Positions 1 through 64,000 of a stretch of DNA of 64,000 bases are shown one piece after another. Source of the DNA: Candidatus Moraniibacteriota bacterium (GTDB lineage Bacteria > Patescibacteriota > Minisyncoccia > Moranbacterales > GWC2-37-73). Positions within the stretch are counted from its first letter, which is position 1. Every line of letters begins with the position of its first letter. The stretch spans positions 142,132 to 206,131 of the forward strand of contig DNVR01000019.1 of NCBI GenBank assembly GCA_003507445.1, in the 5' to 3' direction. The notes under the pieces are model-generated. The model worked only from the letters and a program-made list of their open reading frames with translations, was not told the DNA's origin and searched no databases. Made by a program: the position numbers and the translations under genes.

Positions 1-98
1 CAGTTCAGCATCTGCATGCCCAATTGGTTGTTTCTGCCGGCCAAGAGCCTGTTATTACAAGAGTTGGTTGATAAAAGAAATTCAACGAAGCAAAAAGA

Positions 99-127
99 CC
101 ACCATATTGGTGGTCTTTTTGCATAAT
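99..127. terminator. Bidirectional hairpin aaaaagaccaccatattggtggtcttttt
   Basis: Inverted repeat gaccacca/tggtggtc flanked by A- and T-runs, directly downstream of the minus-strand gene ending at 129. Confidence 0.5.
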
Positions 128-128
128 G

Positions 129-977
129 CTATTTGACCAGAATAAGTTCTATGCCTGCATTTTTAAGAATATCTTCTGCATCAGAAAGGGAATATCCCTC
201 CTGATAATAAACTTTTTTGATCCCAGCTTCAGCCACCAACTTGGCGCAAGTTGGACAAGGAAATGTGGTGACATATAAATGGGTGTTATTTAGGCTTATT
301 CCGTCTTTGGCAGCCTTTCCGATCAAAGATGCTTCCGCATGGATAGAGTTTGATAAGTGATGATTTTCGCCAGCATCAAAGCACATTCTTAAATCTCCAT
401 AAACAGCCATATTTTCCTGTGTTGGGACATGTCGATTGAATGCCGAAAGTATTATTAAACCTTTTTCGTCTGTAACTAGAACACCGATCTGTCTCCACCA
501 ATTGGCACTTTTTTCCTTCAGTTCATCAGTCTTTTTGATAAGTTCTTGGTGAGCCTTTTCATATGTAATTGTTCTGTCACTGGAAATTTCTAATTCCTGG
601 GTTGATACTGGCTTGTTCCATCTTAAAAATACATTTTCAAATTCAACTTTTTTATCGGAAAGGAATTTTTCTGCAAACCAGTGAGACACGTCCTCATCGG
701 GCATAATAATAGAAACATTTTCCAAATCCGTTAGTTTTTTTAGGTTGTCTGAAGTTAGCAGGTCCACCTTTTTAAATATGTTTGATTTTGCAATAAAATC
801 ATAAATCGTCTCTTGATCTATAGTCCTAAGATCTCTTTGCAGATTGACAAACTTATCCCATTTTTCAAGAATGGTATTATCTAGGATATAAAGATGATCT
901 GGATATTTTTTGAATAGTTCCAGATATTTAATATGAATAACAGGAACCAAGGCAATTAATATTTTTTTTTCAGACAT
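129..977 (-). CDS. dCMP/cytidine deaminase-domain protein with uncharacterised ~150-aa N-terminal domain
   Basis: C-terminal HAEASLI ... PCPTCAKLV zinc-binding deaminase motifs (HAE / PCxxC). N-terminal half has no family I recognise. Confidence 0.6.
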   Translation of the reverse strand: MSEKKILIALVPVIHIKYLELFKKYPDHLYILDNTILEKWDKFVNLQRDLRTIDQETIYDFIAKSNIFKKVDLLTSDNLKKLTDLENVSIIMPDEDVSHWFAEKFLSDKKVEFENVFLRWNKPVSTQELEISSDRTITYEKAHQELIKKTDELKEKSANWWRQIGVLVTDEKGLIILSAFNRHVPTQENMAVYGDLRMCFDAGENHHLSNSIHAEASLIGKAAKDGISLNNTHLYVTTFPCPTCAKLVAEAGIKKVYYQEGYSLSDAEDILKNAGIELILVK

Positions 978-987
978 TGTTTTTTTG

Positions 988-1575
988 TTATGCTTTTTTG
1001 TTGTATAAAAATTTCTCTATCACCGTATGTAATTCTTTGGCAAGATCTTCAGCTCCTTTAATGGTCAATAGTCTTATTCTTGCGCTGGTTGAAGTGGTTG
1101 ATTGTGGCTCAAGATTTACAATTTCTTTGCAGTATGGAGTGTGTTGCTCGCATATCTCCTCAAGAAAACTTTTGCCCTTTTTGCTTGAAGCTGTACTTTC
1201 CGAAATAACTAAAACATCGGGCTTTATAGCCCTAATTAATTTTCCATGATCCGTTTTTGATTCTTTCATTACTATCAAATCAACATGCTTTAAGTGGGAT
1301 ATCATCTTGACTCTTTCAGTCTCTGGTACTATCGGGCGAGTCGGTCCTTTGCGATGCTTCACTACTTCATCAGTATCAACTCCAACAATCAATATATCGC
1401 CAAATCCCTTAGCTTTTTGAAGATATTGAGCATGTCCTTCATGTATAAGATCCCACACGCCCTGAGTTAATACAACTTTTAGATTGTTTTTTTTGAGAAG
1501 AGTTGCAATTCTCCCTATATCTTTTGTGGCAATAAGTCTTCCACTTCCCAAAATGCTTGATATTTCAATATCCAT
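988..1575 (-). CDS. Cytidylyltransferase-like nucleotidyltransferase (TagD / RfaE domain II-like)
   Basis: TQGVWDLIHEGHAQYL contains the HxGH motif of the nucleotidyltransferase alpha/beta phosphodiesterase fold. Overall shape resembles glycerol-3-P cytidylyltransferase or heptose-1-P adenylyltransferase. Confidence 0.55.
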   Translation of the reverse strand: MDIEISSILGSGRLIATKDIGRIATLLKKNNLKVVLTQGVWDLIHEGHAQYLQKAKGFGDILIVGVDTDEVVKHRKGPTRPIVPETERVKMISHLKHVDLIVMKESKTDHGKLIRAIKPDVLVISESTASSKKGKSFLEEICEQHTPYCKEIVNLEPQSTTSTSARIRLLTIKGAEDLAKELHTVIEKFLYNKKA

Positions 1576-1737
1576 AAGTCTTACCGTGATTAATTTTTTG
1601 TATAGCTATATTAGCACTCAGATACGATATTGGCAATGTGGTCAAATTTGTACTGGTGTTAGGATAGTTAAAATCTTAGAGAGAGGAGAAATGTCTTTGC
1701 AATGCGTATTTTTGTATGATATTATTAAAAAAGTTAA

Positions 1738-2241
1738 ATGAACAAAAAAGTAATGAATAATCCAAAAATCAGCATAATTTGCGCCATTGCGGAAAATCGG
1801 GCCATTGGAAAAAACAATGACTTGCTTTGGCATATTCCGGAAGATTTTAAGCACTTCAAGGAGAAAACCATGGGACATGTGATTGTGATGGGCCAAAAAA
1901 CCTATGATTCGATCGGCAAACCTCTGCCAAACAGAACGACAATTGTTTTGTCCAGCGACCCAACTGTGAACATCGAAGGGGTAATTATGGCACGAACTTT
2001 TGATGAAGTTTTTGCAAAAGCGCGCGAGCTTGAAAAGGAGGAAGTTTTTATTTGCGGTGGTGGCAGTGTTTATGCGCAAACAATTGGTATGGTGGATAAA
2101 CTTTATCTTACAGTCGTGAAAGGAAATTTTGAAGCAGATGTTTTCTTTCCAAAATATGATGAGTTTAAAAAAGTTGTTAGCCAGAGGAAAAGCAGCGATG
2201 AAAATTTTGAGTATACATTTTTAGAATTAGAAAAGGAATAA
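1738..2241 (+). CDS. folA: Dihydrofolate reductase
   Basis: ISIICAIAENRAIGKNNDLLWHIPEDFKHFKEKTMGHVIVMGQKTYDSIG is the classic DHFR N-terminus. Length 167 aa. Confidence 0.85.
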   Translation: MNKKVMNNPKISIICAIAENRAIGKNNDLLWHIPEDFKHFKEKTMGHVIVMGQKTYDSIGKPLPNRTTIVLSSDPTVNIEGVIMARTFDEVFAKARELEKEEVFICGGGSVYAQTIGMVDKLYLTVVKGNFEADVFFPKYDEFKKVVSQRKSSDENFEYTFLELEKE

Positions 2242-2245
2242 TAAT

Positions 2246-2854
2246 ATGAAAAAAACAAATGAAAATAGGGATATTGAATTTTTTTATGAAATAGGTCAAC
2301 TGCGTCTCATAAATAGGATGTGGAGAAGATTTTTTCAATCAGAAACTTCCAATGTTGCTGAACATACACTCAGGGTTATTTGGGTCGCCCTTGCTTTGGC
2401 AAAGAAAGAAAAAGTTGTAAATGAAGAAAAGGTGTTGAAAATGGCGTTGGTTCATGATATTACAGAGAGCAGAACTGGGGAAGTCGATTACATTTCGCGG
2501 CAATATGCAGACTTGAAAGAGGAACTGGCAATTAATGATATGTTGAATGATACTGTTCTAGAAGAAGATTTTCTTGAGGTATGGAAAGAATATGAAAAAA
2601 GAGAATGTATAGAAGCAAAAATAGTTAAAGATGCTGACAATCTCGATGTTAATTTGGAATTGATGGAGCAGCGAATCCAAACTATTTCTGATAAATTTAT
2701 AAAGCCAAGAGAAGTTCTTGTGAAGCCAAAATTATATACAAAAACTGCAAAAAAATATTGGAGTTTGATTTCCACTGCCGATGTTCATGACTGGCATGTT
2801 CTTGGACGAAATAGATTTAATGAAGGTGATTGGAAAAAGAAATCTAAAAAATAA
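2246..2854 (+). CDS. HD-domain phosphohydrolase (YfbR-like 5'-deoxynucleotidase family)
   Basis: HTLRV...LVHDITESRTGEVD HD motif. Length and layout match YfbR-type nucleotidases. Confidence 0.7.
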   Translation: MKKTNENRDIEFFYEIGQLRLINRMWRRFFQSETSNVAEHTLRVIWVALALAKKEKVVNEEKVLKMALVHDITESRTGEVDYISRQYADLKEELAINDMLNDTVLEEDFLEVWKEYEKRECIEAKIVKDADNLDVNLELMEQRIQTISDKFIKPREVLVKPKLYTKTAKKYWSLISTADVHDWHVLGRNRFNEGDWKKKSKK

Positions 2855-2867
2855 TAACCATAAAATT

Positions 2868-4394
2868 ATGTCAAAATACATTCCTGTCATCGGTATGGAA
2901 GTTCACGTGGAGCTTAAAACTCACTCTAAGATGTTTTGCAATTCTAAAAATGGACTTGGACTTGAGAAAAAGCCAAATATTCATATTTGTCCTGTTTGCA
3001 CAGCTCAACCCGGAACACTTCCGGTGCCAAATCAGCAAGCTATTGAGTTTGTGCAGTTGGCCGGTCTTGCACTGAATTGCGAGCTGAATTTGAAGTCTAA
3101 ATTTGACCGTAAAAACTATTTTTACCCAGATCTTCCAAAGGGTTATCAAATCTCGCAATATGATCAACCACTTTGCGGGCTGGGGCATATGGATATAGAA
3201 GTTGAAAGTCAAAAGTCAAAAGTCATAAAGCGCATTGGGGTTACGCGAATTCATCTCGAGGAGGACACAGGAAAGCTTATTCACCCCGTAAAATCGTCTG
3301 CTGACGATCACGGGGCAGGTCCCGAGTGTGGTTATACTCTGGTGGACTATAACCGCGCTGGAGTGCCTTTAATGGAGCTTGTGACGGAACCTGACATTGA
3401 AAATGGGGAGCAAGCTCGGATATTTTGCACCCGACTTCAGCAAATTTGCCGTTACTTGGGCATTTCTGATGCTGATATGGAAAAAGGCAATATGCGCTGC
3501 GAAGTTAATCTCTCACTGCACAAGGAAAATGAGGAAAAACTTAGTGGAACAAAGGTTGAGGTTAAAAATATCAACTCTTTTAGGTTTGTGGAAAAAGCCA
3601 TTAATTATGAAATTGAGCGTCAAACTGAGGCTTTGGAAAATGGAGAAAAAATTGTTCAGGAAACTCGCGGCTGGGATAGCGTGAAAAATGTGACAGTGTC
3701 GCAAAGAAAAAAAGAATCCGCACACGATTATCGATATTTTCCAGAGCCGGATATTCCTCCAATGGAATTTACTGAGGAATATGTGGAAGGATTAAAAAGA
3801 AAACTTCCTGAGCTTCCTGCTGCGAAAGAAAAAAGATTTGCCGAGGAATATGGCTTGAAAATGGATGATATTTTGATTTTAACTGCCCAGGCTGATTTGG
3901 CTGAATATTTTGAAAATGTTATCAGTGAAATTAAGGAGAAAATTGCATCTCACGAAATCGTGGCAACTGAAGAAAAAGTTATTAAATTGGCTGTGAATTA
4001 TATCATTTCAGAAGTTCGCAAGCATTTGGCAGAGAATAATCACGACATTCGTGATCTCAAAATTTCAGCTGAAAATTATGCTGAGTTTATTGGAATTGTG
4101 GCGGATGGAAAAATAAACTCTTCTGCTGCACAAACCGTGCTCAAAGAAATGTATCACACTGGTGGCGATCCATCTCAAATCATTGAAGAAAAAAATCTTG
4201 GACAAATGGAGGATAGCAACGAATTGGAAATAATTGTGGATAAGGTTCTTTTGGGTAACCAAAAATCAATTGATGATTTTAAAGCTGGGAAAGATAATGC
4301 GCTTAAATTTTTGATGGGGCAAGTGATGAAGGAATCAGGCGGCAAAGCAAACCCACAAGTTGTGATGGAAATTCTTAAGAAAAAATTAATTTAA
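2868..4394 (+). CDS. gatB: Asp-tRNA(Asn)/Glu-tRNA(Gln) amidotransferase subunit B
   Basis: MSKYIPVIGMEVHVELKT... conserved GatB N-terminus and C-terminal YqeY-like tail. True start is ATG at 2868; the ORF-track start at 2781 overlaps the upstream gene. Carries a short in-frame repeat insert (ESQKSKV, 3207-3225). Confidence 0.9.
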   Translation: MSKYIPVIGMEVHVELKTHSKMFCNSKNGLGLEKKPNIHICPVCTAQPGTLPVPNQQAIEFVQLAGLALNCELNLKSKFDRKNYFYPDLPKGYQISQYDQPLCGLGHMDIEVESQKSKVIKRIGVTRIHLEEDTGKLIHPVKSSADDHGAGPECGYTLVDYNRAGVPLMELVTEPDIENGEQARIFCTRLQQICRYLGISDADMEKGNMRCEVNLSLHKENEEKLSGTKVEVKNINSFRFVEKAINYEIERQTEALENGEKIVQETRGWDSVKNVTVSQRKKESAHDYRYFPEPDIPPMEFTEEYVEGLKRKLPELPAAKEKRFAEEYGLKMDDILILTAQADLAEYFENVISEIKEKIASHEIVATEEKVIKLAVNYIISEVRKHLAENNHDIRDLKISAENYAEFIGIVADGKINSSAAQTVLKEMYHTGGDPSQIIEEKNLGQMEDSNELEIIVDKVLLGNQKSIDDFKAGKDNALKFLMGQVMKESGGKANPQVVMEILKKKLI

Positions 4395-4409
4395 TTAATT
4401 AAAAATAAT

Positions 4410-4931
4410 ATGGGAGAAGTTAGATTCATACAAGGATATAATCCTGAAGCAGGAAAAAAGGTTGGAACAAATAGAGATGACTTGGAGTTTCATAAGAATC
4501 AGGCTGCTATCACTGCTGCTTATGAGCAAAAAAAGAAAGAATTGAAAGAGAGAACTGAGGAAACGGCTAGATTAAAAAGGGAAATGGGTGGTTCTGATAT
4601 TTCAATTTCTCCAGAAACAGATGAGGTGCGAGAGGTTATGCATGAAAATTTCAAAGTGTCGTTAGCTTCAGTAGAGACGGATATAAAAGATGCAGTAAAA
4701 TGTGCTAGAGAATTAAAAGAGGATGTAAGCGATAAAGAAGATGCAAATTATGAACTCAAAATTCACTTGCAAGGAATAAGAATTAAGGATTTAGACGGAC
4801 GTCTTCAAAGTCTGCAGGAAATATACAAAAAAGATGAATTCCCAGAATTTCTGGGTAGACTCAAGGATGCGCTTATGATGCTTGATGTTTTAAAAACAAA
4901 TAGTAAATTTGAAAATAAAAAAAGAGCATAG
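4410..4931 (+). CDS. Hypothetical charged coiled-coil protein
   Basis: 173-aa ORF rich in Lys/Glu, no recognisable domain, followed by a terminator. Confidence 0.4.
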   Translation: MGEVRFIQGYNPEAGKKVGTNRDDLEFHKNQAAITAAYEQKKKELKERTEETARLKREMGGSDISISPETDEVREVMHENFKVSLASVETDIKDAVKCARELKEDVSDKEDANYELKIHLQGIRIKDLDGRLQSLQEIYKKDEFPEFLGRLKDALMMLDVLKTNSKFENKKRA

Positions 4932-4949
4932 AAATTTTACTTAAAGAAA

Positions 4950-4981
4950 AAGGCGAACTGTGAATCCAGTTCGCCTTTTTA
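4950..4981. terminator. Rho-independent terminator aaaaaggcgaactg...cagttcgccttttt
   Basis: Perfect stem ggcgaactg/cagttcgcc with A/T flanks, between convergent genes. Confidence 0.6.
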
Positions 4982-4992
4982 TTGAGAAGTTT

Positions 4993-5355
4993 TTATTCCA
5001 TTTGGAGAGTGAATGCCCCGGCGCATTCTCTTCCACTGTCTGTTAAGTACAAAAAAATTTTTGTAGTTTTTGTTATTTTTGTACTTAAATTTGCTGGAAG
5101 AGGGATGGTAAGTTTTAAGTCAGCTTTTGTTTTCAGGATTACTTCCGAAATTGGCAGTTTTGCATTTGATAATGTTGTGCCTATTCCTGATTCAAAAATA
5201 ACCGTTTTCCCATTAGTAAGACGCAAGCAAACACCTTGAATTAACGAAGCGATGTCGACCGCTGGATGCAAATCAATCTTTAGTGCAACCTCTTTTATGG
5301 TAAAGGTTATATTCTTTGCGCATTTGCCGATTGTTGCTCCTATTAAACTTGACAT
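4993..5355 (-). CDS. Hypothetical protein
   Basis: Strong SD (aaaggaggtg) 8 nt upstream of ATG at 5355. No family recognised. The ORF-track GTG start is too close to the SD. Confidence 0.45.
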   Translation of the reverse strand: MSSLIGATIGKCAKNITFTIKEVALKIDLHPAVDIASLIQGVCLRLTNGKTVIFESGIGTTLSNAKLPISEVILKTKADLKLTIPLPANLSTKITKTTKIFLYLTDSGRECAGAFTLQME

Positions 5356-5442
5356 TCTAATCACCTCCTTTCAGGTTGATTTTAAATTGGGAAAAAGCTA
5401 AATTGCCGACCTTTATTTATAGCAGATTTTAAGTATTTGTCA

Positions 5443-5512
5443 ACCCCACACTAACTTTTTCGCTTATTCTGAAATTAGTGCTTTGCACTACGAAAAAGTT
5501 AGTGCGGGGTCA
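5443..5512. repeat. Large near-perfect inverted repeat (19-bp arms ccccacactaactttttcg / cgaaaaagttagtgcgggg) with nested 6-bp IR in the loop
   Basis: Read directly from sequence. Sits in the divergent region between the 4993..5355(-) and 5730..6107(+) genes. Confidence 0.6.
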
Positions 5513-5729
5513 AGGAGTGGATAAGTCAATTTGTATTGGAAATGTGGTGGGTGTATAATGATTTTAATGAGTAAAATAACACAGGAAAAAAACTCAATAA
5601 ATTCAAAAGAAATGTGATTGAGAGTCGCCAGTGATGGTGATTTTTTTTGAGCAAAAAACGGTTCTTTAAAAAGCGCAGTTAACCTATAACAACTTGGGTA
5701 CTGTGATACCCAAGAAAGGGGCGTGAAAG

Positions 5730-6107
5730 ATGAATAAAATAAGCAATATTGTAACAACAGAGTGCAGATGTGACCACTATAGTCTTTGTTTTTCTGCGGG
5801 GGCTGGTTGTACTACAAAATCTTCAATGGCATCATGTGGTACTGCTATTGAAGTTAAAGAGTTGGCAACAAAGTGGCCCTGTCCTGCGGTTAGAAGTGGT
5901 CATTGTGAAATTCCAGATTATCTCGTTTTGGTGAAAAGGGGCGTGCCTTGTGGAGAGGAGAATAAGTGCTTTCTTATTGAATTTTTTAAGGGGCTTATTC
6001 CTCCTCAAGATTTTGTTTCCACAGGCAAGCTTCCTGAAACTTACAAGCGACCACGAGCTAAAAAAAGCAACATCTTAAGAATCCTTAAAGAGGTTGGGAT
6101 GAGGTAA
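5730..6107 (+). CDS. Hypothetical small Cys-rich protein (9 Cys in 125 aa)
   Basis: ORF with upstream agaaagggg SD-like sequence. Cysteine pattern matches no family I know. Confidence 0.4.
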   Translation: MNKISNIVTTECRCDHYSLCFSAGAGCTTKSSMASCGTAIEVKELATKWPCPAVRSGHCEIPDYLVLVKRGVPCGEENKCFLIEFFKGLIPPQDFVSTGKLPETYKRPRAKKSNILRILKEVGMR

Positions 6108-6119
6108 TGTGTTTATTTA

Positions 6120-6148
6120 GAGGTTGACCGTATACGGTCAACCTCTTT
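6120..6148. terminator. Perfect palindrome agaggttgaccgtatacggtcaacctct (bidirectional terminator)
   Basis: Hairpin of about 12 bp between convergent genes 5730..6107 and miaA. Confidence 0.55.
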
Positions 6149-6153
6149 AAAGT

Positions 6154-7083
6154 TTAAAGAAAATTTTTAACTTCTTTTTCAATATCTTCATACTTGTCTA
6201 GCCAGATAATGTCTTTGTTTCGTTTAAGCCAAGTCATTTGGCGCTTGGCAAAATGGATAATGTCAAAATATAAGAGCTTTTTCATCTCATCTAGTCCAAC
6301 CTTATCTTGTAGAAATCTTGATATCCAGCGATATTCCAAGCCAATGCGCTCCAACCATTCGTAAGTCACTCCATTTTTTTGGAGACTTTCCACTTCCTGA
6401 ATCATACCCTCATCAAAACGTTCATTAAGGCGTTTTTGTATTTTTGCATTTAATTCTTCTCGCTCAGTCTTTATCCCAATTTGCAAAAAATCATATTTTT
6501 TAACTGACAACTTACAACTAACAACTGACAACTTTGGAACTTTGCCTAGTGCTTTGCATATTTCAATTGCGCGAATGAGGCGCACGGGGTTTTTTGCATC
6601 AATATTTTTCGCGCGCTCAGGATCAAGTCTTCTCAATTCTTCAAAAAGCTCCTCAGTTGTTTTGCTACGTAACATGCTACGTAGCAGTTCGTCGGGTGCG
6701 ACTTCAGGTATAATTGTGTTATTTGTGATTGAATCAATCCAAAAATTTGTTCCACCACAAATGATTGGTATTTTTCCTCGTCCAATAATTTCTCCAATTA
6801 TTTTTTCAGCATCTTTTTTGAAGTGTGAAATATTATAATCTTCCATTGGCTCCGCCACATCAATCAGATGATGTAAAACATTTTCTGAAACAAATGCTCC
6901 ATGCTCCATACTCCATACTCCATCAACTTTTCCTGAACCAATATCAAGACCCTTATAAACTTGTCGGCTGTCAGCCGAAATTATTTCTCCATTAAATTTT
7001 TGAGCAAGTTTAATAGCAACTCCGGATTTTCCAGAAGCTGTGGGCCCCATAACAACAATGATTTTTGGTGCTTGTGTTTGCAT
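6154..7083 (-). CDS. miaA: tRNA dimethylallyltransferase
   Basis: IIVVMGPTASGKSGVAIKLAQKFNGEIISADSRQVYKGLDIGSGK is a P-loop MiaA signature. Contains in-frame repeat-derived inserts (VVSCKLSV...). Confidence 0.9.
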   Translation of the reverse strand: MQTQAPKIIVVMGPTASGKSGVAIKLAQKFNGEIISADSRQVYKGLDIGSGKVDGVWSMEHGAFVSENVLHHLIDVAEPMEDYNISHFKKDAEKIIGEIIGRGKIPIICGGTNFWIDSITNNTIIPEVAPDELLRSMLRSKTTEELFEELRRLDPERAKNIDAKNPVRLIRAIEICKALGKVPKLSVVSCKLSVKKYDFLQIGIKTEREELNAKIQKRLNERFDEGMIQEVESLQKNGVTYEWLERIGLEYRWISRFLQDKVGLDEMKKLLYFDIIHFAKRQMTWLKRNKDIIWLDKYEDIEKEVKNFL

Positions 7084-7084
7084 A

Positions 7085-8521
7085 TTATTCTGCTCTACCT
7101 TCTAAGTTCCAAATATTGGCTTTAATAATCTTAACCTTCACAAATGTTCCGATTTGAATTTTTTTGTTAGAGACGATCTTTACATTTTTTTGCGTTCTGG
7201 TTTTCCCGAAACATATAAAACTCTTTCTTGACGCGTTGTCAGCAGCAGTTGATTTTACGCGTTCAATTAATACTTCAAAGGTTTTGCCGACATATTTTTT
7301 GTTATTTGCAAAGGCGGTTTTCTTGAGAATTTCATTGAGATAATTTTCTCGACGCGCCTTTTCTTTTTGAGAGACATTGTCTTTCATTTTCCATGCCACT
7401 GTTTCAGGTCGGGGAGAATATTGTCCAAAAAATACCATATCAAATTTCGATTTTTTCATTACCGCGGCCGACTCAAGAAATTGTTTTTTTGTTTCACCGG
7501 GAAAACCCACGATAATGTCGCTGGAAACACTAATCAACACCGATTTTCCACGGATTTTCACGAATGCTTTTCTTATTTTTTTGATTTGCTCTAAATAATG
7601 TTTTTGGGTATATTTTCGATTCATTCTTCGCAAAATTTCATCATCCCCGGCTTGCACTGGCAAATGAATCCATTCACAAACCTTTTTGCATCTTGCCACT
7701 GTTTCAATTAGTTCATCAGTCATATCCTTTGGATGCGAGGAAACAAAACTAATCCAGAATTTTCCCGGAATTGAATTTATTTTTTTTAACAATTTCGAAA
7801 AATTAATTTCTTTCTGAGTATTTTTTGTTGATAGTTGATAGTTGATAGTTGTGGGTGATTTATAGCTATTCACATTTTGTCCAAGTAGTGTGATGCTTTT
7901 GTATCCTTTTGCGACTAGGTCTTTAATCTCTTTGATTATTTCTTCGGCAGGACGAGAAACTTCGCGTCCTCGTGCATTTGGAACAACACAATAACTGCAG
8001 AAATTATTGCACCCAGTCATTATAGGGACATAAGCGGCATAATTGCTACTATATTTTGGATTAATAGAGAGATATGCGATGTTTTCTTTGTTGGTGATTT
8101 TATTTGGTGCCGCAATTTCCAATTTCCAATTTCCAATTTCCAAATAATTTTCAATGATCCAATTTTCAAATTCCCTAATATCTTTAACGGGGAAGAATAA
8201 ATCAACTTTTGATTTCATTCTTTTTTGAACATCGGCGCGGTTGGCGAGGCAACCAGTCATCACAATAACTTTTGACTTTGCATTTTCTTGTTTTGTTCCA
8301 TGCTCTATGTTCCATGTTTTATGCTTTTTGCGTAAGTTGTTAATCATACTGTACGCTCGATTTTCGGCAGTTTGTTTTATTCCACAAGTATTGAAAATTG
8401 TCAAATCAGCTTCTTTGATGTTATCAGTAACAGAAAAATTATGTTGCTCTAAAAAAGCAGCGATTCGCTCGCTGTCGCTAACATTCATCTGACAGCCAAA
8501 TGTTTTGATAAAATATTTCAT
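7085..8521 (-). CDS. miaB: tRNA-i6A37 methylthiotransferase (radical SAM, MiaB-like)
   Basis: MKYFIKTFGCQMNVSDSE MTTase N-terminus, CxxxCxxC radical-SAM region (GCNNFCSYC) and C-terminal TRAM domain. Adjacent to miaA. Carries several in-frame repeat inserts (EIGNWKLEI, TINYQLS, WNIEHGT). Confidence 0.85.
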   Translation of the reverse strand: MKYFIKTFGCQMNVSDSERIAAFLEQHNFSVTDNIKEADLTIFNTCGIKQTAENRAYSMINNLRKKHKTWNIEHGTKQENAKSKVIVMTGCLANRADVQKRMKSKVDLFFPVKDIREFENWIIENYLEIGNWKLEIAAPNKITNKENIAYLSINPKYSSNYAAYVPIMTGCNNFCSYCVVPNARGREVSRPAEEIIKEIKDLVAKGYKSITLLGQNVNSYKSPTTINYQLSTKNTQKEINFSKLLKKINSIPGKFWISFVSSHPKDMTDELIETVARCKKVCEWIHLPVQAGDDEILRRMNRKYTQKHYLEQIKKIRKAFVKIRGKSVLISVSSDIIVGFPGETKKQFLESAAVMKKSKFDMVFFGQYSPRPETVAWKMKDNVSQKEKARRENYLNEILKKTAFANNKKYVGKTFEVLIERVKSTAADNASRKSFICFGKTRTQKNVKIVSNKKIQIGTFVKVKIIKANIWNLEGRAE

Positions 8522-8609
8522 AAATAATCATGCAACATATAACATATAGCAAAATACAATAATTGTAGAAAGGGTAATGGAGCCGCGGTTGCGACTCCAT
8601 TGAGTAAAC

Positions 8610-8876
8610 TCATTTCATTGGGGTTTTCGGGAAAAGCGTAGTTTTTGGAAGTGTCGTTTTTTCTGCCAATGTTGTTTTGGGTAGGGATGTTTTTGGCAAA
8701 ATACTTTTCGTTTTTTCTCTGTGTCCTTTTGGAGCTTTTTTCTTACCAGTTGTTGGAGTGGATGTGTAGCATCTTTCCCCAATTGGTATAGGTTTTCCAT
8801 CTGGCAGGTGCAAGCGACCCTTTTTAAGCGTTATATCACATTGTTCTTCACCATCTAAAAATGTGCCTGTAGACAT
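8610..8876 (-). CDS. Hypothetical small basic protein with LPKTTL repeats
   Basis: Strong SD (ggaggtg) upstream of ATG at 8876. Lys-rich, repetitive C-terminus. Confidence 0.4.
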   Translation of the reverse strand: MSTGTFLDGEEQCDITLKKGRLHLPDGKPIPIGERCYTSTPTTGKKKAPKGHREKTKSILPKTSLPKTTLAEKTTLPKTTLFPKTPMK

Positions 8877-8914
8877 TGGACACCTCCATTATTGAGATAA
8901 AATTAAGGTACTAA

Positions 8915-10675
8915 TTATTTCTTTTCCTTAATTTCTTTTAACATTTTTTCGATGAATTCGTCAACTGGGAGGGTTTGTTGTTCTTTGGTTCCGCGAGTTC
9001 GAATTGCTACTGTTTTGTCATTAACTTCTTTTTCTCCAACCACAATAATATACGGAGTTTTCATTTTTTCAGCCAAGGAAATTCTTTTTCCAAGTGATTC
9101 AGCTTGATCATACATTTCAATTCTGATTTCATTTTCCAATAATTTATTCTTAATTTCTTCGGCATAATCTGCAAATTTTTCAGAAATTGGCAGAACGGCA
9201 ACTTGAACAGGGGAAAGCCAAAGTGGAAATGCTCCAGCAAAGTGTTCGATGAGGAGCATCATAAATCTTTCGTAGGATCCCAAAATTGCTCGATGCACCA
9301 TAACTGGAGAAGATTTTCCTCCTTCGTTATTGGTATATTCCAACTCAAATCTCTTTGGAGTAGCAAAATCAAGTTGTACTGTTGGAATTTGAATTTCTTT
9401 GCCAAGAGAATCTTGAAACATAAAATCTAATTTTGGACCATAAAGCGCAGCTTCTCCTTCGTGCTTAACAGCATTTAGACCCATTTCATCTGAAATGTCC
9501 TGGAGCATTTTTTCGCAAACATCCCAATCAGCAGCTTCGCCAATATATTTTTCTGGATGAGCATAATCTCGCACTGAAAGTGAAACACTGTGATTTTCCC
9601 ACATTCCCAATGAAGTATAAAAATTTTGGATAATTTCTACCATATTTTTTACTTCTTGCTTGACTTGATCGACAGTGCAGAAACTGTGACCATCTTCAAC
9701 TGTGATTGCAATTACACGTTGAAGGCCACCAATTTCTCCGGGCTTTTCATCGCGATATTGCTTTTCACTTTCCATATAACGAATAGGAAGGTCTCGATAT
9801 GAACGAGCTTTGGAAGCAAAAATTTGAGTTTGATGCGGGCATTGCACTGGTTTCATCACATAATTTTGCTTGTAATGTGATGTCACTTGAAAAAGTTCAT
9901 CTCCAAATTTCTGAGCATGTCCTGATTTTTCATATAAATCTATTTTAGCCAAGTGAGGAGTTGAAACTTTTTGAAAACCGTATCCTCGGCAAACTTTTTC
10001 AATATGCTTTTGCAATTCGTCTTTGATAATGGTTCCGTTTGGAGTAAAAAGTGGAAGCCCTGGTCCAACTAAATCTGAAAAACAAAACAAATCTAATTCT
10101 TTGCCAAGTTTTCTATGATCTCTTTTTGCTGCTTCTTCAACAAGGTGGAAATAATTTTTGAGTCCTTCTTTATTTTCAAATACTACTCCATAAATTCTTT
10201 GTAGTTGTTGTTTTTCGGCATCTCCTTTCCAATATGCTCCAGAAATTTTTGTGAGTGCAAAAGCATTGTGCTGAATTTTGCCAGTTGATTCGATGTGTGG
10301 TCCAGAGCAGAGATCCACAAAATGTCCAGATTTATAAATTGTTACAGTTTCATTTCCAGTCTTATGAAGATCATCAATAAGTTCCAGTTTTAAAGTTTGA
10401 TCAAGCTCTTTGAATTTTTCCAATGCCTGCTCAACAGAAACATCAGCTTTTTCAAATGCGTGGTTTGCTTTTATTATTGCTTTCATTTTTTCTTCCAATA
10501 ATGGAAGATCTTCCGGAATCAAAGTTCGTGGAAGCTCAAAATCATAATAAAAACCATTTTCCACAGCCGGTCCAATTCCAAATTTTGCCTCTGGAAACAT
10601 TTCCAAAACAGCAGCAGCTAAGATGTGAGCAGTAGAGTGGCGGAGCAATTCAAGATTTTTCGTGTCGTTTTTCAT
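8915..10675 (-). CDS. thrS: Threonyl-tRNA synthetase (short form lacking N-terminal TGS domain)
   Basis: RHSTAHILAAAVLEMFPEAKFGIGPAVENGFYYDF second-additional-domain motif, class II core motifs and anticodon-binding domain. Length 586 aa. Confidence 0.9.
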   Translation of the reverse strand: MKNDTKNLELLRHSTAHILAAAVLEMFPEAKFGIGPAVENGFYYDFELPRTLIPEDLPLLEEKMKAIIKANHAFEKADVSVEQALEKFKELDQTLKLELIDDLHKTGNETVTIYKSGHFVDLCSGPHIESTGKIQHNAFALTKISGAYWKGDAEKQQLQRIYGVVFENKEGLKNYFHLVEEAAKRDHRKLGKELDLFCFSDLVGPGLPLFTPNGTIIKDELQKHIEKVCRGYGFQKVSTPHLAKIDLYEKSGHAQKFGDELFQVTSHYKQNYVMKPVQCPHQTQIFASKARSYRDLPIRYMESEKQYRDEKPGEIGGLQRVIAITVEDGHSFCTVDQVKQEVKNMVEIIQNFYTSLGMWENHSVSLSVRDYAHPEKYIGEAADWDVCEKMLQDISDEMGLNAVKHEGEAALYGPKLDFMFQDSLGKEIQIPTVQLDFATPKRFELEYTNNEGGKSSPVMVHRAILGSYERFMMLLIEHFAGAFPLWLSPVQVAVLPISEKFADYAEEIKNKLLENEIRIEMYDQAESLGKRISLAEKMKTPYIIVVGEKEVNDKTVAIRTRGTKEQQTLPVDEFIEKMLKEIKEKK

Positions 10676-11126
10676 AAAAATAAAGTTAATGATTTATATA
10701 CTATTTTTAATTCCTAATTCCTAATTTCTAATATCTAATAAAATCTTAATTTCAAATGCCAAAATTTAGTCATTAAAAATTGGAAATTGTTTAGAAATTA
10801 GAAATTAGAAATTAGAAATTTTGATTCTAAATAAAAAAATACTCAAACAATACAGAAGAAACAATTAATGTTTCCGCATCGAGACTCTATCTGACGATAG
10901 GGTGGTTCCACTCGATTTCCCGTATTATTTGGGCACTTTGTGCGCTTATTCGCAAGCAGCTTAACCGGAAGCCTGTGCGCGGGTTGGTAAGCCGCAGCTC
11001 CATTTGATTGTATTTCAAGTATAGATAATTATTATAAAAAGTCAATATCTTTATTCTCCTGTTGCATTTTTTTGATAGTATGTTTGAATGATCGCAGTTG
11101 TTTAAAGTTATTTTGCAAGGGGCATT

Positions 11127-11453
11127 ATGAGTGAGTTAGGTAGTAATGCAATTGGAAGTGTTCTTTTGACTCTGATAAGAGGTGAAATGTCACCTGTGCC
11201 AATGAGCATTGTGACGGAGTGTGGAAAAAGCTTTTTGGGAATGGAATTTTATGAAGGTTCGGGAGAGATAAGGGAGGGAGCTGATGGAGATATTGCTGAA
11301 ATTATTTTTTTAGCGATGGGATTGGATGGTGATAGGGGATATTTTCGCTGGCTGAAGTTTGGAGAAACTGCTCAATTTCAATCGCCCGTGAAATATTACA
11401 AAATCCTCGATATTGCAAGAATGAATATTGGTTATAAACCCCCTGGTTTTTAA
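11127..11453 (+). CDS. Hypothetical protein
   Basis: 108-aa ORF followed by a clear terminator; no domain recognised. Confidence 0.35.
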   Translation: MSELGSNAIGSVLLTLIRGEMSPVPMSIVTECGKSFLGMEFYEGSGEIREGADGDIAEIIFLAMGLDGDRGYFRWLKFGETAQFQSPVKYYKILDIARMNIGYKPPGF

Positions 11454-11472
11454 GTTTTCCTTCTGATATATG

Positions 11473-11518
11473 CCACTTATTTTTCAATTAAAATCTGGAA
11501 AATAAGTGGTTTTTTTTA
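11473..11518. terminator. Rho-independent terminator (ccacttatttt...aaaataagtgg + T8)
   Basis: 11-bp stem followed by tttttttt. Confidence 0.6.
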
Positions 11519-11534
11519 TTAAAATATATTATAT

Positions 11535-11562
11535 ATTACAATATTTCAGTATATTGTAATAT
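11535..11562. promoter_or_regulatory. Perfect 10-bp-arm palindrome attacaatat-N6-atattgtaat (operator-like) upstream of Nudix gene
   Basis: Seen directly. Lies between the terminator and a TTGCAC/TAGAAA promoter-like sequence. Confidence 0.35.
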
Positions 11563-11634
11563 TATTTTAGATATGCTAATTCTGGCATAGTTAGTAAAAA
11601 ATGCTTGCACATTTTTATATGTGTGCTAGAAATT

Positions 11635-12201
11635 ATGTATCCTAATAAAAAGGAGGTGAGTTCATTGAAAAAACAAAAAAGTCTTCCAGAGGCTGGAGTA
11701 GTTTTTGTAAAAGACGAAAATGGACGGTATTTTCTGGCGGAAAAAGTTATAGGTAGAGATGAAAATGAGGAAAAAATTGGAGAAGGTAGGTTAAATGGAC
11801 TTGGTGGCGGACGTAATCTAAAAGAAACTCAAAAAGAAGCCATAATAAGGGAAGCGCTAGAGGAGTATGGTTTTATTTTGCATAAAAAAAGTATACATTT
11901 GAAAGCTATAGTTTTTTGTTGCAATGAAAAAAATGACGGAAGTGTTTTTATATGTAAGCTGTATGTCTTTGTGGCAACCAAGTGGAAAGGAATAATCTCG
12001 GCTTCTGATGAAATGATCAATGGAGAGTGGTTTCTGAAAGAAGATGTTCCATATGATCAAATGATTGTAACCGACAAGGATTGGTTGCCATTTGTCTTTG
12101 ACGGAGAATCGCTCTATGCATGGGTTTTCTTGCGAAATTCACAACGTGAAAAAACCAGGGAAACACAAATTAAGTTCGTGAAAAATCTTTCTTGTACTTG
12201 A
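11635..12201 (+). CDS. Nudix hydrolase
   Basis: GLGGGRNLKETQKEAIIREALEEYGF is a perfect Nudix box (Gx5Ex7REUxEExGU). Alternative TTG start at 11665 sits 7 nt after the AAGGAGGTG SD. Confidence 0.75.
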   Translation: MYPNKKEVSSLKKQKSLPEAGVVFVKDENGRYFLAEKVIGRDENEEKIGEGRLNGLGGGRNLKETQKEAIIREALEEYGFILHKKSIHLKAIVFCCNEKNDGSVFICKLYVFVATKWKGIISASDEMINGEWFLKEDVPYDQMIVTDKDWLPFVFDGESLYAWVFLRNSQREKTRETQIKFVKNLSCT

Positions 12202-12238
12202 ATAAATCCGCATGTTTAAAAAGCATAGCGGATTTTTT

Positions 12239-15200
12239 TTAAGCTAGTTCAGCATTGCCACCGTTAACTATTGTTTTGATTTCGTCCAAAAGCGTTGGGC
12301 TGTGCTCGATGGAAAAAGGTGTTTCAAGTTTATTTTCTTGATGATGTAGAAATACTTTGCATTGTCCAGCGGTGCAAGTGTTGAAAAATTTTGATAAATT
12401 GTGAATTATCTCTGGTGTTGCATTTCGTGGCAGAGTAACTATTAATTTTCTCATTGCTTGTTTGGTTGAATTGTTGTCAATGGTTTGTTGATGATTGCCG
12501 CTGTCTCCACTTGGAGTGGGTGGTTCATTTTTATTATCATCATCTTCATCTTTCACGCCGTAAGTTTTTTTTGTTGCTTCAACGCGCAAATAATTTTCAA
12601 TTTCACCTCGATTGAGTTCCTTGGCTTCATCGACAATTAATTTGTAAACGCCATCCTTATCAGAAAGTCTACCTTCTGCAATAATCATCCTTTCTTCTTC
12701 CCAAACACTTCCAATGCGTTCAAGAACTTTTGGAAAAACCAAAACTTCAATTTTTCCTTTGGTATCTTCAAGCATCACAAAAAGCATGGTCTCTTGTCGT
12801 TTGGTTAAAATCTTTTGAATTTTTTGGATTACTCCACCGACAGCAATTTTTTGTCCAACCAGTTCAGGAGTTAATTTGTCGAGTGAAACTGCGACTTTGT
12901 CGATGTATGCTTGATATTCCTTAACGGGATGTCCACTGACGTAAAGCCCAAGCAATTCCTTTTCCCATTTCAATTGTTGTCTTTTTGAAGCAGGCTCAAC
13001 TTCTAGAAGAGGAACTTGCGGAGTTTCCAAAATAGCCTCTCCAAACAAACTTACTTGGTTTGAATTTTTTGATTTCTGCACACTTTTTGTGAACATCAGA
13101 ATTTGTTCCATACTTTCCACGATTTGATTTCGTTCTCCGAGTTCATCAAGTGCTCCAACTTTTGCCAGAGCGTCGATGGATTTTTTGTTGAGATCTTTTG
13201 TTTCGACGCGTTCCAAGAAATCGCCAAGTGATTTGAATTTTCCATTTCTTTTTCTTTCTTTCACAATCTCACTGGCAATCACGTGACCAACATTTTTAAT
13301 GGCATTAAATCCAAAGCGAATGCTTTCAGTTCCGTCTGCTGCTGTGATCACGGCAAAATCTTCAAAACTTTCGTTTACATTTGGCGCAAGAACTTTAATG
13401 CCCATATCGTGACATTCAGCTGCTTCGATTGCAATGCGATCAATGTTATCCTGATCTGATGTTTGCAGGGCTGCCATAAAAGCAGCAGGGTAATGAGCTT
13501 TGAGATATGCTGTTTGATATCCGATGATGGCATAACAAGCTGCGTGAGAGCGATTGAAACCATAACCAGCAAATGGTTCGATGAAGGAAAAAACTTTTTC
13601 AGCAATTTCTTTTGTGCTTCCATTGGCAATGCAGCCTTCCACGAATTTTATTTTTTGTTCCTTAATCAATTCAAAGATTTTCTTTCCCATTGCTTTTCGA
13701 AGCACATCAGCTTCGCCCATAGTAAATCCTGCCAAATCGCGAGCAATTTGCATAACTTGTTCTTGATATACGGCCACACCATAGGTATTTTTCAAAATTG
13801 GCTCAAGCTTCGGATGAACATATTTTATTTTTCGTCCGTGTTTGCCGGAAATAAAATCAGGAATCCAATCCATCGGTCCTGGACGATACAATGCCACCAT
13901 TGCAATGATATCTTCAATGACTGTTGGTTTTAGCATCTTGAGGTAACGTTTCATTCCGGAACTTTCCAATTGAAAAACTCCAGTCGTTCGCGCTTCTTGC
14001 AAAAGTTCATATGTCTTAGCATCATCAATAGGAATGGTATCAATATCGATGTCGATGCCTTTGGTTTTTTTGACAATGCGGAGTGTGTTTTGGATGATGG
14101 TAAGATTTTTTAATCCCAAAAAGTCCATCTTGAGTAATCCAATTTTTTCCACATAAGAAGATTTGGTTGAAGATGAATATTGAGTCACGGTGCCTTCACG
14201 CGACCCCGTGATGTTTTGAATAGGGGAATAATACGTTACAGGTTCTTTTGTGATTACAACTCCGCAAGCATGCATTCCGGCGTGCCTGATCACACCTTCC
14301 AATCGCATCGCACTATCAATTAATTTTCGAGCATCAGCGCTTCCATTGTAATGGTCTTTAAATTCAGGCACTTCCTCTAGCGCTTTTTTGATGGAAGTGA
14401 ACATCGGAATCATCTGGGAAGTTTTGTTGCAAAAATCATAGGGGATACCCAGCGCTCTGCCAGTGTCTCGAATAGCAGCGCGAGCCGCCATAGTTCCAAA
14501 AGTGATAATTTGCGAAACGTGATCGTTGCCATATTTTTGGCGCACATAGTTTAAAACATCTTCTCGTCTGTCGTCGGCAAAATCCATATCGACATCGGGC
14601 ATTGAAACGCGTTCTGGATTAAGAAATCGTTCGAAAAGCAAATTATATTCAATTGGATCAACATTTGTAATTCCGGTCAGATAGGAAACGAAACTTCCTG
14701 CGGCGCTTCCGCGTCCTGGTCCAACCACAATTCCATTGGCACGTGCCCAGTTAACAAAATCTTGCACAATCAAAAAGTATGATCCATATCCGCATTTTTC
14801 AATAACAGAAAGTTCATAATCCATACGCGTGCGATGAATGTCTGTGATATTTTCGCCATATTTTTTCTTGAGACCTGTTTCGCAAAGTTCAATCAAATAT
14901 GACATATCAGTGTGACCTTCGGGCACATCGAAATGGGGAAGTTGTGTTTCTCCCATTTTTATTTTGAAATCACACTGATCAACCACGAGCTGGGTGTTGG
15001 AAAGCACTTCAGGATTGTCAGGAAAACCAGCTAAGACTTCCTCAGGACTGCGCAGGGATAAATCAAAATCCATCAAATTCATACGATCAGACTCGTATAC
15101 CTTGCGGTTGGTTTGTACACAAAGCAAGATGTCCTGCGCGCTGGCATCTTCTTTGTTGACGTAATGCACGTCATTAGTAGCGACAACTGGGATACCTAGT

Positions 15201-15796
15201 TCCTTGCCTAGTTTAAAAATTCCTTCATTAGCAATTGCTTGATTGGCAAATTTTGCATGACTTTGGACTTCTAGAAAAAAACCATTTTCATCAAAGATAT
15301 CCCTGTATTCCAATGCCAACTCCTTAGCTTTGTCATAATTTCCCATAATTATTTGGGCTGGAATTTCTCCTTCTAAACACGCACTCAGGCCAATTAACCC
15401 TTTGGCATGTTTTCTTAAAAGCTTGCGATCAATACGTGGCTTGTAATAAAAACCATCCAAGTGTGCAACAGAAACAAGTTTCATAAGATTGTGATAACCA
15501 ACCTCGTCTTTTACGAGCAAAATCAAATGGTATCTTTTGCGGTTTTCAGCTGTGGCGTCCTTGGAAGTGTAATCGCCGGCAGTCACATACATTTCGCAGC
15601 CAATGATAGCTTTGATTCCTTTTTCTTTGGCCTTGATAAAAAGTTCCACCGCACCATACATCACGCCATGATCAGTCAGAGCGATTGATTCCATTCCTAA
15701 TTCCTTGGCGCGATCAAGCAGATCATCGACTTTGCCGAGACCATCAAGAAGACTGTAGTGGGAATGGACGTGGAGATGAGTATACTTTAGAGACAT
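12239..15796 (-). CDS. dnaE: DNA polymerase III alpha subunit
   Basis: N-terminal PHP domain (LHVHSHYSLLDGLGK), polymerase core and OB fold. Length 1185 aa. Confidence 0.92.
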   Translation of the reverse strand: MSLKYTHLHVHSHYSLLDGLGKVDDLLDRAKELGMESIALTDHGVMYGAVELFIKAKEKGIKAIIGCEMYVTAGDYTSKDATAENRKRYHLILLVKDEVGYHNLMKLVSVAHLDGFYYKPRIDRKLLRKHAKGLIGLSACLEGEIPAQIIMGNYDKAKELALEYRDIFDENGFFLEVQSHAKFANQAIANEGIFKLGKELGIPVVATNDVHYVNKEDASAQDILLCVQTNRKVYESDRMNLMDFDLSLRSPEEVLAGFPDNPEVLSNTQLVVDQCDFKIKMGETQLPHFDVPEGHTDMSYLIELCETGLKKKYGENITDIHRTRMDYELSVIEKCGYGSYFLIVQDFVNWARANGIVVGPGRGSAAGSFVSYLTGITNVDPIEYNLLFERFLNPERVSMPDVDMDFADDRREDVLNYVRQKYGNDHVSQIITFGTMAARAAIRDTGRALGIPYDFCNKTSQMIPMFTSIKKALEEVPEFKDHYNGSADARKLIDSAMRLEGVIRHAGMHACGVVITKEPVTYYSPIQNITGSREGTVTQYSSSTKSSYVEKIGLLKMDFLGLKNLTIIQNTLRIVKKTKGIDIDIDTIPIDDAKTYELLQEARTTGVFQLESSGMKRYLKMLKPTVIEDIIAMVALYRPGPMDWIPDFISGKHGRKIKYVHPKLEPILKNTYGVAVYQEQVMQIARDLAGFTMGEADVLRKAMGKKIFELIKEQKIKFVEGCIANGSTKEIAEKVFSFIEPFAGYGFNRSHAACYAIIGYQTAYLKAHYPAAFMAALQTSDQDNIDRIAIEAAECHDMGIKVLAPNVNESFEDFAVITAADGTESIRFGFNAIKNVGHVIASEIVKERKRNGKFKSLGDFLERVETKDLNKKSIDALAKVGALDELGERNQIVESMEQILMFTKSVQKSKNSNQVSLFGEAILETPQVPLLEVEPASKRQQLKWEKELLGLYVSGHPVKEYQAYIDKVAVSLDKLTPELVGQKIAVGGVIQKIQKILTKRQETMLFVMLEDTKGKIEVLVFPKVLERIGSVWEEERMIIAEGRLSDKDGVYKLIVDEAKELNRGEIENYLRVEATKKTYGVKDEDDDNKNEPPTPSGDSGNHQQTIDNNSTKQAMRKLIVTLPRNATPEIIHNLSKFFNTCTAGQCKVFLHHQENKLETPFSIEHSPTLLDEIKTIVNGGNAELA

Positions 15797-16334
15797 AAAT
15801 GAATTTGTGATTTAAAAACAGATCTAAATTTCTAATATCTAATTTCCAATATCTAATTAAATTCTAATTTCAAAGTTTTAAACATTAGACATTTGAAATT
15901 TATTGGGAATTAGAAATTAGGAATTAGAAATTAAAAAACCTCACTATAAATAGTGGGCTATAAAATACAGATATTAAAATGTTGAAATTTAATCTTGTTC
16001 ATATGTTTATGTTATCTTCATCTCCCAGGGACAAAGCCATTGGGTTTTGCAAGATATTTTAATAAATCTATGTTAGCATATTTTTTGAAAAAAGAAAACA
16101 TAGTAGTTTAGGACTTACGCTTTTTCTCAACAATTTCTTATTTGGCACGCTTTTGGATGAATACTCAATATCCAAAAGCTCAAAGAGTCGCTGTCGCCGA
16201 CTATTGTCCAAAAAAGAAATGTTTCGAAATGCGTAACTTTTGAAACAGTTCAAAACCTGAAAGTGGATAACTTTTCTTGTAAATATGGTATAATTTAACT
16301 ATTAAGATGGATATTTAAATAGTGGGGTTGTTTA

Positions 16335-16628
16335 ATGTTGGGCATAGATTATAAAAATATGATATTGGGAAAAATTTTTGCCGCAAGTGCTTTAATTGCA
16401 ATAGTTTTAACTTTTTTTGTTGGATACTGGCAAGCTAATTTTCAATTAAATCGGCAAAAGAAGGAAATGGTTGAAATGTCAAAACAGGGAACATTGGGCG
16501 AAATCGAAGCTAGTGGTGGATTTCCTTTAAAGTTTTTTGGTTACGGACTTGCTCAGAAATTTAATGTATTAAATTTTGTGGTAGATATTGTTTTAATGAC
16601 AGTGGTTATTTTTGTGATTCTAAAATAA
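16335..16628 (+). CDS. Hypothetical small membrane protein
   Basis: Two hydrophobic segments; 97 aa. Confidence 0.35.
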   Translation: MLGIDYKNMILGKIFAASALIAIVLTFFVGYWQANFQLNRQKKEMVEMSKQGTLGEIEASGGFPLKFFGYGLAQKFNVLNFVVDIVLMTVVIFVILK

Positions 16629-16765
16629 ATATGAGAACTTTTTGTATCGCTATAATTTTTGTTGTTGCTGTGCAAATTGTTTTCTTTGTGGTATAATTTA
16701 TACGTAAGTTTTAAAAGACTTCAGTTGAATATTGCGCCCTGCACAGTTCAACAAAGTAAACAAAA

Positions 16766-17320
16766 ATGAATAAAAAAATAGCAAGTGAACTTGCAATCGG
16801 AGTGATTTTATTGGCAGCAGTTATTGTCGGAGGAATTTTCTTGGCTCAGGATGTGCGCCAAAGTTTTTTTGGTGGTGCTGCTAAGGGAGAAAATAAACAA
16901 GTGGCTGCGCCAATCAAGCCGGTAGCGCAACCGGAAAAAAAGCAACAGGCAGCTGTTAATGATCCTGAAAATGGAAAATGTGTTGCAAAGCTGTATGAAG
17001 GAGAGGCATCATTGAGAGGCACATATGAATTAACAACAATTCCTGGTTCAACAAAAAAGGATTGGATGTTTAAAATTGTAAAAGAGGATATTGAAAAATT
17101 GCCAGACCCAGCTAAGGAAGAAAAAAATGGAATTATAAGTAGCCTGCTTTTTATTGAAGATTTGACTCCAGCATTAGCTGCAAAACTTAAAAAGGCCACC
17201 GAAGAGAAACCAGAGACAATAACCATAAAAGGATTCTATCTTGATTGTGAAGGTGTTTCAGTTGTCAGCATTGAGCCTGCGCGATTAGCATTGGCAAAAT
17301 ATATTAAAAAAACGAATTAA
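16766..17320 (+). CDS. Hypothetical membrane-anchored/secreted protein
   Basis: N-terminal TM/signal anchor (LAIGVILLAAVIVGGIFLA); no domain recognised. Confidence 0.4.
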   Translation: MNKKIASELAIGVILLAAVIVGGIFLAQDVRQSFFGGAAKGENKQVAAPIKPVAQPEKKQQAAVNDPENGKCVAKLYEGEASLRGTYELTTIPGSTKKDWMFKIVKEDIEKLPDPAKEEKNGIISSLLFIEDLTPALAAKLKKATEEKPETITIKGFYLDCEGVSVVSIEPARLALAKYIKKTN

Positions 17321-17413
17321 CGATGATCCATATTTGTTTTATGAAAAACACTGTCATTTATTGATAGTGTTTTTAAATTTGCATATGCGGCGGGCGGGCG
17401 GTATACTGCTTTT

Positions 17414-18109
17414 ATGGAAACTTCGACTTTTATTTTAGAAAAAGATTTTGCTAATCAGGGATTCACTCATATTATTGGAACTGATGAGGTTGGTCGTGGG
17501 CCGCTTTGTGGTCCTGTTTTGGCGTGCGCTGCAATGTTTAAGGATATTAATTTCGAAATTCCCGCTGATAAACAAAAGCAATTCGATCTTATTCGGGATT
17601 CTAAAAAAGTTTCAGAAAAACAGCGCGAAGAGATTTTTGATTTTATTAATGAGCATTTTTATATTGGCATCGGACTTTGCGACCATATAACAATTGACAG
17701 GATTAATATTTTGGAAGCTAGTTTTTTGTCAATGAAAAAAGCGGTTTCGGATTTGATCCGAAACAAGTCAAAAGTTGAAAGTCAAAAGTTGAAAGTTGAG
17801 GAAAGGATTATAATTCTCGTGGATGGGAATAAGGTTATTCCTAATCTCTCTATGGAGCAATATGCTGTGGTAGGAGGGGATAAATTGGTAAAATCCATTT
17901 CGGCAGCTTCAATTGTGGCAAAAGTGACGCGCGATCGGATGATGCAAGAAATGCACGTTAAATATCCACAATATGGCTTGGATAAGCATAAAGGTTATGG
18001 CACAAAGATGCATATGGACGCTCTGATTAAATATGGACCCTGTGAGATTCATCGAAAATCCTTTGCACCAGTCAAAAAAGCCTTAAACAGGGCAACTCTT
18101 GCCAGATAA
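17414..18109 (+). CDS. rnhB: Ribonuclease HII
   Basis: HIIGTDEVGRGPLCGPVLACAAM matches the RNase HII active-site N-terminus. Carries an in-frame repeat insert (KSKVESQKLKVEE). Confidence 0.88.
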   Translation: METSTFILEKDFANQGFTHIIGTDEVGRGPLCGPVLACAAMFKDINFEIPADKQKQFDLIRDSKKVSEKQREEIFDFINEHFYIGIGLCDHITIDRINILEASFLSMKKAVSDLIRNKSKVESQKLKVEERIIILVDGNKVIPNLSMEQYAVVGGDKLVKSISAASIVAKVTRDRMMQEMHVKYPQYGLDKHKGYGTKMHMDALIKYGPCEIHRKSFAPVKKALNRATLAR

Positions 18110-18230
18110 AAGATTGCGTGTTATCATAATCTTGATATTTTATAATTATATTTTGTGAAGCAAAGGACAAGGAAAAGACTGAAATATGCAGGACTTTTGA
18201 CTTTTGACTTTTGACTTTTGACTTAAACTA

Positions 18231-18428
18231 ATGTCAGTACCAAAACAACGTCACACTAAACAACGACGAGATGCCAAGCGTGATCGCTTTGCAATTGAAA
18301 CTGTAAAAACTCAAACTTGCACAAAATGTGGCAAGGAAAAACTTGCGCACAGAGTTTGCACTCACTGTGGATTTTACAAGGGAAATGAAGTTGTAAACAC
18401 AATCAAAAAAGTAGCAAAAAAGAAATAA
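18231..18428 (+). CDS. rpmF: 50S ribosomal protein L32
   Basis: MSVPKQRHTKQRRDAKR...CTKCGKEKLAHRVCTHCGFYKG is the L32 zinc-ribbon pattern. Confidence 0.85.
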   Translation: MSVPKQRHTKQRRDAKRDRFAIETVKTQTCTKCGKEKLAHRVCTHCGFYKGNEVVNTIKKVAKKK

Positions 18429-18519
18429 AAATAAACAATACGAATTAGTATGCGAATTAAATCCGAATTAAAAACGAATTCGGATAAGATTCGGATATAA
18501 TTTGGATTAATATTCGTAT

Positions 18520-19026
18520 ATGGCGAACAGGCACCTTCAAAGATCAGTAGCAATGCAGGCTCTTTTTGAGTGGGATTTTCAAGGTAAGCATGATGAACAA
18601 ATTTCTGATATTGTGGCGCGCAATGTCTCGGAATTTGCTCCGGGAATTGAGGACTGCGAATTTGTAAAAGCGCTTGCAAAAGGAACGCTTGAAAAACGAG
18701 CAACTATTGATGCACTGATTGAAAAATGTGCTCCTGAATGGCCGTTGGAACAAGTGACGATTATTGATCGCAACATTCTTCGCCTGGGGATATATGAACT
18801 TATGCATGGCAATTATGGTGAAGTTCCTCCAAAAGTTGCCATCAATGAATCTATTGAACTTGCCAAAACTTTTGGCGGCGAAAGTTCTGCCCGCTTTGTA
18901 AATGGTGTGCTGGGCACGATTTATCGCGAAATGGGCGAACCAATGAAAGATGATAGTACAAAAAAACACAAGGAAGTTGTGGAGACTGAGATTACGAAAG
19001 ACGAAAGTGTAAGTGCTGTTGAATAA
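18520..19026 (+). CDS. nusB: Transcription antitermination factor NusB
   Basis: [13 protein letters not shown]...[20 protein letters not shown] resembles NusB. Confidence 0.75.
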
Positions 19027-19162
19027 TAAAATTTTTTAAATATCCAATTTCTAATTACCAATTTCTAATTAATTTCAAATTTCTCAATGTCTAAATTTTG
19101 ACATTAGGGTTTAAATTTTTTATTAGGAATTAGAAATTAGAAATTAGAAATTCTGAATTTCT

Positions 19163-19846
19163 ATGGTTGAATCTTTGGCTAAGAAAATTGGCATTAAATT
19201 TGATAATATTGAGTTGTTGCGTCAGGCAGTGACTCATCGCAGTTATTTGAATGAAAACAGGGATTATGCGCTTGACCACAATGAGCGTTTGGAATTTTTG
19301 GGTGATGCGGTTTTGGAACTTATTATTACTGAGCATTTGTACAATAATTATAAAAATCCAGAAGGGGAACTTACGAGTTGGCGCAGCGCGTTGGTAAATG
19401 GGGAAATGTTGGCAGTTGTTTCTCAAGAAATTGGTGTGGAAAAATATTTATTGATGAGTCGCGGAGAGGCAAAAGATAAGGGACGTGCTCGGCAATATTT
19501 GTTGGCCAATGCATTAGAGGCTATTATTGGCGCAGCATATCTTGATCAAGGTTATGATGTTACAAAAAAATTCGTGCTCAAAAATGTGGCCACAAAACTT
19601 AGTGAAATAATTGAGAAAAAACTATATCTTGATCCCAAGAGTTATTTTCAAGAGAAAGCACAGGAAAACAGTAAAGTAACACCATCATATCGGGTAATGA
19701 AAGAATGGGGACCTGATCATGATAAGCATTTTGTGGTGGGTGTGTATTTGGCAGATGAATTGGTTGCTGAAGGAGAAGGAAATTCAAAACAAGAAGCTCA
19801 GCGTGAAGCCGCCAGACTTGGGTTAGAAGCAAAAAGCTGGATCTAG
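19163..19846 (+). CDS. rnc: Ribonuclease III
   Basis: ERLEFLGDAVLELIITEHLY RNase III signature plus C-terminal dsRBD. Confidence 0.9.
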   Translation: MVESLAKKIGIKFDNIELLRQAVTHRSYLNENRDYALDHNERLEFLGDAVLELIITEHLYNNYKNPEGELTSWRSALVNGEMLAVVSQEIGVEKYLLMSRGEAKDKGRARQYLLANALEAIIGAAYLDQGYDVTKKFVLKNVATKLSEIIEKKLYLDPKSYFQEKAQENSKVTPSYRVMKEWGPDHDKHFVVGVYLADELVAEGEGNSKQEAQREAARLGLEAKSWI

Positions 19847-19971
19847 CCATATAGCACAAAACATATAGCATATATCAAAAAAGCAGAATTTAATTCTGTT
19901 TTTTTGTTTGTCCTTTATTATAAAAAAGAGTATAATTGAGGCGTAAAACAAAACTAATAATACAAAAAAAT

Positions 19972-21564
19972 ATGCTTGATGTAATTATAAAAAACGGGAC
20001 AATTGTTGATGGCTCTGGCAAGCCAATGTATCGCGGGGATGTGGGAATTCGCGAGGGGGTTATTACTGATATTGGAGACTTGCACAATGAGCACGCTGAA
20101 ATTGAAATTGATGCAACAAAGAAATATATAGCCCCTGGATTTATTGATGTTAATAATCATTCCGACACATATTGGCGAATTTTTATTGATCCTGCGCTTG
20201 AGAGCTTATTGTATCAGGGTGTTACTACTATTATTGGTGGAAATTGTGGATCATCGCTTGCGCCATTGGCTAATCATAGTGTTATAAAGTCAATTCAAAA
20301 ATGGACTGATATGAAAAATGTCAGTTTTAATTGGCTCAGTATGAAAGAATTTTTGGCTGAAGTTGAACAGAAAAAAATTGCTTTAAACTTTGCAACTCTG
20401 GTGGGACACGGAACGCTTCGAAGAGGTTTGGTCGGCGATGAAGTTCGCGATATTAGTCCAGCTGAAATGAAAGTGATGAAGAAAATGTTGACACAAGCAA
20501 TGAAAGAAGGCGCGCTTGGTTTTTCAACAGGGCTGGTTTATACTCACGCCAAATTGGCATCTTCTCGAGAAATTGCAGAATTGGCCGAGATTGTGAAAAA
20601 ATATAATGGTGTTTATACAACTCATATTCGCGGAGAAGCGCACGAACTTATTAGAGCGGTAGAAGAGGCAATTCGTGTTGCGCAGATTACAGGAGTCAGG
20701 CTTCAAATCTCACATCTCAAAGTTATGGGAAAGAAAAATTGGCCACTTATGGAAGAAGCTTTGAATTTGATTGAAACAGCTCGTACCAGTGGAATTGATG
20801 TTCACTTTGATGTATACCCATACACATCAACAGGCAGCGTTTTGTATATTTTGCTTCCTGATTGGGTCACGGAGGGTGGTCGCAATATGATGCTTTCGCG
20901 ACTTAAGGATTCAGAAATTCGAAAACGTGTTATCAAAGAAATGAAAGCAAGCGAATATGACTATTCTAAAATAACTATTTCGATTTCAGCTTTGGACAAA
21001 GCGCTTAATCGTAAAAAAATTACTGAAATTGCTGAGGCTCAAGGAAAAAGCGTTGAAGACACAATTATCGATGTTCTTATTGCTAGTGAGGGTCGAGTGG
21101 TAACGATGATGGAGGTGCTTAGCGGAAAAAATGTGGATAAGGGGGTTATAAATCCTTTTTCAATTGTTTCATCAAATGGTTCTGGATATGATATTAAACA
21201 TAGAGAAACTGGTGAAGTTGTGCATCCTCGAAACTTCGGTTCATTCCCGAGAGTGCTTGCTGATTATGTTCGAGAAAGAGGTGTTGTAGGTTGGGAAGAG
21301 GCTATTCGAAAAATGTCAGGATTGCCTGCAGAAAAATTTAATATTGAAAAACGAGGCATTCTTGCAGAAGGAAATTTTGCTGATGTGGTCGTTTTTGATC
21401 CAAAAAAGATTCAAGATCTTGCCACAATTGAAAATCCATATCAATATTCACAAGGCATTGACTGGGTGCTTGTTAATGGGCGTCCTGCAATTAAAAATGG
21501 GAAAATCTTGGAAGAGCGCTCAGGCGTTGTGCTTCGCAGAAAATCATCATTGTTTGAGTTTTAA
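19972..21564 (+). CDS. Amidohydrolase-family N-acyl-D-amino-acid deacylase (D-aminoacylase-like)
   Basis: MLDVIIKNGTIVDGSG...GFIDVNNHSD is the metal-binding amidohydrolase N-terminus. TATAAT box at 19930 supports the ATG at 19972. Confidence 0.7.
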   Translation: MLDVIIKNGTIVDGSGKPMYRGDVGIREGVITDIGDLHNEHAEIEIDATKKYIAPGFIDVNNHSDTYWRIFIDPALESLLYQGVTTIIGGNCGSSLAPLANHSVIKSIQKWTDMKNVSFNWLSMKEFLAEVEQKKIALNFATLVGHGTLRRGLVGDEVRDISPAEMKVMKKMLTQAMKEGALGFSTGLVYTHAKLASSREIAELAEIVKKYNGVYTTHIRGEAHELIRAVEEAIRVAQITGVRLQISHLKVMGKKNWPLMEEALNLIETARTSGIDVHFDVYPYTSTGSVLYILLPDWVTEGGRNMMLSRLKDSEIRKRVIKEMKASEYDYSKITISISALDKALNRKKITEIAEAQGKSVEDTIIDVLIASEGRVVTMMEVLSGKNVDKGVINPFSIVSSNGSGYDIKHRETGEVVHPRNFGSFPRVLADYVRERGVVGWEEAIRKMSGLPAEKFNIEKRGILAEGNFADVVVFDPKKIQDLATIENPYQYSQGIDWVLVNGRPAIKNGKILEERSGVVLRRKSSLFEF

Positions 21565-21670
21565 AAACAATATACAAAACATAATATACAAAATTCAGTA
21601 AGTAGGGTGTTGCTTTACTTCGTTTATTTTTTGGTGTATATTGACTTTTTACTATTGATTATTGAACATT

Positions 21671-23068
21671 ATGGATCTATCTTATTTCAAGAACAAGAAA
21701 ATAACAGTGATGGGCATTGGGCTCCACGGTGGCGGAGTTGGCACGGTGAAATTTTTGGTTGCGCAAGGGGCAAAGGTAATCGCAACTGATTTGCGAACAA
21801 AAGAGCAGCTTAGTGCATCATTAGAAAAACTCAAGGGGCTTAAAAATGTGGAATATGTTTTGGGTCATCATCGGATGGAAGATTTTTCCAAAGTTGATAT
21901 GGTAATCAAAAACCCAGCTGCGAAGTGGTCAGATAAGCATATTAAATTTGCTCTTGAAAATAAAGTTCCGGTTGAAATGGATTCCAGTCTTTTTTTTAAG
22001 ATTTGCAAAAACAAAATAATTGGAGTAACTGGTACCAAGGGAAAAACTACTACTGCCACTCTTATATATGAAATTTTAAAAACAGTAGGAAAAAATCCGA
22101 TAAAAATTGGTATCGGACAAGTTTCAGTGTTGGATAAATTGCTGCTGCTAAAGAAAGATTCAGTGGTGGTTTTCGAACTTTCATCTTGGCGTCTTTCTGC
22201 GTTGGGTCGGGCAAAACTTAGCCCGCACATTGCCGTGTTTAAAAATATTATGCCGGATCATTTGAATTATTATGGAACGATGGAAAAATATTTTCAGGAT
22301 AAAAAATATATTTTCACAAATCAAAAACCCAAGGATTGGTTGGTTGTGAATAATGATGATGAACTTCTCAAGGAGGCAACTAAGGATGTTCCTGCGCAAG
22401 TTGTGCGTTTTTCATACGAGCCTCTTAAGCGTAGCCGAGCGGTGTTTATCGAAGACGAGGCAATATATCTCAACAATGGAATTGATGTTAAAAAACTTAC
22501 TGCAATTAAGGACGTGCTTATTCCAGGTAGGCATAATCTTTCTAATGTGATGGCTGCAATTGGAGCTGTCTATGCGTTGGGATTAAGTGCAATAGAAATC
22601 AAAAAGGCTCTGCCGCAATTGAAAGGCGTTGCTCATCGATTGGAATTTGTGCGCGAGCTTGGAGGCGTGAAATATTACAACGACACCGCGGCAACAATTC
22701 CAGATGCGGCTATTTCTGGTCTTAATGCTTTTGAAAAACCAATTGTTTTGATTGCGGGTGGAACGGATAAAAATTTAGACTTTACTGAGTTTGCAAAAGA
22801 AATTTTAGAAAAAGCAAAAGATATTATTTTATTGAAAGGTAATGCAACAGAAAAAATTCTTGAAAAACTTGGAAAAATTGCTAGTGAGGAATTTTTGCGC
22901 AATATTGAAATTGTCAGTTCGATGGAGGAGGCGACTGCGCTGGCTCAAAAAAAAGCCGAGCAAGGCGACGTTGTTTTGCTTTCACCAGGGGCTGCCAGCT
23001 TCGGACTTTTTGCCAATGAATTTGATCGCGGGGATAAATTTCGAGACGCGGTTAAAAAATTGAAGTAA
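21671..23068 (+). CDS. murD: UDP-N-acetylmuramoylalanine--D-glutamate ligase
   Basis: KKITVMGIGLHGGGVGTVKFL...GVTGTKGKTTT are the Mur ligase ATP-binding motifs. Confidence 0.85.
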   Translation: MDLSYFKNKKITVMGIGLHGGGVGTVKFLVAQGAKVIATDLRTKEQLSASLEKLKGLKNVEYVLGHHRMEDFSKVDMVIKNPAAKWSDKHIKFALENKVPVEMDSSLFFKICKNKIIGVTGTKGKTTTATLIYEILKTVGKNPIKIGIGQVSVLDKLLLLKKDSVVVFELSSWRLSALGRAKLSPHIAVFKNIMPDHLNYYGTMEKYFQDKKYIFTNQKPKDWLVVNNDDELLKEATKDVPAQVVRFSYEPLKRSRAVFIEDEAIYLNNGIDVKKLTAIKDVLIPGRHNLSNVMAAIGAVYALGLSAIEIKKALPQLKGVAHRLEFVRELGGVKYYNDTAATIPDAAISGLNAFEKPIVLIAGGTDKNLDFTEFAKEILEKAKDIILLKGNATEKILEKLGKIASEEFLRNIEIVSSMEEATALAQKKAEQGDVVLLSPGAASFGLFANEFDRGDKFRDAVKKLK

Positions 23069-23121
23069 AATTATTAAGCAAAAGAAGTGCAAAATAGATA
23101 GTGCTTAATTTATGGTTTTAG

Positions 23122-23255
23122 GTCTCAATAGATTGGTGCATTTTTGTTTTGCCTGCTTCCTTTCTCGGCACGCTTCGCAATCGAAGAACTATGATTGCTC
23201 GCTAAGAGTTCGCTGTCGCTCTCTGTTGCCTCGAAAGAAAACAGGCAAAACAAAA
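23122..23255. repeat. Invertible-element copy A: IR ttttgttttgcctg / caggcaaaacaaaa flanking a ~86-bp core
   Basis: Core sequence is the reverse complement of the core at 53381-53466, while the flanks (including 20 bp left of the IR) are co-oriented. Confidence 0.7.
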
Positions 23256-23405
23256 AACAAACCTTCATTTTCAAAATCATAGTTTGATTATGAGTCACAA
23301 AAGGACGCTTAGAATAGAGCGTCTTTTTACTTGAAAAAAAACCTGAGACCTGTATAATTAGTTTGTAGTTAAGTAGGACTTAATTTAGGCTTAAAATAGA
23401 CAAAT

Positions 23406-24671
23406 ATGACTGAATATTTTGAAATACAAGGTGGTAAAACACTTTCAGGAACAATAGATGTTAGGGGGTCAAAAAATGCGACCACGCCTATTTTGGCTGC
23501 CACGCTTTTGACTGATCAAGAGTGTGTTATTTCTAATATACCGCTTATTGAAGATGTGTATCGAATGCTGGAAATCTTGGAAAGTATGAATGTAACTGTT
23601 GTTTGGGAAGGCGAGCGAACAGTGAGAATTTGCGCCAAGGATCTTGAAAGTGAAAAAATAGATTTACAAATTGTGAAAAAACTCCGTTCATCAATTTTGT
23701 TGCTGGGTAGTTTGAGTGCGCGCGCTGACAAATTTAGAATTGCTCATCCCGGTGGTTGCACGATTGGCAAGCGTCCTGTCGGAACACATTTTGACGCGCT
23801 GGAAAAAATGGGTGTAAGCATAACGCAAGATGAAAATTGCTATATTGTTGATGCCAGCTCTCGAAAGGCGGGTAATGTAGTGTTGCGAGAATTTTCAGTT
23901 ACAGCCACAGAAAATGCAATGATGCTGGCTGCGTCACTTCCTGGAAAAACAATCATAAAAATTGCAGCCGCTGAACCTCACGTGGAAGATCTTGGAAGAT
24001 TTTTGATTTCAATGGGAGCGAAAATAACAGGACTTGGAACGCATACATTGGAAATTGTTGGAAATGAAAAACTTTCTGGCGCTGAGCATAAAATAATTCC
24101 TGATGCCAATGAAGCTGCAACGTTTTTGATTATGGGTGTGGCAACCAAAAGTCCGATTACAGTTAATAATGCACGGGAAGAAAATTTGGATATTGTTTTG
24201 GAAAGACTAAGACAATTTGGAGCAGCTTTTGAAATTAAGGAAAATTCAATCACGGTCATTCCACAAGAAAAATTATTTGCGATTGAGAAGATTGACACTC
24301 GCACATATCCCGGAGTGCCTTCTGATGTGCAGCAACCACTTGGGGTTTTGGCGACGCAAGCTGAAGGTGAAACGATGATTTTCGACACAATTTTTGAGGG
24401 ACGGTTTAATTACCTGAGCGAGCTGGAAAAAATGGGAGCGCATTCTAAGATTCTGAATCCTCATCAGGCTGTCATTACTGGACCAGTTCAGCTGAAAGGC
24501 AGTTCAATCAAAAGTTTTGACCTTCGCGCCGGAGCATCGCTTATTATTGCAGCGCTTTGTGCCAAAGGAACCACAACTATTGATGAAATTTATCAAGTTG
24601 ACCGTGGATATGAAAGGATTGAAGAAAGATTGCAAAAATTGGGAGCTGATATTAAAAGGATTAGTAAATAG
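23406..24671 (+). CDS. murA: UDP-N-acetylglucosamine 1-carboxyvinyltransferase
   Basis: MTEYFEIQGGKTLSGTIDVRGSKNAT is the MurA N-terminus. Length 421 aa. Confidence 0.9.
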   Translation: MTEYFEIQGGKTLSGTIDVRGSKNATTPILAATLLTDQECVISNIPLIEDVYRMLEILESMNVTVVWEGERTVRICAKDLESEKIDLQIVKKLRSSILLLGSLSARADKFRIAHPGGCTIGKRPVGTHFDALEKMGVSITQDENCYIVDASSRKAGNVVLREFSVTATENAMMLAASLPGKTIIKIAAAEPHVEDLGRFLISMGAKITGLGTHTLEIVGNEKLSGAEHKIIPDANEAATFLIMGVATKSPITVNNAREENLDIVLERLRQFGAAFEIKENSITVIPQEKLFAIEKIDTRTYPGVPSDVQQPLGVLATQAEGETMIFDTIFEGRFNYLSELEKMGAHSKILNPHQAVITGPVQLKGSSIKSFDLRAGASLIIAALCAKGTTTIDEIYQVDRGYERIEERLQKLGADIKRISK

Positions 24672-24801
24672 TTTTGTTTTCGCGTGTTAATCGTTCGCAT
24701 ACATTTTTATTTTTGTCACGGAGAAATAATTGCAACTTTTGACATAACGCAAATGTGACTTATTTCTAGTGAAAAAATAAAAAGTATGCTCACTCATATT
24801 T

Positions 24802-25248
24802 ATGGAAAAAGAATTTAAAGCTGGAAAACATTATATTGGAGTTGGTGGGGGTGTTTTGATTTTCAATAAGAAGAAAGAAATCTTATTGATGAAGCGTGGA
24901 AAAAATGCGAAAAATGAGGCTGGATGGTGGTCAAAACCAGGTGGAACAATTGAATACGGAGAAAAGGCTATCGCAATGGCAAAAAGAGAAATTAAAGAAG
25001 AACTAGGCATAGAAATAGATATCTGGGGACAACTTCCACATACAGACCATATCATTAAAAAAGAAGGGCAGCATTGGATTGCAATTAATTTTTTGGCGAA
25101 TTTGAAAAAAGGTGAACCAGAAAATATGGAACCACATAAATGTGATAAACTAAAATGGTTTTCATTGGATAATCTGCCTAAGAAAATTGTTAAAAATACA
25201 AAAGAAGGAATTGTGTATTACAAAGAAAAAAAATATATAAAATTATAA
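24802..25248 (+). CDS. Nudix hydrolase
   Basis: GGTIEYGEKAIAMAKREIKEELGI is a Nudix box. Confidence 0.7.
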   Translation: MEKEFKAGKHYIGVGGGVLIFNKKKEILLMKRGKNAKNEAGWWSKPGGTIEYGEKAIAMAKREIKEELGIEIDIWGQLPHTDHIIKKEGQHWIAINFLANLKKGEPENMEPHKCDKLKWFSLDNLPKKIVKNTKEGIVYYKEKKYIKL

Positions 25249-25253
25249 ATCCT

Positions 25254-25580
25254 ATGGAAAAATTTTATAATGCGATTGCGGAATTTCATAAGAAAAATGA
25301 AATGAAGGGCACGAATAATGAGGATATGCAATTTCGTTTAAATTTGATGACGGAGGAATTAGGAGAATTGGCGCAGGCTGTGACGAAAGGAAAATCTAAA
25401 GAGGAGTTTTTGGAAGAGAATGTGGATCTGGTTGTTCTTATTTTGGGTAATTTGATTAGTACTGGAATTACGGTCGAAGAATTTGAGCAGGCGTTTTGGA
25501 AAAAGCATACAAAAATAATGAGCAGGGAAAAAAGAAAATTGGAAAACGGAAATTTTAGAGTGTCAGATTTTAAGGAGTAA
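25254..25580 (+). CDS. MazG-like nucleotide pyrophosphohydrolase (all-alpha NTP-PPase)
   Basis: LMTEELGELAQAV...EELVDLVVLIL EExxE-like MazG motif pattern. Length 108 aa. Confidence 0.5.
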   Translation: MEKFYNAIAEFHKKNEMKGTNNEDMQFRLNLMTEELGELAQAVTKGKSKEEFLEENVDLVVLILGNLISTGITVEEFEQAFWKKHTKIMSREKRKLENGNFRVSDFKE

Positions 25581-25584
25581 AGTG

Positions 25585-25677
25585 TTTGTCATTCTGAACT
25601 TGTTTCATAATCTACTTTCTTTGTATCAGTGAACTTTGAGATAATCGAGATCTTGAAATAAATTCAGGATGACAAAG
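25585..25677. mobile_element. MITE-like element, TIR tttgtcattctgaa / ttcaggatgacaaa
   Basis: 14-bp terminal inverted repeats with one mismatch. Same termini family as 33207, 50108 and 55370. Confidence 0.55.
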
Positions 25678-25742
25678 TTGTGTTTTGAAATTGAGTCATT
25701 GGAAATTGTTTAGAAATTAGTAATTAGAAATTTTTTATACTT

Positions 25743-26750
25743 ATGTTTATACGAAGAATTGGAATAGATTTAGGCACAGCAAACACCTTGGTTTTTATAC
25801 CTGGAAAAGGCATTGTGGTGAATGAGCCATCGGTGGTGGCAGTTTCTCCGATTGAAAATATTGTTTTAGCAGTGGGAAATCAAGCTCGCGAAATGCTTGG
25901 ACGCACACCGGACAACATTGTGGCATCTCGTCCAATGAAGGATGGCGTGATTGCAGATTATCGCGTGACGGAAGCAATGCTAAAATATTTTATTAATAAA
26001 GTGACTGGCAAAGTTCGCATTTTTAAACCTGAGATTATGATCTCAATTCCGGCAGGCGTAACCTCGACTGAACGTCGCGCCGTGATTGATGCGGCTGTGA
26101 AGGCTGGAGCAAAATCAGCGTATGTTGTGAAGGAGCCGCTCTTGGCTGCTATTGGTGCTGGAATTCCGATTCACAACGCCTCTGGTAATATGATTATTAA
26201 CATTGGTGGTGGTACATCTGAAATTGCGGTAATTTCGTTGGGCGGCGTTGTGGCAGCGCACAGTGCACGCGTGGGAGGCAATAAATTCGATCAAGCTATT
26301 TCTGATTATATCAAAAGAAAATATGGTTTGGCAGTTGGTGACAGAACAGCTGAGGATATTAAAAAAGAAATTGGATCTGCAATTGCGCAAGTTAAAGAAG
26401 AACATATGGAAGTGCGCGGACGCGACTTGATGGGTGGATTGCCAAAAACAATTAAAATTTCTTCCAATGAAGTAACCGAGGCTTTGCAAGATGAACTCAG
26501 AGAAGTGATTAATGCCATTAAAAAAGTTTTTCAAGAAACTCCTCCGGAACTGGCTGCTGATATTATGGACAAGGGGATGATCCTTTCGGGTGGTGGAGCG
26601 TTGCTTCGTAATCTTGATCAGTTGATCACGAAAACGATTGGTGTGCCGTGTTATGTGGCTGATGACCCATTGTTCTGTGTGATCAAAGGAATTGGAATCG
26701 CACTTGATAATCTTGAGGTTTATAAGAGGACAATTACTTTATCAAAATAG
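25743..26750 (+). CDS. mreB: Rod shape-determining protein MreB
   Basis: IGIDLGTANTLVF actin-fold phosphate-1 motif; 335 aa. Confidence 0.9.
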   Translation: MFIRRIGIDLGTANTLVFIPGKGIVVNEPSVVAVSPIENIVLAVGNQAREMLGRTPDNIVASRPMKDGVIADYRVTEAMLKYFINKVTGKVRIFKPEIMISIPAGVTSTERRAVIDAAVKAGAKSAYVVKEPLLAAIGAGIPIHNASGNMIINIGGGTSEIAVISLGGVVAAHSARVGGNKFDQAISDYIKRKYGLAVGDRTAEDIKKEIGSAIAQVKEEHMEVRGRDLMGGLPKTIKISSNEVTEALQDELREVINAIKKVFQETPPELAADIMDKGMILSGGGALLRNLDQLITKTIGVPCYVADDPLFCVIKGIGIALDNLEVYKRTITLSK

Positions 26751-26763
26751 CTTCTCGTTTTTT

Positions 26764-26920
26764 CTCATTGAAGAATACAAATTTTTCTGCGAAATTAAAC
26801 TCGAGCTCTATATTTTTTTAGCTAAAATTTTTCGTGGTCACGCGAGTCCCGCGCAAGAAACAAAAAATTTTAGAAAAAATATAGGCTCTCAAACAGTAAT
26901 TTCTCGAAAAATTTGTATTC
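26764..26920. repeat. Nested palindromic intergenic element (outer 20-bp IR ttgaagaatacaaatttttc / gaaaaatttgtattcttcaa, inner 15-bp IR)
   Basis: Seen directly. GC-rich core cgtggtcacgcgagtcccgcgcaag. The ORF-track ORF 26692..26961 overlaps it and is probably spurious. Confidence 0.5.
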
Positions 26921-26944
26921 TTCAATTTCTAATATATTTATGTT

Positions 26945-28147
26945 ATGAAGATTGGAATTGATGCTTCCAGGGCTTTTATAAAAAACAGAACTGGTATTGA
27001 AGAATATTCATATCAAGTCATTGAAAACCTGCGTGATAAATTAAATAATCAGCAGGTTGTTTTATATGTTAAAAAAACTAACAACTTACAACTTACAACT
27101 TACGACGGAGTTGTTAAAATTAATGATTTGGAATTGCCAAAAAGTTGGCGAATAAAGGTCGTTAAATTTCCTAGATTTTGGACACAGCTGGGATTGTCTT
27201 GGGAAATGTTGCTGCGTCCCGTTGATGTCCTTTTTGTTCCTGCGCACACTGTGCCGATTATTCATCCTGAAAATACTGTGGTTGTGATTCACGGTTTGGA
27301 ATATGAATTTTGCCCAAAAGCATATTCTTCTTGGGAAAGAATGTATATGCGCGGAACAATTAAAAAATCTTGCGATTGGGCAAGCAGGATTATTTCTGTT
27401 TCTGAAAATACAAAGAAGGATTTGATGAATTTGTATAAAGTTGATGAGAAAAAAATATCTGTAATTTATGAAGGATATAGCCGCGAGGAGCGGAATTTCC
27501 AATTTCCAATTTCCAATTTCCAATCAAATCCAAATGATCAAATTTCAAAAATTAAAACATCAGAAATTCAATCGAAATTCGAAATTCGAAATTCGAAATT
27601 TCTTTTATTCATCGGTCGTATTGAGGAAAGAAAAAATATTTCCAACATTGTTAAGGCTTTTGAGCTTTTGAAAGAGAGATATAATATTCCGCACAAATTG
27701 GTACTAGCAGGAAAAGCAGGTTATGGCTACGATAATATTAAATTCGAAATTCGAAATTCGAAATTCGAAAATGATGTCGTGGAGCTGGGTTTTGTGAGTG
27801 AGGATGAAAAGTGGGAGCTTTTGAAAAAGGCGGATGTTTTTGTTTTCCCAACTCTGTATGAAGGATTTGGAATCCCAATTTTGGAAGCACAGAGTGTTGG
27901 TTGCTCCGTGGTGGCTTCAAATAATTCATCTATTCCCGAGGTAATCGGCGTAGAGACGCAAAATTTTGCGTCTCTACAGTTGGTTGACCCCCAAAATCCT
28001 CAAGACATCGCAGAAAGCATTTATAAGCTTATCTCGAACGAAAGCCTAAAAAATGCTATAATACAGAAAGGCTTGGAGAATGTGAAAAGGTTCAGTTGGG
28101 ACAAATGTGCACAGGAGATAGCTCAAATATTGTTAAAAAAGAATTAA
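26945..28147 (+). CDS. Glycosyltransferase family 4 (GT-B, RfaB-like)
   Basis: C-terminal GT1/GT4 motif (FVFPTLYEGFGIPILEAQSVGCSVVASN). Contains in-frame heptamer-repeat inserts (NFQFPISNFQ, FEIRNSKF x2). Confidence 0.75.
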   Translation: MKIGIDASRAFIKNRTGIEEYSYQVIENLRDKLNNQQVVLYVKKTNNLQLTTYDGVVKINDLELPKSWRIKVVKFPRFWTQLGLSWEMLLRPVDVLFVPAHTVPIIHPENTVVVIHGLEYEFCPKAYSSWERMYMRGTIKKSCDWASRIISVSENTKKDLMNLYKVDEKKISVIYEGYSREERNFQFPISNFQSNPNDQISKIKTSEIQSKFEIRNSKFLLFIGRIEERKNISNIVKAFELLKERYNIPHKLVLAGKAGYGYDNIKFEIRNSKFENDVVELGFVSEDEKWELLKKADVFVFPTLYEGFGIPILEAQSVGCSVVASNNSSIPEVIGVETQNFASLQLVDPQNPQDIAESIYKLISNESLKNAIIQKGLENVKRFSWDKCAQEIAQILLKKN

Positions 28148-28159
28148 GAATGACTTATT

Positions 28160-29293
28160 ATGAAGAAATTAAAAGTTGCAATTGTCCACGACTTTTTGGT
28201 GCAATGGGGTGGGGCTGAGCGAGTTTTAAAAGAGCTTTCGGATATGTATCCCGAGGCGCCTATTTTCACGTTATTGTATGACAAAGAAAAAATGAAAGGC
28301 TTGCTTGATGAGAGAGATATCAGGCCATCATATTTGCAAAAGTTTCCAACTTTTTTGAAAAAAAGATATCGTTTTCTGTTGCCGTTTTTTCCAGTAATTC
28401 CAGAAACATTTGATCTTCGAGAATATGATTTGGTTATTTCATCTTCTAGTGCTTGGAGCAAGGGGATTGTGACAAAATTAGACACCGTGCATATTGCATA
28501 TCTTCATTCTCCGATGCGTTTCGTTTGGGATTACAATGAAAGATATGTCAAAGAAACTGAGCACAGAAAGATGAATTTTTTGACGAGAATAGTTTTTAAT
28601 TATCTGCGTGTGTGGGACCGCTTGGCAGCAGACAGACCAGATTTTTTGATTGCAAATTCTGTTTATACTCAAAAGCGTATCGAAAAATATTATAGAAGGG
28701 AAAGTAGTGTGATATATCCACCGGTAAACATGGAGCATGGAGCATGGAGCATAGAGCATGAACCTAATACTGAATACCAAATACCAGATACCAAATACTT
28801 TCTCGTTGTTTCTAGATTATCTCCATATAAAAAAGTTGATTTGGTGGTGGAAGCCTTTAATAAGCTCGGACTTCCTTTGGTTGTTATTGGAGCTGGGGAG
28901 CAGGAAAAGTATTTAAGGAAAATTGCCAAAGAAAACGTGCATATTTTGGGTTGGCAAGAAGACTCTGTTGTTTCGCAATATTATCAAAATGCTGAGGCTT
29001 TTATTTTTCCGACGGAAGATGATTTTGGTATTGCGCCAGTGGAAGCGATGCTTGCTGGTGTGCCTGTGATTGCATATCGAAAAGGTGGCGCGCAAGAAAC
29101 GGTGCAAGAAGGAATTACTGGAGAATTTTTTGATGCCCAAACAACTGAGGTTCTTGCTGATGGAGTGAGAAGGTTTTTAGATAATAAGGATAAATATGAC
29201 AAGGATTTGATTAAAAAGCGAGCGCAAGAGTTTTCGAGAGAAAGATTTAGACGTGAGTTTGGGGAATATGTTAAAAAGATAATTTCAAATTAA
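28160..29293 (+). CDS. Glycosyltransferase family 4
   Basis: IAPVEAMLAGVPVIAYRKGGAQETV is a GT4 EX7E-type motif. In-frame repeat insert NMEHGAWSIEHEPNTEYQIPDTKY. Confidence 0.8.
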   Translation: MKKLKVAIVHDFLVQWGGAERVLKELSDMYPEAPIFTLLYDKEKMKGLLDERDIRPSYLQKFPTFLKKRYRFLLPFFPVIPETFDLREYDLVISSSSAWSKGIVTKLDTVHIAYLHSPMRFVWDYNERYVKETEHRKMNFLTRIVFNYLRVWDRLAADRPDFLIANSVYTQKRIEKYYRRESSVIYPPVNMEHGAWSIEHEPNTEYQIPDTKYFLVVSRLSPYKKVDLVVEAFNKLGLPLVVIGAGEQEKYLRKIAKENVHILGWQEDSVVSQYYQNAEAFIFPTEDDFGIAPVEAMLAGVPVIAYRKGGAQETVQEGITGEFFDAQTTEVLADGVRRFLDNKDKYDKDLIKKRAQEFSRERFRREFGEYVKKIISN

Positions 29294-29409
29294 AAATGCC
29301 AAATATCAAATGAATGATTTAATTTCAAAATTAAAAATTATTTTTTAGTCATTTGGATTTTGTAATTTATTTGAAATTTTTAATTTGGAATTTGTTATTT
29401 TTTTATACT

Positions 29410-30354
29410 ATGCAATTCATCGGTAATACAAAATCAGTAAACTTGCTTCAAAAAGCGTTTGAGCACAATGCTCTCGGGCATGCGTATCTTTTTTCTGGGC
29501 CGGAAAAGGTGGGGAAGTTTACTTTGGCAAAAATGTTTGCGCTGAGTGTAATTGCTGGCACTGAATTAAATCTGGATATTGATAATGTTGATAAAAACGC
29601 AATGCTTGATTTGGTGATTGTGGAGCCGGAGATTACTGAAAAAAATGGCATCTCGCGGCAGCGTGACATTTCAATCGAATCAATAAGGGATGCCAAGCTT
29701 AGTCTTAGTCTTTTTCCTTATCACGGAAAATATAAGGTTCTTATTGTTAATGATGCTCATCGTATGACAAATGGTTGTCAAAATGCACTGTTGAAAATTC
29801 TTGAAGAGCCTAATCCGACAACTATTCTTATTTTGATAACCAATGAGGTTGATAGGATTCTGCCTACGATACTTTCACGTTTGCAAGTTGTTAATTTTGG
29901 TTTGGTTGATGATGAGGATATGAACGCTGGTTTTGCAGAAAATTTTTCTTTTCAAAAAGATTGTGTGGAGCTTTCTATTGGCAGACCTGGCTTGGCGCAA
30001 TATTTGAGCGAGCACAACGAGGAAAAACTTTTTAGAACCAACGCTTTGATGGAGCTTGAAAAAATCAGAAAGGGTACATTGAATGAAAAGTTTAAGTTGG
30101 CGGAAGAGCTTTCCAAAGATGCGGTTCGAACTCTTGATAAATTGAATGTTTGGCTTTGGGAAATTAGAAAGATTGCTGTCGACGTAAACCCGCCTCGCGT
30201 CGACGAGCAGTCGTTTCCGCGAGTCGAGGCGGGTCAGGTAGAAAGTAACAGGGCCTGTGCTATCATTGAAAAAATTCAGAAAGCTATGATAGTTTTGAAA
30301 CGGACGAATGCTAACTCGAGACTTATTTTAGAAACTTTGTTTATGGATATGTAG
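29410..30354 (+). CDS. holB: DNA polymerase III delta' subunit (clamp-loader AAA+)
   Basis: NALGHAYLFSGPEKVGKFTLAKMFA P-loop and SRLQ sensor motif. Contains a GC-rich in-frame palindromic insert at 30181-30240. Confidence 0.7.
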   Translation: MQFIGNTKSVNLLQKAFEHNALGHAYLFSGPEKVGKFTLAKMFALSVIAGTELNLDIDNVDKNAMLDLVIVEPEITEKNGISRQRDISIESIRDAKLSLSLFPYHGKYKVLIVNDAHRMTNGCQNALLKILEEPNPTTILILITNEVDRILPTILSRLQVVNFGLVDDEDMNAGFAENFSFQKDCVELSIGRPGLAQYLSEHNEEKLFRTNALMELEKIRKGTLNEKFKLAEELSKDAVRTLDKLNVWLWEIRKIAVDVNPPRVDEQSFPRVEAGQVESNRACAIIEKIQKAMIVLKRTNANSRLILETLFMDM

Positions 30355-30384
30355 TTATTGATTCGTATATAATTAGGATATAAT

Positions 30385-31275
30385 TTGGATATGTCGAGAA
30401 AATATATAAAAAATTGTACGGGAAATGATTGTGAAGAAGAAAAAAAGTCTTCACGATTTTTCTCGGTGTTTATTTTTTATACATTGCTGGTCTGCTTTAT
30501 TGGTGTGACTGGATATGTTGTGTTTTTTTCTCAGCATCTTCAAATTGTAAACATTGCAGTCTCAGGCACAAAAGAACTTAATGGGCAGGAAATTCAGCAG
30601 ATTGTTAGTAATTCGCTGCAAGGAAAATATTTAGGAATAATTCCAAAAAATAATTTTTTGTTTGTTTCACAAAGAAAGTTTGAAAATCTCTTGAATGAAA
30701 AATTTAAAAAAATTCGAACACTGAGTGTGATTAAAAAATTTCCAGACACTGTGAGCATAGAAATCGACGAACGAAAAGCATTGCTGGTTTGGTGTAGCAG
30801 TGAAAAATGTTATTTGCTTGATGAAAATGGCACGGCGTATAGCGAAGCTGATTTTTCATCGCCGGAACTTATGGGCAACAACCTTTTGCAAATAAATGAA
30901 ACCAACAGGAGAGACGTGACGATTGGCGATAAAATAATTGAGCCTGCTTATGAGCAATATGCACTTGCCATCAAAGATTCCTTGGCAGCTCTTGGTTTTG
31001 AGGCAACTGGTCAATATTTCACGCCATCACGAATGGCTGAAGAAATCAATGTGAAAACAACTCAGGAAACAGAATTTTATTTTTCAACTCAATTTTCTTT
31101 GGATTCAGCCATAAGAACATTGGAAACTGTTTTGAAAAAAGAAATTCCTGAGGACAAGAAAGGGGAAATCGCATATATCGATCTTCGCAATGAAAACAAG
31201 GTTTTCTATAAATTCAAAAACACCGACCCGTCCGCAGATGAAAACTCACAAACAGAAAAGGTTGAGGTAAAATAA
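30385..31275 (+). CDS. Cell division protein FtsQ/DivIB-like (TM + POTRA)
   Basis: Single N-terminal TM followed by a POTRA-like region (LQIVNIAVSGTKELNGQEI). Moderate similarity only. Confidence 0.5.
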   Translation: MDMSRKYIKNCTGNDCEEEKKSSRFFSVFIFYTLLVCFIGVTGYVVFFSQHLQIVNIAVSGTKELNGQEIQQIVSNSLQGKYLGIIPKNNFLFVSQRKFENLLNEKFKKIRTLSVIKKFPDTVSIEIDERKALLVWCSSEKCYLLDENGTAYSEADFSSPELMGNNLLQINETNRRDVTIGDKIIEPAYEQYALAIKDSLAALGFEATGQYFTPSRMAEEINVKTTQETEFYFSTQFSLDSAIRTLETVLKKEIPEDKKGEIAYIDLRNENKVFYKFKNTDPSADENSQTEKVEVK

Positions 31276-31324
31276 CTTGTTGCTCTCGAGCGACGGGTTG
31301 AACCAGTCAGTCGTGACTGACGGG

Positions 31325-33172
31325 TTATTCTATTGCAAATGGTACATAATAAATCATAATTGAATTTCCAATCATATCAATTGGCTGGTATTGCTGTGTC
31401 CAAGCGTAATTTGTTGCAGGAGTCTTGTTGACTTTGTCGTATATGCTGGTCTGAAGTGAATTCGTTGAAATGGCATACCAGCCAGCTTCAATTGGGCGTT
31501 TGGAATCCCAACCAGAAACATATTTATCTCCCAGATAATATGCTGGATTTCCTCCACCAAAATAATCCACATTAATCTTTTTTATTTGAGGATTTTCATC
31601 CAAAAATATTTTTAATCTGCCCAAATCCTGCCCCCAGTCAACATTTGAGTCTGTTACATATTTGTATCCGTTTTTGCTGCCACCAATTGATTCATTAAAA
31701 TATGAAACATAGTTGGGATAATTAAAAATTGGTATGATAATAATCCAAGTTATTAAGATGGAAAAAATAATTTGAAGTTGATGTTTTGTGACAAAATGTT
31801 TGTGTCTGAGAAAATCAAAAACTTTTTTAGTTACTAGCAAATATGCTAATGGCATAATCGGAAAGAGGTGTCGAAGGCCAATGTTCAGATTTCCAGTAAT
31901 ACTGAGATATGAATAAAGAGCAATAAAACCAAAGAGGGAATATTGCATCACGCCTGTTTGCAAAAAGCGTTTGAAATTTTTTCCAATACTTTTTTCAGTT
32001 ATTGATCTTTTGAATGTTCTTGTGATTTGTGCTCCAGTATAAATCAGTGAAAAAAGAATCAGCATCAGAAATGGAAGAGTTTCCTTAAGTAGAAATACCA
32101 ATGGAAAATATGCAGGAGATGCCTTGCTGGAAACATTGTTCAAAAAATATGCACCATTTCCTCCAGCGACACGTTTGAACACCATCGTGACACCAAGGAA
32201 ATATTCAGCGTATGGGCGAAGTATTGATGAAGAATTGAAAAAGCTTAAAGCTTTATTAGTGGTCATGCTAAGTGGATTTGGATCGCTAAGCGGAAAGGAA
32301 AAATTTATCTGTCTGGCAATAATTTCTTGCGGCATATTAAACGTGTTTGCGAAATACAAAATCCAGACAATAATCATTGAGATTGCGAAAGCTGCAAGAC
32401 CTTTTATCAAATATGAAAAAAATAATTTTGTGCGCAAAAAATTCTCTTTGATTTCGGTGTCATCGTGAGAGATTTTTTTAATCAGTGGATATCCAAGAAG
32501 AACAAGTCCAAGAATTGGAAAAGCCATTATAGATGAAAATTTTACTGAGCTCACGAGACCCAGAAAAACTCCGCCAATCGCAGCATTTTTCCAAGTTGGA
32601 TTTTTGATGAATTTGAGAAAATAATAAAAAGCAAAAGTTAGAAATGCTGCAATTCCAATGTCAGTTGTAACATAGTGATTGTGTCCCAGGATATTTGGAT
32701 CAAAAGCATATAGGGTCAAAACAAAAAGTCCACCCAAGATCCCAGCAATTTCCTTGCCCCACATAAAAAGAAACAAACCAAGAAGCACTGAGATTAAAAC
32801 AATTGGAAGTCGAGACCAAAAAAGAATTTGATCAGGATTATTGCCAGTTTCATACAAAAGATGTTTTCCGGCAACCCATTGTCCATCATCCCAAATCCTG
32901 TTTAAACCTTCACCCGTCCAAAATTGTTGGGTTGTGTCAAAGTTAAGATTGAGAAATGCCAGTGGAATGCCGATTAAATCTTTGAGTAGCGGTGGATGTT
33001 CAGGATTAAGACGCATATCCTGCTGAGTGATGTAGCTGTATCCTGCAGGAATGTGCGCGACTTCATCAAAAGTGGCTGTGTCATTTTTTGCGTTTAGCAA
33101 AGACACTGTGACAAAAAATGTCATAATAATAAGAACAATCCAGCGGTAATGTTTTTTTAATAATGATTCCAT
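31325..33172 (-). CDS. PMT/ArnT-family membrane glycosyltransferase (GT39/GT83-like)
   Basis: Multiple TM segments and an N-terminal loop DE motif (TFDEVAH) typical of dolichyl/undecaprenyl-phosphate sugar transferases. Confidence 0.75.
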   Translation of the reverse strand: MESLLKKHYRWIVLIIMTFFVTVSLLNAKNDTATFDEVAHIPAGYSYITQQDMRLNPEHPPLLKDLIGIPLAFLNLNFDTTQQFWTGEGLNRIWDDGQWVAGKHLLYETGNNPDQILFWSRLPIVLISVLLGLFLFMWGKEIAGILGGLFVLTLYAFDPNILGHNHYVTTDIGIAAFLTFAFYYFLKFIKNPTWKNAAIGGVFLGLVSSVKFSSIMAFPILGLVLLGYPLIKKISHDDTEIKENFLRTKLFFSYLIKGLAAFAISMIIVWILYFANTFNMPQEIIARQINFSFPLSDPNPLSMTTNKALSFFNSSSILRPYAEYFLGVTMVFKRVAGGNGAYFLNNVSSKASPAYFPLVFLLKETLPFLMLILFSLIYTGAQITRTFKRSITEKSIGKNFKRFLQTGVMQYSLFGFIALYSYLSITGNLNIGLRHLFPIMPLAYLLVTKKVFDFLRHKHFVTKHQLQIIFSILITWIIIIPIFNYPNYVSYFNESIGGSKNGYKYVTDSNVDWGQDLGRLKIFLDENPQIKKINVDYFGGGNPAYYLGDKYVSGWDSKRPIEAGWYAISTNSLQTSIYDKVNKTPATNYAWTQQYQPIDMIGNSIMIYYVPFAIE

Positions 33173-33206
33173 ACTTTTTTATTTTTTTAAATTCAAATTA
33201 ATCTTC

Positions 33207-33328
33207 TTGTCATTCCTGCGTAGGCAGGAATCTAGGATTATGAAATGTGTTTATTAAATTATATTTATCAATAATAGAAATATTGTGTACTAAATCCTGG
33301 ATTCCGGGTCAAGCCCGGAATGACAAAT
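33207..33328. mobile_element. MITE-like element with hairpin-containing TIRs (ttgtcattcc-TGCGTAGGCA-ggaatctagg ... cctggattcc-GGGTCAAGCC-cggaatgacaa)
   Basis: Terminal inverted repeats each contain an internal stem-loop. Same architecture as 55370-55488. Confidence 0.6.
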
Positions 33329-33336
33329 ATGCAGTT

Positions 33337-34899
33337 TTAATTGCTTAGTGTTATGAATATATCCCCAAATTTGTTTTTGTGTTCTTGAAAAGTGAGATTA
33401 GGAATTCTTCCGCGGAGCGAGTTTATTGAATTCCAGTCCCAACCAGTGAAGATTATTTCAATTTTTTCATTGCCTTCAACTTTGATGTTGTTGATTTCGT
33501 GAGGATAAACATAAAAAGTGTTTGGAAGTGTCGGGTTGAGATAATTGATTGTTAGTCTTGGCATAGCGCCTGTAATAATATATTTCTTTTCGCTTTGAGG
33601 AAGAGCTCGAATATAATCAGAGATTGCTCTCGTGTTGGCTTCAAAAACCTGATGCTGTTTTGGGCTATTAGCAAAAAAGACAAAATATTTAATTGGATCA
33701 GCTAGTCCGATAAAAACGAAAACTCCTGTGAGAATGGAGATGGTAAAAATTTTGTAGCTGTGTCCAAATTGATTATATTTTTTTAATATCCAAAGAAAAG
33801 GAAGAATCGAAATCATTATCACTACCGGCAATGTTCCAATGGAGCGCAGTGCGTGAGGATTTCCTTCGTTGGCCAAAAATTCTGGAATAAGCATCGCAAA
33901 AAACCAAGATAAAAGGAAAATATAAACATCCATTTTTTCATCTCGAACACCCTTGTATATTCGCAGCCAAAACAATTGCAAAAATTTAGCAATGATATAT
34001 ATGAATCCGATTAAAAAAGAAATTCCAACGATGGGATTAAGCAGTGGATAAGGTGGATAATTATGTCTCATATTGAGATCGCCCATTACAAAATATTTTT
34101 GCAAACTCAGCCCAAATGTCTTGGCGATTGTTAGTGGAAGATTTCCGCCATTGGTGGCTGAATTGAAAACAGAAATTGCACTTGTGCGTGAAGCATAATG
34201 CTGAGGGTTATAAACGAAAAAATCAAGCAGCATTGGAGTGGCTGTGACTAGCATCGCAAAAGCGAAAACAAGAGTGTGTTTCCAATAGTTTAATAAAAAG
34301 TTTTTGCGAGTGATGATAAGTGAGATGAGCAGCACTACCAAGATCAGTGGGGAAACGCGAAAGGCAATATACGTGTGAACACCAAGTCCATAAATCAAAC
34401 CTGCAATAACAAAATCGTGAAGTTTTTTCGTGCGCAGACCTTTAAAGAGAAAGTAAAAAGAAAAAGAAAGAAGAAATGGAACCATAATAGCCCGAAAGCC
34501 GATGCGCGAAAAGTTGATCGCCCAATATGAAAATGCAGTCAGATATGCGCCAATCAGAGCAGCAGCATAACTTTTGAAAAGTTCTTTGGTAAGGAGAAAA
34601 ACACCCAGAACCGTCAGCGTGCCAAAAATAATCGACCAAAGTTTGAGCGCAAATTCAGTCGGACCAAAAACCTTGATTGAAAGTGCCTGCAGGTTTATAA
34701 ACAATCCTTCGCGACCTTGATTTCCTTCATAAAAAATTTTATATTCCCCAGTCGCATTCGCAAGTTGTGCATCAACGCCATTTTGAGCTTCGTCAGGATA
34801 TATTCCCGCCGGAATGTTTTTGATATTAGTCACTCTCAGCGCAAAAGCCGCAATCAGAATTGCCAGCAGCAGCCCCCAGACGATTTTTTTGTTTTGCAT
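33337..34899 (-). CDS. PMT/ArnT-family membrane glycosyltransferase
   Basis: YPDEAQNG motif in the first loop; 12 or more TM segments. Confidence 0.75.
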   Translation of the reverse strand: MQNKKIVWGLLLAILIAAFALRVTNIKNIPAGIYPDEAQNGVDAQLANATGEYKIFYEGNQGREGLFINLQALSIKVFGPTEFALKLWSIIFGTLTVLGVFLLTKELFKSYAAALIGAYLTAFSYWAINFSRIGFRAIMVPFLLSFSFYFLFKGLRTKKLHDFVIAGLIYGLGVHTYIAFRVSPLILVVLLISLIITRKNFLLNYWKHTLVFAFAMLVTATPMLLDFFVYNPQHYASRTSAISVFNSATNGGNLPLTIAKTFGLSLQKYFVMGDLNMRHNYPPYPLLNPIVGISFLIGFIYIIAKFLQLFWLRIYKGVRDEKMDVYIFLLSWFFAMLIPEFLANEGNPHALRSIGTLPVVIMISILPFLWILKKYNQFGHSYKIFTISILTGVFVFIGLADPIKYFVFFANSPKQHQVFEANTRAISDYIRALPQSEKKYIITGAMPRLTINYLNPTLPNTFYVYPHEINNIKVEGNEKIEIIFTGWDWNSINSLRGRIPNLTFQEHKNKFGDIFITLSN

Positions 34900-35050
34900 T
34901 TTTGTTTCTTGCCCCGTTAAATTCTGCCGTAGGCAGACTATTTAACTGGGGTTGTATTTTTGTGATTGAAATTAGTTTTTGATTCTCAATAGAATTCTCC
35001 CTGTTTCTTTATTAGCTGTATTATACCACCAATTTCAGCTTTCAGCGAGC

Positions 35051-35079
35051 TTGACACAACGTCTTTTTTGTGCTAGAAT
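35051..35079 (+). promoter_or_regulatory. Near-consensus sigma70 promoter TTGACA-N17-TAGAAT
   Basis: Seen directly. Followed by palindromes tatagga-tag-tcctata and aaggcc-aaaaag-ggcctt in the leader before ATG 35187. Confidence 0.6.
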
Positions 35080-35186
35080 GGATGGTTATAGGATAGTCCT
35101 ATAGCAAGGCCAAAAAGGGCCTTAATAAGGGCTCTTTGACAATATAATATGCACACACACTAATAAAGGAAAAGGGGAGGTTTATC

Positions 35187-35954
35187 ATGGCACTGGGAAG
35201 ATTTATGGCGGAAGCATTGGGCGAAGGTGCATTTCTGGGTATACTGAAGCATGCATGGGGATGGGCCGTTAGAATCATTGGCTTTTTGGGTGTTGGTGAA
35301 ATTGCTGGAAAAGCAGTTGGAGAAGAAATAAAAAAACGTCTTATTGACCCAAAAGGTTGGGAAGATGAAAATTATTTTGCTCTTGATTTATCTGAAGCCA
35401 ATGCCACACCCGACCAGAAGAATATGATCAGTAAAGCAATGAAGATGGTTGAGGATGAAGATAAATTAAATGAAACAATGTATGCGAGAAATTTTCGTAT
35501 CCTTGTGACGTTTAACGACATCACTCATCCCAGTAAGCCTGCTGTCCCAGCTGTACCTGCAGTGCTTGCCGTATCTGCTAGGCCAGCTGTTGCAGCTACT
35601 GCTACCACGGCTGCTATTCCTGCAAAACCCGCAATACCAGCTAAGCCAGCAATTCCTGCTGTGCCTGCAACTGTTCGTCCTGGAATTACAATTTTGGAAG
35701 ACCTTGCAAAATGCAATAATGTACTAGAAGTAATTTCTAGAATTATGGCAGTTGGGGTTATGCAGGACACTACTTCAAACTTTGAAAAGTTTCTGAAGTA
35801 TTTCAAAGAAGTGACATTTCCTTCACTAGAAAAAAGTTATGAATCTGTTACAAGGTCAATAACTTGTTCTATTAATGAAGCCGCTACTTCTCTTGAAGAC
35901 GAGGCTGAAAAAAGAAGGAATCGTCCAACATGGAAAAAATGGTTGTTAAATTAA
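35187..35954 (+). CDS. Hypothetical protein with Pro/Ala-rich repeat linker (KPAIPAKPAIPAVPA)
   Basis: Excellent SD (aaggggagg). Amphipathic N-terminus, GC-rich PA-repeat, C-terminal domain of unknown function. Confidence 0.5.
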   Translation: MALGRFMAEALGEGAFLGILKHAWGWAVRIIGFLGVGEIAGKAVGEEIKKRLIDPKGWEDENYFALDLSEANATPDQKNMISKAMKMVEDEDKLNETMYARNFRILVTFNDITHPSKPAVPAVPAVLAVSARPAVAATATTAAIPAKPAIPAKPAIPAVPATVRPGITILEDLAKCNNVLEVISRIMAVGVMQDTTSNFEKFLKYFKEVTFPSLEKSYESVTRSITCSINEAATSLEDEAEKRRNRPTWKKWLLN

Positions 35955-35983
35955 AAACACTAATTAAAAGGGAGGATACGGAT

Positions 35984-36763
35984 ATGCTTGAAGCAATTGG
36001 GAATTTTTTTGGGAGACTTAGGGATTTGAGTCGTGAGGAGCTTGCGGATCTGCGGAAATGTTTAATTGTTGTATGGTCATTGACCATTTTTGGTGTCGTG
36101 GCAATATTGGCAATAAAACCCGCGATTGAAATTTCAGTTTGGATCACGGTTTTTCCCTGGATGTATAGCGCATATCGACTGTATTCAGTCAGGCGGATTA
36201 TTAATGTGCACCTGACAGGGGAAGCACTTGAGTTGGCAAGGGTGCCGGTTGCAGATCCGTCTGAACCGCGCCAGGAAACAGGAGTATTTGATAACGATTT
36301 CATTCGAGGTTATCTGTCAATAATTTCCAATATCTTTCTGGTGCAAACCGCACTTTTCCTGGTACTGCCACTGTATGTCAATTATACATTTGGCGGAATG
36401 ACTGCGGCGATTGTAATCTTGATGTTGATGGTTGTTATTGCTATAGATAACTTCACGTCATTTAAGAGATTGTCGCGGTTCACGGTTAAGGTGGCAGTTG
36501 TTGCATATACTGTGGGGTTAGTATTTGTTTTGTTTCCGCAAACTGGCTTTTATATGAATGAGCTGGTTGGGGACAGAATAAAAATAATCCCAGCTTCGAC
36601 TGCGAAACTCGTCAATGACATTGATGATTTTCAGAAGCAGAAAAAAATTGAGGCTAATGATAAATTCTTGAAAGATGTCGCTGAATACCAGAAACGACAT
36701 CCCAAAGAAGAAATGCCTCAGGCTATAAGAGATGAAATTAAAAAAATAAAAAAGGAAGGGTAG
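35984..36763 (+). CDS. Hypothetical polytopic membrane protein
   Basis: SD aagggagga 7 nt before ATG 35984. 4-5 TM helices then a charged cytoplasmic tail. Confidence 0.5.
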   Translation: MLEAIGNFFGRLRDLSREELADLRKCLIVVWSLTIFGVVAILAIKPAIEISVWITVFPWMYSAYRLYSVRRIINVHLTGEALELARVPVADPSEPRQETGVFDNDFIRGYLSIISNIFLVQTALFLVLPLYVNYTFGGMTAAIVILMLMVVIAIDNFTSFKRLSRFTVKVAVVAYTVGLVFVLFPQTGFYMNELVGDRIKIIPASTAKLVNDIDDFQKQKKIEANDKFLKDVAEYQKRHPKEEMPQAIRDEIKKIKKEG

Positions 36764-36790
36764 GTCACGCCAAAGAGTTGGCGTGAGGAG

Positions 36791-36830
36791 GGGCGCAATA
36801 ATGGAATCATCCATTGTTGCGCCTTTTAAT
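36791..36830 (+). terminator. Strong hairpin (ggcgcaataatgga-atca-tccattgttgcgcc) + T-run, preceded by second hairpin 36764-36788
   Basis: 14-bp stem with one G.U, then ttttaatttt. Lies between the membrane protein and the 771-aa gene. Confidence 0.55.
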
Positions 36831-36906
36831 TTTCCTAAAATTGCTATGGGATAAAAATGAATTTTATGATATAATTTTAGAGTAAATAAAATACTTTTAG
36901 TCTTCT

Positions 36907-39222
36907 ATGGATTTTTTTAAATTTCCTAAAATTTTACGTGAAAAATCTGAACTAGACACGTCTGGTCAAAAGGCTTTTTTGAAATCCGCTGAACCAATGC
37001 GACCACTTTTTGTGAAAAATTTAGACGAAGCTATTGAAGATCAAATCACAGAAAAAGATGTGCCAGTAGATTTAAAAGCCGAAGCTTCTCTTTTGGGTGC
37101 AAAAGATCTTGGAGCTGCAGCTGCATCAGCAATGACCAAAAGACAGGAAAGGATTCGTAAAGATATGGTCGAAAAATATTTTGAAGAAATATTTCACACA
37201 CAAAAAAAAGAATTTCAAGATTTAAAAGATGAAGATAAAAAGGTTATAAATGATGAGAAATCGGATTTTTTGGAAGAAATTAAAAGTTCTTTTAATGCTG
37301 TTACTAATGAGGATGTTGAAAATGGGCTAAGGGATCGATTCTTAAATCAATTGCATGAAATGAAAATTTCAAAGGAGGCAAGGGATTATGTTAGAAAGGT
37401 GTGCGGTGGAATTGAGGTTGATGAGTTCTTGGGAAGAAAAGAGAATAAAGGCCTGGAGGAAATATTTAAAGAAGCTAAAGGTCTCATATTGAAAACAAAT
37501 GAAACAAAAAAGCAATTTCGTGCAAATAACCCAGGTATTAAGCTTGTGCGTGATTTTACTTTTGATTTAGTGGAAAAAATAGATTACTTTATACAGAAAA
37601 TAGATGAAGATATTGATTTTTTTACTGTCGAGGAGGAGGCTTTGTGTAAAAAAGTATTAGGAGCCTCCAAAGGAATCATTAAGGGTAATGGCAAGAAAAC
37701 ATCGATCGTAATGGACGGATTCACGTACAATGCAGATAGCGCCAATGTGGTAATAAATGAGGTAAAGCCAGCAGCAGTTGAAACTGACGCTGAAAAAGAA
37801 GAAAGAATGAAATTTTCCAGAGCTGGTGCTCAAATAACATTGCAACGAGTTGATAAGTGGGAGGATCTTGACGTTGTTGATCCTGCTGAAAAAGGTGAAC
37901 ATAAGGGCGATAAAAATTTTATAGAAAAAACCAAAAAACTTTGGAAAGAATTTGCGGTCCATGGACTTTATAAAGATGGTAAATTGCAGAAGTTTACTGA
38001 TTTAGATGGTAAAGGTTGCTTGGAATTGTTAAAGTTAGCCAAGATAAATATAAAAGATTTAAAATATATTGATCCTGGTACTTTTGAAGAAGGAAGAATT
38101 AATTTAGATACTGGCGGAAAAGATGGTGTGGTGGCTGAGGATTTTGATAAAGAGAATAAAAAAACAGCTTTTATTGATCATCATGGTGAAGAATCATTGG
38201 CTGATTCTTCTGCAACCGCTAAAACGTATCGAATGTTGGTTGACTTGGGGTTATTAGAAAAGAATCCAAAGCTGGATGAAATGGTAAAATTTGTAAATCA
38301 AGTAGATAATGCACAGTATCCTAAGATAGAAACATATTTTGAAAATTCTCATAAGACAATTATTGGCTTGCAAAATTATATTCATGGATCAAAGTTGGTA
38401 AATTTTTTCATGAAAGATAATAATCCTGACCCAACCAGAGAATTGTCTGAAGGTGAATTAAAGAAATATGGCTTTATATATCCTGGTGTTGGTGATAAAA
38501 AGGGAACTATTGTAAACAGGAGTGAAAATCAGAGAAATGTTAAAGAAAAATCAAAAGAAAGTCTTGAAAGAATGGAAAAAGAAGGATTTATAATTACTTC
38601 TGATCGTTATGGAAAAATTGCAGTAAGTATTGAAAATGGAATTGAAAAGAAAAATATCCCAGGTGATATCTTGGCTGTTAAGGCGTTTGGTTGTGACTCT
38701 CTTGTTATTTGGAACCCAAGAGAAAATAAATTTAAAATTTCTACCAATAACGAAATAACCGAAGAATATTCTCAAGGTGTTAAAGTGCGTGGCATAATGT
38801 GGGTAAAAAATAATAGCGATAGTTCAGAACTAACTGTTACGCTTGGGGAGATTTTGAATAAAATGACAGATGGAAAATTGGTGGCTGAAGGAAAATTGAA
38901 AGAATATTTGGAGCAAGAAGTGGCTTTGCCAGTCTCAAATGCGGATGCATTATCAGTTGAAGCGCCAAAAGAAAAAACTCCAGAAGATTTGTTCAAAGAT
39001 CTGATTGTGGAACTCTCTGTTTTTAATGTAGAAAGATATCAATTGTTGTATAATGAAATGATGGATGTGGCTGGGAAAAAGGGAGTAGTTGGAGATGAAA
39101 AAAAGAAGCTAGTTTTGAGTGTGTTGCCCAATGTTGTTGAACGTGATATTGCAAGGCACACAAAAAAAAGAGGCGAGGAGTTAGAAAAGATTTCTGAGTA
39201 TATTTTGAGTCAAATAAAATAA
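36907..39222 (+). CDS. Hypothetical large protein with embedded DHH-phosphoesterase-like motifs
   Basis: FTDLDGKGCLELL (motif I DxDGxxS/C), INLDTGG (motif II) and AFIDHHGEE (motif III DHH) at canonical spacing. Rest unassigned. Confidence 0.5.
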   Translation: MDFFKFPKILREKSELDTSGQKAFLKSAEPMRPLFVKNLDEAIEDQITEKDVPVDLKAEASLLGAKDLGAAAASAMTKRQERIRKDMVEKYFEEIFHTQKKEFQDLKDEDKKVINDEKSDFLEEIKSSFNAVTNEDVENGLRDRFLNQLHEMKISKEARDYVRKVCGGIEVDEFLGRKENKGLEEIFKEAKGLILKTNETKKQFRANNPGIKLVRDFTFDLVEKIDYFIQKIDEDIDFFTVEEEALCKKVLGASKGIIKGNGKKTSIVMDGFTYNADSANVVINEVKPAAVETDAEKEERMKFSRAGAQITLQRVDKWEDLDVVDPAEKGEHKGDKNFIEKTKKLWKEFAVHGLYKDGKLQKFTDLDGKGCLELLKLAKINIKDLKYIDPGTFEEGRINLDTGGKDGVVAEDFDKENKKTAFIDHHGEESLADSSATAKTYRMLVDLGLLEKNPKLDEMVKFVNQVDNAQYPKIETYFENSHKTIIGLQNYIHGSKLVNFFMKDNNPDPTRELSEGELKKYGFIYPGVGDKKGTIVNRSENQRNVKEKSKESLERMEKEGFIITSDRYGKIAVSIENGIEKKNIPGDILAVKAFGCDSLVIWNPRENKFKISTNNEITEEYSQGVKVRGIMWVKNNSDSSELTVTLGEILNKMTDGKLVAEGKLKEYLEQEVALPVSNADALSVEAPKEKTPEDLFKDLIVELSVFNVERYQLLYNEMMDVAGKKGVVGDEKKKLVLSVLPNVVERDIARHTKKRGEELEKISEYILSQIK

Positions 39223-39236
39223 AGTTACAAAACAAA

Positions 39237-41429
39237 ATGGCAGCAGGAACATTGGACGCAACTATATTTAATGATTTGCTTAACAAGCACACAGCACAAA
39301 TAAGTGCTGAGGTTGAAGTTGAAAAAGAAGACAAGAGAATTGCTAAATGGACACAGGAACACAAGGATAAATTGGCAATTGAAACTGAAGTGCTTGGCGA
39401 GCAGCGTGAAAAAGAGAATGAGATGTTCGAAACTGCTGCCAAGAGTCCTAAAAAAGGAATTGAAAAAAAAGATTCTGTTTTTGAGGGTGAGAGAAATTTC
39501 AAAAAATCCACAGATATGGCTGAAGCTGTTGATCCTCAAGAAAAAGCTCTCAGGGAAGCAAGAAAAATTTATGTCGAAACTGAATTCAAAGAACGAAATG
39601 CTCTTAGGGAAGTTAGGGGTTATTTTAGTCGGGCGCTTGGAAAGGAGGATAAGACAGAAACACCAAATATCGCTGCAGCTCGTATGGCTTATGAAAAATT
39701 ACGTAAAGAAAAGATGAATGGCGAGATTGCCAAACTCGAAAGTGGTACGCTCAAAGGAGATGCTTTGAATACTGAGATCAAGAAATTACTCACTTATTAT
39801 AATACTGGAGCTGCACTGGAATTATATAATGATAGAATTGCAGTAAAAACTGCGCAAAAAAAAGAAACCGAGGGAAAAACAAAGCTTAAAAATACTTGGG
39901 ACAAGGTAACGTTAAAGATGGATCAGGTTGCGGAATTTTATAATAAAAAAGTTCATTGGTCTATAAAAATTGGACTTGCTGCAACCTCTTGGTATCTTGG
40001 TGCTGGTGCATTTAAATCTGGAAAAAACATTTGGGGTGCTTTTATGATGGCAACAGCGGGAGGTGCGGCGTTGGATGGTGCGGCACAATTTACTGATAGT
40101 ATTCTTGATGGTAGGGCGGACAAAAAAAATCTTAAAGAAATTTCCAAAGAAGGTGGCGAGGTTGATTTTGAAAAATTGAGAGGAATCTTGAATCAAAAAA
40201 ATGAAGATATTAATAGAAAAGTTAATAAACATGTGATGCGGGCATATTTTAATAAGACGGTTGCAGTTTGTTTGGCAACAGTAATTGGAGTGCAGGCAGT
40301 TGAGGGCATGGCGCATGCTTTTGAAAAAATGACTGCAGCACCTCCCGTGGTTAGCACCGCTCCATCTGTAGATAATTGGCCAACTCCTCCAAGCACTGGT
40401 ATTCCTGTGGATTTAAAACCAGAATCACCTGAATATATAAAATGGGTGGCTGAACATGGTGGGAAGCCTCCAGTTTCAGCTCAAGATGCTGCTGCGCAAG
40501 CAAAAAAAGCTGCTGAAACTGTTGTTGGTGCTTCAAATAAAGCGGTTGAATCCTTAACAATAGAAAAAGGTTCAAGTATTGAAAAAACATTGATCGATCA
40601 TCTCAAGACTCATGGAATAAAAAATCCAGGAGCTGCAGCACATCGCATGTGGCTTGATTATATGCATGACAATAAAGCTGAGATAATTAAAAAAGTTGGA
40701 GACAATGAATATCACAAGATGCTAAAAGATGGAATGGTTAATGTTAAACCTGGAACGCATATTTTTATAAATGAAAATAATCCGTTGGAGATGAAATTGA
40801 GTAATATTGACGGGAAAATCTCACACCTGAATGGGCATCATTCTGTTGGCAGTGGCGGCGTTGAAAATGGGCAAGGTGTGGGCGCTAGTATTAAACCAAC
40901 TGATATTCCAAAGCCGTCAGCAGCTGCGGTGGTAGGAAATGCTGATGTCTTAGGGTACACTGGGGAAACTCAGCAAAATATTTCAACAGCAAAAGAAATG
41001 TTTAAAAGCGCTAATGCTGAATATATTCAAGCAGCCAATGATGCAACAGATCATCCCGCTGGAGGAGGTGGACCATCGGCATCTCAATATGAAGATATGG
41101 GTCGCGCTGATGAGGCGCGCAAATCGGCAGCTTTGACAGTTGAAAATTTAGCCAATGCAAAAGAGAATTGCTTTAAGGATATAAAAGCAGCGACGAATGG
41201 TATATATAAAGCTACTGGATACAAGTGGGATGATATTAAAAACTTGGATTATAGTTCTGCTTATGCTGATGATAAATTGCGTCCAATTATGAAAGAAATG
41301 GCAAAAGAATATAAAAAAGAATTTGGCAATACTAATAATTTTCCTAATAGTAATACCACTTTTGGGAAATGGCTTTACCGTGTAAAAGAGGTTACTATAA
41401 AAAAACGTTTAGGTATAAATATTGAATAA
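39237..41429 (+). CDS. Hypothetical large protein with central hydrophobic segments
   Basis: 730 aa. Charged N-terminal third, 2-3 predicted TM/hydrophobic helices (IGLAATSWYLGAGAF, GAFMMATAGGAALDGAA, VAVCLATVIGVQAV), Gly/Ala-rich C-terminal region. Confidence 0.45.
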   Translation: MAAGTLDATIFNDLLNKHTAQISAEVEVEKEDKRIAKWTQEHKDKLAIETEVLGEQREKENEMFETAAKSPKKGIEKKDSVFEGERNFKKSTDMAEAVDPQEKALREARKIYVETEFKERNALREVRGYFSRALGKEDKTETPNIAAARMAYEKLRKEKMNGEIAKLESGTLKGDALNTEIKKLLTYYNTGAALELYNDRIAVKTAQKKETEGKTKLKNTWDKVTLKMDQVAEFYNKKVHWSIKIGLAATSWYLGAGAFKSGKNIWGAFMMATAGGAALDGAAQFTDSILDGRADKKNLKEISKEGGEVDFEKLRGILNQKNEDINRKVNKHVMRAYFNKTVAVCLATVIGVQAVEGMAHAFEKMTAAPPVVSTAPSVDNWPTPPSTGIPVDLKPESPEYIKWVAEHGGKPPVSAQDAAAQAKKAAETVVGASNKAVESLTIEKGSSIEKTLIDHLKTHGIKNPGAAAHRMWLDYMHDNKAEIIKKVGDNEYHKMLKDGMVNVKPGTHIFINENNPLEMKLSNIDGKISHLNGHHSVGSGGVENGQGVGASIKPTDIPKPSAAAVVGNADVLGYTGETQQNISTAKEMFKSANAEYIQAANDATDHPAGGGGPSASQYEDMGRADEARKSAALTVENLANAKENCFKDIKAATNGIYKATGYKWDDIKNLDYSSAYADDKLRPIMKEMAKEYKKEFGNTNNFPNSNTTFGKWLYRVKEVTIKKRLGINIE

Positions 41430-41452
41430 AAATTAAACTAAATTAAAATTTT

Positions 41453-41767
41453 ATGGAAGAACATAATACTGCGCAAGCAGAAGCGCTGAGTCAATTGATT
41501 AAAGATTTGGGAATCGACACGCTTTCTCAAGACAAACAAAATGAACTCATCATTAAGATGACGGAAGTTTTGCTGAAGAGAATTTTTCTTGAGACAATGG
41601 ATAAGCTTGGAGAAGAGGGTCGCGAGGAATATGAAAAAATGTCCCAAGGCGAAGTCTCTCCATCGCAAGTAGAAGAATTTTTCAAAGAAAGAATTAATGA
41701 TTATGACGAAATGGTGCAGGGGATTATTGAGGAATTTAGGGGAGAGATGATGCAGGCAAACAAATAA
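41453..41767 (+). CDS. Hypothetical small acidic protein
   Basis: 104 aa, helical and acidic; tightly linked to upstream gene. Confidence 0.4.
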   Translation: MEEHNTAQAEALSQLIKDLGIDTLSQDKQNELIIKMTEVLLKRIFLETMDKLGEEGREEYEKMSQGEVSPSQVEEFFKERINDYDEMVQGIIEEFRGEMMQANK

Positions 41768-41866
41768 ACATGTAACATACAACATGTAACATGTAACAAA
41801 AAAATGCGTTGGTATCCTAGGTTGGATGTTATATGCTATATGTTATATGCTATATGGTGAGAATTT

Positions 41867-42304
41867 ATGAAAAGTAACTTAGAGCCGATTGAGGAAAGTG
41901 ATTTGGACTTGGAGGGTAAAATTAAAAATGGAAGTGTGGATTTTTCTCGTGAGGATGCCGTGCCTGTTTCTGCTATTGAACGTGAAGCGATAAAAGAAGT
42001 TAGTGCAGCTGAAAAGGATGCTGCTTATGGCAAAATTCTTTCCAAAGTTCAAACAGTGCAATCTGATGATGAATTGGATCAAACAGTCATTGCGTCTGAT
42101 GCGAAGACTGGTTACGAAAAAATGGATGCTGAGTCGCAGGTTCAGCACTTGGTTGATATTGCAGGGCAAAAAGGTGTTGTGCATGCTGTGAAAGTGGCTC
42201 AACATATGCAAGACAATTATATTCTCGACACTTTTCACGACCGTATGCTCGGCGAAGAACTGCACAATGCATTGGTGGAGAAGGGAATGATAAAGGAAAT
42301 CTAG
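41867..42304 (+). CDS. Hypothetical acidic protein
   Basis: 145-aa ORF, no domain recognised. Confidence 0.4.
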   Translation: MKSNLEPIEESDLDLEGKIKNGSVDFSREDAVPVSAIEREAIKEVSAAEKDAAYGKILSKVQTVQSDDELDQTVIASDAKTGYEKMDAESQVQHLVDIAGQKGVVHAVKVAQHMQDNYILDTFHDRMLGEELHNALVEKGMIKEI

Positions 42305-42475
42305 GATTTCAAGGTCTAAATACTAAAGACTAAAGACTAAATCAAGATTAAATTTAAAAAAGTTTAAAGTATTGCGTTTGTTTATATTTTAAACTTTAGA
42401 TTTGATTTAGTAATTAGACTTCAGACTTTAGAATTAAAAAATATAAACAAAAAATACAAATAAAAAATATTTTTC

Positions 42476-44962
42476 ATGAATACTCTCGACCTCAACACCA
42501 TCCTCATCCCTTTGCTTTGGGTTTTTGCCACACTGACTCTTTTTAGTGGTGCTTTTTTGGTTGTGCGAAGTTTTTTGAATTATCGTGCTCAAATCAATCG
42601 TTCGATGAATATGGACTTGGAAGTTGTGCGAGTGACAAAAATTTTCAAGGAAAAAGGCGAGCGAAGTGAAAATGGCGAAGCTTGGAAAGAAGAAATTGGT
42701 GCGATGGAACAATTGCTCACGACACTTTCTAATATTAAAGAAAAAAAATCACTCTGGGCTCATTTTTTGTATAGCGAGCCATATATGGCACTTGAAATTG
42801 CCAATCCTTGTGGAAATGAGGAAATTTCTTTTTATTTGGCAGTGCCAAAGAAATTTCGTGACAGCATTGAGAAGCAAGTTCATTCATATTTCCCACATGC
42901 TTCTATTGAAAAAATTCCAGATTATACGATTTTTTCACCAGGGAGTTTTACTGCTGCTGCAACACTTGGACTTAAACGTTCATATGCTTTGCCAGTTCTT
43001 ACATATGAAAATATTGATGTTGACCCGCTCAATGAAATTTCAAATGCGCTTAGTAAGCTGCAAACAGAAGGGGAAGGTGCGGCGATTCAGATTGTTTTGC
43101 GTCCTGCGGGAAAAAATTGGCGAAAATTGGGAAGAGGAATTGCACACAAGATGCAACAAGGAAAACAACTTAAGGATGCACATTCAAATTCGATCGCAAT
43201 GGAACTTGGAAAAGGTATGGTGCAAGTGATTCAAAATAAGCCAAAGGAAGAAATTCTGCACAAGGATTCAGTGCAGCTTACTCCGGAAGAACAGGAACTT
43301 GTAAAAAAAATTGAAGCAAAATCTGGCAAGGCTGGATTCAAAGCTAACATTCGTTTGCTTGCATCTGCAATGACTCAACAGAAGGCGGATGAAATTTTGG
43401 CGCATATGGAAAATGCTTTTGCGCAATTTGAAAATCACGACGTCAACCATTTTGTGGTGCAAAAAAGAATTAAATCCAAGAAAATATCTTTTGATTATAT
43501 CTTCAGAAATTTTGATGAAGATCATTCTATCATTTTGTCTACTGAGGAAATTGCCAGTATTTTTCATTTTCCAATTTCTACCACTGAAACACCAAAAATT
43601 AAATGGTTGAAAGCTGGAGCTGCACCACCACCACTTAATATTCCAAAAGAAGGATTGGTTCTTGGATATAATGATTATCGTGGAGTAAAAACCGACATCA
43701 GACTTAGTGATGGAGACAGACGAAGGCATTTGTATACTATCGGTCAAACTGGTGTTGGTAAGTCAAATTTCTTGCAGGAAATGGCCAAACAAGATGCGCG
43801 TGACGGCAAAGGATTTTGCTTTATTGATCCACACGGAGATGCGATTGAAGATATTTTAACTGCCATTCCGAAGGAACGCGCGGAAGATGTGATTGTGTTT
43901 GATCCATCTGATATGGAAAGACCCTTTGGACTTAATATGCTGGAATATGACCCGAGTCATCCCGAGCAAAAAACTTTTGTGATTAATGAAATGATTGGTA
44001 TTTTTGATCAGTTGTATGATTTGAAAGCTACAGGTGGTCCGATGTTTGAACAATATGTGCGAAATGCGATGCTCCTTATTATGGAAGATCCTGAATCAGG
44101 CTCAACGCTGATGGAAATTTCCAAAGTTTTGGCTGATGAAGATTTCCGCAAAATGAAATTGTCCAAGTGTAATAATCCCGTAGTTTCAGATTTTTGGATC
44201 AAGGAAGCTGAGAAAGCTGGTGGGGAAGCAGCACTTGCTAATATGGTTCCGTATATCACTTCCAAGCTTACCACCTTTGTTTCTAATGATATGATGCGTC
44301 CAATCATCGCACAGCAAAAAAGTACAATCAATTTTCGTGAAGTGATGGATTCTGGCAAAATTTTGTTGGTAAAACTTTCCAAAGGAAAGATTGGAGAAAT
44401 CAATGCACATCTTTTGGGAATGGTTATTGTGGGAAAAATTTTAATGAACGCGCTGGCGCGCGGTGATATGCCTGAAGATCAGCGTCGCGATTTTTATCTT
44501 TATTTGGATGAATTTCAAAATGTCACAACTGAATCGATTTCTCAAATTCTTTCTGAAGCGCGAAAATATCGTTTGTGTTTGATTATTGCACATCAATTTA
44601 TTGGGCAACTTAAAGAAGAAATTTCCAAGGCAGTTTTTGGTAACGTTGGTTCGATGGTGGCTCTGCGAGTTGGACCAGAAGATGCAGAGTTTTTGGAAAA
44701 ACAATTCGAACCGATTTTTACTGCCAATGATTTGGTTAATGTGGATAATTATAGTGGCTTTACGCGAATGCTTGTTAATGGGGAACTTTCCAAGCCATTT
44801 AATATTAAATTTTATCCACCAACCAGGGGCAATCAAGAAGCTGCCAATTATCTCAAAGAGCTGTCACGCCTCAAATATGGACGCGACGCTGCTATTGTGA
44901 ACCGTGAAATTATGCAACGCGCCCAATTTGCACGTAGCGCAATGAAAGAGTCAGCTTTCTAA
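42476..44962 (+). CDS. Membrane-anchored TrwB/TraD/VirD4-like (type IV coupling protein family) P-loop ATPase
   Basis: N-terminal TM (LIPLLWVFATLTLFSGAFLVV). Walker A YTIGQTGVGKSNF followed by FIDPHGD (compare TrwB VIVDPNGD). Distant Walker B LYLDEFQNV. Confidence 0.65.
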   Translation: MNTLDLNTILIPLLWVFATLTLFSGAFLVVRSFLNYRAQINRSMNMDLEVVRVTKIFKEKGERSENGEAWKEEIGAMEQLLTTLSNIKEKKSLWAHFLYSEPYMALEIANPCGNEEISFYLAVPKKFRDSIEKQVHSYFPHASIEKIPDYTIFSPGSFTAAATLGLKRSYALPVLTYENIDVDPLNEISNALSKLQTEGEGAAIQIVLRPAGKNWRKLGRGIAHKMQQGKQLKDAHSNSIAMELGKGMVQVIQNKPKEEILHKDSVQLTPEEQELVKKIEAKSGKAGFKANIRLLASAMTQQKADEILAHMENAFAQFENHDVNHFVVQKRIKSKKISFDYIFRNFDEDHSIILSTEEIASIFHFPISTTETPKIKWLKAGAAPPPLNIPKEGLVLGYNDYRGVKTDIRLSDGDRRRHLYTIGQTGVGKSNFLQEMAKQDARDGKGFCFIDPHGDAIEDILTAIPKERAEDVIVFDPSDMERPFGLNMLEYDPSHPEQKTFVINEMIGIFDQLYDLKATGGPMFEQYVRNAMLLIMEDPESGSTLMEISKVLADEDFRKMKLSKCNNPVVSDFWIKEAEKAGGEAALANMVPYITSKLTTFVSNDMMRPIIAQQKSTINFREVMDSGKILLVKLSKGKIGEINAHLLGMVIVGKILMNALARGDMPEDQRRDFYLYLDEFQNVTTESISQILSEARKYRLCLIIAHQFIGQLKEEISKAVFGNVGSMVALRVGPEDAEFLEKQFEPIFTANDLVNVDNYSGFTRMLVNGELSKPFNIKFYPPTRGNQEAANYLKELSRLKYGRDAAIVNREIMQRAQFARSAMKESAF

Positions 44963-45014
44963 AAGGTTTTAGGTGTTAGGTACTAGGTTCTAGGTTTTAG
45001 AAAAATTCATACAG

Positions 45015-45044
45015 CAAAAAACGGCTATCGTTAGCCGTTTTTTG
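45015..45044 (+). terminator. Rho-independent terminator aaaaaacggctatcgttagccgtttttt
   Basis: Stem cggcta/tagccg with A/T flanks after the ATPase gene. Confidence 0.6.
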
Positions 45045-45053
45045 TGTTGTTAT

Positions 45054-45125
45054 TGACTTTTTATCAATTTGGGTGTATAATATAAAGATAGTGTCCACAC
45101 GTTTTAAAAACGTGTGGATTTTTTA
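45054..45125 (+). promoter_or_regulatory. Consensus-like promoter TTGACT-N16-TATAAT immediately followed by hairpin+T-run (tccacacgtttt-aaaaa-cgtgtgga-tttttt)
   Basis: Seen directly. Would give a transcript of about 40 nt; alternatively an antisense/attenuated unit facing the 3' end of the 874-aa gene. Confidence 0.4.
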
Positions 45126-47747
45126 TTGAAGCGTAACTGAAATCAGTCCAGCTAAAGTTGCAATGTATGCGAGTTTGTTTTGTTCGTCGACTGTCAATGA
45201 AAGCGCATCTTTGAAGGCTTCATTGTGGTATTGCACAAGGATGTTCCCGTCTTTGCTATATGAAACTAGGCGCGAGTTTTGTGTGTCTAGTACATAGAGG
45301 TTTTGCAAGTCCGGAGTTGTGTATATTTTATCAAAGTTAATAGGTGTGGTGGATGCTTCAAGTGTGAAATCGACAACTTTTCCTTTGAAGAATTTTAAAA
45401 CTTTATTATCGGAAATCGCATAAATGTTGTCGTCGATTGTTATTTCTGAAACATTTGCAAGAGATGTTGAATCTTTGAGCCAACTTGTTTTTTCGCCAAA
45501 TCCACCGTCTGCGCGTGGGAAGCGATAAATTTGATTGTTTTTTTGATCAAGCACATATAAATATGTTAGATATGTTCCAATTGGACTTCCTGATGAAATG
45601 TTGGATAAATCGATGTTGTTGCTTGCAAACTTTTCTGAAATTGGACTGAAGGAAAGAATTTTGTTGCTGTCCGTGAAGATTAAAACAAGGGACAAGTCTT
45701 TCATATATGTTGCGGAAATAGCAGCTCCGGAGTCAGCAGGAATCGGAAATTCTTTCGGCTCTTTGTTTTGCAAAACAATAACGCTGTTTTTTGTAACCAC
45801 TGTTGGATTGTTGTTTGCGATCAAAGCGGTAACGATATTTGAGTTTGATAAAATTGCTTGAATTTGTGTGTTGAAATCAATATTTTTGTCATTTGCCAAT
45901 GCTCCTATTTGGGTCAAAGGCGCATCTTGAAGTTCAACAATTGTTGGAGCTTTTGGTCTGTTCAAGAAACGCACAATGAAAAGAGGTGCGATAAAAATAA
46001 GGGCTAGTGCAAAAAGAATAAACAGTTTTTGTTTTCCTGAAAAATGTGAAAATAATTTTCCAATTTTTGAAAAATGCGGAGTTATGATGGTTGTTAATTG
46101 ACTTGGCTTTGCAATACCAGACCTTCTTTTTGCTATTGCTCTAATTTTGCTTAGTCCAATTTTTGTGTGCGCAATTAATTTTTTTGATAGTGGTAGTATT
46201 TTTTTAATATTTTCCAAAGCCAACATCTTAAGTTTCGTTGTTTTGGATGTTGTTTCAACATTTTCAAATTGTATTTCTGGCTGGATGAGGATTTCTTCTT
46301 CTAATGTCTCGGTTTCCTTTGCGGTTTTGTTTTTCAGATCAATAACAGCGTTTCCTTGCTGCTCTAGTCTTGCTAAACGAAGTTTTTCTTTGAAGCTTAA
46401 TTGTGAATCTGCAGTTGGTTGGCTCTCTGGTTCTTCTGCGCCGATATCTGCAACTTTAATTTTTGCTGCTGTTTTTTTCTTGGCTATTTCAGCTTTTGCG
46501 AGAATATTTTCTTGTGCAAGATTTTCTTGTTGACGCTTGTTTTCTTCCTCAAGATGAAGTTTGGCAAGTTGCTGCTCCTCGGCGATTTGTTGTTCGCGCT
46601 GAATTTCTTGCAAAACCCTTTCTTCTTCAAGACGTTTTGCCTCTTCGGCTGCAAGAAGCTGTTGTTTTTCTTTTTCAATTCTGCGAAGCTCTCTTCTTTT
46701 TGCTAATTGTTTTTTGTATAAAGAAAAACGTTTTCGAATTTCATTTTTGGTTAAATATGATCCTTGGGAGATTTTTTCTTTGATCATATCCCAATACAAA
46801 TTCATTTGGGGATTGGTGTTCTCATTGTTTTCATTGACCTCGCCCTGAACGTATATGTGCCCGGTTTTTTCATCGGTATATTCTTGTTCAGCATCTGCCG
46901 GCAGTATTGTCATTTCTAATTCATTTTCTTGTGCCAAGGTTTCAGTGTCTTTGGCGCTGGCAAAAGATTGTTGGCTGAAAGCATTGACTGCCTTGGGAGA
47001 TTTTTTGCGAGGCAGTGCCTTGGTTGCTGCAGCAGGAACCACTTCAGTCATTTCGACAACCACCGAAGCAATCATTTCTATTTGGTTTGAAAGTGCGGTT
47101 TTCAAAAATTGCACAAATTTGTCTCCTTCAAATCGTTGGAAATTCTTTTTGATTTCAGCAATTGGCAAAATATGAAAAATATCTGCCGAGGTTATCAGCA
47201 TTCGATCATTTTTTTCAAGGCGTCCGCTGGAAACATTAACAAAAGTCTTGAGTGGGTGTGGCTCAAGGGAATCTGAGGCGAGATCCTCACTTATCTCGGA
47301 AAGACTTTGGTTTCTATATAAAAAGATTTTAGCATCGCCTGAAACACTGAAATGCGCATTGTTTTTTTCTAACACACAAATTGCGGCGTTTATTTTGCCT
47401 AGCCATTCAACGTTCCCGTGTTTGGCTAATTCAGAAAGTGCAATGTTCACTTTGTGTAGGGCACTGTCCAAGCTTTCCGTGACTGGTCTTTTTGGATTTA
47501 TATAATATTCCTTTTTTAAAACAGAGGTTAAAAAGTTCACAACATATGCAGATTCATCGGAGAATTCTTTGACTTCAAAAAAGCCAACAAGCGAGCCGAG
47601 CGGTTGCTGGTAGATGTTTTCTGGTGCGTATTCAAATAATTCCACGTATGGTTTTAGGGAGGAATTGTTGACAACCAAAATTGGGGAAATTGTTTTTTCC
47701 AGTTCTTTTATCACATCTTTGTTTTTATCGGAGTTTCTTGGGGACAT
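45123..47747 (-). CDS. Hypothetical single-pass membrane protein (cytoplasmic domain + Glu/Gln coiled coil + TM + extracytoplasmic beta-repeat domain)
   Basis: TM LFILFALALIFIAPLFIV near aa 560; EEERVLQEIQREQQIAEEQQ coiled coil; C-terminal repeats resembling beta-propeller blades. Confidence 0.5.
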   Translation of the reverse strand: MSPRNSDKNKDVIKELEKTISPILVVNNSSLKPYVELFEYAPENIYQQPLGSLVGFFEVKEFSDESAYVVNFLTSVLKKEYYINPKRPVTESLDSALHKVNIALSELAKHGNVEWLGKINAAICVLEKNNAHFSVSGDAKIFLYRNQSLSEISEDLASDSLEPHPLKTFVNVSSGRLEKNDRMLITSADIFHILPIAEIKKNFQRFEGDKFVQFLKTALSNQIEMIASVVVEMTEVVPAAATKALPRKKSPKAVNAFSQQSFASAKDTETLAQENELEMTILPADAEQEYTDEKTGHIYVQGEVNENNENTNPQMNLYWDMIKEKISQGSYLTKNEIRKRFSLYKKQLAKRRELRRIEKEKQQLLAAEEAKRLEEERVLQEIQREQQIAEEQQLAKLHLEEENKRQQENLAQENILAKAEIAKKKTAAKIKVADIGAEEPESQPTADSQLSFKEKLRLARLEQQGNAVIDLKNKTAKETETLEEEILIQPEIQFENVETTSKTTKLKMLALENIKKILPLSKKLIAHTKIGLSKIRAIAKRRSGIAKPSQLTTIITPHFSKIGKLFSHFSGKQKLFILFALALIFIAPLFIVRFLNRPKAPTIVELQDAPLTQIGALANDKNIDFNTQIQAILSNSNIVTALIANNNPTVVTKNSVIVLQNKEPKEFPIPADSGAAISATYMKDLSLVLIFTDSNKILSFSPISEKFASNNIDLSNISSGSPIGTYLTYLYVLDQKNNQIYRFPRADGGFGEKTSWLKDSTSLANVSEITIDDNIYAISDNKVLKFFKGKVVDFTLEASTTPINFDKIYTTPDLQNLYVLDTQNSRLVSYSKDGNILVQYHNEAFKDALSLTVDEQNKLAYIATLAGLISVTLQ

Positions 47748-47938
47748 TGGTTTTTTTGTGGTATAAAAAAGCCCTCAAGTATCTTTCTATATAATATAGC
47801 AATTTTCATTCAAATGCAATTAGCTCGGGAAGGGCTGTGATTTGAGGTTTACTTTTAATTTTATTGATTGTATAATGGCAATATTGCTGCTTTTAAGAGC
47901 AGGAGAAATACTTAATTTCTATTAATACTGTCAAACTT

Positions 47939-48544
47939 ATGTCGGAAATCCTTGAAGTGCTATTCGGTTCAAAAGCAAAAACCAGAATCCTGAGATTTTT
48001 TTTGCTTAACTCGGAAAAAGAATACAGCGTTGCTGATATTGCAAAGAAAAATATGCTGGCAACAGCTTCTGTGCGAAAAGAGATAGGCGAGCTTAAGAAA
48101 ATAAAATTTTTGGTTGAAAAAACAAAAAAAGGATCAAAATATTATACACTCGATCAAGATTTTTGTTTTTATTCTGAACTCAAAAGTTTGTTTGCAAAAT
48201 CAACTGCTTCGCCTGAATCCAAAAGTTTGTCACGATTGAAAAACATTGGGGATGTGAAACTTGCATTGGTAAGTGGCATTTTTCTTAATTATCCAAAAAG
48301 TAAGGTGGATATGGTTTTGGTTGCAAACAATGTCAGTCGCGGAAAATTGAAAAGTGTTATGAGCAGCTTGGAGGCTGAAATTGGGAAAGAGGTGAGTTTT
48401 GTGTTGATGAATAGTGATGAATTTAAATATCGCTTGGATATGCTTGATCGTTTCTTGTTGGATTTCATCGAAGGATCTCATTTGGAATTAATCGACAAAA
48501 TCCCTGGGCTCAAAAGATTTATTGCTGGTCGTAAAAAATACTAA
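47939..48544 (+). CDS. Winged-helix DNA-binding protein (ArsR/MarR-like N-terminus) with uncharacterised C-terminal domain
   Basis: TRILRFFLLNSEKEYSVADIAKKNMLATASVRKEIGELKKIKFL is an HTH pattern. Confidence 0.45.
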   Translation: MSEILEVLFGSKAKTRILRFFLLNSEKEYSVADIAKKNMLATASVRKEIGELKKIKFLVEKTKKGSKYYTLDQDFCFYSELKSLFAKSTASPESKSLSRLKNIGDVKLALVSGIFLNYPKSKVDMVLVANNVSRGKLKSVMSSLEAEIGKEVSFVLMNSDEFKYRLDMLDRFLLDFIEGSHLELIDKIPGLKRFIAGRKKY

Positions 48545-48594
48545 ATTCTACGAATTACAAATAATTACAAATTTACAAATATACAAAAACAAAT

Positions 48595-49719
48595 ATGTCA
48601 TCAATTTTTGTCGCGATTATTATAATAGGAATCTTGGCCGCTCTTTTGTGGCTTGTTTTTGATTTAAAAATGAAGGTTGTGGCGAGTAGTGATAACAAAG
48701 AAGAGAGAGAAAAGATGACGGCAATTTTGGAGCGCCTTCGGAATTTGAGCGAACAAAATCATCAAATGCGCACCGAAATAGACACAAAATTAACCGAAGC
48801 GCGGCGTTCTTCGAGTGAGCATATGCGCGACACAATTGAGACAGTCAAGGGGATTACGGGTCAATCAGCCAAGCTTATTAGCAATGTAACTGAAAAGCTG
48901 ACTAAGCTTGATGAAACAAATAGGCAAGTGGTTAATTTTTCGGCGCAACTTCAAAATTTGCAGGATATTTTGAAAAACCCAAAACAACGTGGAGTGCTGG
49001 GGGAATATTTTCTAGAAGAAACACTCAAAAACGTGCTGGGACCAAAGTCATATCAAATGCAATATAAATTGGGCAAGAGTGAAAAAACCGATCAAGATTT
49101 GATCGTTGATGCGGTTGTTTTTGTGAAAGACAAAATTGTTCCAATTGATTCAAAGTTTTCACTTGAGAATTATGAAAGAATCTTGAATTGCACTGATAGT
49201 GCAGAGCGTGAAAAATTTGAAAAATTGTTCAAACAGGATTTGAAAAATCGTATTGATGAAACTGCCAAATATATTCGTCCTGAAATGGGAACAATGGATT
49301 TTGCTTTTATGTTTATTCCTTCCGAAGCAATTTATTATGATTTGCTTGTAAACAAGGTTGGTGCAGCTCAAATTAACACGCGCGACTTGATTGAATATGC
49401 TTTTCAGGAAAAGAAAGTCATCATCGTTTCCCCGACATCATTTCTGGCATATTTGCAAACAGTGCTTCAAGGTCTCCGAGCTTTTCAAATTGAGGAAAAT
49501 GCCAAAGAGATTCGCGCCAATGTGGAAAAACTTGGAAAACATATTATTGCATATGAAGACTATTTGAAAAAATTGGGAAATAATCTCGGAACCACAGTAA
49601 ACAGTTTTAACACTGCATATAAAGAGCTTGGAAAAATAGATAAGGATGTCGCGAAAATAACTGAAGGAGAAAAAACAATTGAGCCTCTGGCTTTAGAAAA
49701 ACCACATGAACTTTTTTAA
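48595..49719 (+). CDS. rmuC: DNA recombination protein RmuC
   Basis: N-terminal TM, coiled coil, then QRGVLGEYFLEETLKNVL matching the RmuC xRGxWGExxLE motif. Confidence 0.7.
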   Translation: MSSIFVAIIIIGILAALLWLVFDLKMKVVASSDNKEEREKMTAILERLRNLSEQNHQMRTEIDTKLTEARRSSSEHMRDTIETVKGITGQSAKLISNVTEKLTKLDETNRQVVNFSAQLQNLQDILKNPKQRGVLGEYFLEETLKNVLGPKSYQMQYKLGKSEKTDQDLIVDAVVFVKDKIVPIDSKFSLENYERILNCTDSAEREKFEKLFKQDLKNRIDETAKYIRPEMGTMDFAFMFIPSEAIYYDLLVNKVGAAQINTRDLIEYAFQEKKVIIVSPTSFLAYLQTVLQGLRAFQIEENAKEIRANVEKLGKHIIAYEDYLKKLGNNLGTTVNSFNTAYKELGKIDKDVAKITEGEKTIEPLALEKPHELF

Positions 49720-50101
49720 GATTGAAAATATAAAATTAAAGCTAAAATACTTTTTTTCACAAGAGTTTTTTCGTAGTGCGCTAATTCAGTGGGTTATGAT
49801 CTGTGCATTTTTTGTTAATCTTGCAAATTGGGGTGCGATTGCATATTTCATCAGACCAGTTGATTTTCCTATCATTCTTCACTATAATGTATATTTCGGG
49901 GTGGATGTGATTGGGGCATGGTGGCAAATGTACTTTTTGCCCCTAATTGGATTGGTTATTCTGAGTGTAAATGCGGTATTGGGGTATTTGTTTTATCAGC
50001 AAAAAGAGCGAATAGTAGCCCATTTGTTGATGTTGGCAACCTTTATAGTTCAAATCTGCATCACTATTGCAGTATCAAGCCTGCTGTTGATAAACTACTA
50101 A
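49706..50101 (+). CDS. Hypothetical small membrane protein
   Basis: 3-4 TM helices; overlaps rmuC stop by 14 nt. Confidence 0.35.
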   Translation: MNFFKIENIKLKLKYFFSQEFFRSALIQWVMICAFFVNLANWGAIAYFIRPVDFPIILHYNVYFGVDVIGAWWQMYFLPLIGLVILSVNAVLGYLFYQQKERIVAHLLMLATFIVQICITIAVSSLLLINY

Positions 50102-50107
50102 TAATTA

Positions 50108-50165
50108 TTTGTCATCCTGAACTTGTTTCAGGATCTAGATTCCGGATCAAGTCCGGAATGACACA
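50108..50165. mobile_element. MITE-like element (compact copy): tttgtcatcctgaa...ggatcaagtcc ggaatgaca
   Basis: Shares the left terminus with 25585 and the hairpin/right terminus with 33207/55370 elements. Confidence 0.5.
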
Positions 50166-50171
50166 GCTATT

Positions 50172-51860
50172 ATGTTTTATTTTCCAAGTCCAAAAACAAC
50201 TGATTTGAAAGAACGAAGAGTTCAGCGCACATTGGAAATGATTCCGGGTATTTTGACATGGGTCACTCTTATTGGGATGTTGGTGGCTTCATTTTTGCTG
50301 CCAATTTGGATTGCAGTTTTTATCATAATGTTTGATATTTATTGGATTTATCGTACTATTTTTATTACTTATTATTCCATCGTTGCTTATAATAAACTTC
50401 AAAATGGTAAAATGATTGACTGGTGGGAAAGATGTCAAAATATCGTTCACCCAAAAGAATATGCTCAAACTATATACGACCGTATGGCGCAATTGAAATT
50501 GAGTCTTAGGAAGAACAAGATGACATTCACTGAAAGAAGAACTTTAAAAAGGGAGATTGCAAGACTGGCGGAATATAAAAGGGAAGTTCAATATATTGCA
50601 ACGGAAAAGATTGACGTGCTTGATTGGCGCAAAATTGTGCATGTTGTTCTTTTGCCGACCGCCAATGAACCTGCGGATGTTATTGAACCAGCTATCCAAG
50701 CTGTTGCTGACAGCAATTTCCCAAATCAACAGATTATTATTCTTCTGGCAACAGAGGAACGTGAAAATGAGCAAAACAGATTGGAGAAAGTAAATTATTT
50801 GCAGGATAAATTCAAAGGAGTTTTCAAGGACTTCTTGGTTACTACTCATGAAGTGCAAGATAATGAAATGAAATGCAAGGCATCAAATGCAACTTATGCC
50901 GCCAAGAAATTGATGGTGTATTTGGATGAAAGGGATATTGATTATAAGCGGGTTATTTTTTCAAATTTTGATTGTGACAGTGTGTGTCATCCTCAATATT
51001 TTGCAGCGCTAACTCATGCATATATTACTGATCCTAAGCGTCTGCAACGCTCATATCAGCCTTTGCCGATGTATCACAATAACATCTGGGATACTAATGC
51101 ATTTGTGCGCGTTATTGTGACAGGTTCTTCTTTTTGGCATATGTTTCAAAGCACAAGGGTGCAGATGGTAACTTTTTCATCACACTCTGAACCTTTTGAC
51201 ACATTGGTAAAGGTTAACTTTTGGCCTTTGGATATGATCAGTGAAGATTCGATTATATATTGGAAATGTTATGCTTATTATCACGGAGATTATATGGTAA
51301 GGCCTATTTATTTGCCGATTTCTCTTGATGCAGTTTTGGCTGAAACATATTGGAAAACTATCAAAAATCAATACAAGCAAAAAAGGCGTTGGGCATATGG
51401 AATTGAAAATTTTCCAGTGATTATGCGAGCTCTTTGGCCTGATAAGACAATTTCTTTGTATAGAAAATTTAGAATAGGATTTGAAATGATCGAAGGACAT
51501 CATTCTTGGGCAACGTCAGCCTTCATTTTGGCGCTCTTGGGTTGGCTACCACTCATCTTTGGTGGACCAGCCTTTAACCAAAGCGTGTTGGCTCACAATC
51601 TGCCTTTCGTGACTCGTTATTTGATGACTCTTGCAATGGGTGGATTGGTTATTTCGATGTTTCTTAGTTTTGTGCTTTTGCCACCGCGTCCTGCAAAATA
51701 TGGTAAAAAACGATATATCTATATGTTTTTGCAATGGTTTTTGGCTCCTATTATTGCACCTACACTCGGAGCTATTCCTGCCATTGATTCGCAGACGCGT
51801 ATTTTGTTCAAGCAATATTTTGGAGAATTTTGGGTAACAGACAAAATACGTAAGAAGTAG
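50172..51860 (+). CDS. Membrane glycosyltransferase family 2-like
   Basis: N- and C-terminal TM bundles flanking a GT-A-like domain (VVLLPTANEP...FSNFDCDSV). Confidence 0.55.
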   Translation: MFYFPSPKTTDLKERRVQRTLEMIPGILTWVTLIGMLVASFLLPIWIAVFIIMFDIYWIYRTIFITYYSIVAYNKLQNGKMIDWWERCQNIVHPKEYAQTIYDRMAQLKLSLRKNKMTFTERRTLKREIARLAEYKREVQYIATEKIDVLDWRKIVHVVLLPTANEPADVIEPAIQAVADSNFPNQQIIILLATEERENEQNRLEKVNYLQDKFKGVFKDFLVTTHEVQDNEMKCKASNATYAAKKLMVYLDERDIDYKRVIFSNFDCDSVCHPQYFAALTHAYITDPKRLQRSYQPLPMYHNNIWDTNAFVRVIVTGSSFWHMFQSTRVQMVTFSSHSEPFDTLVKVNFWPLDMISEDSIIYWKCYAYYHGDYMVRPIYLPISLDAVLAETYWKTIKNQYKQKRRWAYGIENFPVIMRALWPDKTISLYRKFRIGFEMIEGHHSWATSAFILALLGWLPLIFGGPAFNQSVLAHNLPFVTRYLMTLAMGGLVISMFLSFVLLPPRPAKYGKKRYIYMFLQWFLAPIIAPTLGAIPAIDSQTRILFKQYFGEFWVTDKIRKK

Positions 51861-51865
51861 TTAAT

Positions 51866-53320
51866 ATGGACTATTCTCTTTATTTAATGCCGATGTTTTC
51901 TTCTTTGCTGATTTCAGTATCGCTGCTTATTTTATTGATTTCATTTGGCCAAAAATATTCAAATGATGATGGTAGGACTTCCAATAGACATATTCATAAA
52001 AAAGGAATTTTGCGTTTTGGTGGGATAGCTTTAATTTTATCCTTTTTGTTTGCAATCTTGTTGGACAAAAATCTTGTCATAGGCGCGCCCTTGCTTGGCG
52101 TGCTTTTTGGTTCTTTGCTAATTTTGGTTTTGGGTGTTATTGATGATTTCAAGCAAATAGTATGGAAAAAACAACTTTTCTTTCAATTTTTGATTGTGAT
52201 TTTTGTGTATATTATGGGTGTGCATCTCGAATATGTGACAAATCCTTTTGGTGGAGTGCTGATGCTTGATGCTGATTGGGGATACGTATTTGGTTTTTTG
52301 ATTTCCACTGTATGGATTATCTTTCTTATGAATGCAATGAATTGGATTGATGGCATTGATGGTGTGGTTGGGGGTGTTGGACTCATTGGAATAATAGCGA
52401 TTTTCTTTTTAAGTTTACGGCCGGAAGTTAATCAGCCTCCTATCGGAATTATTGCGGCTGCTTTTGCAGGCAGTCTTGTTGCATTTTTGTTTTTTAATTT
52501 TTATCCCGCAAAAATTTTAGCCGGGAGTAGCGGCTCGATGTTTATAGGTTTTATTTTGGCGGTTCTGGCGATTTTCGCTGGAGCAAAAATCGCAACCACC
52601 TTGCTTGTGCTGGCCGTGCCCATTATCGATGCGCTCTGGGTTATTGGTGAGCGCTTCAAAGCAGGAGTTTCAATTTTTTCGGGAGATAGAAGACATCTGC
52701 ATTTTAGGCTGCTGGAGCTTGGTTGGTCGCAAAGAAGCATTTGTCTTTTTTATTACACAATAACGGCGTTAGTTGCATTTATAGCACTTAACACGCAAGC
52801 TTTGGAAAAAATGATTGCACTTTTTCTCGTCACGATCGTTGTGCTTGTGTTTTTCGTGATTATTCGCAGAAAAATGGAAATTAAAAAAATAGTGTTATTG
52901 ATTTCGGCGCTTGTTATTTTTGTGTTTGCGATTGGTTATGTGTCAAAAAGGGTATATTCTTTTGCTGGCAATCGAATTGTTGCTGCTAATATTAAAAATA
53001 ATATTTTTTATGCCGAAGTTGTTTCCAGTAGTCAGAAAATGCAAAAAGGACTGGGCGGTAGAGTTGGTATTTGCGAGAATTGTGGTATGCTCTTTGAATT
53101 TCAAAAATCTTCGCAACATGCATTTTGGATGAAAGATATGAAATTTCCTTTGGATATCTTGTGGATTTTGAAAAATGAAATTGTTTATATTGAAAAAAAC
53201 ATCAAACCAGATTTGGTTGGCATTCTTATGCCAAATAGCGATGCAGATAAGGTTTTGGAGCTTAACGCCGGCACGGTGGACGGTCTTGGCATTGAGATTG
53301 GGGACACGGTTACCTTTTAG
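51866..53320 (+). CDS. WecA/MraY-family polyprenyl-phosphate N-acetylhexosamine-1-P transferase fused to C-terminal DUF192-like domain
   Basis: RFGGIALILSF...LVLGVIDDFKQI is the GT4 MraY/WecA signature with Asp-Asp motif; about 10 TM. C-terminal FPLDILWILKNEIVYIEKN...NAGTVDGLGIEIGDTV resembles DUF192. Confidence 0.6.
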   Translation: MDYSLYLMPMFSSLLISVSLLILLISFGQKYSNDDGRTSNRHIHKKGILRFGGIALILSFLFAILLDKNLVIGAPLLGVLFGSLLILVLGVIDDFKQIVWKKQLFFQFLIVIFVYIMGVHLEYVTNPFGGVLMLDADWGYVFGFLISTVWIIFLMNAMNWIDGIDGVVGGVGLIGIIAIFFLSLRPEVNQPPIGIIAAAFAGSLVAFLFFNFYPAKILAGSSGSMFIGFILAVLAIFAGAKIATTLLVLAVPIIDALWVIGERFKAGVSIFSGDRRHLHFRLLELGWSQRSICLFYYTITALVAFIALNTQALEKMIALFLVTIVVLVFFVIIRRKMEIKKIVLLISALVIFVFAIGYVSKRVYSFAGNRIVAANIKNNIFYAEVVSSSQKMQKGLGGRVGICENCGMLFEFQKSSQHAFWMKDMKFPLDILWILKNEIVYIEKNIKPDLVGILMPNSDADKVLELNAGTVDGLGIEIGDTVTF

Positions 53321-53346
53321 CTGCTAAACACAATTTATGCTTCTAA

Positions 53347-53480
53347 GTCTCAATAGATTGGTGCATTTTTGTTTTGCCTGTTTTCTTTTGAGGCAACAGA
53401 GAGCGACAGCGAACTCTTAGCGAGCAATCATAGTTCTTCGATTGCGAAGCGTGCCGAGAAGGGAAGCAGGCAAAACAAAA
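53347..53480. repeat. Invertible-element copy B (same flanks as 23122-23255, core inverted)
   Basis: Identical 33-bp left flank+IR and 14-bp right IR. Core equals the reverse complement of copy A core with 2 mismatches. Confidence 0.7.
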
Positions 53481-53546
53481 GCTCCTTTTTTTGAGCTATA
53501 ACTTTAGTGTGGTTTTTTTTGGGAAAACAAGAAAAATAGGCAACAT

Positions 53547-53572
53547 AAAACCCCGCTTTTGCGGGGTTTTAT
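53547..53572. terminator. Bidirectional terminator aaaaccccgcttttgcggggtttt
   Basis: Perfect stem ccccgc/gcgggg with A/T runs, between convergent genes. Confidence 0.6.
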
Positions 53573-53637
53573 GTTTTTAACTTCTTTTCCGGAAAAGAAC
53601 AGTTTTGTGAAACAAATATTTTCTTAAATTTTTTCAC

Positions 53638-54246
53638 TTAGAGTGAAGAAACTCGAGCTGAATATTTTTGAAGATTTTTCAACTGGTTTTCATTAAGTGT
53701 CTTGGATGCAGCAATTGCTTTTTGGATCAAATCTTTTGAAAATTCTACATTTGTTCCAACGCGAACGCCACCTTTATGTCCAACAGCTTTTCTTAGGTAA
53801 TCTTCGATGTAGATCTTGTGTTCTTTTGTCAAAGTTGAATCCTGGTTTTTTTCGAGATAATTCGCAGTTGCTCTACGAGCAAGAACAGTCAATCCGTCAC
53901 CTCTACCTGCAGTTTCAACGAATGAAACCTCGGTTTCTTTGCTTGTTTGAGCAGGAGAAACAGCTGGTTTGGTGTCTTTGTTTTCTGTTACTTTTGCTTC
54001 TTCTGTTTTGTCAGCAACTTTTTCTTCGTCAGTGGTTGCGTCGCTTTCTTCAGTTGCTTGCTGCTGATCAGCTACGATAGGAGAATCTGTTCTTTTTGAA
54101 TATGAATAAATTCCTCCGGCAATGATAATAACGATTGCAACACTGATGATAATGCGAAGATTATCTTGAAACCATCTTTTTAGTTGTTCAGACTTCTCTT
54201 CTTGGGTTTCTGTTTCTGGTGTGTATTCTTCCATATGTGATTTCAC
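53638..54246 (-). CDS. Hypothetical membrane-anchored protein
   Basis: SD aaggaaggtga upstream. Single TM (IIISVAIVIIIAGGIYSY), acidic Thr/Glu-rich linker, conserved-looking C-terminal domain. Confidence 0.45.
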   Translation of the reverse strand: MKSHMEEYTPETETQEEKSEQLKRWFQDNLRIIISVAIVIIIAGGIYSYSKRTDSPIVADQQQATEESDATTDEEKVADKTEEAKVTENKDTKPAVSPAQTSKETEVSFVETAGRGDGLTVLARRATANYLEKNQDSTLTKEHKIYIEDYLRKAVGHKGGVRVGTNVEFSKDLIQKAIAASKTLNENQLKNLQKYSARVSSL

Positions 54247-54299
54247 CTTCCTTTCTAGTTTAATCCCGCGTCCAGTGAGGATGCGGGAATTGAATGATT

Positions 54300-55080
54300 A
54301 ATTGTCAAAGGGCGCTTTCGTTGAAGCTTTATCCGCCTCTGGCGATTTCAATCGCTTTAGGAGACAAATTCTTCCTTTAGTCTTTTCATTGTATCTTAGC
54401 CAAATTTGAGCGTCAACTAGACAAAAAGCCTGTTTTTTGGCGTAATAAAGCATAAAACATATAGCGTACAACATGCAACAAACAACAAACAACATTGTAA
54501 CCCCAGTTAAATATTGTGGAGTACCACAATTTAACAGGATAAATATATAACAAAAAATAATATAAATTGATGTAAAATTATTGGTTTATAATTTATAACA
54601 AAGTTTAAATAAAATATTTTTTTATAAAAATATGAGAGATTGAAAAATACAAAAAGTTAAAAAATAATTTTTTCAAAAAAAAGTCTGCGTAGAAAATATT
54701 TTTTAGAAATTTTATTTCAAGATAGATGTATAAATATAATGTGAGATAAGATAGTGGATATGGTGTTAAAATGTTTTTTAAAATTTAAAAGTTAAAATTT
54801 AAAATTTTGTGATGCTGTGGATAACTTTTTTGCATTGCTTTTTAAAAAATATCCACTATAATTAAGGTAATGGAAAAAAGATTTTTTGAAAATATTTTTT
54901 CTGTGAAATAAAAACATTAAAAGCAAAAATTAAAAATTAAAAATATTTGTTTTCTGAAAAAGTATTTAGAACTTTAGACTTTGGCCCGCACCTTTTCTGA
55001 TGATTGCAATTGAAATCAAAAGAGATGGTGCGGGACAAACGAGTCTTGCTAGATATTCGTATAAGAGCAAATTTACGAAA
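54300..55080. promoter_or_regulatory. AT-rich ORF-free region with clustered DnaA-box matches (candidate oriC or DnaA-regulated region)
   Basis: TGTGGATAA at 54816-54824 (9/9 to reverse complement of TTATCCACA), TAGTGGATA at 54752-54760, TATCCACTA at 54850-54858, weaker TTATCCGCC at 54328. Long A/T tracts 54540-54720. Confidence 0.4.
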
Positions 55081-55094
55081 GGAGGTGTTTTACC

Positions 55095-55265
55095 ATGGCA
55101 GTTAAAAAAGCAAAAAAGAAAGTTGCAAAAAAAGTAGTTAAAAAAGTTGCAAAGAAAGCTGTAAAAAAAGCAGTTAAAACTGTAAAAAAAGCAGTTAAAA
55201 AAGCAGCTCCAAAAAAAGCTGTAAAGAAAGTTGCAAAAAGAAAAGTAGCAAAGAAACGAAAATAG
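55095..55265 (+). CDS. Lysine/alanine-rich histone-like small basic protein (Hc1/H1-like KKAVKK repeats), 56 aa
   Basis: Strong SD aaaggaggtg 7 nt upstream of ATG; terminator downstream. Not in ORF track (<60 aa). The antisense ORF 55073..55303 is an artefact. Confidence 0.6.
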   Translation: MAVKKAKKKVAKKVVKKVAKKAVKKAVKTVKKAVKKAAPKKAVKKVAKRKVAKKRK

Positions 55266-55327
55266 TTTTCTTTTGATACATGTTTTTTATTTTTTGGCTT
55301 CATTGAAAGCCTAAATATATCAACAAA

Positions 55328-55358
55328 CTAAAACCCGCCAATTTGGCGGGTTTTAGTT
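55328..55358 (+). terminator. Rho-independent terminator aaaacccgccaatttggcgggtttt
   Basis: Stem cccgcc/ggcggg + T-run. Confidence 0.6.
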
Positions 55359-55369
55359 TTGAGGAAAAG

Positions 55370-55488
55370 TTGTCATTCCGGACTTGATCCGGAATTCAGG
55401 ATTAGCACGTTAAACTTTAAATAATATTTTTCTCAATTTTAAATCCGTAGTTCAAATCCTGGATTCCCGCCTACGCGGGAATGATAAT
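55370..55488. mobile_element. MITE-like element (ttgtcattcc-GGACTTGATCC-ggaattcagg ... cctggattcc-CGCCTACGCG-ggaatgataa)
   Basis: Same architecture as 33207-33328; internal hairpin stems differ by compensatory changes. Confidence 0.6.
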
Positions 55489-55495
55489 GAATTTT

Positions 55496-56386
55496 TTATT
55501 TAATTTCTATTTTACACACTCTCCATTTACCAGCTAAGTCTTTTTTGAATTCTGGCTTGGTTTTTGGGAAAATGCTTTTGATAAGTTTTGCGAGTGGTTG
55601 TTTTTGCTCGGGACTGATCTCTAAAAAACATGTGACATGTGACAATTGACAATTGGCAAGAAAATCCTGGAGTTGTTCTAATAATTTGCGGTAATGTTGC
55701 AGTCCGGCTTCTGGACTGTAAAGTGCAGATTTTGGTTCGAATTTTTTGACATCAATTGGAGCTGAAGAATAAATTTCTTTTGAGAGATAGGGAAGATTAG
55801 CCACGATTACTATCGTGGAATTTCCAATTTCCAATTTCCAATTTCCAATAAATGGTTCAAGTAAACTTCCGTGGAGGAATTTGATTTTTTTATCAACGCC
55901 ATTCGCGGCAGCATTTTTCTTGGCAATGGTTAATGCTTCCTTGCTGATGTCGATTCCAAAGTATTCAACTTTGTCATTCCCGCGGAGGCGGGAATCCAGG
56001 TTTGCGATGGAGATAATAATATTTCCAGATCCTGTCCCAATGTCAACAATTCCTAAATTGGAAATTGGAAATTGGAAATTGGAAATTTCGTTGAGCACCA
56101 GCTCAACGAGTAGTTCCGTTTCTGGTCTTGGGACGAGAGTGTGTTTATTTACGATAAAATCCAATCCATAAAATTCCTTATGACCAAGGATGTAGGCGAT
56201 AGGCTCTCCTTTGAGGCGACGATTAATTTGAAATTTGAAATTTGAAATTTGAAATTTTGTTAATTTATATTCTGGATATGTTAAAACAAACTCCCTTGTT
56301 TTACCAAGAGAGTTTGCTATTAGGATTTCTAAATCCAAATAGTCTAGTTTATTTGTATATTTTTGGATAATTTCTGAAATTGTCAT
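55496..56386 (-). CDS. prmC: Release factor glutamine N5-methyltransferase PrmC/HemK
   Basis: VDIGTGSGNIIISIA SAM motif I and VANLPY (NPPY-like) motif IV. Adjacent to prfA. Carries several in-frame inserts derived from heptamer repeats and a MITE half-site (LDSRLRGNDK). Confidence 0.8.
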   Translation of the reverse strand: MTISEIIQKYTNKLDYLDLEILIANSLGKTREFVLTYPEYKLTKFQISNFKFQINRRLKGEPIAYILGHKEFYGLDFIVNKHTLVPRPETELLVELVLNEISNFQFPISNLGIVDIGTGSGNIIISIANLDSRLRGNDKVEYFGIDISKEALTIAKKNAAANGVDKKIKFLHGSLLEPFIGNWKLEIGNSTIVIVANLPYLSKEIYSSAPIDVKKFEPKSALYSPEAGLQHYRKLLEQLQDFLANCQLSHVTCFLEISPEQKQPLAKLIKSIFPKTKPEFKKDLAGKWRVCKIEIK

Positions 56387-56418
56387 TTTGAAATTGAGAT
56401 TTTATTAGACATTAGAAA

Positions 56419-57492
56419 TTAGGAATTAGACATTTTTAACCTCGTGTCTTCTTCTCGGATAGCTTCAATAATAGGGTCGATGTTTCCATCCAAAATTCCT
56501 TCCATATTGCTCCAAGATTGTTTGATGCGATGGTCAGTAATGCGATCTTGTGGATAATTGTAAGTTCTGATTTTTTCAGAGCGGTCGCCGGTTCCAACTT
56601 GGCTTTTGCGAGCATCTCCCAATTCTTTGGCCTTTCTTTCTTCTTCGGCTTGCAAAAGACGAGAGCGCAAAACTTTCATAGCCTTGTCTTTGTTTTTGAG
56701 TTGTGATTTTTCATCTTGGCAGGAAACAACCACGCCAGTTGGAATATGCGTAATACGCACGGCACTTTTGGTTGTGTTTACTGATTGTCCTCCAGGACCG
56801 GATGAACAAAAAGTGTCGATTCGCAAATCGTTTTCACTGATAACCAAATCAACCTCTTCAGCTTCAGCGAGAACAGCCACGGTTGCAGTTGAAGTATGGA
56901 TTCGTCCTTGTTTCTCTGTTTCAGGAATTCTTTGCACTCGATGCACTCCAGATTCGAATTTCATTTTTTGATAAACTGGATTTGTTGGGGTTCCGCTAAT
57001 TTCGAAAACAACTTCCTTGAAGCCTCCTAATTCTGTGCGATTTGAATTTAACACATCCAGCTTCCAATTGTTTTTCTCGGCAAATTTGGAATACATACGA
57101 AAAAGGCTGGCAGCAAAAAGAGCAGATTCATCTCCGCCTGCACCACCACGAATTTCCACAATAATGTTTTTGTCATCATTTGGATCTTTTGGCAAAAGCA
57201 TTATTTCAAGTTCTTTTTCAATCTCAGCTTTTCTTTTTGCTAATTCAATGTTTTCAGTTGTTGCCATTTCTTTCATTTCTGCGTCGTCGTCGGTGTTCAT
57301 AATTTCAGCATTGCCTTTCATTTCTTGCTCAATTTTTTCATATTCATTGATTTTCTGCATCAATCCTTGAAGTTCACTTTGGCGTTTGCCAAGCTGTGCC
57401 ATTTTTTTTGCATCATTAAAAATCTCCGGAGAACTTAGCTCGGCCGTGATTTCGTTATATTCCTTTTTAATTGCATCTAATTGTGATTTCAT
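56419..57492 (-). CDS. prfA: Peptide chain release factor 1
   Basis: [23 protein letters not shown] motif and the PxT-type RF1 decoding region. Confidence 0.92.
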
Positions 57493-57553
57493 TGATTTTT
57501 TGTTACAATACAGCTATAATTTTAGCTTTAAAAAAGGGAAAAGTCAAACACTT

Positions 57554-57802
57554 ATGAAAAATAAAAAAATGTTAAATTCCTTAACGCAGTTTGCTCTGCC
57601 AGTTTTAACATTGGGTGGACAATTTGCTATTGCAATTAAATTTCCAAAATACGGTTTATTGTTGGCACTGGCTTCACAACCATTTTGGCTGTATTCATCT
57701 TGGAAGGCTTACAGAGAAGCTGGGCAAATTGGCATATTTATTAACACAGTGTTTTTTTGTTTAATAACTTTGTTTGGTGTTGTGAATTACTGGGTATTTT
57801 AA
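57554..57802 (+). CDS. Hypothetical small membrane protein
   Basis: About 83 aa with 2-3 TM helices, followed by a hairpin terminator. Confidence 0.35.
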   Translation: MKNKKMLNSLTQFALPVLTLGGQFAIAIKFPKYGLLLALASQPFWLYSSWKAYREAGQIGIFINTVFFCLITLFGVVNYWVF

Positions 57803-57849
57803 AAAGGAGTCCTTTCGGACCCCTTTTTAATTTCAAGAAGATGTTTGTC

Positions 57850-58095
57850 TTATTTTTTAACTCGTGCTTTTTTTGGTGCAACTTTCTTGGCAGCAGCCTT
57901 TTCAGCAAGTTTTTTGAAGCGATCAACACGTCCTGTTGTGTCGAGGACTTTCTTTTTACCAGTATAAAAAGGATGACAAGCTGAGCAGATTTCAACGTTC
58001 ATTTCTTTCAATGTTGAACCTGTTTGCAGTGTTGCTCCACAAGAGCAAATTATTTTTGCATCGCTGTGATATTCGGGGTGGATTTTCTTTTTCAT
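57850..58095 (-). CDS. rpmE: 50S ribosomal protein L31
   Basis: [10 protein letters not shown]...[13 protein letters not shown]...[11 protein letters not shown] is the L31 zinc-ribbon. Confidence 0.85.
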
Positions 58096-58187
58096 AAGGT
58101 CTACAAAATTACAAATAATTACAAAAATACAAAATTACAAATAATTCAAGAATTTGTACTCAGAAAGCCTAACATAGTAAGAGAAAA

Positions 58188-58216
58188 TTGACAAGGGGTG
58201 GGTCCTGCGCTATACT
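58188..58216 (+). promoter_or_regulatory. sigma70 promoter TTGACA-N17-TATACT for rpsB-tsf with ~200-nt leader
   Basis: Seen directly. The long leader may hold the S2 autoregulatory structure known in other bacteria. Confidence 0.5.
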
Positions 58217-58422
58217 GAGTCTTGTACCTGCCCAGTTAAATTTATTAGTATTTAACAGGGTTACTAATTAACAAAAAGCATACTTTTTCTGGTCAGTCCT
58301 GTCTCAAAAAAATGAGATTTCTGGCTAATAAAAGGGAAAAAGTAGGTGGTCGCTCTGCGACATAAAGGAAACTCGCGCTGGAAAGCCTCATTTTTGGGGA
58401 GATTTAGCTAGGGTAAAAAAAT

Positions 58423-59175
58423 ATGCAAAACAACGAAACTGCTGTAGCAGTAGAAGAAAAAGAAGGGCGAGAAAGCTATTTCGCTTCTCTTGATGTGTCT
58501 AAAATTGAGCAAAGTCTTGAGGAAATGATGAAGGCTGGTGTGCATTTTGGTCATCAAAAAGCTCGCCGAAACCCAAAAATGGATGAATATATCTTTACAA
58601 CTCGTAAAGGAATCAACATTATTGATCTTCAAAAGACTCAGGAAAAAATCCAAGAAGCGCTTGATTTTCTTGTCGGTGTGAAGAAAAGCGGTAAAGCAAT
58701 TCTTTTTGTTGGAACAAAAATTCAAGCTAAGGAACTTGTGAGAGATTTGGCAGGAGCTTTGCAAATGCCATTTGTTAGTGAAAGATGGCTTGGTGGAACA
58801 TTTACAAATTTTAAGGTTATTCGCGGACGAACTCGATATTTGGTTGACAGTGAGGGAATGCTTGCTCGTGGTGAATTCAAGAAATATACAAAGTTTGAGC
58901 AAATGAAAAAAATGGAAGAATTGGAAAAGATGGAAAAAAGAATGGGTGGAATCAAAAATATGGCAGATCTTCCCGGAGTAGTTTTTGCTGCAAGTATTAA
59001 AGAAGATAACCTAGCAATTACTGAAGCTAAGAAAATGGGTATTCCTGTGATTGCAATTGCTGATACAAACGTGGATCCATCTCAAATTGATTTTCCAATT
59101 CCTGCAAATGATGATGCAATTTCATCTCTCAGACTTATCCTTTCTTATGTTTATAAGTCAATCAAAGAAGCATAA
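58423..59175 (+). CDS. rpsB: 30S ribosomal protein S2
   Basis: MMKAGVHFGHQKARRNPKMDEYIF conserved S2 N-terminus. Confidence 0.92.
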   Translation: MQNNETAVAVEEKEGRESYFASLDVSKIEQSLEEMMKAGVHFGHQKARRNPKMDEYIFTTRKGINIIDLQKTQEKIQEALDFLVGVKKSGKAILFVGTKIQAKELVRDLAGALQMPFVSERWLGGTFTNFKVIRGRTRYLVDSEGMLARGEFKKYTKFEQMKKMEELEKMEKRMGGIKNMADLPGVVFAASIKEDNLAITEAKKMGIPVIAIADTNVDPSQIDFPIPANDDAISSLRLILSYVYKSIKEA

Positions 59176-59307
59176 TATTTCATAATTACTAATTACCAAT
59201 TACTAATTTCTAACAAAAACAAAAATAAAAAATGTCTAATTGTTTGAAATTTGACATTGAAAATTTTATTAGATATTAGAAATTAGATATTAGAAATTTT
59301 TAAACCT

Positions 59308-59883
59308 ATGTTTGAACTAGTAAAAAAAATTAGAGAGCGTACTGGAGCTGGAATGGTTGCAATTAAAAAAGCTGTTGATGAAGCTGGTGGTGATGAGGAA
59401 AAGGCAATCGAAATTCTTCGCAAGCAGGGAGAAAGCAAGGCTGCCAAAAAAGCAGATCGCGTCACAAAGGAGGGCGTTGTTGTTTCTTATGTGCATTCAA
59501 ATAAGGTTGGTGCTTTGGTTAAATTGCTTTGCGAAACTGACTTTGTTGCTCGCAATGAGGAATTTGTTGCGCTTGCCAAAGACATCGCAATGCATATTAC
59601 AGCAATGAGTCCAAAGTTTATCAAACCGGAAGATGTGCCAACTGAATTGATTGAAAAAGAGAAGGAAATTTGGCGTGCACTTTTGGAAACTGAGAAAAAG
59701 CCCGCAGAAATGATTGAGAAAATTATGGCAGGGAAAGAAAAGAAGTTCAGAGAAGAGTCAGCACTTTTAACTCAATCTTTCGTTAAAAATCCAGAGATCA
59801 CAGTTAATGAATTGATTGTGGAAGCTATTGGAAAAATGGGAGAAAAAATTGAAGTTAGTGAAATTTCAAGAATTGAATTATAA
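59308..59883 (+). CDS. tsf: Elongation factor Ts (short form)
   Basis: VKKIRERTGAGMVAIKKAVDEAGGDEEKAIEILRKQG is the UBA-like EF-Ts N-terminus. Confidence 0.88.
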   Translation: MFELVKKIRERTGAGMVAIKKAVDEAGGDEEKAIEILRKQGESKAAKKADRVTKEGVVVSYVHSNKVGALVKLLCETDFVARNEEFVALAKDIAMHITAMSPKFIKPEDVPTELIEKEKEIWRALLETEKKPAEMIEKIMAGKEKKFREESALLTQSFVKNPEITVNELIVEAIGKMGEKIEVSEISRIEL

Positions 59884-59961
59884 ATTGAAGTATAATTTTT
59901 TGTACAATAAAGCAAGCATTTTGTTGTGAGTCGTAAGTTGTTAGTTGTAAGTCAATTTATG

Positions 59962-60735
59962 TATAGATATTCAGTTCGTGTGTATAGCTGGGAACCGGCG
60001 CGTCAATGCAAGAGTGAAAATGAATTTCAAACTGGCGACACCATTGTCGTAAAGGAGGATTTGGCTACTGAAATTGCATATATCGAAGATGGCGAAGGGG
60101 TTGTGATGAAAGAAAGAAACACTACGATTGTTCGTAAGGCAACGCAGCGAGATTTGGATATGCTTGCAAAGAATGAAGAAAAAAAAGGAGAAATTTTGAA
60201 ATTGAGCAAAATAGAAATCAAGCGCTTGTCGCTGAATATGAAACTGGTGGATGTGCATATTAGTCTTGATGGAAGTAATGCCGTTATTCTTTTTACTGCT
60301 GATGAGCGAGTTGATTTTCGCGAGTTGGTAAAAAATCTTTCCAAAATCTTTCATCGCTCCGTGCGAATGCATCAAGTTGGTTCGCGCGATGAAGCGAGAA
60401 AACTTGGAGGATGTGGAGTTTGCGGCAGAGATCTTTGTTGTTTGCGTTTTCCAGGGAGCTTGCCTAGCATTTCAATTGATATGGCTCGCGTGCAACAAGT
60501 TGCACACAGGGGAAGTGAAAGAATCTCTGGGGTTTGTGGGCGACTCATGTGTTGTCTTTCATATGAAGCTGCTCAATATCAGCAAATGATGGTTGGAATG
60601 CCTGAAGTTCGAAGTCATGTGAAAATTCGCGAAGGCAAAGGCGAGGTTATCGAATTGAATGTATTGACAGGAGATGTTAAGATAAGGATGGCTGACGGAA
60701 CGATTATGGTTGTGAAGAAAGAGGCACTCATCTAA
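59962..60735 (+). CDS. PSP1 C-terminal domain protein (YaaT/RicT-like)
   Basis: Cys clusters GGCGVCGRDLCCLRF and SGVCGRLMCCLSYE typical of the PSP1/RicT domain. Confidence 0.6.
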   Translation, partial: YRYSVRVYSWEPARQCKSENEFQTGDTIVVKEDLATEIAYIEDGEGVVMKERNTTIVRKATQRDLDMLAKNEEKKGEILKLSKIEIKRLSLNMKLVDVHISLDGSNAVILFTADERVDFRELVKNLSKIFHRSVRMHQVGSRDEARKLGGCGVCGRDLCCLRFPGSLPSISIDMARVQQVAHRGSERISGVCGRLMCCLSYEAAQYQQMMVGMPEVRSHVKIREGKGEVIELNVLTGDVKIRMADGTIMVVKKEALI

Positions 60736-60763
60736 ATTTCTTCCTAATTTTTTCAAAATAATT

Positions 60764-61444
60764 TTGAATCAAATGTTAAACTATATCTTACCACCAATAA
60801 TAATTGTTATCAGCATTTCTATTTTGATAATGTTTCTTTTTCGTAAAGCTGCGCAGATTCCAGCGGGAGAATTTATTGCAGATGAACAAAGAAATGAAAA
60901 TGAAAAAAAGAGTTTCAAGTTGTTTCAAGCAGTTGGACAATTGGGATTGAAAATATTGGAAAGATTGATGCATCATTCAAAATTGTTGTCACTTAAGTTT
61001 CACAATGTTAGCAATGCTTGGTTCCAAACAATTCGTGAAAAAAGACAACGAAGTGTACAATTGCAAAAAGAAGAGCAGGAGAAAAAAGTTTTGCTTAATA
61101 CTGAATTCCAACAGACTGATGAAGTGAAGGACAGTGAGGCTGTGAATGTTCAATATAAAAGTAATGTTGTGGAAGAAGTGAGAACATCCAGACCAATGGT
61201 TAAAGATGCCGTAACAATGCCTAGGCAAAAAATGGTAAAAGAAAAAAATCAATTGGAAGAAGCATTGATCAAACGAATTGCTGTAAACCCTCGTGACATA
61301 GAAGCATACGAAAGATTGGGGGATTATTATTTGGAAGGAGACAATTTTCAAGATTCACTGGAATGTTTCAAGCAAGTCCTGCGTTTGAGCCCTGCTCATC
61401 ACAAAGCACGTCTTAGAATCAGGAGACTTGAAAGAATGAAATAG
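60764..61444 (+). CDS. Hypothetical membrane-anchored protein with C-terminal TPR-like helical repeat
   Basis: N-terminal TM (ILPPIIIVISISILIMFLF); C-terminal RLGDYYLEGDNFQDSLECFKQVLRLSPAHHKA resembles a TPR. Confidence 0.4.
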   Translation: MNQMLNYILPPIIIVISISILIMFLFRKAAQIPAGEFIADEQRNENEKKSFKLFQAVGQLGLKILERLMHHSKLLSLKFHNVSNAWFQTIREKRQRSVQLQKEEQEKKVLLNTEFQQTDEVKDSEAVNVQYKSNVVEEVRTSRPMVKDAVTMPRQKMVKEKNQLEEALIKRIAVNPRDIEAYERLGDYYLEGDNFQDSLECFKQVLRLSPAHHKARLRIRRLERMK

Positions 61445-61467
61445 ATAGTGTAAGATTGGAAGATATT

Positions 61468-61539
61468 GCCACCCTAGCTCAACGGTAGAGCTACTGTTTT
61501 GTAAACAGTAGGTTATCGGTTCAAATCCGGTGGGTGGCT
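61468..61539 (+). tRNA. tRNA-Thr (anticodon TGT)
   Basis: Acceptor gccaccc/gggtggc, D-arm agctcaacggtagagc, anticodon loop ttTGTaa, T-loop ggttcaaatcc. Confidence 0.8.
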
Positions 61540-61577
61540 CAAGATGGATAGAGGAATATAAGAGTAGTTTTTAAAAT

Positions 61578-61660
61578 GGGCGGATGGCAGAGCGGTCAAA
61601 TGCTCCGCACTGTAAATGCGGCGCCTTCGGGCTACGGGGGTTCGAATCCCTCTCCTCCCA
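61578..61660 (+). tRNA. tRNA-Tyr (anticodon GTA), long variable arm
   Basis: Anticodon stem ccgca/tgcgg with loop ctGTAaa, long variable arm gcgccttcgggc, T-loop ttcgaat. One acceptor-stem mismatch. Confidence 0.75.
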
Positions 61661-61698
61661 CAGTATAAAACAAAAGAGAAAAATTGCAGAAGTAAAAC

Positions 61699-61970
61699 GC
61701 CGTTGTAGCTCAGTTGGTAGAGCACATCCTTGGTAAACTCCCTGCCCACCATTTAGGAAACTGAATGGCGAATCCCGAATAACGGTTAAAGGCCTTGCAT
61801 TGGGTTCAGACCGTGGCGTGAATAATTTTTTTCGCCCGAACGACTGACAAGGGGAGCTAAGTCCGATGGATATGCTTAATATACAGTCTAATCCTCTACA
61901 ATAGATGCAATATAAAAAATAGAGGTGCAAATGAGGGATGAGGTCACCGGTCCGATTCCGGTCAACGGCT
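61699..61970 (+). tRNA. tRNA-Thr (anticodon GGT) interrupted by ~199-nt intervening sequence (candidate group I intron, 61735-61933)
   Basis: 5' half gccgttgtagctcagttggtagagcacatccttGGT is canonical through the anticodon. The complementary 3' half (ag)ggatg-aggtc-accggtccgattccggt-caacggc-t lies about 200 nt downstream. The acceptor halves are perfectly complementary. Confidence 0.55.
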
Positions 61971-62073
61971 CAGGTTTGAATAAATTAATTATCATATAAC
62001 ATAAAACATATAGCATATAACATGGGATGCAGGGTTGCTCCATGATCAATGCTCCATGTTCCATGAAAATATT

Positions 62074-62238
62074 ATGGCGACAAAGACAAAGGAAAATCTA
62101 GTGAAACTAAAGTGCAGCGAATGCAAAGAAATCAACTATTACACTTCACGTAACAAAAAGAAGATCAAAGAAAAACTTGAACTGAACAAATTCTGCAATC
62201 ATTGCAGAAAACACACTGAACACAAGGAAATGAAGTAG
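62074..62238 (+). CDS. rpmG: 50S ribosomal protein L33
   Basis: MATKTKENLVKLKCSECKEINYYTSRNKK...LELNKFCNHCRKHTEHKE is the L33 zinc-ribbon. The ORF-track 5' extension is a heptamer-repeat block. Confidence 0.8.
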   Translation: MATKTKENLVKLKCSECKEINYYTSRNKKKIKEKLELNKFCNHCRKHTEHKEMK

Positions 62239-62304
62239 TCAATTTACCCGCTTTATGGCGGGTAAATAATTTTAAATTTGAAATTCCACGCCTAGCGTGG
62301 GCAT

Positions 62305-62375
62305 GCGGGCGTCGTATAGTGGTAGTACGTCGGTCTCCAAAACCGTTGGCGTGGGTTCGATTCCTGCCGCCCGTG
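62305..62375 (+). tRNA. tRNA-Trp (anticodon CCA)
   Basis: Anticodon loop ctCCAaa matches tRNA-Trp arm CGGTCTCCAAAACCG. T-loop ttcgatt. rpmG-tRNA-Trp linkage is a conserved arrangement. Confidence 0.8.
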
Positions 62376-62388
62376 CAGATAAATTTAA

Positions 62389-62418
62389 AAAGCACCTATT
62401 TTTTAATAGGTGCTTTTT
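62389..62418 (+). terminator. Rho-independent terminator aaaaagcacctatt-ttttaa-taggtgcttttt
   Basis: Perfect 10-bp stem. Confidence 0.6.
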
Positions 62419-62706
62419 AAATTTATTCTTCTTGGACACGGCAGGAATCGAAGGGTATTTCAAAAATGCAAACGATTTTGCATTTTTGAAAACCCCGGCT
62501 CTGGAGGAGGAATTTCTCTGCGTACTCGCGAGAAATTTCGGGGGAAGAGGATTCCTGCACCCCGTGCAAAAATAGCTTAAAAACGCTTAAATAAAGCGTT
62601 TTTTGCGTTTTATATTTGACAAAATAAATTAATTGACATACAATTCAATGTTACTAAAATTAGTGTATAATAGATTTTTCAATTTTAGTATTGAAAGGAG
62701 AAAGAA

Positions 62707-62907
62707 ATGAAGAGAAAAGTAACATTCAGAAGGTACGCCTTGCCGAGTCCAGGAGAGGAAGATGAGAGGGGAGATTTCATCGATTCCTTCAGTGAGGAAA
62801 TTGAAGGGGTGAATCTCATGGACATCGGTGAAAAAGCAGATGAGAGAGCTGAACAGCTTTCGAAAGAATGGAAAGAGGATGTGCAAGTTTTTGAAATTCT
62901 CGTATGA
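62707..62907 (+). CDS. Hypothetical small acidic protein (66 aa)
   Basis: SD aaaggag; TTGACA-N17-TACAAT promoter upstream. Locally higher GC and different codon usage than surroundings. Confidence 0.4.
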   Translation: MKRKVTFRRYALPSPGEEDERGDFIDSFSEEIEGVNLMDIGEKADERAEQLSKEWKEDVQVFEILV

Positions 62908-62959
62908 GTTGTAGTTCATTTCAGCGGACATAAGTCCATCAAAAAGGAGGAGGTACGGT

Positions 62960-63259
62960 ATGAAAAATCAGAATGGCTACACTCTTGTTGAGTTACTGAT
63001 TGTTCTGGTTATTGTGTTCATTGTTTGTGGCTACGGACTCATTGGTGCAGGGGTTATGGGGAATGCATGGTTTACTGAGAAAGGGGTTTTAAAGAAAATC
63101 CAGGCAAATCATCCTAAGATAACAAAACTCATTGACACAGAGAGAAACATGTTTCGGTATTCGGTTATTACCGTAGAGGAGAATGATCAAAGAAAGCAGT
63201 ACGACCTTGATTCTAATGTTCTCTTTAATTACAAAATCCTGAATCATGGAAGTAAATAG
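62960..63259 (+). CDS. Prepilin-type N-terminal cleavage/methylation domain protein (type IV pilin/pseudopilin-like)
   Basis: SD aaaaggaggagg. N-terminus NGYTLVELLIVLVIVFIV matches the class III signal motif G/FTLIELLIV. Confidence 0.65.
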   Translation: MKNQNGYTLVELLIVLVIVFIVCGYGLIGAGVMGNAWFTEKGVLKKIQANHPKITKLIDTERNMFRYSVITVEENDQRKQYDLDSNVLFNYKILNHGSK

Positions 63260-63534
63260 TGTCCAAAAGTGATTCAAAAAAGTGCATCTTGGTATTGCCA
63301 GGCTCTGCACTTTTTTAATTGTTCAAATTTGCTGTAATAAGGCTTGAGCACGTTGTAATCTGACATCAATTCTGTCCCAATTTTCCAAAATTTGCTGTCA
63401 GTGGTATTTTCTTCAGAGGCGGGAAGGCACAGTCTTGTGCGGTTATAAAAAATCTTTGGCTAACTTTTTTGAATAGGGTAATGTGTGAGATTGAAACTGT
63501 GCTATGATGTTAGTATAAGTTTTAAAATAATTTT

Positions 63535-63930
63535 ATGAATTCATACAATTGGTATTCGCAGCTCATCAAGCCTGTTTGGTCTCCGCCAGCTTTTCTTTTC
63601 GGACCGGTTTGGACATTTCTATATGTTTTGATTGCTGTATCTTTTGGAAAAGTTTTTTGGATGTTTTGGAAAAAGGAAATAGCATTTGCTGTGGCTTTGC
63701 CATTTTTGCTCAATCTTGTTTTTAATTTCGCTTTTACTCCGCTTCAATTTGGGCTTAAGAATAATCTTTTGGCAGCAGTTGATATTTTGCTTGTGCTGGG
63801 AACTCTTGTTTGGGCAATGATTGCGATTTATCCGCATTCACGCTGGATTGCATATATTCAAATCCCATATTTGCTTTGGGTTTCGTTCGCAACAATTTTA
63901 CAGCTGACGATTACTTATTTAAACAGGTAG
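63535..63930 (+). CDS. TspO/MBR family tryptophan-rich sensory protein (short)
   Basis: W-rich pattern WYSQLIKPVWSPPAFLFGPVWTFLY... and 4-5 TM helices. Confidence 0.65.
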   Translation: MNSYNWYSQLIKPVWSPPAFLFGPVWTFLYVLIAVSFGKVFWMFWKKEIAFAVALPFLLNLVFNFAFTPLQFGLKNNLLAAVDILLVLGTLVWAMIAIYPHSRWIAYIQIPYLLWVSFATILQLTITYLNR

Positions 63931-64000
63931 TGAAAATATAAAGTTCAAAAGCGTCTTTGTGCGTGAGAAAATACAAAAAAAGAATTACGTATTAAATTGC

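Follow-up and report, generated by a model that had tools for sequence, protein, structure and literature searches.

A divergent DHH/DHHA1-like protein family, putatively phosphoesterases, and its operon with a VirD4-type ATPase in a Moranbacteria genome

Introduction

In RecJ, NrnA, GdpP and family II pyrophosphatase, the residues of the DHH motifs hold a two-metal (Mn2+/Mg2+) centre. The structures of NrnA and RecJ place motifs I-III at strand ends and motif IV at the end of a helix. Canonical DHHA1 domains carry an RxRxR and a GGGH element in the C-terminal lobe, which bind phosphate and base, and it is with these two elements that NrnA-type enzymes bind their nucleotide. RecJ, a 5'-3' ssDNA exonuclease whose motif II takes the form D-T/N-G, adds an OB-fold and more C-terminal domains, forming a ring that encloses ssDNA. 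GdpP is a membrane-anchored c-di-AMP phosphodiesterase with a part in envelope physiology, in which N-terminal TM helices, a PAS domain and a degenerate GGDEF domain precede the DHH/DHHA1 module.

The ultra-small Patescibacteria (CPR) cannot make nucleotides and depend on their hosts for them. Their genomes hold 5,713 VirD4-like T4CP homologues located away from virB4, which were perhaps recruited to different tasks and whose role was left open in the published work (PMC12102498). Here we consider a stretch of 64,000 nucleotides from a Candidatus Moraniibacteriota bacterium (GCA_003507445.1 DNVR01000019.1:142132-206131), referred to below as the window, and in it a gene for a 771-residue protein that a sequence-only reading had proposed to carry DHH phosphoesterase motifs. 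Taken as a whole, our analysis favours, with moderate confidence, a divergent DHH/DHHA1 phosphoesterase that acts on nucleic acid or oligonucleotide and whose long forms belong to an ATPase-linked operon.

Results

The gene lies at 36907..39222 on the plus strand, to which all coordinates below also refer, and starts with ATG; its 771-aa product is identical to DEA43_01310, a hypothetical protein of Candidatus Moranbacteria, and has no predicted TM segment. The family-defining domain is a conserved core of ~375 residues, for which AF2 models were made (aa 296-672; 37792..38922). It is preceded by a poorly conserved N-terminal extension (aa 1-295; 36907..37791), in which neither a TM segment nor a family match was found and which differs in length among family members (median 199 aa, with none in the short forms), and it is followed by a variable, unconserved C-terminal tail of 99 residues (aa 673-771; 38923..39222). 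Within the core, a helical segment (aa 296-347) leads to the predicted DHH-type catalytic lobe (approximately aa 348-520; 37948..38466), which opens with the strand FAVHG, its H352 being kept in 87% of 137 diverged relatives. A long linker helix (aa 538-558) then leads into the DHHA1-like second lobe of the models (approximately aa 562-653; 38590..38865), where G569 is kept in 99% of these relatives; the limits of both lobes were read off DSSP elements, without a domain parse.

Re-translation places FTDLDGKGCLELL at aa 363-375 of the protein. Motif I, DLDGK (from aa 365; 37999..38013), ends a beta-strand, with a helix after it; in the DSSP assignment of the second model it falls after core strand 64-66 and before core helix 71-82. 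Motif II, INLDTGG (aa 398-404; 38098..38118), and motif III, the IDHH (from aa 423; 38173..38184) of the segment AFIDHHGEE (aa 421-429), likewise end beta-strands. FVNQVDN (from aa 462; 38290..38310), a motif IV that does not appear in the sequence-only reading, closes a helix at its C-terminal end, with D467 at the end of core helix 159-172 in the same DSSP assignment.

Motifs I-III thus stand in the order that had been claimed for them, and the distances of about 35 and then 25 residues given there agree with the 34 (D367 to D401) and 23 (D401 to D424) that we measured; from D424 to D467 there are 43. The further description of this spacing as canonical is correct only for its second half. 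The corresponding distances in B. subtilis NrnA, with the sequence checked against PDB 5j21, are 54, 22 and 54, so that motifs II and III are canonically spaced (23 vs 22), whereas the interval from I to II is shorter by 20 residues and that from III to IV by 11.

Conservation among the 137 diverged relatives is close to complete at these positions: D365 95% and D367 100% in motif I, D401 98% in motif II, D424 98%, H425 99% and H426 96% in motif III, and D467 97% and N468 96% in motif IV. When 25 short forms are aligned, no column is invariant other than D365, D367, D401, D424, H425, H426, D467, G569 and R628. The sequence-only reading had left a choice between a divergent and a degenerate DHH domain embedded in a larger protein. 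Fold and motif conservation uphold divergent and embedded; judged from the alignments, the putative catalytic residues are all retained and the domain is not degenerate.

Profile searches by themselves did not reveal this relationship. Pfam DHH (PF01368) gave no match to the 771-aa protein even at E up to 10, and Pfam DHHA1 (PF02272) gave no significant match to it or to the scanned relatives. Across Pfam scans of 7, 24 and 25 relatives neither domain was ever significant, the best DHH score being a sub-threshold E of 0.074, with sub-threshold matches in two of the 25. NCBIfam and PADLOC scans of the 771-aa protein returned nothing significant, and searches of PDB sequences by phmmer and by profile hmmsearch returned chance matches only. 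Local-mode hhalign of the family against an NrnA profile gave P 0.003 and a probability of 10%, a weakly significant result because the NrnA profile is low in diversity (Neff 2.4). In this alignment motifs II and III line up with those of NrnA (D401 with D80; DHH with 102-104). A relaxed hhalign run also aligns motif I, and H352 with the strand-1 His; at motif IV the register is 2 residues off, with low confidence. Against a single NrnA sequence the family reached an uninformative probability of 2%, and global mode against NrnA yielded no sensible alignment. The sequence-only reading had held that the absence of a significant DHH-profile hit, together with a predicted fold lacking the DHH core, would speak against its assignment; the former is what the Pfam search found.

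The predicted fold gave the opposite result. The conserved core (aa 296-672) was modelled twice with AlphaFold, the second time from a deeper alignment, with pLDDT 82 and pTM 0.83 for the first and pLDDT 91.7 and pTM 0.89 for the second. When they were compared with the PDB by Foldseek, the top 14 matches of model 1 and the top 16 of model 2 were all DHH/DHHA1 proteins, so that the DHH alpha/beta fold was recovered by both models. They include 6mtz, the RecJ proteins of D. radiodurans and T. thermophilus, an archaeal pAp phosphatase and S. aureus NrnA/Pde2, and in addition B. subtilis NrnA, a RecJ-like entry, PF0399 and SH1221, with E-values as low as 1.6e-6 and probabilities up to 1.00. The low TM-scores of these matches (0.28-0.43) and their high rmsd may reflect a differing relative orientation of the two lobes. 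The next and weaker tier consists of Cdc45 and the C-terminal DHHA1 domain of AlaRS.

Let us suppose, on the strength of the silent Pfam, NCBIfam and PDB sequence searches, that a protein rich in Lys and Asp had simply acquired the motifs by chance, with no relationship to DHH proteins. The motif I-III pattern then should arise readily in shuffled sequences, but it did so in only 11 of 200,000 composition-preserving shuffles (5.5e-5), and the motif I-IV pattern in 3 of 200,000 (1.5e-5). The window has 116 ORFs that reach 100 aa or more, and only the one under study shows the pattern. Moreover, the motif residues rank among the best-conserved columns of the 137 cores, and nothing other than DHH/DHHA1 folds tops the matches of either model. 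Shuffles, conservation and fold matches together effectively refute a chance origin, which we consider vanishingly improbable.

The Cdc45 chains among the weaker fold matches raise another scenario, a non-catalytic DHH-fold scaffold that, like eukaryotic Cdc45, would only organise an ATPase complex. The large variable extensions might suit such a role, and at least one relative, P0018, does have degenerate motifs II and III. Nevertheless, conservation of seven residues of metal-ligand type at 95-100% across 137 members is unexpected for a scaffold, and on this ground we rejected a Cdc45-like inactive scaffold as very improbable.

Full-length alignments to two-lobe DHH/DHHA1 enzymes span 307-468 columns in the Foldseek comparison, and isolated AlaRS C-terminal DHHA1 domains match only at E 0.1-1. 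The absence of GGGH, already remarked on in the sequence-only reading, extends to the entire family sample: neither GGGH nor GGH occurs in any of 137 family cores, and RxRxR in none of 137 relatives. The C-terminal lobe instead has the signature YSQGVKVRGIMWVKN (38767..38811), of the form Q623-G624-x3-R628-x2-M631-W-x-K, with G624 at 98%, R628 at 99% and M631 at 95% in the 137 relatives. At low confidence, hhalign matches the RxRxR strand to one whose consensus is S-F-F-I-S. The second lobe, probably DHHA1-like in the models, has a conserved signature of its own in place of GGGH and RxRxR.

The gene appears to be the first of five. Upstream, a terminator-like hairpin with an 18-pair stem (36788..36827) closes the preceding unit, and it is followed by a promoter-like site, TTGCTA-18-TATGAT (36841..36870), which is a consensus match only. 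Starting 14 nt past the stop codon is a gene for a 730-aa membrane partner (39237..41429) whose N-terminus resembles a coiled coil; the protein also has hydrophobic segments around aa 240-360, a linker rich in Pro and a C-terminal domain. Next come a 104-aa protein (41453..41767), whose homologues at related loci are annotated DUF5663 (PF18908), and a conserved 145-aa protein (41867..42304) with a weak, sub-threshold TraY-like match (E 6.6e-4). The fifth gene (42476..44962) encodes an 828-aa membrane-anchored ATPase of the FtsK/HerA/VirD4 type, as judged by Pfam, TM prediction and Walker motifs: a TM segment at aa 4-34, Walker A GQTGVGKS (423), Walker B YLYLDE (674), and Pfam bit scores, with cut-offs in brackets, of 32.8 (20.5) for TrwB_AAD_bind, 28.7 (22) for TraG-D_C and 24.5 (23.2) for DUF87; its homologues also carry DUF8128. 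A terminator-like hairpin of 14 pairs past the ATPase gene (45014..45045) would mark the end of the unit, and no other terminator-like hairpin was found on the plus strand between the two. We infer a five-gene, terminator-bracketed operon of DHH-like protein, membrane protein, DUF5663 protein, 145-aa protein and DUF8128/TrwB-like ATPase.

A search for related loci from one family alignment returned 11, and the same gene order is present at L001, L002, L005, L007, L012, L016 and L019, and also on one JGI contig. This synteny and the flanking hairpins bear out the operon, TrwB-like ATPase included, that had been suggested earlier. The DHH-like and membrane proteins are fused in other lineages: in P0012, aa 1337-1470 match aa 439-580 of the 730-aa partner at 53% identity, and P0003 and P0092 are probably fusions as well, the latter 2315 aa long and followed by a DUF8128/TrwB-like ATPase. 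No VirB4-like or relaxase-like protein was found among the 14 window ORFs of at least 450 aa, the sole related signal being the sub-threshold TraY-like match of the 145-aa protein. Gene order is strongly conserved in small CPR genomes, so synteny by itself is weak functional evidence.

Clustered at 50% identity, the family comprises 586 representatives at E<1e-3 (338 at E<1e-30). All are annotated "hypothetical", and neither Pfam nor NCBIfam has a model for the family; the named relatives are Patescibacteria, cluster-member look-ups having provided almost no taxonomy. By sequence, the 771-aa protein thus founds a large unnamed family invisible to standard profile libraries. Literature searches on DUF5663/DUF8128, on Patescibacteria with DHH or RecJ, and on CPR oligoribonuclease found nothing on this family. 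Phage or mobile-element origin was considered and rejected: no relatives occur in IMG/VR viral contigs, GC is uniform, and core housekeeping genes lie on both sides.

Most members sit inside proteins of 500-2300 aa, and there are also short standalone forms of 340-380 aa. The short forms have housekeeping neighbours, namely mur genes (MurD, MurI or MurL, and MurG, with FtsW), aminoacyl-tRNA synthetases, DnaK and RecO_N, the last overlapped by one short-form relative, and no nearby ATPase. The operon link is confined to a single lineage or form within the family, and the existence of short forms without a neighbouring ATPase indicates that the core activity is independent of it. Perhaps the protein has a housekeeping role as nanoRNase or pAp phosphatase, as a functional analogue of NrnA or Orn in Patescibacteria that would remove di- and oligonucleotides and pAp from the cytoplasm, and the adjacency of the ATPase is only inherited gene order without functional significance. 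The short forms are NrnA-sized; NrnA, Pde2 and pAp phosphatase are among the best fold matches; and the family is large, located in core-chromosome regions and unrepresented in viral contigs. Against this, all 137 members are without RxRxR and GGGH, and the large extensions and membrane-protein fusions of the long forms would be unexpected for a soluble nanoRNase. We consider this explanation unlikely, albeit the foremost of the alternatives.

Envelope genes adjoin the long-form and the short-form loci alike. Near the gene studied here these are PMT_2 glycosyltransferases and a POTRA/FtsQ-like gene, while MurD, MurA and ThrRS genes are found in the same window at 13-28 kb. A membrane-associated phosphodiesterase of the GdpP/Pde2 kind, cleaving c-di-AMP or pApA in envelope homeostasis, would fit such a setting; structures of Pde2/NrnA type are among the fold matches, and a tether through a fused or adjacent TM protein recalls GdpP. 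However, the 771-aa protein has no PAS, GGDEF or TM segment of its own, it has no GGGH, and the envelope neighbourhood may be mere conserved CPR gene order. Such a role in envelope homeostasis seems to us improbable.

Discussion

The fold matches, the near-invariance of the motifs and their secondary-structure context leave us highly confident that this protein has a DHH/DHHA1 fold and originates from that superfamily. The superfamily itself is well known; the present family is a new divergent branch of it. That its members are catalytically active phosphoesterases is likely, by analogy with the characterised enzymes. In the mechanism we envisage, D365, D367, D401, D424, H425, H426 and D467 would hold a two-metal centre hydrolysing a phosphoester bond, the substrate would be seated in the cleft facing the second lobe, and R628 might contact a phosphate. 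Because GGGH and RxRxR are absent, the substrate is not transferable from NrnA, RecJ or GdpP, and the putative enzyme would differ in specificity from NrnA and RecJ; pairing of a DHH catalytic lobe with a second lobe lacking both elements implies a specificity as yet unsampled among DHH enzymes. We lean slightly towards nucleic acid or oligonucleotide as the putative substrate.

In the long Moranbacteria-like forms, the enzyme appears genetically coupled to the membrane protein, through the 14-nt gap here and through fusions elsewhere. Most likely, in our view, the nucleic acid or oligonucleotide that the membrane ATPase handles would be attacked by this enzyme, working as exonuclease or phosphodiesterase in a T4CP-like machine that runs without a VirB4 secretion system. 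Functional coupling of the DHH-like protein to the ATPase module is a tentative proposal, which we hold less firmly than that of the substrate class. More speculative still, and rather doubtful at present, is the idea that the enzyme, its membrane partner, the DUF5663 protein, the 145-aa protein and the DUF8128/VirD4-like ATPase constitute an unrecognised, Patescibacteria-specific membrane machine, independent of VirB4, that translocates nucleic acid and simultaneously degrades or processes it. If so, it may scavenge nucleotides from DNA or RNA of the host or the environment, which would explain why thousands of "orphan" T4CP genes are kept by bacteria that do not synthesise nucleotides.

Irrespective of these details, a predicted fold can now be assigned to a hypothetical family, along with its probable chemistry, the metal-dependent hydrolysis of phosphoesters, and a dedicated profile HMM could join the annotation libraries. 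For the orphan VirD4-like ATPases of Patescibacteria, the conserved operon and the fusions offer a concrete set of partners for the first time. Because these bacteria rely on their hosts for nucleotides, a nuclease or phosphodiesterase linked to the membrane makes a candidate for nucleotide acquisition or signalling.

Lastly, we compare the locus with systems described before. The 828-aa ATPase resembles the orphan VirD4-like T4CPs in its N-terminal TM segment, its TrwB/TraG-type domain and the lack of a nearby virB4, but a linked DHH-like enzyme was not reported with them (PMC12102498), and our literature search found no paper tying a DHH enzyme to these ATPases. The best Foldseek match of both models is PDB 6mtz, an uncharacterised protein of Helicobacter pylori G27 (E 1.6e-6 and 1.9e-5, probability 1.00); its identity to the core is just 14-16%, and a literature search found no paper mentioning it.

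Proteins of the NrnA/Pde2 type (5j21; S. aureus Pde2, 8iu7; SH1221, 3dev; pAp phosphatase, 8a8k) share the same two-lobe core of ~320-375 aa, with motifs I-IV in the same order and at the same secondary-structure positions, and with the II-to-III spacing only one residue apart. In contrast, HMM similarity between the two groups is undetectable, QG-x3-R-x2-MW-x-K stands where NrnA has RxRxR and GGGH, and the present family has the extra helical aa 296-347 and occurs mostly within far larger proteins. With GdpP our protein shares a DHH/DHHA1 module predicted to lie at the membrane; here, however, TM, PAS and GGDEF are all missing from the protein itself and the membrane part is a downstream gene or a C-terminal fusion.

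RecJ (D. radiodurans, 5f54-5f56; T. thermophilus, 2zxr) has the DHH/DHHA1 core in common with our protein, is among the best matches of the better model, and has a like motif II. It differs in that the 771-aa protein lacks, by Pfam, an OB or RecJ_OB domain, shows none of the other C-terminal domains of RecJ, and lacks GGGH, and no match to RecJ was found at the sequence level. The reported interaction of RecJ with a HerA ATPase (PMC4663267) offers a precedent for the pairing of a DHH nuclease with a HerA-type ATPase.

Motifs and family of the DHH-like protein

The ORF at 36907-39222 (+) is genuine by translation, opening with ATG and encoding 771 aa identical to a protein from a Candidatus Moranbacteria genome annotated as hypothetical. 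The three strings that the sequence-only reading had quoted as DHH motifs I, II and III were located at aa 363-375, 398-404 and 421-429, and a motif IV that it had missed, FVNQVDN, places D467 43 residues past D424. The spacing had been called canonical; D367 to D401 spans 34 residues and D401 to D424 23, against equivalent distances of 54, 22 and 54 in B. subtilis NrnA (sequence confirmed against PDB 5j21/5ipp), so that strictly only the II-to-III spacing deserves the term. Composition-preserving shuffles reproduced the motif I-III pattern in 11 of 200,000 trials and the I-IV pattern in 3 of 200,000, the pattern is absent from every other ORF of the window, and we reject chance motifs as an explanation.

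A word-based search yielded just 7 relatives, which have in common a core of ~375 aa (query aa 296-672) between unrelated, variable flanks. Searched exhaustively against 1.84 billion representative proteins, a profile of this core matched 586 at E<1e-3 and 338 at E<1e-30, with the core variably placed in host proteins of about 260-2300 aa. Family members bear no Pfam annotation, and all source names read 'hypothetical protein'. This is a large unnamed family that profile libraries miss, and its named relatives are Patescibacteria (Moranbacteria, Staskawiczbacteria, Portnoybacteria, 'Saccharibacteria' and 'Patescibacteria group'). The labels of two further source genomes are probably wrong through mis-binning: locus L008, which has a CPR-type gene order, is labelled 'Bdellovibrionales', and L014, which holds a family gene, is labelled 'Gammaproteobacteria'. 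IMG/VR viral contigs yielded no relatives.

Across 137 full-length cores, motifs I-IV are intact and strongly conserved: D365 (95%, otherwise N) and D367 (100%) in motif I, D401 (98%) in motif II, D424 (98%), H425 (99%) and H426 (96%) in motif III, and D467 (97%) and N468 (96%) in motif IV. Together with G569 (99%), G624 (98%), R628 (99%) and M631 (95%) of the second lobe, these rank among the best-conserved core positions, and D365, D367, D401, D424, H425, H426, D467, G569 and R628 are the sole invariant columns in an alignment of 25 short forms, the standalone members. Such conservation is what would be expected of an active DHH enzyme and not of a scaffold, and we reject the inactive scaffold reading on this pattern. 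One family protein of 827 aa, P0018, has degenerate motifs II and III (GKINIGVGGK, AAYINS) in an otherwise conserved core; inactivation of a paralogue or an error of assembly may account for this.

Profile comparisons and predicted fold

Scans of the protein against Pfam, NCBIfam and PADLOC, and phmmer and profile searches of PDB sequences, matched nothing relevant. The significant Pfam DHH match that the sequence-only reading had proposed as a check was not obtained: when 25 relatives were scanned singly, PF01368 (DHH) was the family matching most members, yet it matched only 2, with a best E of 0.074. We also compared, by hhalign, an NrnA profile of 120 database homologues with the 137-sequence family alignment. 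The best local alignment set motifs II and III in register (INxDTG...xDHH against IVCDTAN...IDHH; P = 0.003, probability 10%), and a relaxed threshold aligned motif I too, along with H352 of the preceding strand against the HRH of NrnA. This result agrees with the DHH reading, though alone it is not significant.

The predicted structure of the core is of the DHH/DHHA1 type. AF2 models from 7 sequences (model 1; pLDDT 82, pTM 0.83) and 36 sequences (model 2; pLDDT 91.7, pTM 0.89) were compared with the PDB by Foldseek, and the best 14 and best 16 matches, respectively, were all DHH/DHHA1 proteins. They include the uncharacterised H. pylori protein 6mtz (E 1.6e-6 and 1.9e-5, probability 1.00), RecJ of D. 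radiodurans (5f54-5f56) and T. thermophilus (2zxr, 2zxo), archaeal pAp phosphatase (8a8k), S. aureus NrnA/Pde2 (8iu7), B. subtilis NrnA (5j21), D. radiodurans RecJ-like protein (8ioo), PF0399 (5yh1) and SH1221 (3dev). By DSSP of model 2, a beta-strand finishes C-terminally in each of motifs I, II and III, as a helix does in motif IV, and a second alpha/beta lobe comes after a long linker helix (core 243-263). The predicted arrangement follows the DHH/DHHA1 layout of NrnA and RecJ. The second lobe would be DHHA1-like, and it has its own distinct conserved signature. The earlier proposal of a divergent or degenerate DHH domain in a larger protein was essentially right: the domain is divergent and embedded, and with motifs I-IV conserved it is not degenerate. 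Beyond that proposal stand motif IV, the DHHA1-like lobe with a new signature, a family unseen by profiles and a probable conserved operon.

Probable operon, synteny and neighbouring genes

The window belongs to the core chromosome, with DnaE, ThrRS, GatB, a MiaB-like gene, MurD, MurA and a release factor, and its GC content is uniform. Ahead of the DHH-like gene lie a terminator-like hairpin with an 18-pair stem (36788-36827) and then a promoter-like site (36841-36870), and the following + strand terminator-like hairpin lies at 45014-45045. The five co-directional genes enclosed probably form one operon: the DHH-like gene; a gene for a 730-aa partner protein (39237-41429, +), beginning 14 nt past the DHH-like stop; a 104-aa protein with homologues annotated DUF5663; a 145-aa conserved protein (41867-42304, +); and an 828-aa ATPase with an N-terminal TM segment and Walker A and B motifs. 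The ATPase exceeds the curated Pfam cut-offs of TrwB_AAD_bind, TraG-D_C and DUF87, and its homologues additionally bear DUF8128; the suggested operon with a TrwB-like ATPase is supported by the bracketing signals and by conserved synteny.

The five-gene order recurs in six related loci (L001, L002, L005, L007, L012, L016) and a JGI contig at core identities of 41-56%, and again at L019 with a distant member, where the enzyme lies inside a 2315-aa protein and the next genes encode a small protein and the DUF8128/TrwB ATPase. The N-terminal region of the 730-aa partner is charged; hydrophobic segments (~aa 240-360), a Pro-rich linker and a conserved C-terminal domain (aa 439-580) come after it, and the protein matches no known family. 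Since residues 439-580 are 53% identical to residues 1337-1470 of P0012, a 1647-aa family member, other lineages have the enzyme fused to the downstream membrane protein, in P0012 and probably also in P0003 and P0092. Short forms (340-380 aa) adjoin MurI/MurD or MurL, FtsW and MurG (L009, L017) or aminoacyl-tRNA synthetases (L013, L015). At L020 (8990-10527) a 356-aa member overlaps a 156-aa RecO_N gene by 4 nt, which hints at a RecJ-like recombination role for short forms. A T4CP-like ATPase is absent near the short members of these five loci, so the ATPase link belongs to the long forms and not to the whole family.

Several neighbours deserve mention. The 145-aa protein weakly matches relaxosome DNA-binding TraY (NCBIfam PRK13740, E 6.6e-4, far below cut-off), and could be a ribbon-helix-helix DNA binder adjoining the T4CP-like ATPase. 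Two ORFs (35187-36763, +), with the strong terminator-like hairpin at 36788-36827 after them, separate the PMT_2 glycosyltransferase gene from the DHH-like gene. One encodes 255 aa with Pro/Ala-rich PAVPA/PAIPAK repeats, the other 277 aa with roughly 4 TM segments; found in this genome only, they are missing from syntenic L001, L002, L012 and L016. Convergent to the ATPase gene, 45123-47747 (-) encodes an 874-aa protein, kept in long-form loci with that much flank, which weakly matches PP2C (Stp1; aa 69-155, E 0.014) and an NHL type near its C-terminus (E 0.007), with a Glu/Lys-rich middle and a TM segment (aa 569-598). A PP2C domain (E 7e-11) is also present in one long member of the DHH-like family, a hint of a recurrent phosphatase link. 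Just past the operon, 47939-49719 (+) holds a 201-aa protein with weak, sub-cutoff winged-helix-type matches, then an RmuC-like recombination protein; L001/L006 and L016 keep this pair in synteny, and the L002 and L005 contigs end at the first gene.

Possible function and known systems

From its DHH motifs we predict a two-metal phosphoester hydrolase with R628 as a putative substrate-phosphate ligand, which would act on nucleic acid or oligonucleotide at the membrane together with the T4CP-like ATPase. Less probably, it would be a housekeeping nanoRNase or pAp phosphatase, or a c-di-AMP/pApA phosphodiesterase. The superfamily is well known, and the protein is moderately interesting for annotation and CPR biology; interest would be greater only if coupling to the orphan T4CP-like ATPase were functional. 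Our literature search found nothing on this family, DUF5663/DUF8128 or 6mtz.

NrnA has an RxRxR strand, which hhalign pairs at low confidence with a family strand of consensus S-F-F-I-S; GGGH, already noted as lacking, is absent from the protein and, like GGH, from all 137 cores. VirB4 and relaxase are absent among window ORFs of at least 450 aa. Across 2,918 Patescibacteria genomes, a 2025 survey counted 5,713 VirD4-like T4CP homologues, of which only 148 lie near virB4, and its authors considered the T4CP gene possibly co-opted to other functions (PMC12102498). For a DHH nuclease paired with a HerA-type ATPase, the reported RecJ-HerA interaction is a precedent (PMC4663267).

Follow-up and report, generated by a model that had tools for sequence, protein, structure and literature searches.

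Results

Genes and repeats of the window

The DNA analysed here, referred to throughout as the window, is a stretch of 64,000 nt. It matches contig DOKX01000004.1 of assembly GCA_003510165.1 and the best named relatives of its proteins are found in MAGs of Moranbacteria and Parcubacteria. The window contains two copies, A and B, of one palindromic element. Element A lies between the stop codon of murD (23068) and a terminator-like hairpin belonging to murD (~23303–23327), after which follows an 11/12 match to a promoter for murA. Element B lies between the stop codon of wecA-DUF192, a TAG at 53318–53320 that falls at the left edge of the element, and a terminator-like hairpin at 53542–53575. 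In addition, the window carries a gene for RNase III (19163–19846). An earlier, sequence-only reading of this DNA had delimited copy B as 53347–53480 and the distances that it gave from this interval are correct: the TAG is located 27 nt before 53347 and the bidirectional terminator, placed there at 60 bp, begins 61 nt past 53480.

A repeat scan of the window has one standout, the inverted pair 23142–23256 and 53366–53480, which is 115 nt long and 98% complementary. Within this pair, the 114-nt hairpin at 23142–23255 is the reverse complement of 53367–53480 with 2 mismatches. The left flanks of the two copies match in direct orientation (23107–23170 and 53332–53395; 88% identity by the repeat scan and by alignment) and here, a perfect stretch of 34 bases (23122–23155 = 53347–53380) forms part of 49 nt at ~94%. 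The right-hand arms and flanks of A and B, when aligned in both relative orientations, show a similarity of ~50%. The 21-mer GTCTCAATAGATTGGTGCATT occurs in the window only at copies A and B, for which shuffled sequences give an expectation of 0.00. Each core is bounded by a perfect 14-bp inverted repeat (IR; TTTTGTTTTGCCTG / CAGGCAAAACAAAA), present at 53367–53380 / 53467–53480 in B and at 23142–23155 / 23242–23255 in A, which grows imperfectly to 29 nt and encloses 86 nt. The A/B repeat is real and far above chance, and the arrangement described earlier, that is, a repeat pair with opposite cores beside the same left flank, was confirmed by the scan and the two-way alignment.

Architecture of the element

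The interval 53347–53480 does contain the repeat, but it is too narrow, and comparison with other copies extends element B to both sides (Table 1). This comparison, which used 13 further distinct copies, revealed outer inverted arms. Each copy forms one long, imperfect hairpin made up of four parts: outer inverted ends, a linker arm on each side, an inner stem of 24–29 bp and an apex of 56 nt. The total length of the element is ~200–225 bp, with ends that were set by eye; automatic local alignment of left versus right arms was too noisy in AT-rich DNA. The outer ends follow the consensus ~GGGTCAYACGCAATWYATGGTT and form a repeat that is perfect over 28 bp in the copy at locus L017 and degenerate in the window copies. 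The ORFs that overlap the copies are spurious and none is common to them.

The linker arms are of two types: X, which contains ..AAAAAAAATAAAGATTTAT.. or ..AAAAAGTAAGAGTTTGC.., and Y, which reads ..TAAGTCTCAATAGATTGGTGCATT. What the earlier reading called the left flank is the Y arm. At 5 other loci, an arm of the Y type (..AGATTGGTG..) lies on the 3′ side of the hairpin; at L006, a locus described below, it lies on the 5′ side.

Table 1. Coordinates in the window of elements A and B, of their parts, of the family 2 element and of the terminator-like hairpin next to element B
Feature	Position	Strand	Basis and remarks
Element B, whole; B-type (Y arm, hairpin in strong orientation, X-type arm)	~53316..53515	+	Comparison with other copies; the sister lineage is without this ~200 nt; ends approximate
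Element B, outer left arm; degenerate terminal inverted repeat CTGCTAAACACAATTTATGCTTCTAA	53321..53346	+	Alignment to the family consensus GGGTCAYACGCAATWYATGGTT and to 53494–53512 as reverse complement
Element B, Y linker arm GTCTCAATAGATTGGTGCAT	53347..53366	+	Identical to 23122–23141
Element B, inner stem, 5′ arm; 14-nt IR TTTTGTTTTGCCTG plus imperfect extension TTTTCTTTTGAGGCA	53367..53395	+	
Element B, 56-nt apex; three-way junction	53396..53451	+	Near-invariant in 13 aligned copies; stems covary in diverged relatives
Element B, inner stem, 3′ arm; TGCCGAGAAGGGAAG plus perfect IR CAGGCAAAACAAAA	53452..53480	+	
Element B, X-type linker (reverse complement) plus outer right arm GAGCTATAACTTTAGTGTGG, then a T8 run	53481..53515	+	
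Element A, whole; A-type	~23086..23312	− (strong strand of hairpin)	Identical sequence in L027 and L028
Element A, IR-bounded 114-nt hairpin	23142..23255	−	Covariance model, 109 bits on the minus strand versus 21.9 on the plus strand
Hairpin like a bidirectional intrinsic terminator, common to wecA-DUF192 and the convergent gene 53638–54246	53542..53575	.	Outside the element; kept in the element-less sister lineage
Family 2 element	16106..16245	−	Covariance model, 86.7 bits; architecture and motifs GCGACAGCGA..CUCUU and AAGCGUGCC common to family 1

A family of related elements

Genomes were scanned for the pattern of inverted repeat and gap. The element was found in this way in Candidatus Moranbacteria GW2011_GWE2_36_40 (L006) and in Parcubacteria GW2011_GWC1_36_108 (L008). 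Another match to the pattern, from a member of the Oscillospiraceae (L007), has an unrelated interior and was rejected as a chance match. Scanning of metagenomes with a 21-mer of the core produced 15 loci and, together, the genome and metagenome scans yielded 12 distinct copies besides the two of the window. Diverged relatives of this family, family 1, were identified by profile and covariance-model searches; in L029, L030 and L031, which represent three related species, they follow murA. The same searches identified a second family, which has a different second hairpin and different arms, at three sites: 16106–16245 of the window, 6571–6708 of L008 and 485–624 of L024. The covariance model detects exactly 3 copies in the window (family 1, two; family 2, one); in the loci, which total 134 kb, it detects 17.

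Known RNA families and mobile DNA do not account for these sequences in the collections that were searched. With the covariance models of Rfam 15, the gathering threshold was reached by 3 tRNAs only, and a search of elements from both families at E values up to 10 returned only miRNA matches at the level of noise. A hammerhead was rejected on the misfit of the junction strands (2/2/1 nt) to the core, as read from the sequence. An SRP RNA was set aside as well: reading of the sequence showed the GNRA-loop motif to be absent and the Rfam E-value scan returned no 6S, SRP or ribozyme family on the element. Scans for tRNA and tmRNA gave results unrelated to the element. No match to the element was present in a phage collection, a plasmid collection or viral contigs. 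The family is a previously undescribed, low-copy, quasi-palindromic and intergenic one of groundwater Patescibacteria (Moranbacteria / Parcubacteria).

Fold, strand asymmetry and conservation

The two strands of the element differ in the stability of their folds. The 143-nt region has a fold energy of −55.5 kcal/mol on the minus strand of A and of −57.4 kcal/mol on the plus strand of B, versus −43.3 and −39.2 kcal/mol for the respective complementary strands. This difference exists because, on one strand, here called the strong strand, the arms mismatch as G·U pairs and as a tandem G·A. In the alignment of 13 copies, 96.5% of the cells are paired and 3 stem pairs are altered on both sides. The inner stem of this alignment contains 24 G·U cells, spread over 7 positions, versus 2 A·C cells at 1 position. 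The covariance model also separates the strands, with 104–109 bits for the strong strand versus 14–22 bits for the other.

The apex consists of a closing helix, GGCA/UGCC, and two hairpins: hairpin 1, with the loop GCGACAG, and hairpin 2, in which GCAAUC/GAUUGC closes the loop AUAGUUCUUC. The 13 aligned copies are identical in 53 of the 56 apex columns. In L029, L030, L031 and family 2 the stems covary and the motifs GCGACAGCGA and AAGCGUGCC are retained. Hairpin 2, for instance, becomes GCAGUC/GACUGC in L030, GCAAUU/AAUUGU in L029 and UUUUGGAU/AUCCAAAA in family 2. Across the subfamilies, 10 of the 24 consensus pairs show double changes with the pairing kept.

Conservation is graded along the element, with the ends least conserved and the 56-nt apex most. 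The orthologous copies L008 and L013, for which the adjacent coding DNA is 90% identical, agree at 39/56 and 54/65 positions of the arms, at 112/114 positions of the inner hairpin and at 56/56 positions of the apex. The best reading of these data is that the structure is selected on one strand, either as RNA or as single-stranded DNA. The inverted repeat that bounds the core is subject to the same kind of change and occurs in other copies as a compensatory variant, e.g. TTTTGCTTTG../..CAAAGCAAAA. These compensatory substitutions point to selection for pairing and not for the binding site of a recombinase or other protein.

Two arrangements of the core

In one group of copies, termed A-type, the Y arm is found 3′ of the core; these are element A, L008/L013, L014 and L015. 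In the other, B-type, it is found 5′ of the core, as in element B and L006. L017 has X-type arms on both sides and copies with a Y arm on both sides were not seen among those collected. When the plus strand of element A is compared with the minus strand of L006, the arms align directly (Y, ~77%; X, 16–17 identical bases) and the 114 nt between them are inverted. Consequently, a physical flip of the IR-bounded segment has occurred in the family, and the opposite core orientation first pointed out for A and B represents a true rearrangement. As the asymmetric mismatches of the stem move with the core, the breakpoints are inside the perfect 14-bp repeat.

The A/B pair itself shares the left arm only, so that a single flip is insufficient to relate the two copies and either exchange of an arm is also needed or the copies stem from different master elements. 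Another explanation, inversion of the 30 kb of chromosome that separate A from B, was considered and rejected: one crossover cannot yield the B-type, and the same flanks are kept in all assemblies. The most likely cause of the flip would be rare intramolecular recombination, or template switching, between the arms of the stem, i.e., a hairpin flip, and this may have been accompanied by some exchange of arms between copies. The inversion of the core is evolutionary, with each locus fixed, and a dedicated invertase is not likely.

Orientation within each locus

The sequence-only reading had taken the pair to be an invertible element. An active switch was not supported, as orientation is uniform in the assemblies, no recombinase was found among the ORFs of the window that were scanned and the inverted repeat covaries. 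Locus B has the orientation of the window in 4 full assemblies, a count that includes L001, which may be the source record of the window itself, and for locus A the same is true of 2 full assemblies and 1 partial contig; these are consensus sequences, so a minority orientation among the reads is possible. Repeated assemblies of the L006, L008 and L017 loci are likewise uniform. Two Logan contigs that end within the element were considered as signs of heterogeneity and dismissed, since both end where the A/B identity ends, as a repeat predicts.

A Pfam scan of the ~50 ORFs of the window showed no tyrosine or serine recombinase, no transposase and no HUH enzyme. The earlier proposal that the core could hold a promoter or terminator was not supported either: scans of both cores with consensus sequences, which may not fit this phylum, found neither a sigma-70-like promoter nor an intrinsic terminator. 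Thus, of the attributes of an inverton, the element has a segment bounded by inverted repeats; both orientations at one locus among the assemblies, a recombinase in the window or beside the other copies, and a promoter or terminator in the segment were all looked for and not found. The residual chance that the flip is an active switch is small.

Presence, absence and retention of copies

The closest available relative is a sister lineage (L024, L025) whose WecA-DUF192 protein is 92% identical and in which gene order and terminator are as in the window. At locus B, its spacer is 112 nt long and is without a family 1 element, versus 317 nt in the window. The sister protein is 6 aa longer and ends in ..GDSIAFEKMRKS, while that of the window ends in ..GDTVTF. 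It follows from the shorter window protein and the element-less sister that the left end of element B supplies the stop codon of wecA-DUF192. Element B looks like an insertion, the closest available relative being without the element at locus B. The "empty" site of the sister is not clean, as the last six codons of the gene there come from a 23-nt piece of the end of the family 2 element. A full copy of family 2 is present in L024 between a gene for a 201-aa protein and rmuC, and the same site is empty in the window.

Imperfect, AT-rich direct repeats of 6–8 bp lie beside most copies. Examples are AAAATTA (L008), ATATTTT (L023), GGATTTTG (L014), A[A/G]TTAGA (L016) and TAAAAC (L021), with TTTTG at element A and none at L010; such matches arise easily by chance in AT-rich DNA and, being imperfect, these repeats do not prove transposition. 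An all-against-all BLASTP of the ORFs at the loci showed no protein that recurs beside the copies, only syntenic housekeeping genes. For locus A, no clean empty site was found among the relatives L029–L032. This locus is uninformative on insertion because in L029–L031 a gene for a CAP-domain protein separates murD from murA, and in L032 the upstream genes are different.

Several copies have been retained at orthologous positions: those downstream of murA (L029, L030, L031), those downstream of glmM, which encodes a phosphohexomutase (L020, L021), and L008/L013. This retention, combined with the invariant apex, fits an RNA useful to the host better than it fits a selfish repeat. Of the features of a MITE, the element has terminal inverted repeats, a small non-coding size and presence or absence at orthologous sites.

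Gene context and possible function

The orientation of the hairpin relative to the neighbouring genes is non-random. The strong strand points, with its 3′ end, at the stop codon of a convergent gene in 9 of the 10 loci that are informative (binomial p about 0.02–0.03). In tandem-gene contexts, it is antisense in all cases (6/6). No such rule was seen for family 2. The GC skew is positive across the window except for a slightly negative 4-kb block at 12–16 kb, outside the A–B interval. As the strong strands of A (minus) and B (plus) are thus opposite within one replichore, orientation is not tied to the replication strand.

The element would be transcribed as part of the 3′ UTR or intergenic region of its neighbour. 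Both window copies would belong to a 3′ UTR, that of wecA containing the strong hairpin and that of murD the weak complement. In the strong orientation, the product would be a very stable RNA hairpin, recognisable by proteins, which could act as a barrier or be a site of processing. A hairpin of this kind may be tolerated only where the following gene is convergent, that is, where no co-directional gene comes next. If it is, then core orientation matters for read-through even though it is not toggled. It had been suggested that core orientation could gate read-through into the convergent gene. Indirect support for this comes from the folds of the two strands (−57 versus −39 kcal/mol) and from the non-random orientation; the promoter or terminator invoked for it has no consensus match in the cores. 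We infer a barrier function from ~10 loci.

Discussion

Interpretation and alternatives

The element is best explained as a non-autonomous, MITE-like structured element, the apex of which has been flipped by rare recombination and not by a programmed switch. To this reading we assign a probability of roughly 55%. An unlikely alternative, although the foremost one, is a gene, or a family of paralogous genes, for a small non-coding RNA. Each gene would have its own promoter driving the strong strand and would in every case be convergent with the adjacent gene; the arms of the palindrome would merely be the long closing stem of the RNA, and A and B would differ by a swap of bulge strands. The apex, invariant and constrained in place, is what a gene of this kind would have, and so are a strand-specific structure (104–109 versus 14–22 bits), a low copy number, retention at orthologous loci in several species and the convergent orientation rule. 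Against this, the strong strand has no promoter-like site upstream of it at A or B, and the inner hairpin is not directly followed by a U-tract. Moreover, the closest relative is without the element at locus B and differs from the window by presence or absence of family 2 at another site, the copies have terminal inverted ends and flanking direct repeats and one has inserted into the end of a coding sequence; swapped arms would also change any functional internal loop. Exchange of modules without any physical inversion is less probable still. Here, as in mosaic repeats, the linker arms would be replaced by gene conversion, with the homology on either side provided by the outer ends and by the repeat of the inner stem. 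(The inner-stem repeat reads alike in both orientations.) In favour of such exchange, A and B have left sides that are perfect over 34 nt (~94% over 49 nt) and right arms at ~50%, and copies with two X arms exist (L017). As the core is invariant across species, its 98% identity between A and B is uninformative on recency, which also counts for exchange. The relationship of element A to L006, however, can be explained by one flip but would need two conversions of arms, and Y/Y copies were not seen.

A programmed inverton, in which a recombinase encoded elsewhere flips the 86-nt core between the 14-bp repeats and so toggles a hairpin in the 3′ UTR, is quite improbable. Both orientations do occur, beside a common flank within one genome and, when species are compared, between the same pair of arms, and the RNA stabilities of the two orientations are very different; the search for a recombinase covered 64 kb of the genome. 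Nevertheless, loci A, B, L006, L008 and L017 are each uniform across assemblies, no recombinase is encoded in the window or near other copies, the inverted repeat evolves by compensatory change and the contig breaks are explained by the repeat. In addition, a distance of 86 bp between recombination sites is very short for synapsis. We give a slight chance to a related possibility, in which the element is a mobile cassette with an undescribed structured RNA whose orientation can be actively switched when the two arms of the stem recombine. If this were true, populations could toggle between a strong RNA barrier and its weak complement in the 3′ UTRs of murD/murA and wecA, i.e., RNA-structure phase variation in a CPR bacterium with no classical promoter inverton. 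Finally, it is hardly credible that the folded hairpin is recognised as single-stranded DNA during replication, as an element of the REP/RAYT or IS200/IS605-PATE kind or a site resembling the attC of integrons. The hairpin is strand-specific, its G·T and tandem G·A mismatches are tolerated in DNA as well, and the conserved apex could be the recognition site of a protein. The strong strands of A and B are, however, opposite under GC skew of the same sign, the element sequence has neither a cassette array nor a GTTRRRY core site, and no HUH or Y1 transposase was found nearby by the Pfam scan of the window or among the neighbours of other copies. Families of the REP/RAYT and IS200/IS605 type are not known to have terminal inverted ends or flanking direct repeats.

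Comparison with known systems

The flipped, MITE-like element favoured here resembles several known repeats in part. Correia elements (CREE/NEMIS) of Neisseria are transcribed as hairpins that are bound or cut by RNase III and have context-dependent effects on their neighbours (PMC2649163). Like these, the element is short, transposon-like and intergenic, with inverted ends, a conserved core and a position near gene ends, and a gene for RNase III is present in the window. Unlike these, its sequence is unrelated and its host belongs to another phylum, its ends are the least and its apex the most conserved part, its flanking repeats are 6–8 bp instead of TA, its copies are few per genome instead of hundreds and its apex can lie either way round with respect to the arms. 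MITEs of prokaryotes have been defined elsewhere (PMC11602168, PMC10969869). The element shares with them its small size, lack of coding capacity, terminal inverted repeats, intergenic location and a presence that differs between close lineages; short direct repeats, though imperfect ones, flank most copies as well. BIMEs are mosaics of interchangeable modules, while ERIC sequences are imperfect palindromes for which the two transcript orientations differ in stability. The modular mosaic is common to the element and BIMEs, and the orientation-dependent transcript stability to the element and ERIC. It differs from MITE, ERIC and BIME sequences in that no parent transposon is known for it, its interior is constrained in place and copies are kept at orthologous loci. 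By this comparison, the closest functional match of the element is probably the Correia/ERIC class of MITE-like, palindromic repeats.

The flip has its own parallels. As in fimS, hin and the invertons of Bacteroides and Clostridioides, a segment lies between short inverted repeats and is found in both orientations. Unlike those systems, the element comes with no recombinase that could be found, no heterogeneity among assemblies and no promoter consensus, its repeat covaries and the segment is 86 bp. Minute inversions associated with hairpins are reported from non-coding DNA of plastids (Kelchner and Wendel 1996; Kim and Lee 2005). The resemblance to these is in the apex of a stem-loop that is flipped between the arms of its stem with no dedicated enzyme, recurrently over evolution and fixed in each lineage. 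The difference is that the element is a bacterial mobile one and that the flipped part is a conserved, strand-specific module, not a neutral loop. Recombinase-independent flipping of hairpin loops in plastid non-coding DNA would appear to be the closest precedent for the flip. The two plastid papers (pmid 8753656 and pmid 15750347) are listed among the references of PMC7393888.

Significance

The genomes of Patescibacteria are very small and contain little non-coding DNA, and descriptions of mobile or regulatory RNA elements from these bacteria are few. The family reported here behaves like a mobile repeat and is conserved in the manner of a functional RNA, and its unusual traits are an apex that is invariant and strand-specific and that is found in either orientation. 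An inverted core between identical flanks can come from the flip of a hairpin in a palindromic repeat, and a phase-variable switch is not required to explain it. The loci provide a natural test of the effect of hairpin orientation on read-through in Patescibacteria. The element is also a candidate for a new structured RNA motif, the covariance model of which can be rebuilt from the alignment.

A second hairpin family

A second family of hairpin elements (family 2) shares with family 1, the palindromic element of approximately 200–225 bp present in the window as elements A and B, both the long stem and the three-way junction. The motifs GCGACAGCGA and AAGCGUGCC are also present in family 2 as in family 1, but the arms and the second hairpin differ between the two. 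Family 2 also differs in presence or absence between the window and the sister lineage.

In the sister lineage, the final six codons of wecA-DUF192, EKMRKS* (L024 5451–5475), are a 23-nt family-2 terminal piece. One site is therefore used by two element families, and coding sequence as well as stop codons are supplied by the repeat ends. At L015, a family-1 locus outside the window, a partial family-2 piece, TTTGGATATTGAGCATTCATCCAAAAGCGTGCCAAAAAAAG (10986–11033), immediately follows the family-1 element, which suggests that the insertions are nested or adjacent.

Hairpin elements and short repeats, with strand where assigned
Feature	Sequence	Positions	Strand
Family 2 hairpin element	window	16106–16245	minus
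Family 2 hairpin element	L008 (Parcubacteria GW2011_GWC1_36_108)	6571–6708	
Family 2 hairpin element	L024 (sister lineage)	485–624	
Diverged hairpin copy, downstream of murA	L029 (related species)	3797–3891	minus
Diverged hairpin copy, downstream of murA	L030 (related species)	3788–3882	minus
Diverged hairpin copy, downstream of murA	L031 (related species)	3789–3892	minus
Tandem heptamer regions	window	8111–8170, 10704–10831, 15824–15947, 19036–19174, 25660–25747, 27491–27608, 55816–56095, 56227–56442, 59181–59306	
Short palindromic repeats, both families	window	33293–33326, 55370–55403, 55455–55487, 55971–56003; also 25580–25676, 50103–50142	

The murD-murA region in relatives

When the murD-murA gap of the window (23069–23405) was compared with that of three related species (L029, L030 and L031), a CAP-domain gene of 262–290 aa was found between murD and murA in the relatives; this gene is absent from the window, where element A stands in its place. 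The same three species carry diverged hairpin copies downstream of murA, which are antisense to the flanking genes and provide the best covariation for hairpin 2 of the junction apex. No counterpart of this downstream hairpin is present in the window at 24672–24801. In L032, a related strain that comes from the same sample, the place where the murD-element region would be is occupied by an adjacent ORF pair upstream of murA bearing a reverse-transcriptase domain, RVT_1 (1792–2857); this pair possibly represents a split group II intron or retron RT.

Neighbouring genes and other repeats

Two genes upstream of wecA-DUF192 lies an RmuC-family gene (window 48595–49719), and approximately 3 kb upstream of element A there is an RNase III gene (window 19163–19846). 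In E. coli, RmuC has been linked to a restraint on inversions that occur at short inverted repeats. The proximity of these genes to the elements is probably a coincidence, though both genes are relevant to the fate of the hairpin.

The repeat scan also revealed short tandem heptamers (AATTTCC, TTAGAAA, TTCGAAA and TTGGAAA; 3–4 copies each) in many intergenic regions of the window, often arranged as inverted pairs flanking a gap or gene. Two further families of short palindromic repeats, one AATCCTGGATTCC(N)GGGAATGACAA-like and the other TTTGTCATCCTGAACTTGTTTCAGGATC-like, occur as REP-like hairpins at several intergenic sites. Finally, a lysine/alanine-rich tandem repeat of AAAAAAGCAGTTAAAAAAGTTGC-like units (window 55104–55256) lies in the 54246–55496 gap.

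Follow-up and report, generated by a model that had tools for sequence, protein, structure and literature searches.

A solitary, conserved DnaA box at the predicted promoter of a lysine-rich mini-protein gene in Moranbacteria: a probable DnaA-controlled promoter rather than a chromosome origin

The DnaA box is the most widely conserved protein-binding motif in bacteria and has a near-universal consensus. Chromosome origins (oriC) typically carry at least three boxes at ≤1 mismatch and are usually linked to dnaA, dnaN or rpmH; datA and DARS are DnaA-box clusters with an IHF or Fis site that act on the nucleotide state of DnaA; and Caulobacter DnaA boxes differ from the E. coli consensus. In vitro, DnaA can bind a single box, and it functions as a transcription factor; stable in vivo binding in B. 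subtilis usually requires clusters of boxes (PMC2533591), whereas the box described below stands alone. The closest described systems are promoters of B. subtilis (dnaA, sda, ywlC, yydA and yllB/mraZ-ftsL) and of E. coli (dnaA, nrdAB, mioC, rpoH and polA), at which a canonical TTATCCACA box lies outside oriC, as it does here, and the initiator doubles as a transcription factor, as we propose for our locus (PMC2533591). The yllB(mraZ)-ftsL operon of B. subtilis is DnaA-repressed (PMC2533591), and in Caulobacter crescentus boxes in the promoters of gcrA, hdaA, ftsZ and podJ couple replication initiation to the expression of cell-cycle genes (work cited in PMC2533591). Patescibacteria encode DnaA (PMC12102498), and the skew between origin and terminus is conventional in CPR genomes (PMC4736985, PMC7111523). 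We found no report on DnaA or oriC in Moranbacteria in a literature search, and a search for work linking a DnaA box, a histone-like protein and a regulon found no relevant title or abstract.

The window (the whole 64-kb stretch of DNA that we analysed) is identical in sequence to part of contig DOKX01000004.1 of GCA_003510165.1, a Candidatus Moranbacteria groundwater MAG, where it corresponds to about 154,211-90,212 in reversed orientation; the identical sequence is also found on Rifle aquifer scaffolds, and its closest species-level relatives are other Moranbacteria. An earlier note on this DNA had singled out an ORF-free, AT-rich region as a candidate oriC away from dnaA or, alternatively, as a DnaA-regulated promoter of the histone-like gene downstream. 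The region is real: a gene-free gap spans 54235-55094 (~850 bp; 27% GC overall, 19% in 54451-54812 and 12% in 54540-54720), and no gene is called in it in public records. On its left lies the gene for a 198-aa membrane protein (minus strand) and on its right the gene for a 56-aa Lys/Ala/Val-rich protein (plus strand), to the right of which follow the convergent prmC-prfA and then rpmE, rpsB and tsf; the remaining content of the window is ordinary housekeeping genes and type-IV-secretion-like genes. The earlier note had stated that dnaA and dnaN are missing here; we found neither in the window nor in the 10 kb past either end. We joined the window with these 10 kb on each side, taken from the same 296-kb contig (DOKX01000004.1), into an 84-kb composite; no dnaA was found in these 84 kb or, by tblastn with an E. 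coli DnaA query, in 167 related loci. We also observed that the cluster at 36907-47747, which codes for large proteins without a Pfam match and a TraG/VirD4-like coupling protein (42476-44962), is consistent with the chromosomal type IV secretion system that has been reported in Patescibacteria (PMC12102498). In other classes this system often lies near dnaA (PMC12102498); here the 84 kb contain no dnaA.

Scoring of the gap confirmed the perfect match that had been claimed: a TTATCCACA box lies on the minus strand at 54816-54824 (plus-strand reading TGTGGATAA; 9/9), centred near -49 of a predicted plus-strand promoter. The two neighbouring sites that had been counted as 8/9 matches did not hold up. 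They had been scored out of register, and in register the first (AGTGGATAT, 54753-54761) and the second (ATATCCACT, 54849-54857) each match at 7/9, which is chance level; neither is conserved, and because of their 7/9 scores both are absent from the list of sites with ≤1 mismatch. At this usual criterion the gap contains one box. A weaker site reported near 54328 does exist as a 7/9 match (TTATCCGCC, 54329-54337), but it sits in a variable stem of an RNA leader. Quantification of sites with ≤2 mismatches revealed 1.36 per 400 bp in 39 distinct related loci, when compared to ~1.83 expected from shuffles, and extra boxes around the perfect box at ≤1 mismatch numbered 0.08 per locus (39 related loci). 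The two 7/9 sites turned out to be arms of a perfect 11-bp inverted repeat: the left arm (ATAGTGGATAT, plus strand, 54751-54761) includes the site at 54753-54761 and is not conserved beyond the same species, and the right arm (ATATCCACTAT, minus strand, 54849-54859) includes the site at 54849-54857, sits in the promoter spacer and overlaps the -10. The repeat is restricted to the window species and its nearest relatives, with the right arm present only in the closest clade, L007, L087 and L092.

A metagenome scan anchored on the membrane protein returned 80 loci (all related loci carry L-numbers in this text). Two alignments with relatives (A1 and A3) split the gap into two conserved blocks around unconstrained filler. 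The right-hand block (54813-54866; CTGTGGATAACTTTTTTGCATTGCTTTTTA...TATAAT), which is invariant in both alignments, includes the predicted promoter of the Lys-rich gene (54825-54862, plus strand), made up of an invariant CTTTTTTGCA linker, a -35 TTGCTT (54835-54840), a 16-nt spacer and a -10 TATAAT (54857-54862), with transcription predicted to start near 54869 on the plus strand. The -35 is TTGCAA in most relatives; that of the window matches the consensus at 3/6, which is why the promoter is unlisted by the promoter scan. The same module, consisting of TGTGGATAAC, a T-tract, a -35 of TTGCAA or TTGCTT, a 16-nt spacer and TATAAT, was present in 43 distinct Moranbacteria sequences, and the distance from the start of the box to the start of the -10 was 41 nt in 33 of these, 42 nt in 8 and 39 nt in 2, placing the box at ~-53 to -45 of a predicted sigma-70-type promoter. 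The first gene 3' of the module, preceded by a strong RBS, was always a Lys-rich mini-protein gene (18-61 aa). In relatives, anything from 290 to 710 bp separates the box from the membrane-protein gene, a variability which indicates that the box belongs to the promoter of the Lys-rich gene, and in L008 and L010 the module stays with the Lys-rich gene far from the membrane-protein gene. For an unbiased count we started from Lys-rich genes, ignoring boxes: the 450 nt upstream contained a perfect box in 42 of 50 such genes and in 2 of 500 shuffled controls. Genuine Lys-rich genes that lack the box were found in L116, L119, L140, L145 and L150. Three loci (L118, L143 and L156) have the 9-mer in the opposite orientation to the promoter and still perfect. 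When orientation is judged against the membrane-protein gene, inverted perfect 9-mers were seen at L143:3413, L156:5566, L118:4835 and L128:4112; in L143 and L156 the box is also ~8-14 nt farther from the recognisable -35 region. These inversions show that the 9-mer itself is under selection. Judged by these comparisons, the predicted box-promoter module is a deeply conserved feature of Moranbacteria.

The gene downstream (55095-55265, plus strand) is an ORF for a 56-aa Lys/Ala/Val-rich basic mini-protein (MAVKKAKKKVAKK...) of histone-H1-like composition; it contains a 12-nt periodic repeat, and the homologues in relatives are 18-61 aa long. By its composition, the peptide may bind DNA. The Lys-rich protein gave no Pfam, NCBIfam or HMMER match, and for HMMER the lack of a significant match among 5.8 billion proteins is probably due to compositional bias; the exact protein sequence is absent from the protein collection searched. 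The predicted 5' UTR of the gene (~226 nt; 54869-55094, plus strand) contains a strong hairpin at 54977-55045 and the RBS AAAGGAGG and folds with an energy of -32 kcal/mol (z = -6.7), and relatives show compensatory changes in the stem (CCCGCACC/GGTGCGGG vs CCCACACC/GGTGTGGG vs CACTTTTTT/AAAAAAGTG). Past the gene, a perfect hairpin with 17-bp arms flanked by A and T runs (55325-55359; -25.2 kcal/mol, z = -7.3) is likely a bidirectional terminator for the Lys-rich gene and the convergent prmC-prfA operon. We also noticed short GC-rich hairpins (cattccggacttgatccggaat; attcccgcctacgcgggaat) at 55360-55490, between the terminator and the prmC 3' end; similar CCCGC...GCGGG hairpins recur in leaders of related loci and may be small dispersed palindromic elements.

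The left-hand conserved block (54235-54451) contains the minus-strand promoter, an upstream element and the leader of the membrane-protein gene. This gene (53638-54234, minus strand; MEEYTPE...WFQDNLRIIISV...), whose transcription is directed away from the gap, encodes a hypothetical protein of 198 aa with an N-terminal membrane anchor; NCBI lists the identical protein as 'hypothetical protein [Candidatus Moranbacteria bacterium]', and it gave no Pfam match and nothing informative from NCBIfam. Its predicted sigma-70-type promoter (TTGACG, 17 nt, TACAAT; 54388-54416, minus strand) was found by the promoter scan with 10/12 matches and is invariant in relatives, AGTTGACG being kept in all of them, and a conserved upstream element, TTATTACGCCAAAAAA (54433-54451, minus strand), lies at ~-45 to -65 as seen in A3 columns and the metagenome loci. 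The predicted 5' leader (~145 nt; 54235-54381, minus strand), which would start near 54381 and has conserved blocks in A1 and A3, comprises two variable hairpins, the RBS AGAAAGGAAGGUGA and, at 54314-54327, the motif GCUUCAACGAAAGC. This motif (GCUUCAACGNAAGC) is invariant in 52 distinct sequences and unique in the window, and the hairpins that flank it vary in sequence and persist in position. The leader folds with an energy of -39.1 kcal/mol (z = -2.8); in the fold for the window, a 5' SD-like CUAAAGGAAGAAU pairs with CUUC, and CCUUU pairs with the real SD. An Rfam scan of 54150-55520 at gathering score found no family (the whole window yielded only three tRNAs), and the sub-threshold matches of a permissive scan of the gap region were all terminator-/hairpin-like chance matches. 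Possibly the leader is a cis-regulatory RNA of a kind not yet described. In many clades (L113, L121, L135, L146, L152, L155, L161 and others) both divergent genes have a GGUCGA(AA) motif in their leaders, and this motif is missing from the clade of the window; GGTCGAAA, tried as a general leader motif, occurs in the window at chance frequency and was rejected.

Between the two blocks lies the AT-rich spacer (54452-54812; 19% GC), whose A/T tracts had been proposed as a DNA-unwinding element (DUE). Their composition stands, with 12% GC in 54540-54720, but their sequence is unconserved and no DnaA-trios accompany them. The spacer has almost no invariant columns in alignment A3 and is variable in length, and in L091, L108, L165 and L166 GC-rich hairpins adjoin the box in place of AT-rich sequence. 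We rejected the spacer as a hidden conserved element or small ORF, as it is unconserved and its indels are not multiples of three. A palindrome within it (ATTGTGG-AGTA-CCACAAT; 54510-54528) is present in the same-species L087 and absent from more distant relatives. On the alignments, the middle ~360 bp is apparently unconstrained AT-rich filler.

We propose, at a probability of roughly three in four, that the gap is a divergent intergenic control region containing a DnaA-controlled promoter of the Lys-rich, histone-like gene. This is the alternative reading of the earlier note, and it fared well: a lone box with a 9/9 consensus match adjoins a predicted promoter, is co-conserved with it in orthologous loci, is fixed relative to TATAAT in 43 relatives and travels with the gene. 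Under this proposal, the left 215 bp would serve as promoter and structured 5' leader of the leftward membrane-protein gene, and the right 280 bp as promoter and long 5' UTR of the rightward Lys-rich gene. DnaA would bind the high-affinity box (~-49) as a transcription factor beside RNA polymerase, occupying the place of the distal UP subsite that the alpha C-terminal domain would contact, and synthesis of the Lys-rich peptide would thereby be tied to the level or activity of DnaA and hence to replication status. The promoter and its start site are those predicted from the conserved block. By analogy with most B. subtilis DnaA targets, we lean weakly toward repression or modulation as the direction of regulation.

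Boxes upstream of mraZ bear on the identity of the binder. In the fetched CPR loci, nine mraZ genes had sufficient sequence in front of them; within 200 bp upstream, a box with ≤1 mismatch was present in 9/9 and a perfect box in 6/9, when compared to chance expectations per locus of ~0.04 (≤1 mismatch) and 0.0015 (perfect). The loci concerned are L017:1782-1906, L020:7447, L023, L031:4449, L034:3259, L044, L057, L059 and L067, and L017 has four boxes in 124 bp upstream of mraZ. These boxes mirror the yllB case of B. subtilis and suggest that DnaA may similarly control the division/cell-wall operon in CPR, as with B. subtilis yllB-ftsL; they also lend independent support to the canonical box as a promoter-proximal site in Patescibacteria. 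Taken together, the exact consensus, the ability of DnaA to bind a single box and the mraZ boxes lead us to infer that DnaA binds at ~-49.

The conservation upstream of the Lys-rich gene extends beyond the 9-mer to the following C and the T-tract, which makes a different or additional factor conceivable, and the site is single, not clustered. Another factor (a lineage-specific regulator) or a UP-like element could thus occupy it, its identity to a DnaA box being coincidental. We consider this unlikely, since the exact 9/9 consensus is kept in both orientations, which would be very unlikely for an unrelated site, and since the same 9-mer lies upstream of mraZ in other CPR classes, the context of a known B. 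subtilis DnaA target.

A site that titrates or regulates DnaA (datA-/DARS-like, or belonging to a titration field near the origin) without acting directly on transcription is more doubtful still. Such a site would be in keeping with the frequency of perfect boxes, of which the 64-kb window holds 5 versus 0.68 expected (~7-fold; 0/100 shuffles reach 5), with the single orientation of all 6 boxes over 84 kb, and with the box enrichment for titration described in E. coli (PMC12371093). However, datA and DARS are multi-box clusters and here we found a single box, perfect boxes outside the module are about chance-rare in related loci, and titration leaves the rigid -35/-10 spacing and the linkage to one gene family unexplained. 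The perfect boxes lie at 4235, 21132, 44740, 54816 and 56549, plus 70380 in the right-hand extension (L170), all of them reading TGTGGATAA on the plus (leading) strand; the core GTGGATAA has a strand bias of 10:1, and three of the perfect boxes in coding regions translate as Val-Asp-Lys/Asn. Titration, origin-proximal enrichment, or codon or composition effects could account for this enrichment and strand bias. Two boxes with ≤1 mismatch occur together at other places in the window (34043/34052 and 44740/44812). At 16262-16295 we also noticed an 8/9 box that shares the extended context of the perfect box (AGTGGATAACTTTTC) and overlaps the place of the -35 in an extended -10 promoter (TGGTATAAT). 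A 97-aa membrane ORF (16335-16628) follows downstream of it, and the AT-rich gap of ~540 bp in which it lies is divergent from dnaE (12239-15796, minus strand).

The headline of the earlier note, a replication origin, was the claim that fell. Cumulative GC skew, proposed there as a check, rises through the site over the 84 kb and has no minimum near 54-55 kb, and plus-strand GC skew is positive to the left and right of the gap. Since most genes are on the plus strand, we separated the gene-strand effect from the replication-strand effect through third-codon-position skew. In plus-strand reading, the skew of minus-strand genes was +0.27 (45123-47747) and +0.36 (53638-54234) to the left of the gap and +0.26 to its right, indicating that the plus strand is the leading strand on both sides, and the replication fork traverses the locus left to right. 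Among 23 distinct related loci, skew was positive in the left flank in 23/23 and in the right flank in 20/23. Genes over ~38 kb to the left of the gap are mostly on the plus strand and directed at it, the opposite of an origin layout. A bacterial oriC and this gap have in common a perfect box beside very AT-rich DNA and a long gene-free region; in contrast to an oriC, the gap has no box cluster (one box at ≤1 mismatch), no trio run in a DnaA-trio scan, no change of skew sign over 84 kb, no conserved unwinding element (the DNA is AT-rich, but trio-less and unconserved in sequence), neither divergent gene orientation of the origin type nor dnaA or dnaN as neighbours, and its box is held in a fixed promoter geometry. 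None of the defining oriC features that we tested held up. An oriC at a non-canonical place away from dnaA, at which DnaA would bind three boxes and open the adjacent A/T tracts, is very improbable, for although the perfect box is conserved, is accompanied at 63 and 33 bp by two weak sites in helical phase, has a flank of 12% GC, and belongs to a window enriched in perfect boxes, the skew and GC3 skew keep their sign, the left-hand genes run in common toward the site, additional boxes do not exceed chance, trios are missing, the AT tract is unconserved and replaced by GC hairpins beside the box in some relatives, and a box fixed 41 nt from the -10 that relocates with the Lys-rich gene (L008 and L010) fits a promoter element and not an origin. 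As far as the 84-kb context and the comparative data allow, the gap as chromosome origin is largely refuted. A false origin call is thereby removed, and the case illustrates how misleading AT-rich DNA with a single perfect DnaA box can be.

To our knowledge, very little has been learned about gene regulation in Patescibacteria, so a conserved promoter linked to the initiator offers a useful way in. The cis-element identified here is very strongly conserved in an uncultured CPR lineage, and it yields the testable hypothesis that DnaA acts there as a transcription factor for a basic nucleoid peptide, with the mraZ/division operon as its target in other CPR classes. It is possible, at somewhat less than even odds, that in Moranbacteria and perhaps in wider Patescibacteria a minimal regulon is coupled to replication by DnaA, acting at single perfect boxes at the Lys-rich gene and the mraZ/division cluster. 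If true, the box at ~-49 of a polylysine histone-like gene would be the bacterial equivalent of the coupling of histone synthesis to S phase, and the initiator itself would wire replication initiation, chromatin packing and division in ultra-small cells.

When compared to known H1-like proteins, the Lys-rich product shares its AKKA/VKKA-type basic low complexity with Chlamydia Hc1/Hc2, Pseudomonas AlgP and the tails of mycobacterial HupB and Ku (PAKKA repeats), and repeat number and length vary both in these proteins and in the Lys-rich product (PMC2848022, PMC9239181). It differs from them in being far smaller (18-61 aa), in having no globular domain and in showing no detectable homology. With respect to the regulons, B. 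subtilis and E. coli have clusters of boxes, whereas here a single box is held at a rigid -53 to -45, the Lys-rich mini-protein is not known as a DnaA target, and the Moranbacteria lineage is uncultured; the Caulobacter regulon has other target genes, and the box here is a perfect consensus. In kind, the proposed control would be an extension of the DnaA regulons described in B. subtilis, E. coli and Caulobacter. What is distinctive here is the uncultured lineage, the unusually rigid and solitary site, and the odd polylysine mini-protein that would be its target.

Follow-up and report, generated by a model that had tools for sequence, protein, structure and literature searches.

Introduction

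The closest described counterparts of the locus studied here come from three Patescibacteria genomes (GCA_001029635.1, GCA_016700375.1, and GCA_030583745.1), in which tRNA-Thr(GGU) is interrupted between positions 36 and 37 by “divergent group I introns” (PMC13011429, after Castelle et al. 2018). The Rfam model RF00028 misses this class, and Williams’ bacterial model finds it (PMC13011429); the finder in question is tFind (Williams 2020, bioRxiv 10.1101/2020.01.27.920355). ARAGORN calls two of the three published introns tRNA-Arg(GCG) with an insertion at 34/35 (PMC13011429, Table 1). Nakagawa et al. placed the Thr introns in the IA clade and not in IC (PMC13011429). The splicing tests in the accessible text of Nakagawa et al. 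2026 concern only the Asn and Asp introns of Patescibacteria, which interrupt their tRNAs at 35/36, belong to subgroup IA, and self-splice in vitro (PMC13011429). The published account of the Thr class includes no covariation analysis and no P9.0 or L2-P8 evidence, and the genome analyzed here is not among the three that are listed.

Other described introns share some of these features. The Asn and Asp introns come from the same phylum as the present one but differ in their host tRNA, in the 35/36 site, in a P3 of normal length, in the HNH endonuclease genes that some of them carry, and in being detectable with RF00028. The intron of Azoarcus tRNA-Ile(CAU) (subgroup IC3; Aol6.Ile2.5Ug in the Williams seed) also lies at 36/37, where the anticodon pairs with a 3-nt guide. 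It is likewise about 200 nt long, free of ORFs, and capped by GAAA at P2. In crystal structures, this L2 GAAA loop docks into a receptor in P8. Its core segments read GUAGAGACUA / AAGGCAUAGUCC, as against CGAACGACUG / AAUAUACAGUCU in the present intron, whose P3 has 3 bp rather than 6 and whose P9, unlike that of Azoarcus, has no GNRA loop. Finally, Rba53.Thr.5Ug (Williams 2020 seed) occupies the same site of a tRNA-Thr; its 5′ exon ends in GGU and its guide is UGCC. It differs in having a fully canonical IC3 core that models of the RF00028 type detect, and the Thr 36/37 site has therefore probably been occupied independently by two families.

The present work concerns a window of 64,000 nt (the whole stretch of DNA that was analyzed) from a Candidatus Moraniibacteriota genome. 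With a probability that we put at about 0.85, the insert that splits its tRNA-Thr(GGU) gene is a small group I intron without an ORF, a member of a family found only at position 36/37 of tRNA-Thr(GGU) in CPR/Patescibacteria.

The split tRNA-Thr(GGU) gene

The first-pass annotation had read a tRNA-Thr(GGU) gene split in the anticodon loop by a 199-nt insert. ARAGORN, when introns are permitted, agrees and calls tRNA-Thr(ggt) at 61699–61971 with a 199-nt intron at 36/37. The annotated exon and intron coordinates are exact (Table 1), and the 73-nt product spliced in silico is a canonical tRNA-Thr(GGU) cloverleaf according to ARAGORN. A pattern consisting of a degenerate 5′ half, a gap of 185–245 nt, and the 3′ half matched once in the window and not once in 100 shuffles. 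Default ARAGORN did not call the split gene in the window. In combination with Rfam at its gathering thresholds, the default search returned tRNA-Thr(UGU) at 61468–61540, tRNA-Tyr at 61578–61661, and tRNA-Trp at 62305–62376 as the only local tRNAs, and the order Thr(UGU)-Tyr-Thr(GGU) is the one that had been annotated. The gene for ribosomal protein L33 lies 100 nt downstream and is identically encoded on several public contigs; the window sequence is identical to contig DOKX01000004.1 of GCA_003510165.1. The host is bacterial, since EF-Ts, S2, and L33 are encoded in the window. No plausible ORF is present in the 199-nt insert, so the intron contains no endonuclease ORF.

In the window, junctions at 36/37 and at 37/38 lead to the same product, the intron and the 3′ exon both beginning with A. 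Three homologous introns (L017, L010, and L012) start with G or T, so that no junction other than 36/37 yields a proper anticodon loop. The T-loop of the 3′ exon (61951–61957), TCCGATT, is unusual in that position 55, almost universally U, is occupied by C. The same T-loop occurs in L003, L008, and L017. Among the metagenome matches listed, 3 of 111 parsed members have a TCC T-loop; the others have TTC, with one mis-parsed CTC.

Table 1. Exons, intron, and proposed structural elements of the split tRNA-Thr(GGU) gene (window positions).
Feature	Position	Strand	Description
5′ exon	61699–61734	+	ARAGORN; acceptor stem, D-arm, 5′ strand of anticodon stem, loop through anticodon GGT
Anticodon GGT	61732–61734	+	U36 (61734) is the -1 nucleotide
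Intron	61735–61933	+	199 nt; preceded by U61734, final base G61933
P1	61732–61746	+	Exon GGU 61732–61734 with internal guide GCC 61744–61746; loop AAACUCCCU
P2 hairpin	61747–61770	+	GAAA tetraloop L2 at 61757–61760; 9/9 pairs changed on both sides
P3, 5′ strand CCC	61774–61776	+	With GGG 61851–61853; pseudoknot with P7
P4, J4/5, P5	61782–61814	+	ACGGUU 61782–61787 with GACCGU 61809–61814; J4/5 AAA; P5 hairpin 61791–61806
P6 hairpin (GGCG ... CGCC)	61815–61836	+	5/6 pairs changed on both sides
P7, 5′ strand GACUG	61842–61846	+	With CAGUC 61884–61888; proposed guanosine-binding helix
P3, 3′ strand GGG	61851–61853	+	Pairs with CCC 61774–61776
P8 hairpin	61854–61877	+	GAAA-tetraloop receptor of the 11-nt type, CUAAG ... 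UAUG; stem covaries
J8/7 and P7, 3′ strand	61878–61888	+	AAUAUA (family consensus AAGAUA), then CAGUC
P9.0, 5′ strand AU	61891–61892	+	With AU 61931–61932, directly before omega-G
P9 hairpin (CCUCUA ... UAGAGG)	61893–61925	+	6/6 pairs changed on both sides
P9.0, 3′ strand AU, and omega-G	61931–61933	+	Omega-G 61933 is the last intron nucleotide
3′ exon	61934–61970	+	ARAGORN; A37, G38, 3′ strand of anticodon stem, variable loop, T-arm, 3′ strand of acceptor, discriminator T

A family at one site of one tRNA

Homologues were sought with a gapped pattern based on the exons in one genome per GTDB species. The scan gave 27 loci, which comprise eight homologous inserts in CPR genomes, one unrelated insert labelled as archaeal, and tandem tRNA genes. 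The labels of the CPR carriers include Moraniibacteriota, Moranbacteria UBA2282, Parcubacteria GW2011_GWD2_38_11, Taylorbacteria, Nomurabacteria, and Saccharibacteria, and a long invariant core is common to all eight copies. A second pattern, built from this core, was used to scan metagenomes; it fixed the GGG side of P3 and part of the invariance of P3, P4, and P7. At least 119 metagenome contigs match the core pattern, and at least 109 of them parse as a split tRNA-Thr(GGU). In 109 of 109, the insert lies at 36/37, with U at position -1 and omega-G at its end, and the terminal G is also found in 10 of 10 genome and window copies. The splice site, the U before the insert, and the G that ends it, all pointed out by the first-pass annotation for the window, are the same in every family member that could be parsed. 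Intron lengths range from 170 to 258 nt among the metagenome matches listed, which leaves no room for an endonuclease gene in any listed member. The longest of these (about 254–258 nt; L146:3871–4140 and L057:605–872) owe their extra length to structured insertions and not to ORFs, in P9 in L146 and in the P5 and P6 loops in L057.

ARAGORN handles these genes poorly even when introns are permitted. Among the 119 listed metagenome members (L035–L153), the gene was named Thr(ggt) in 55. It was misnamed tRNA-Arg(gcg) with an intron at 34/35 in 37 listed members, and others were called Pro, His, Leu, or Gln.

Close relatives of the locus exist both with and without the intron. The contig L003 has an intron of 190 nt that is homologous to that of the window, and the two introns differ by compensatory exchanges in two hairpins, two of these exchanges being in P9. 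Together with L008 and L017, these two form a clade whose flanks are 77–82% identical and whose 5′ exon is the same in all four. The flanks of the window are also 82% identical to those of Parcubacteria GW2011_GWD2_38_11. In four further relatives (L001, L002, L005, and L006), with flanks 85% identical to the window, tRNA-Thr(GGU) is uninterrupted, and its anticodon loop, TTGGTAG, equals that of the predicted ligated product. The anticodon stem of this intron-less allele is different (CGCCC/GGGCG), so a simple, exact loss of the intron does not account for this allele.

The surroundings of the gene vary among the same relatives. In L001 (8654–9900), as in L002, L005, and L006, the cluster order is Thr(GGU, intron-less)-Tyr-[204-aa ORF]-Thr(UGU), and the cluster of L003 lies at 8691–9901; in the window, the order is instead Thr(UGU)-Tyr-Thr(GGU plus intron). 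The ORF of about 200 aa among the relatives’ tRNA genes (L001:9208–9822; L003:8876–9484) is absent from the window. It lies outside every intron, and its product gave sub-threshold N-terminal Pfam matches of a helix-turn-helix or transposase-like kind, the best of which (E = 4e-4) fell below the cut-off. The archaeal-labelled locus, L009:3314–3558 (JAGGVH010000020.1, labelled Micrarchaeota archaeon), is a tRNA-Thr(GGU) whose anticodon loop carries an unrelated insert of about 180 nt with the 21-nt direct repeat TTTCAACCCCAAAGAAAGACA. This insert is presumably an archaeal intron that is spliced by proteins.

Secondary structure and covariation

The structure was evaluated on an alignment (A1) of 112 distinct sequences, of which GTDB genomes supplied 8 and metagenome contigs over 100. 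The elements follow one another in the order P1-P2-P3-P4-P5-P5′-P4′-P6-P7-P3′-P8-P7′-P9. With the P3/P7 pseudoknot included, 93.3% of the cells are paired in the whole structure, compared with 76.9% in shuffles and 31–46% when the partners are slid. Changes on both sides are seen in 37 of 56 pairs, and on five measures, none of 500 shuffles reached the observed values. The extension of P1 and the helices P2, P5, P6, P8, and P9 covary. RNAalifold independently recovers the anticodon stem of the exons together with P1, P2, P4, P5, P6, P7, P8, and P9.

In P1, the anticodon pairs with a guide GCC that is invariant. The three pairs are GC in 112, GC in 112, and UG in 111 of the 112 homologues, the last being the U.G wobble of the 5′ splice site. 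P3 is paired in 100% of cells, with one-sided C-to-U changes only, its GGG side having been fixed by the search pattern. P4 is invariant except for a change from U.G to C-G in 14 sequences, whereas four of the five P5 pairs are changed on both sides. The pairing of cgactg with cagtc that had been suggested at first pass is present as P7; this helix is 100% paired and invariant in the alignment, an invariance that is partly set by the search pattern. Compared with the canonical GACUA/UAGUC, to which it aligns, one A-U pair is replaced by G-C, and the helix can be read as A-(C bulge)-GACUG/CAGUC-U, parallel to the canonical G-(A bulge)-GACUA/UAGUC-C, with no variation there. Many other members of the family have the same J8/7 sequence as the window, AAUAUA. 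At the P5 pair that closes onto J4/5 (A1 columns 76/118; window 61791/61806), G.U is found in 55 sequences and A/C in 40, an isosteric exchange of the wobble type. In canonical group I introns, J4/5 contacts the P1 wobble pair.

Two long-range features emerged from mutual information. One is P9.0, a group-I-specific pairing in which the two nucleotides after CAGUCUA covary with the two before the terminal G. In these columns (231–232 with 360–361 of A1), 99.1% of the cells are paired, and for each pair 49 sequences are changed on both sides; the first pair is GC in 61, AU in 43, UA in 5, and CG in 1, and the second is CG in 55, UA in 49, and UG in 7. The other feature links the second nucleotide of the L2 loop to the receptor in P8. 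Of the 74 sequences whose L2 loop is GAAA, 62 have a P8 3′ strand of the UAUG type; of the 38 with a different loop, 3 have it (Fisher p = 2e-15, without correction for phylogeny). In 35 of 38, other GNRA loops at L2 go with plain P8 helices. This covariation fits the tetraloop-receptor rule, by which a GAAA loop goes with an 11-nt receptor. A P10 pairing (CCCU with AGGG) is strong in the window; it was rejected as a family feature, being no better across the family than in a shuffled control.

Match to group I models

RF00028 was the model with which the first-pass annotation had proposed to check the locus, and the failure of covariance models to find a group I core was to indicate a disrupted pseudo-tRNA. 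RF00028 gave no group I match at the gathering threshold, nor at E ≤ 10 on 61650–62020, an outcome that, taken literally, points to the pseudo-tRNA. It is not counted here against a group I intron because RF00028 has a known blind spot for the Thr(GGU) 36/37 class: its seed contains no bacterial sequences (Williams 2020, bioRxiv 10.1101/2020.01.27.920355), and the same miss is reported in PMC13011429. A sequence-only HMM of the published 26-sequence seed alignment, searched with nhmmer, also gave nothing at the intron.

Covariance models were built from Williams’ 26-sequence seed alignment with its published consensus columns and with none of the family sequences included; the seed structure holds (93.4% paired). 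Seed gaps were filled with N to preserve the published columns, since re-alignment of the trimmed seeds with MAFFT distorted the manual alignment. The core-only model R3, made from 10 published non-IC3 bacterial tRNA/tmRNA group I seeds, gave the insert as its top match in the whole window, although weakly (16.2 bits, E = 0.12). Family members scored 17–34 bits, with 33.7, 31.4, and 31.4 at the top, and 19 of 21 loci had E < 0.1, the best being 6e-6. The window copy is the weakest of the members tested, and its assignment to group I is based on the clear homology that links it to members with higher scores. The core model R1, made from all 26 seeds, aligned over its full length to 61771–61890 with 12.7 bits, in the register of the side-by-side correspondence given below; this was the second-best match over 128 kb (E = 0.49), and E was 0.0015 on the a-priori insert alone. 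The unrelated insert of L009 scored 2.5 bits with a group I core model. The full-length model R2 (P1–P9, 160 positions) was rejected as a useful test. It gave the insert only 5.3 bits, probably because trimming had removed all learned insertions, and its best match in the window (40946–41021, 14.3 bits, E = 0.016) is spurious, the alignment skipping the whole P3–P7 core.

The likeness to published cores is visible side by side. GAUA-ACGGUG-AAA corresponds to GAAUA-ACGGUU-AAA in the family, ACCGU-GG to ACCGU-GGCG, and GACUA...UAGUC to GACUG...CAGUC. The closest core segments are those of the seeds related to the Asn and Asp introns, Mba143.Tyr.4Ug and Pgr210, which are among the seeds of R3, the model that detects the Thr family. 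These seeds have GAUAACGGUGAAA, ACCGUGG, and AAGAUAUAGUCC where the family has GAAUAACGGUUAAA, ACCGUGG, and AAGAUACAGUCU; the P4–P5 stretch closely resembles that of Mba143.Tyr.4Ug, and the family consensus of J8/7 and the P7 3′ strand matches the canonical one. On these model scores and alignments, the family can be shown to be related to bona fide group I introns. The group I reading of the first-pass annotation is supported from several sides, namely the covariation in the family (including P9.0 and L2-P8), an independent covariance model, and the class described in PMC13011429.

Discussion

The most likely behavior of the intron is self-splicing. In this model, the tRNA cluster would be transcribed and the intron would fold into P1–P9 with the P3/P7 pseudoknot, a fold that the L2 GAAA tetraloop docked in the P8 receptor may help to stabilize. 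The guide GCC would pair with the anticodon GGU and place U36 in the U.G wobble. An exogenous guanosine, presumably bound in P7, would then attack after U36. P9.0 would bring the terminal G61933 to the same site, and the free 3′-OH of U36 would attack after this G, which would ligate the exons. The expected product in the cell is a normal tRNA-Thr(GGU) with the anticodon loop UUGGUAG.

A group I descendant may instead have become inactive in this particular genome and left a pseudo-tRNA, with the ACY codons read by tRNA-Thr(UGU) or by another genomic copy. The window copy has the weakest group I core score of the members tested, a J8/7 (AAUAUA) that departs from the consensus AAGAUA, and C55 in its T-loop, and its nearest relatives include an intron-less gene. 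However, AAUAUA is shared with many other members, and the window copy has kept every helix intact, as well as P9.0, the U.G wobble, and omega-G. Within the window clade, moreover, exchanges in P2 and P9 are compensatory and the exons are identical and perfectly paired, although the flanks have diverged to 77–82% identity, which indicates continued selection. An inactive intron is accordingly regarded as improbable.

Removal of the insert by proteins, either as an archaeal-type BHB intron or as an RNA similar to group I introns but strictly dependent on a protein cofactor, is considered very improbable. The equivalence of the 36/37 and 37/38 junctions in the window would suit it, as would the 3-bp P3, which suggests a fragile core that perhaps needs help in folding, and L009 carries an unrelated, archaeal-labelled insert at the same place of tRNA-Thr(GGU). 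On inspection, however, the BHB motif is absent: towards the 3′ end of the intron nothing is complementary to the UUGG of the loop, and no 4-bp helix can be formed there. BHB introns usually lie at 37/38, whereas only the 36/37 junction works in L017, L010, and L012, and the host is a bacterium. The U.G, omega-G, P9.0, and tetraloop-receptor pair, all conserved, are ribozyme features. As for a mobile element other than an intron (a MITE or an IS fragment) or a chance match of tRNA halves, the insert is short, AT-rich, and devoid of an ORF, as such readings would have it. They are ruled out by the absence of terminal inverted repeats and of a target-site duplication at 61734/61735 and 61933/61934, by the absence of the exon pattern from 100 shuffles, by the insertion of more than 100 homologues in this tRNA at precisely this nucleotide, and by the covarying structure.

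The self-splicing group I intron favored here agrees with the published Thr(GGU) 36/37 class, as far as a comparison by description allows, in gene, anticodon, site, phylum, approximate length, the lack of a homing endonuclease, and invisibility to RF00028. Many family copies also receive the same characteristic mis-call by ARAGORN, Arg(GCG) at 34/35. We infer that the family is this published class and that its members would share sequence identity with the three published introns. The class is thus already known, and the finding is confirmatory and not surprising. What is added here is the size of the family and its strict site-specificity, a structure backed by covariation, P9.0, the L2-P8 covariation, and the P3 of three pairs. 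A bolder reading would see in the family a minimal group I subclass that is structurally set apart by a 3-bp P3, an altered P7 and J6/7, and a 3′ splice site selected by P9.0 and not by P10; its residence in this gene may then mean that the supply of the tRNA is controlled through splicing or that a folding factor of the host is needed. This reading is unlikely; strict long-term residence without a homing endonuclease is what suggests possible control of the tRNA-Thr(GGU) supply by the host.

Implications

Default tRNA finders and Rfam miss the split tRNA-Thr(GGU), and ARAGORN misnames most members even when introns are permitted. Genomes in which the gene is missed or misnamed would be scored, wrongly, as lacking tRNA-Thr(GGU), and this distorts estimates of completeness and conclusions about codon reading. 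The family also comprises more than 100 variants at one position of one tRNA, with no endonuclease gene and with a non-canonical core. These traits suit it, as a compact natural example, for testing how small the core of a group I intron can be.
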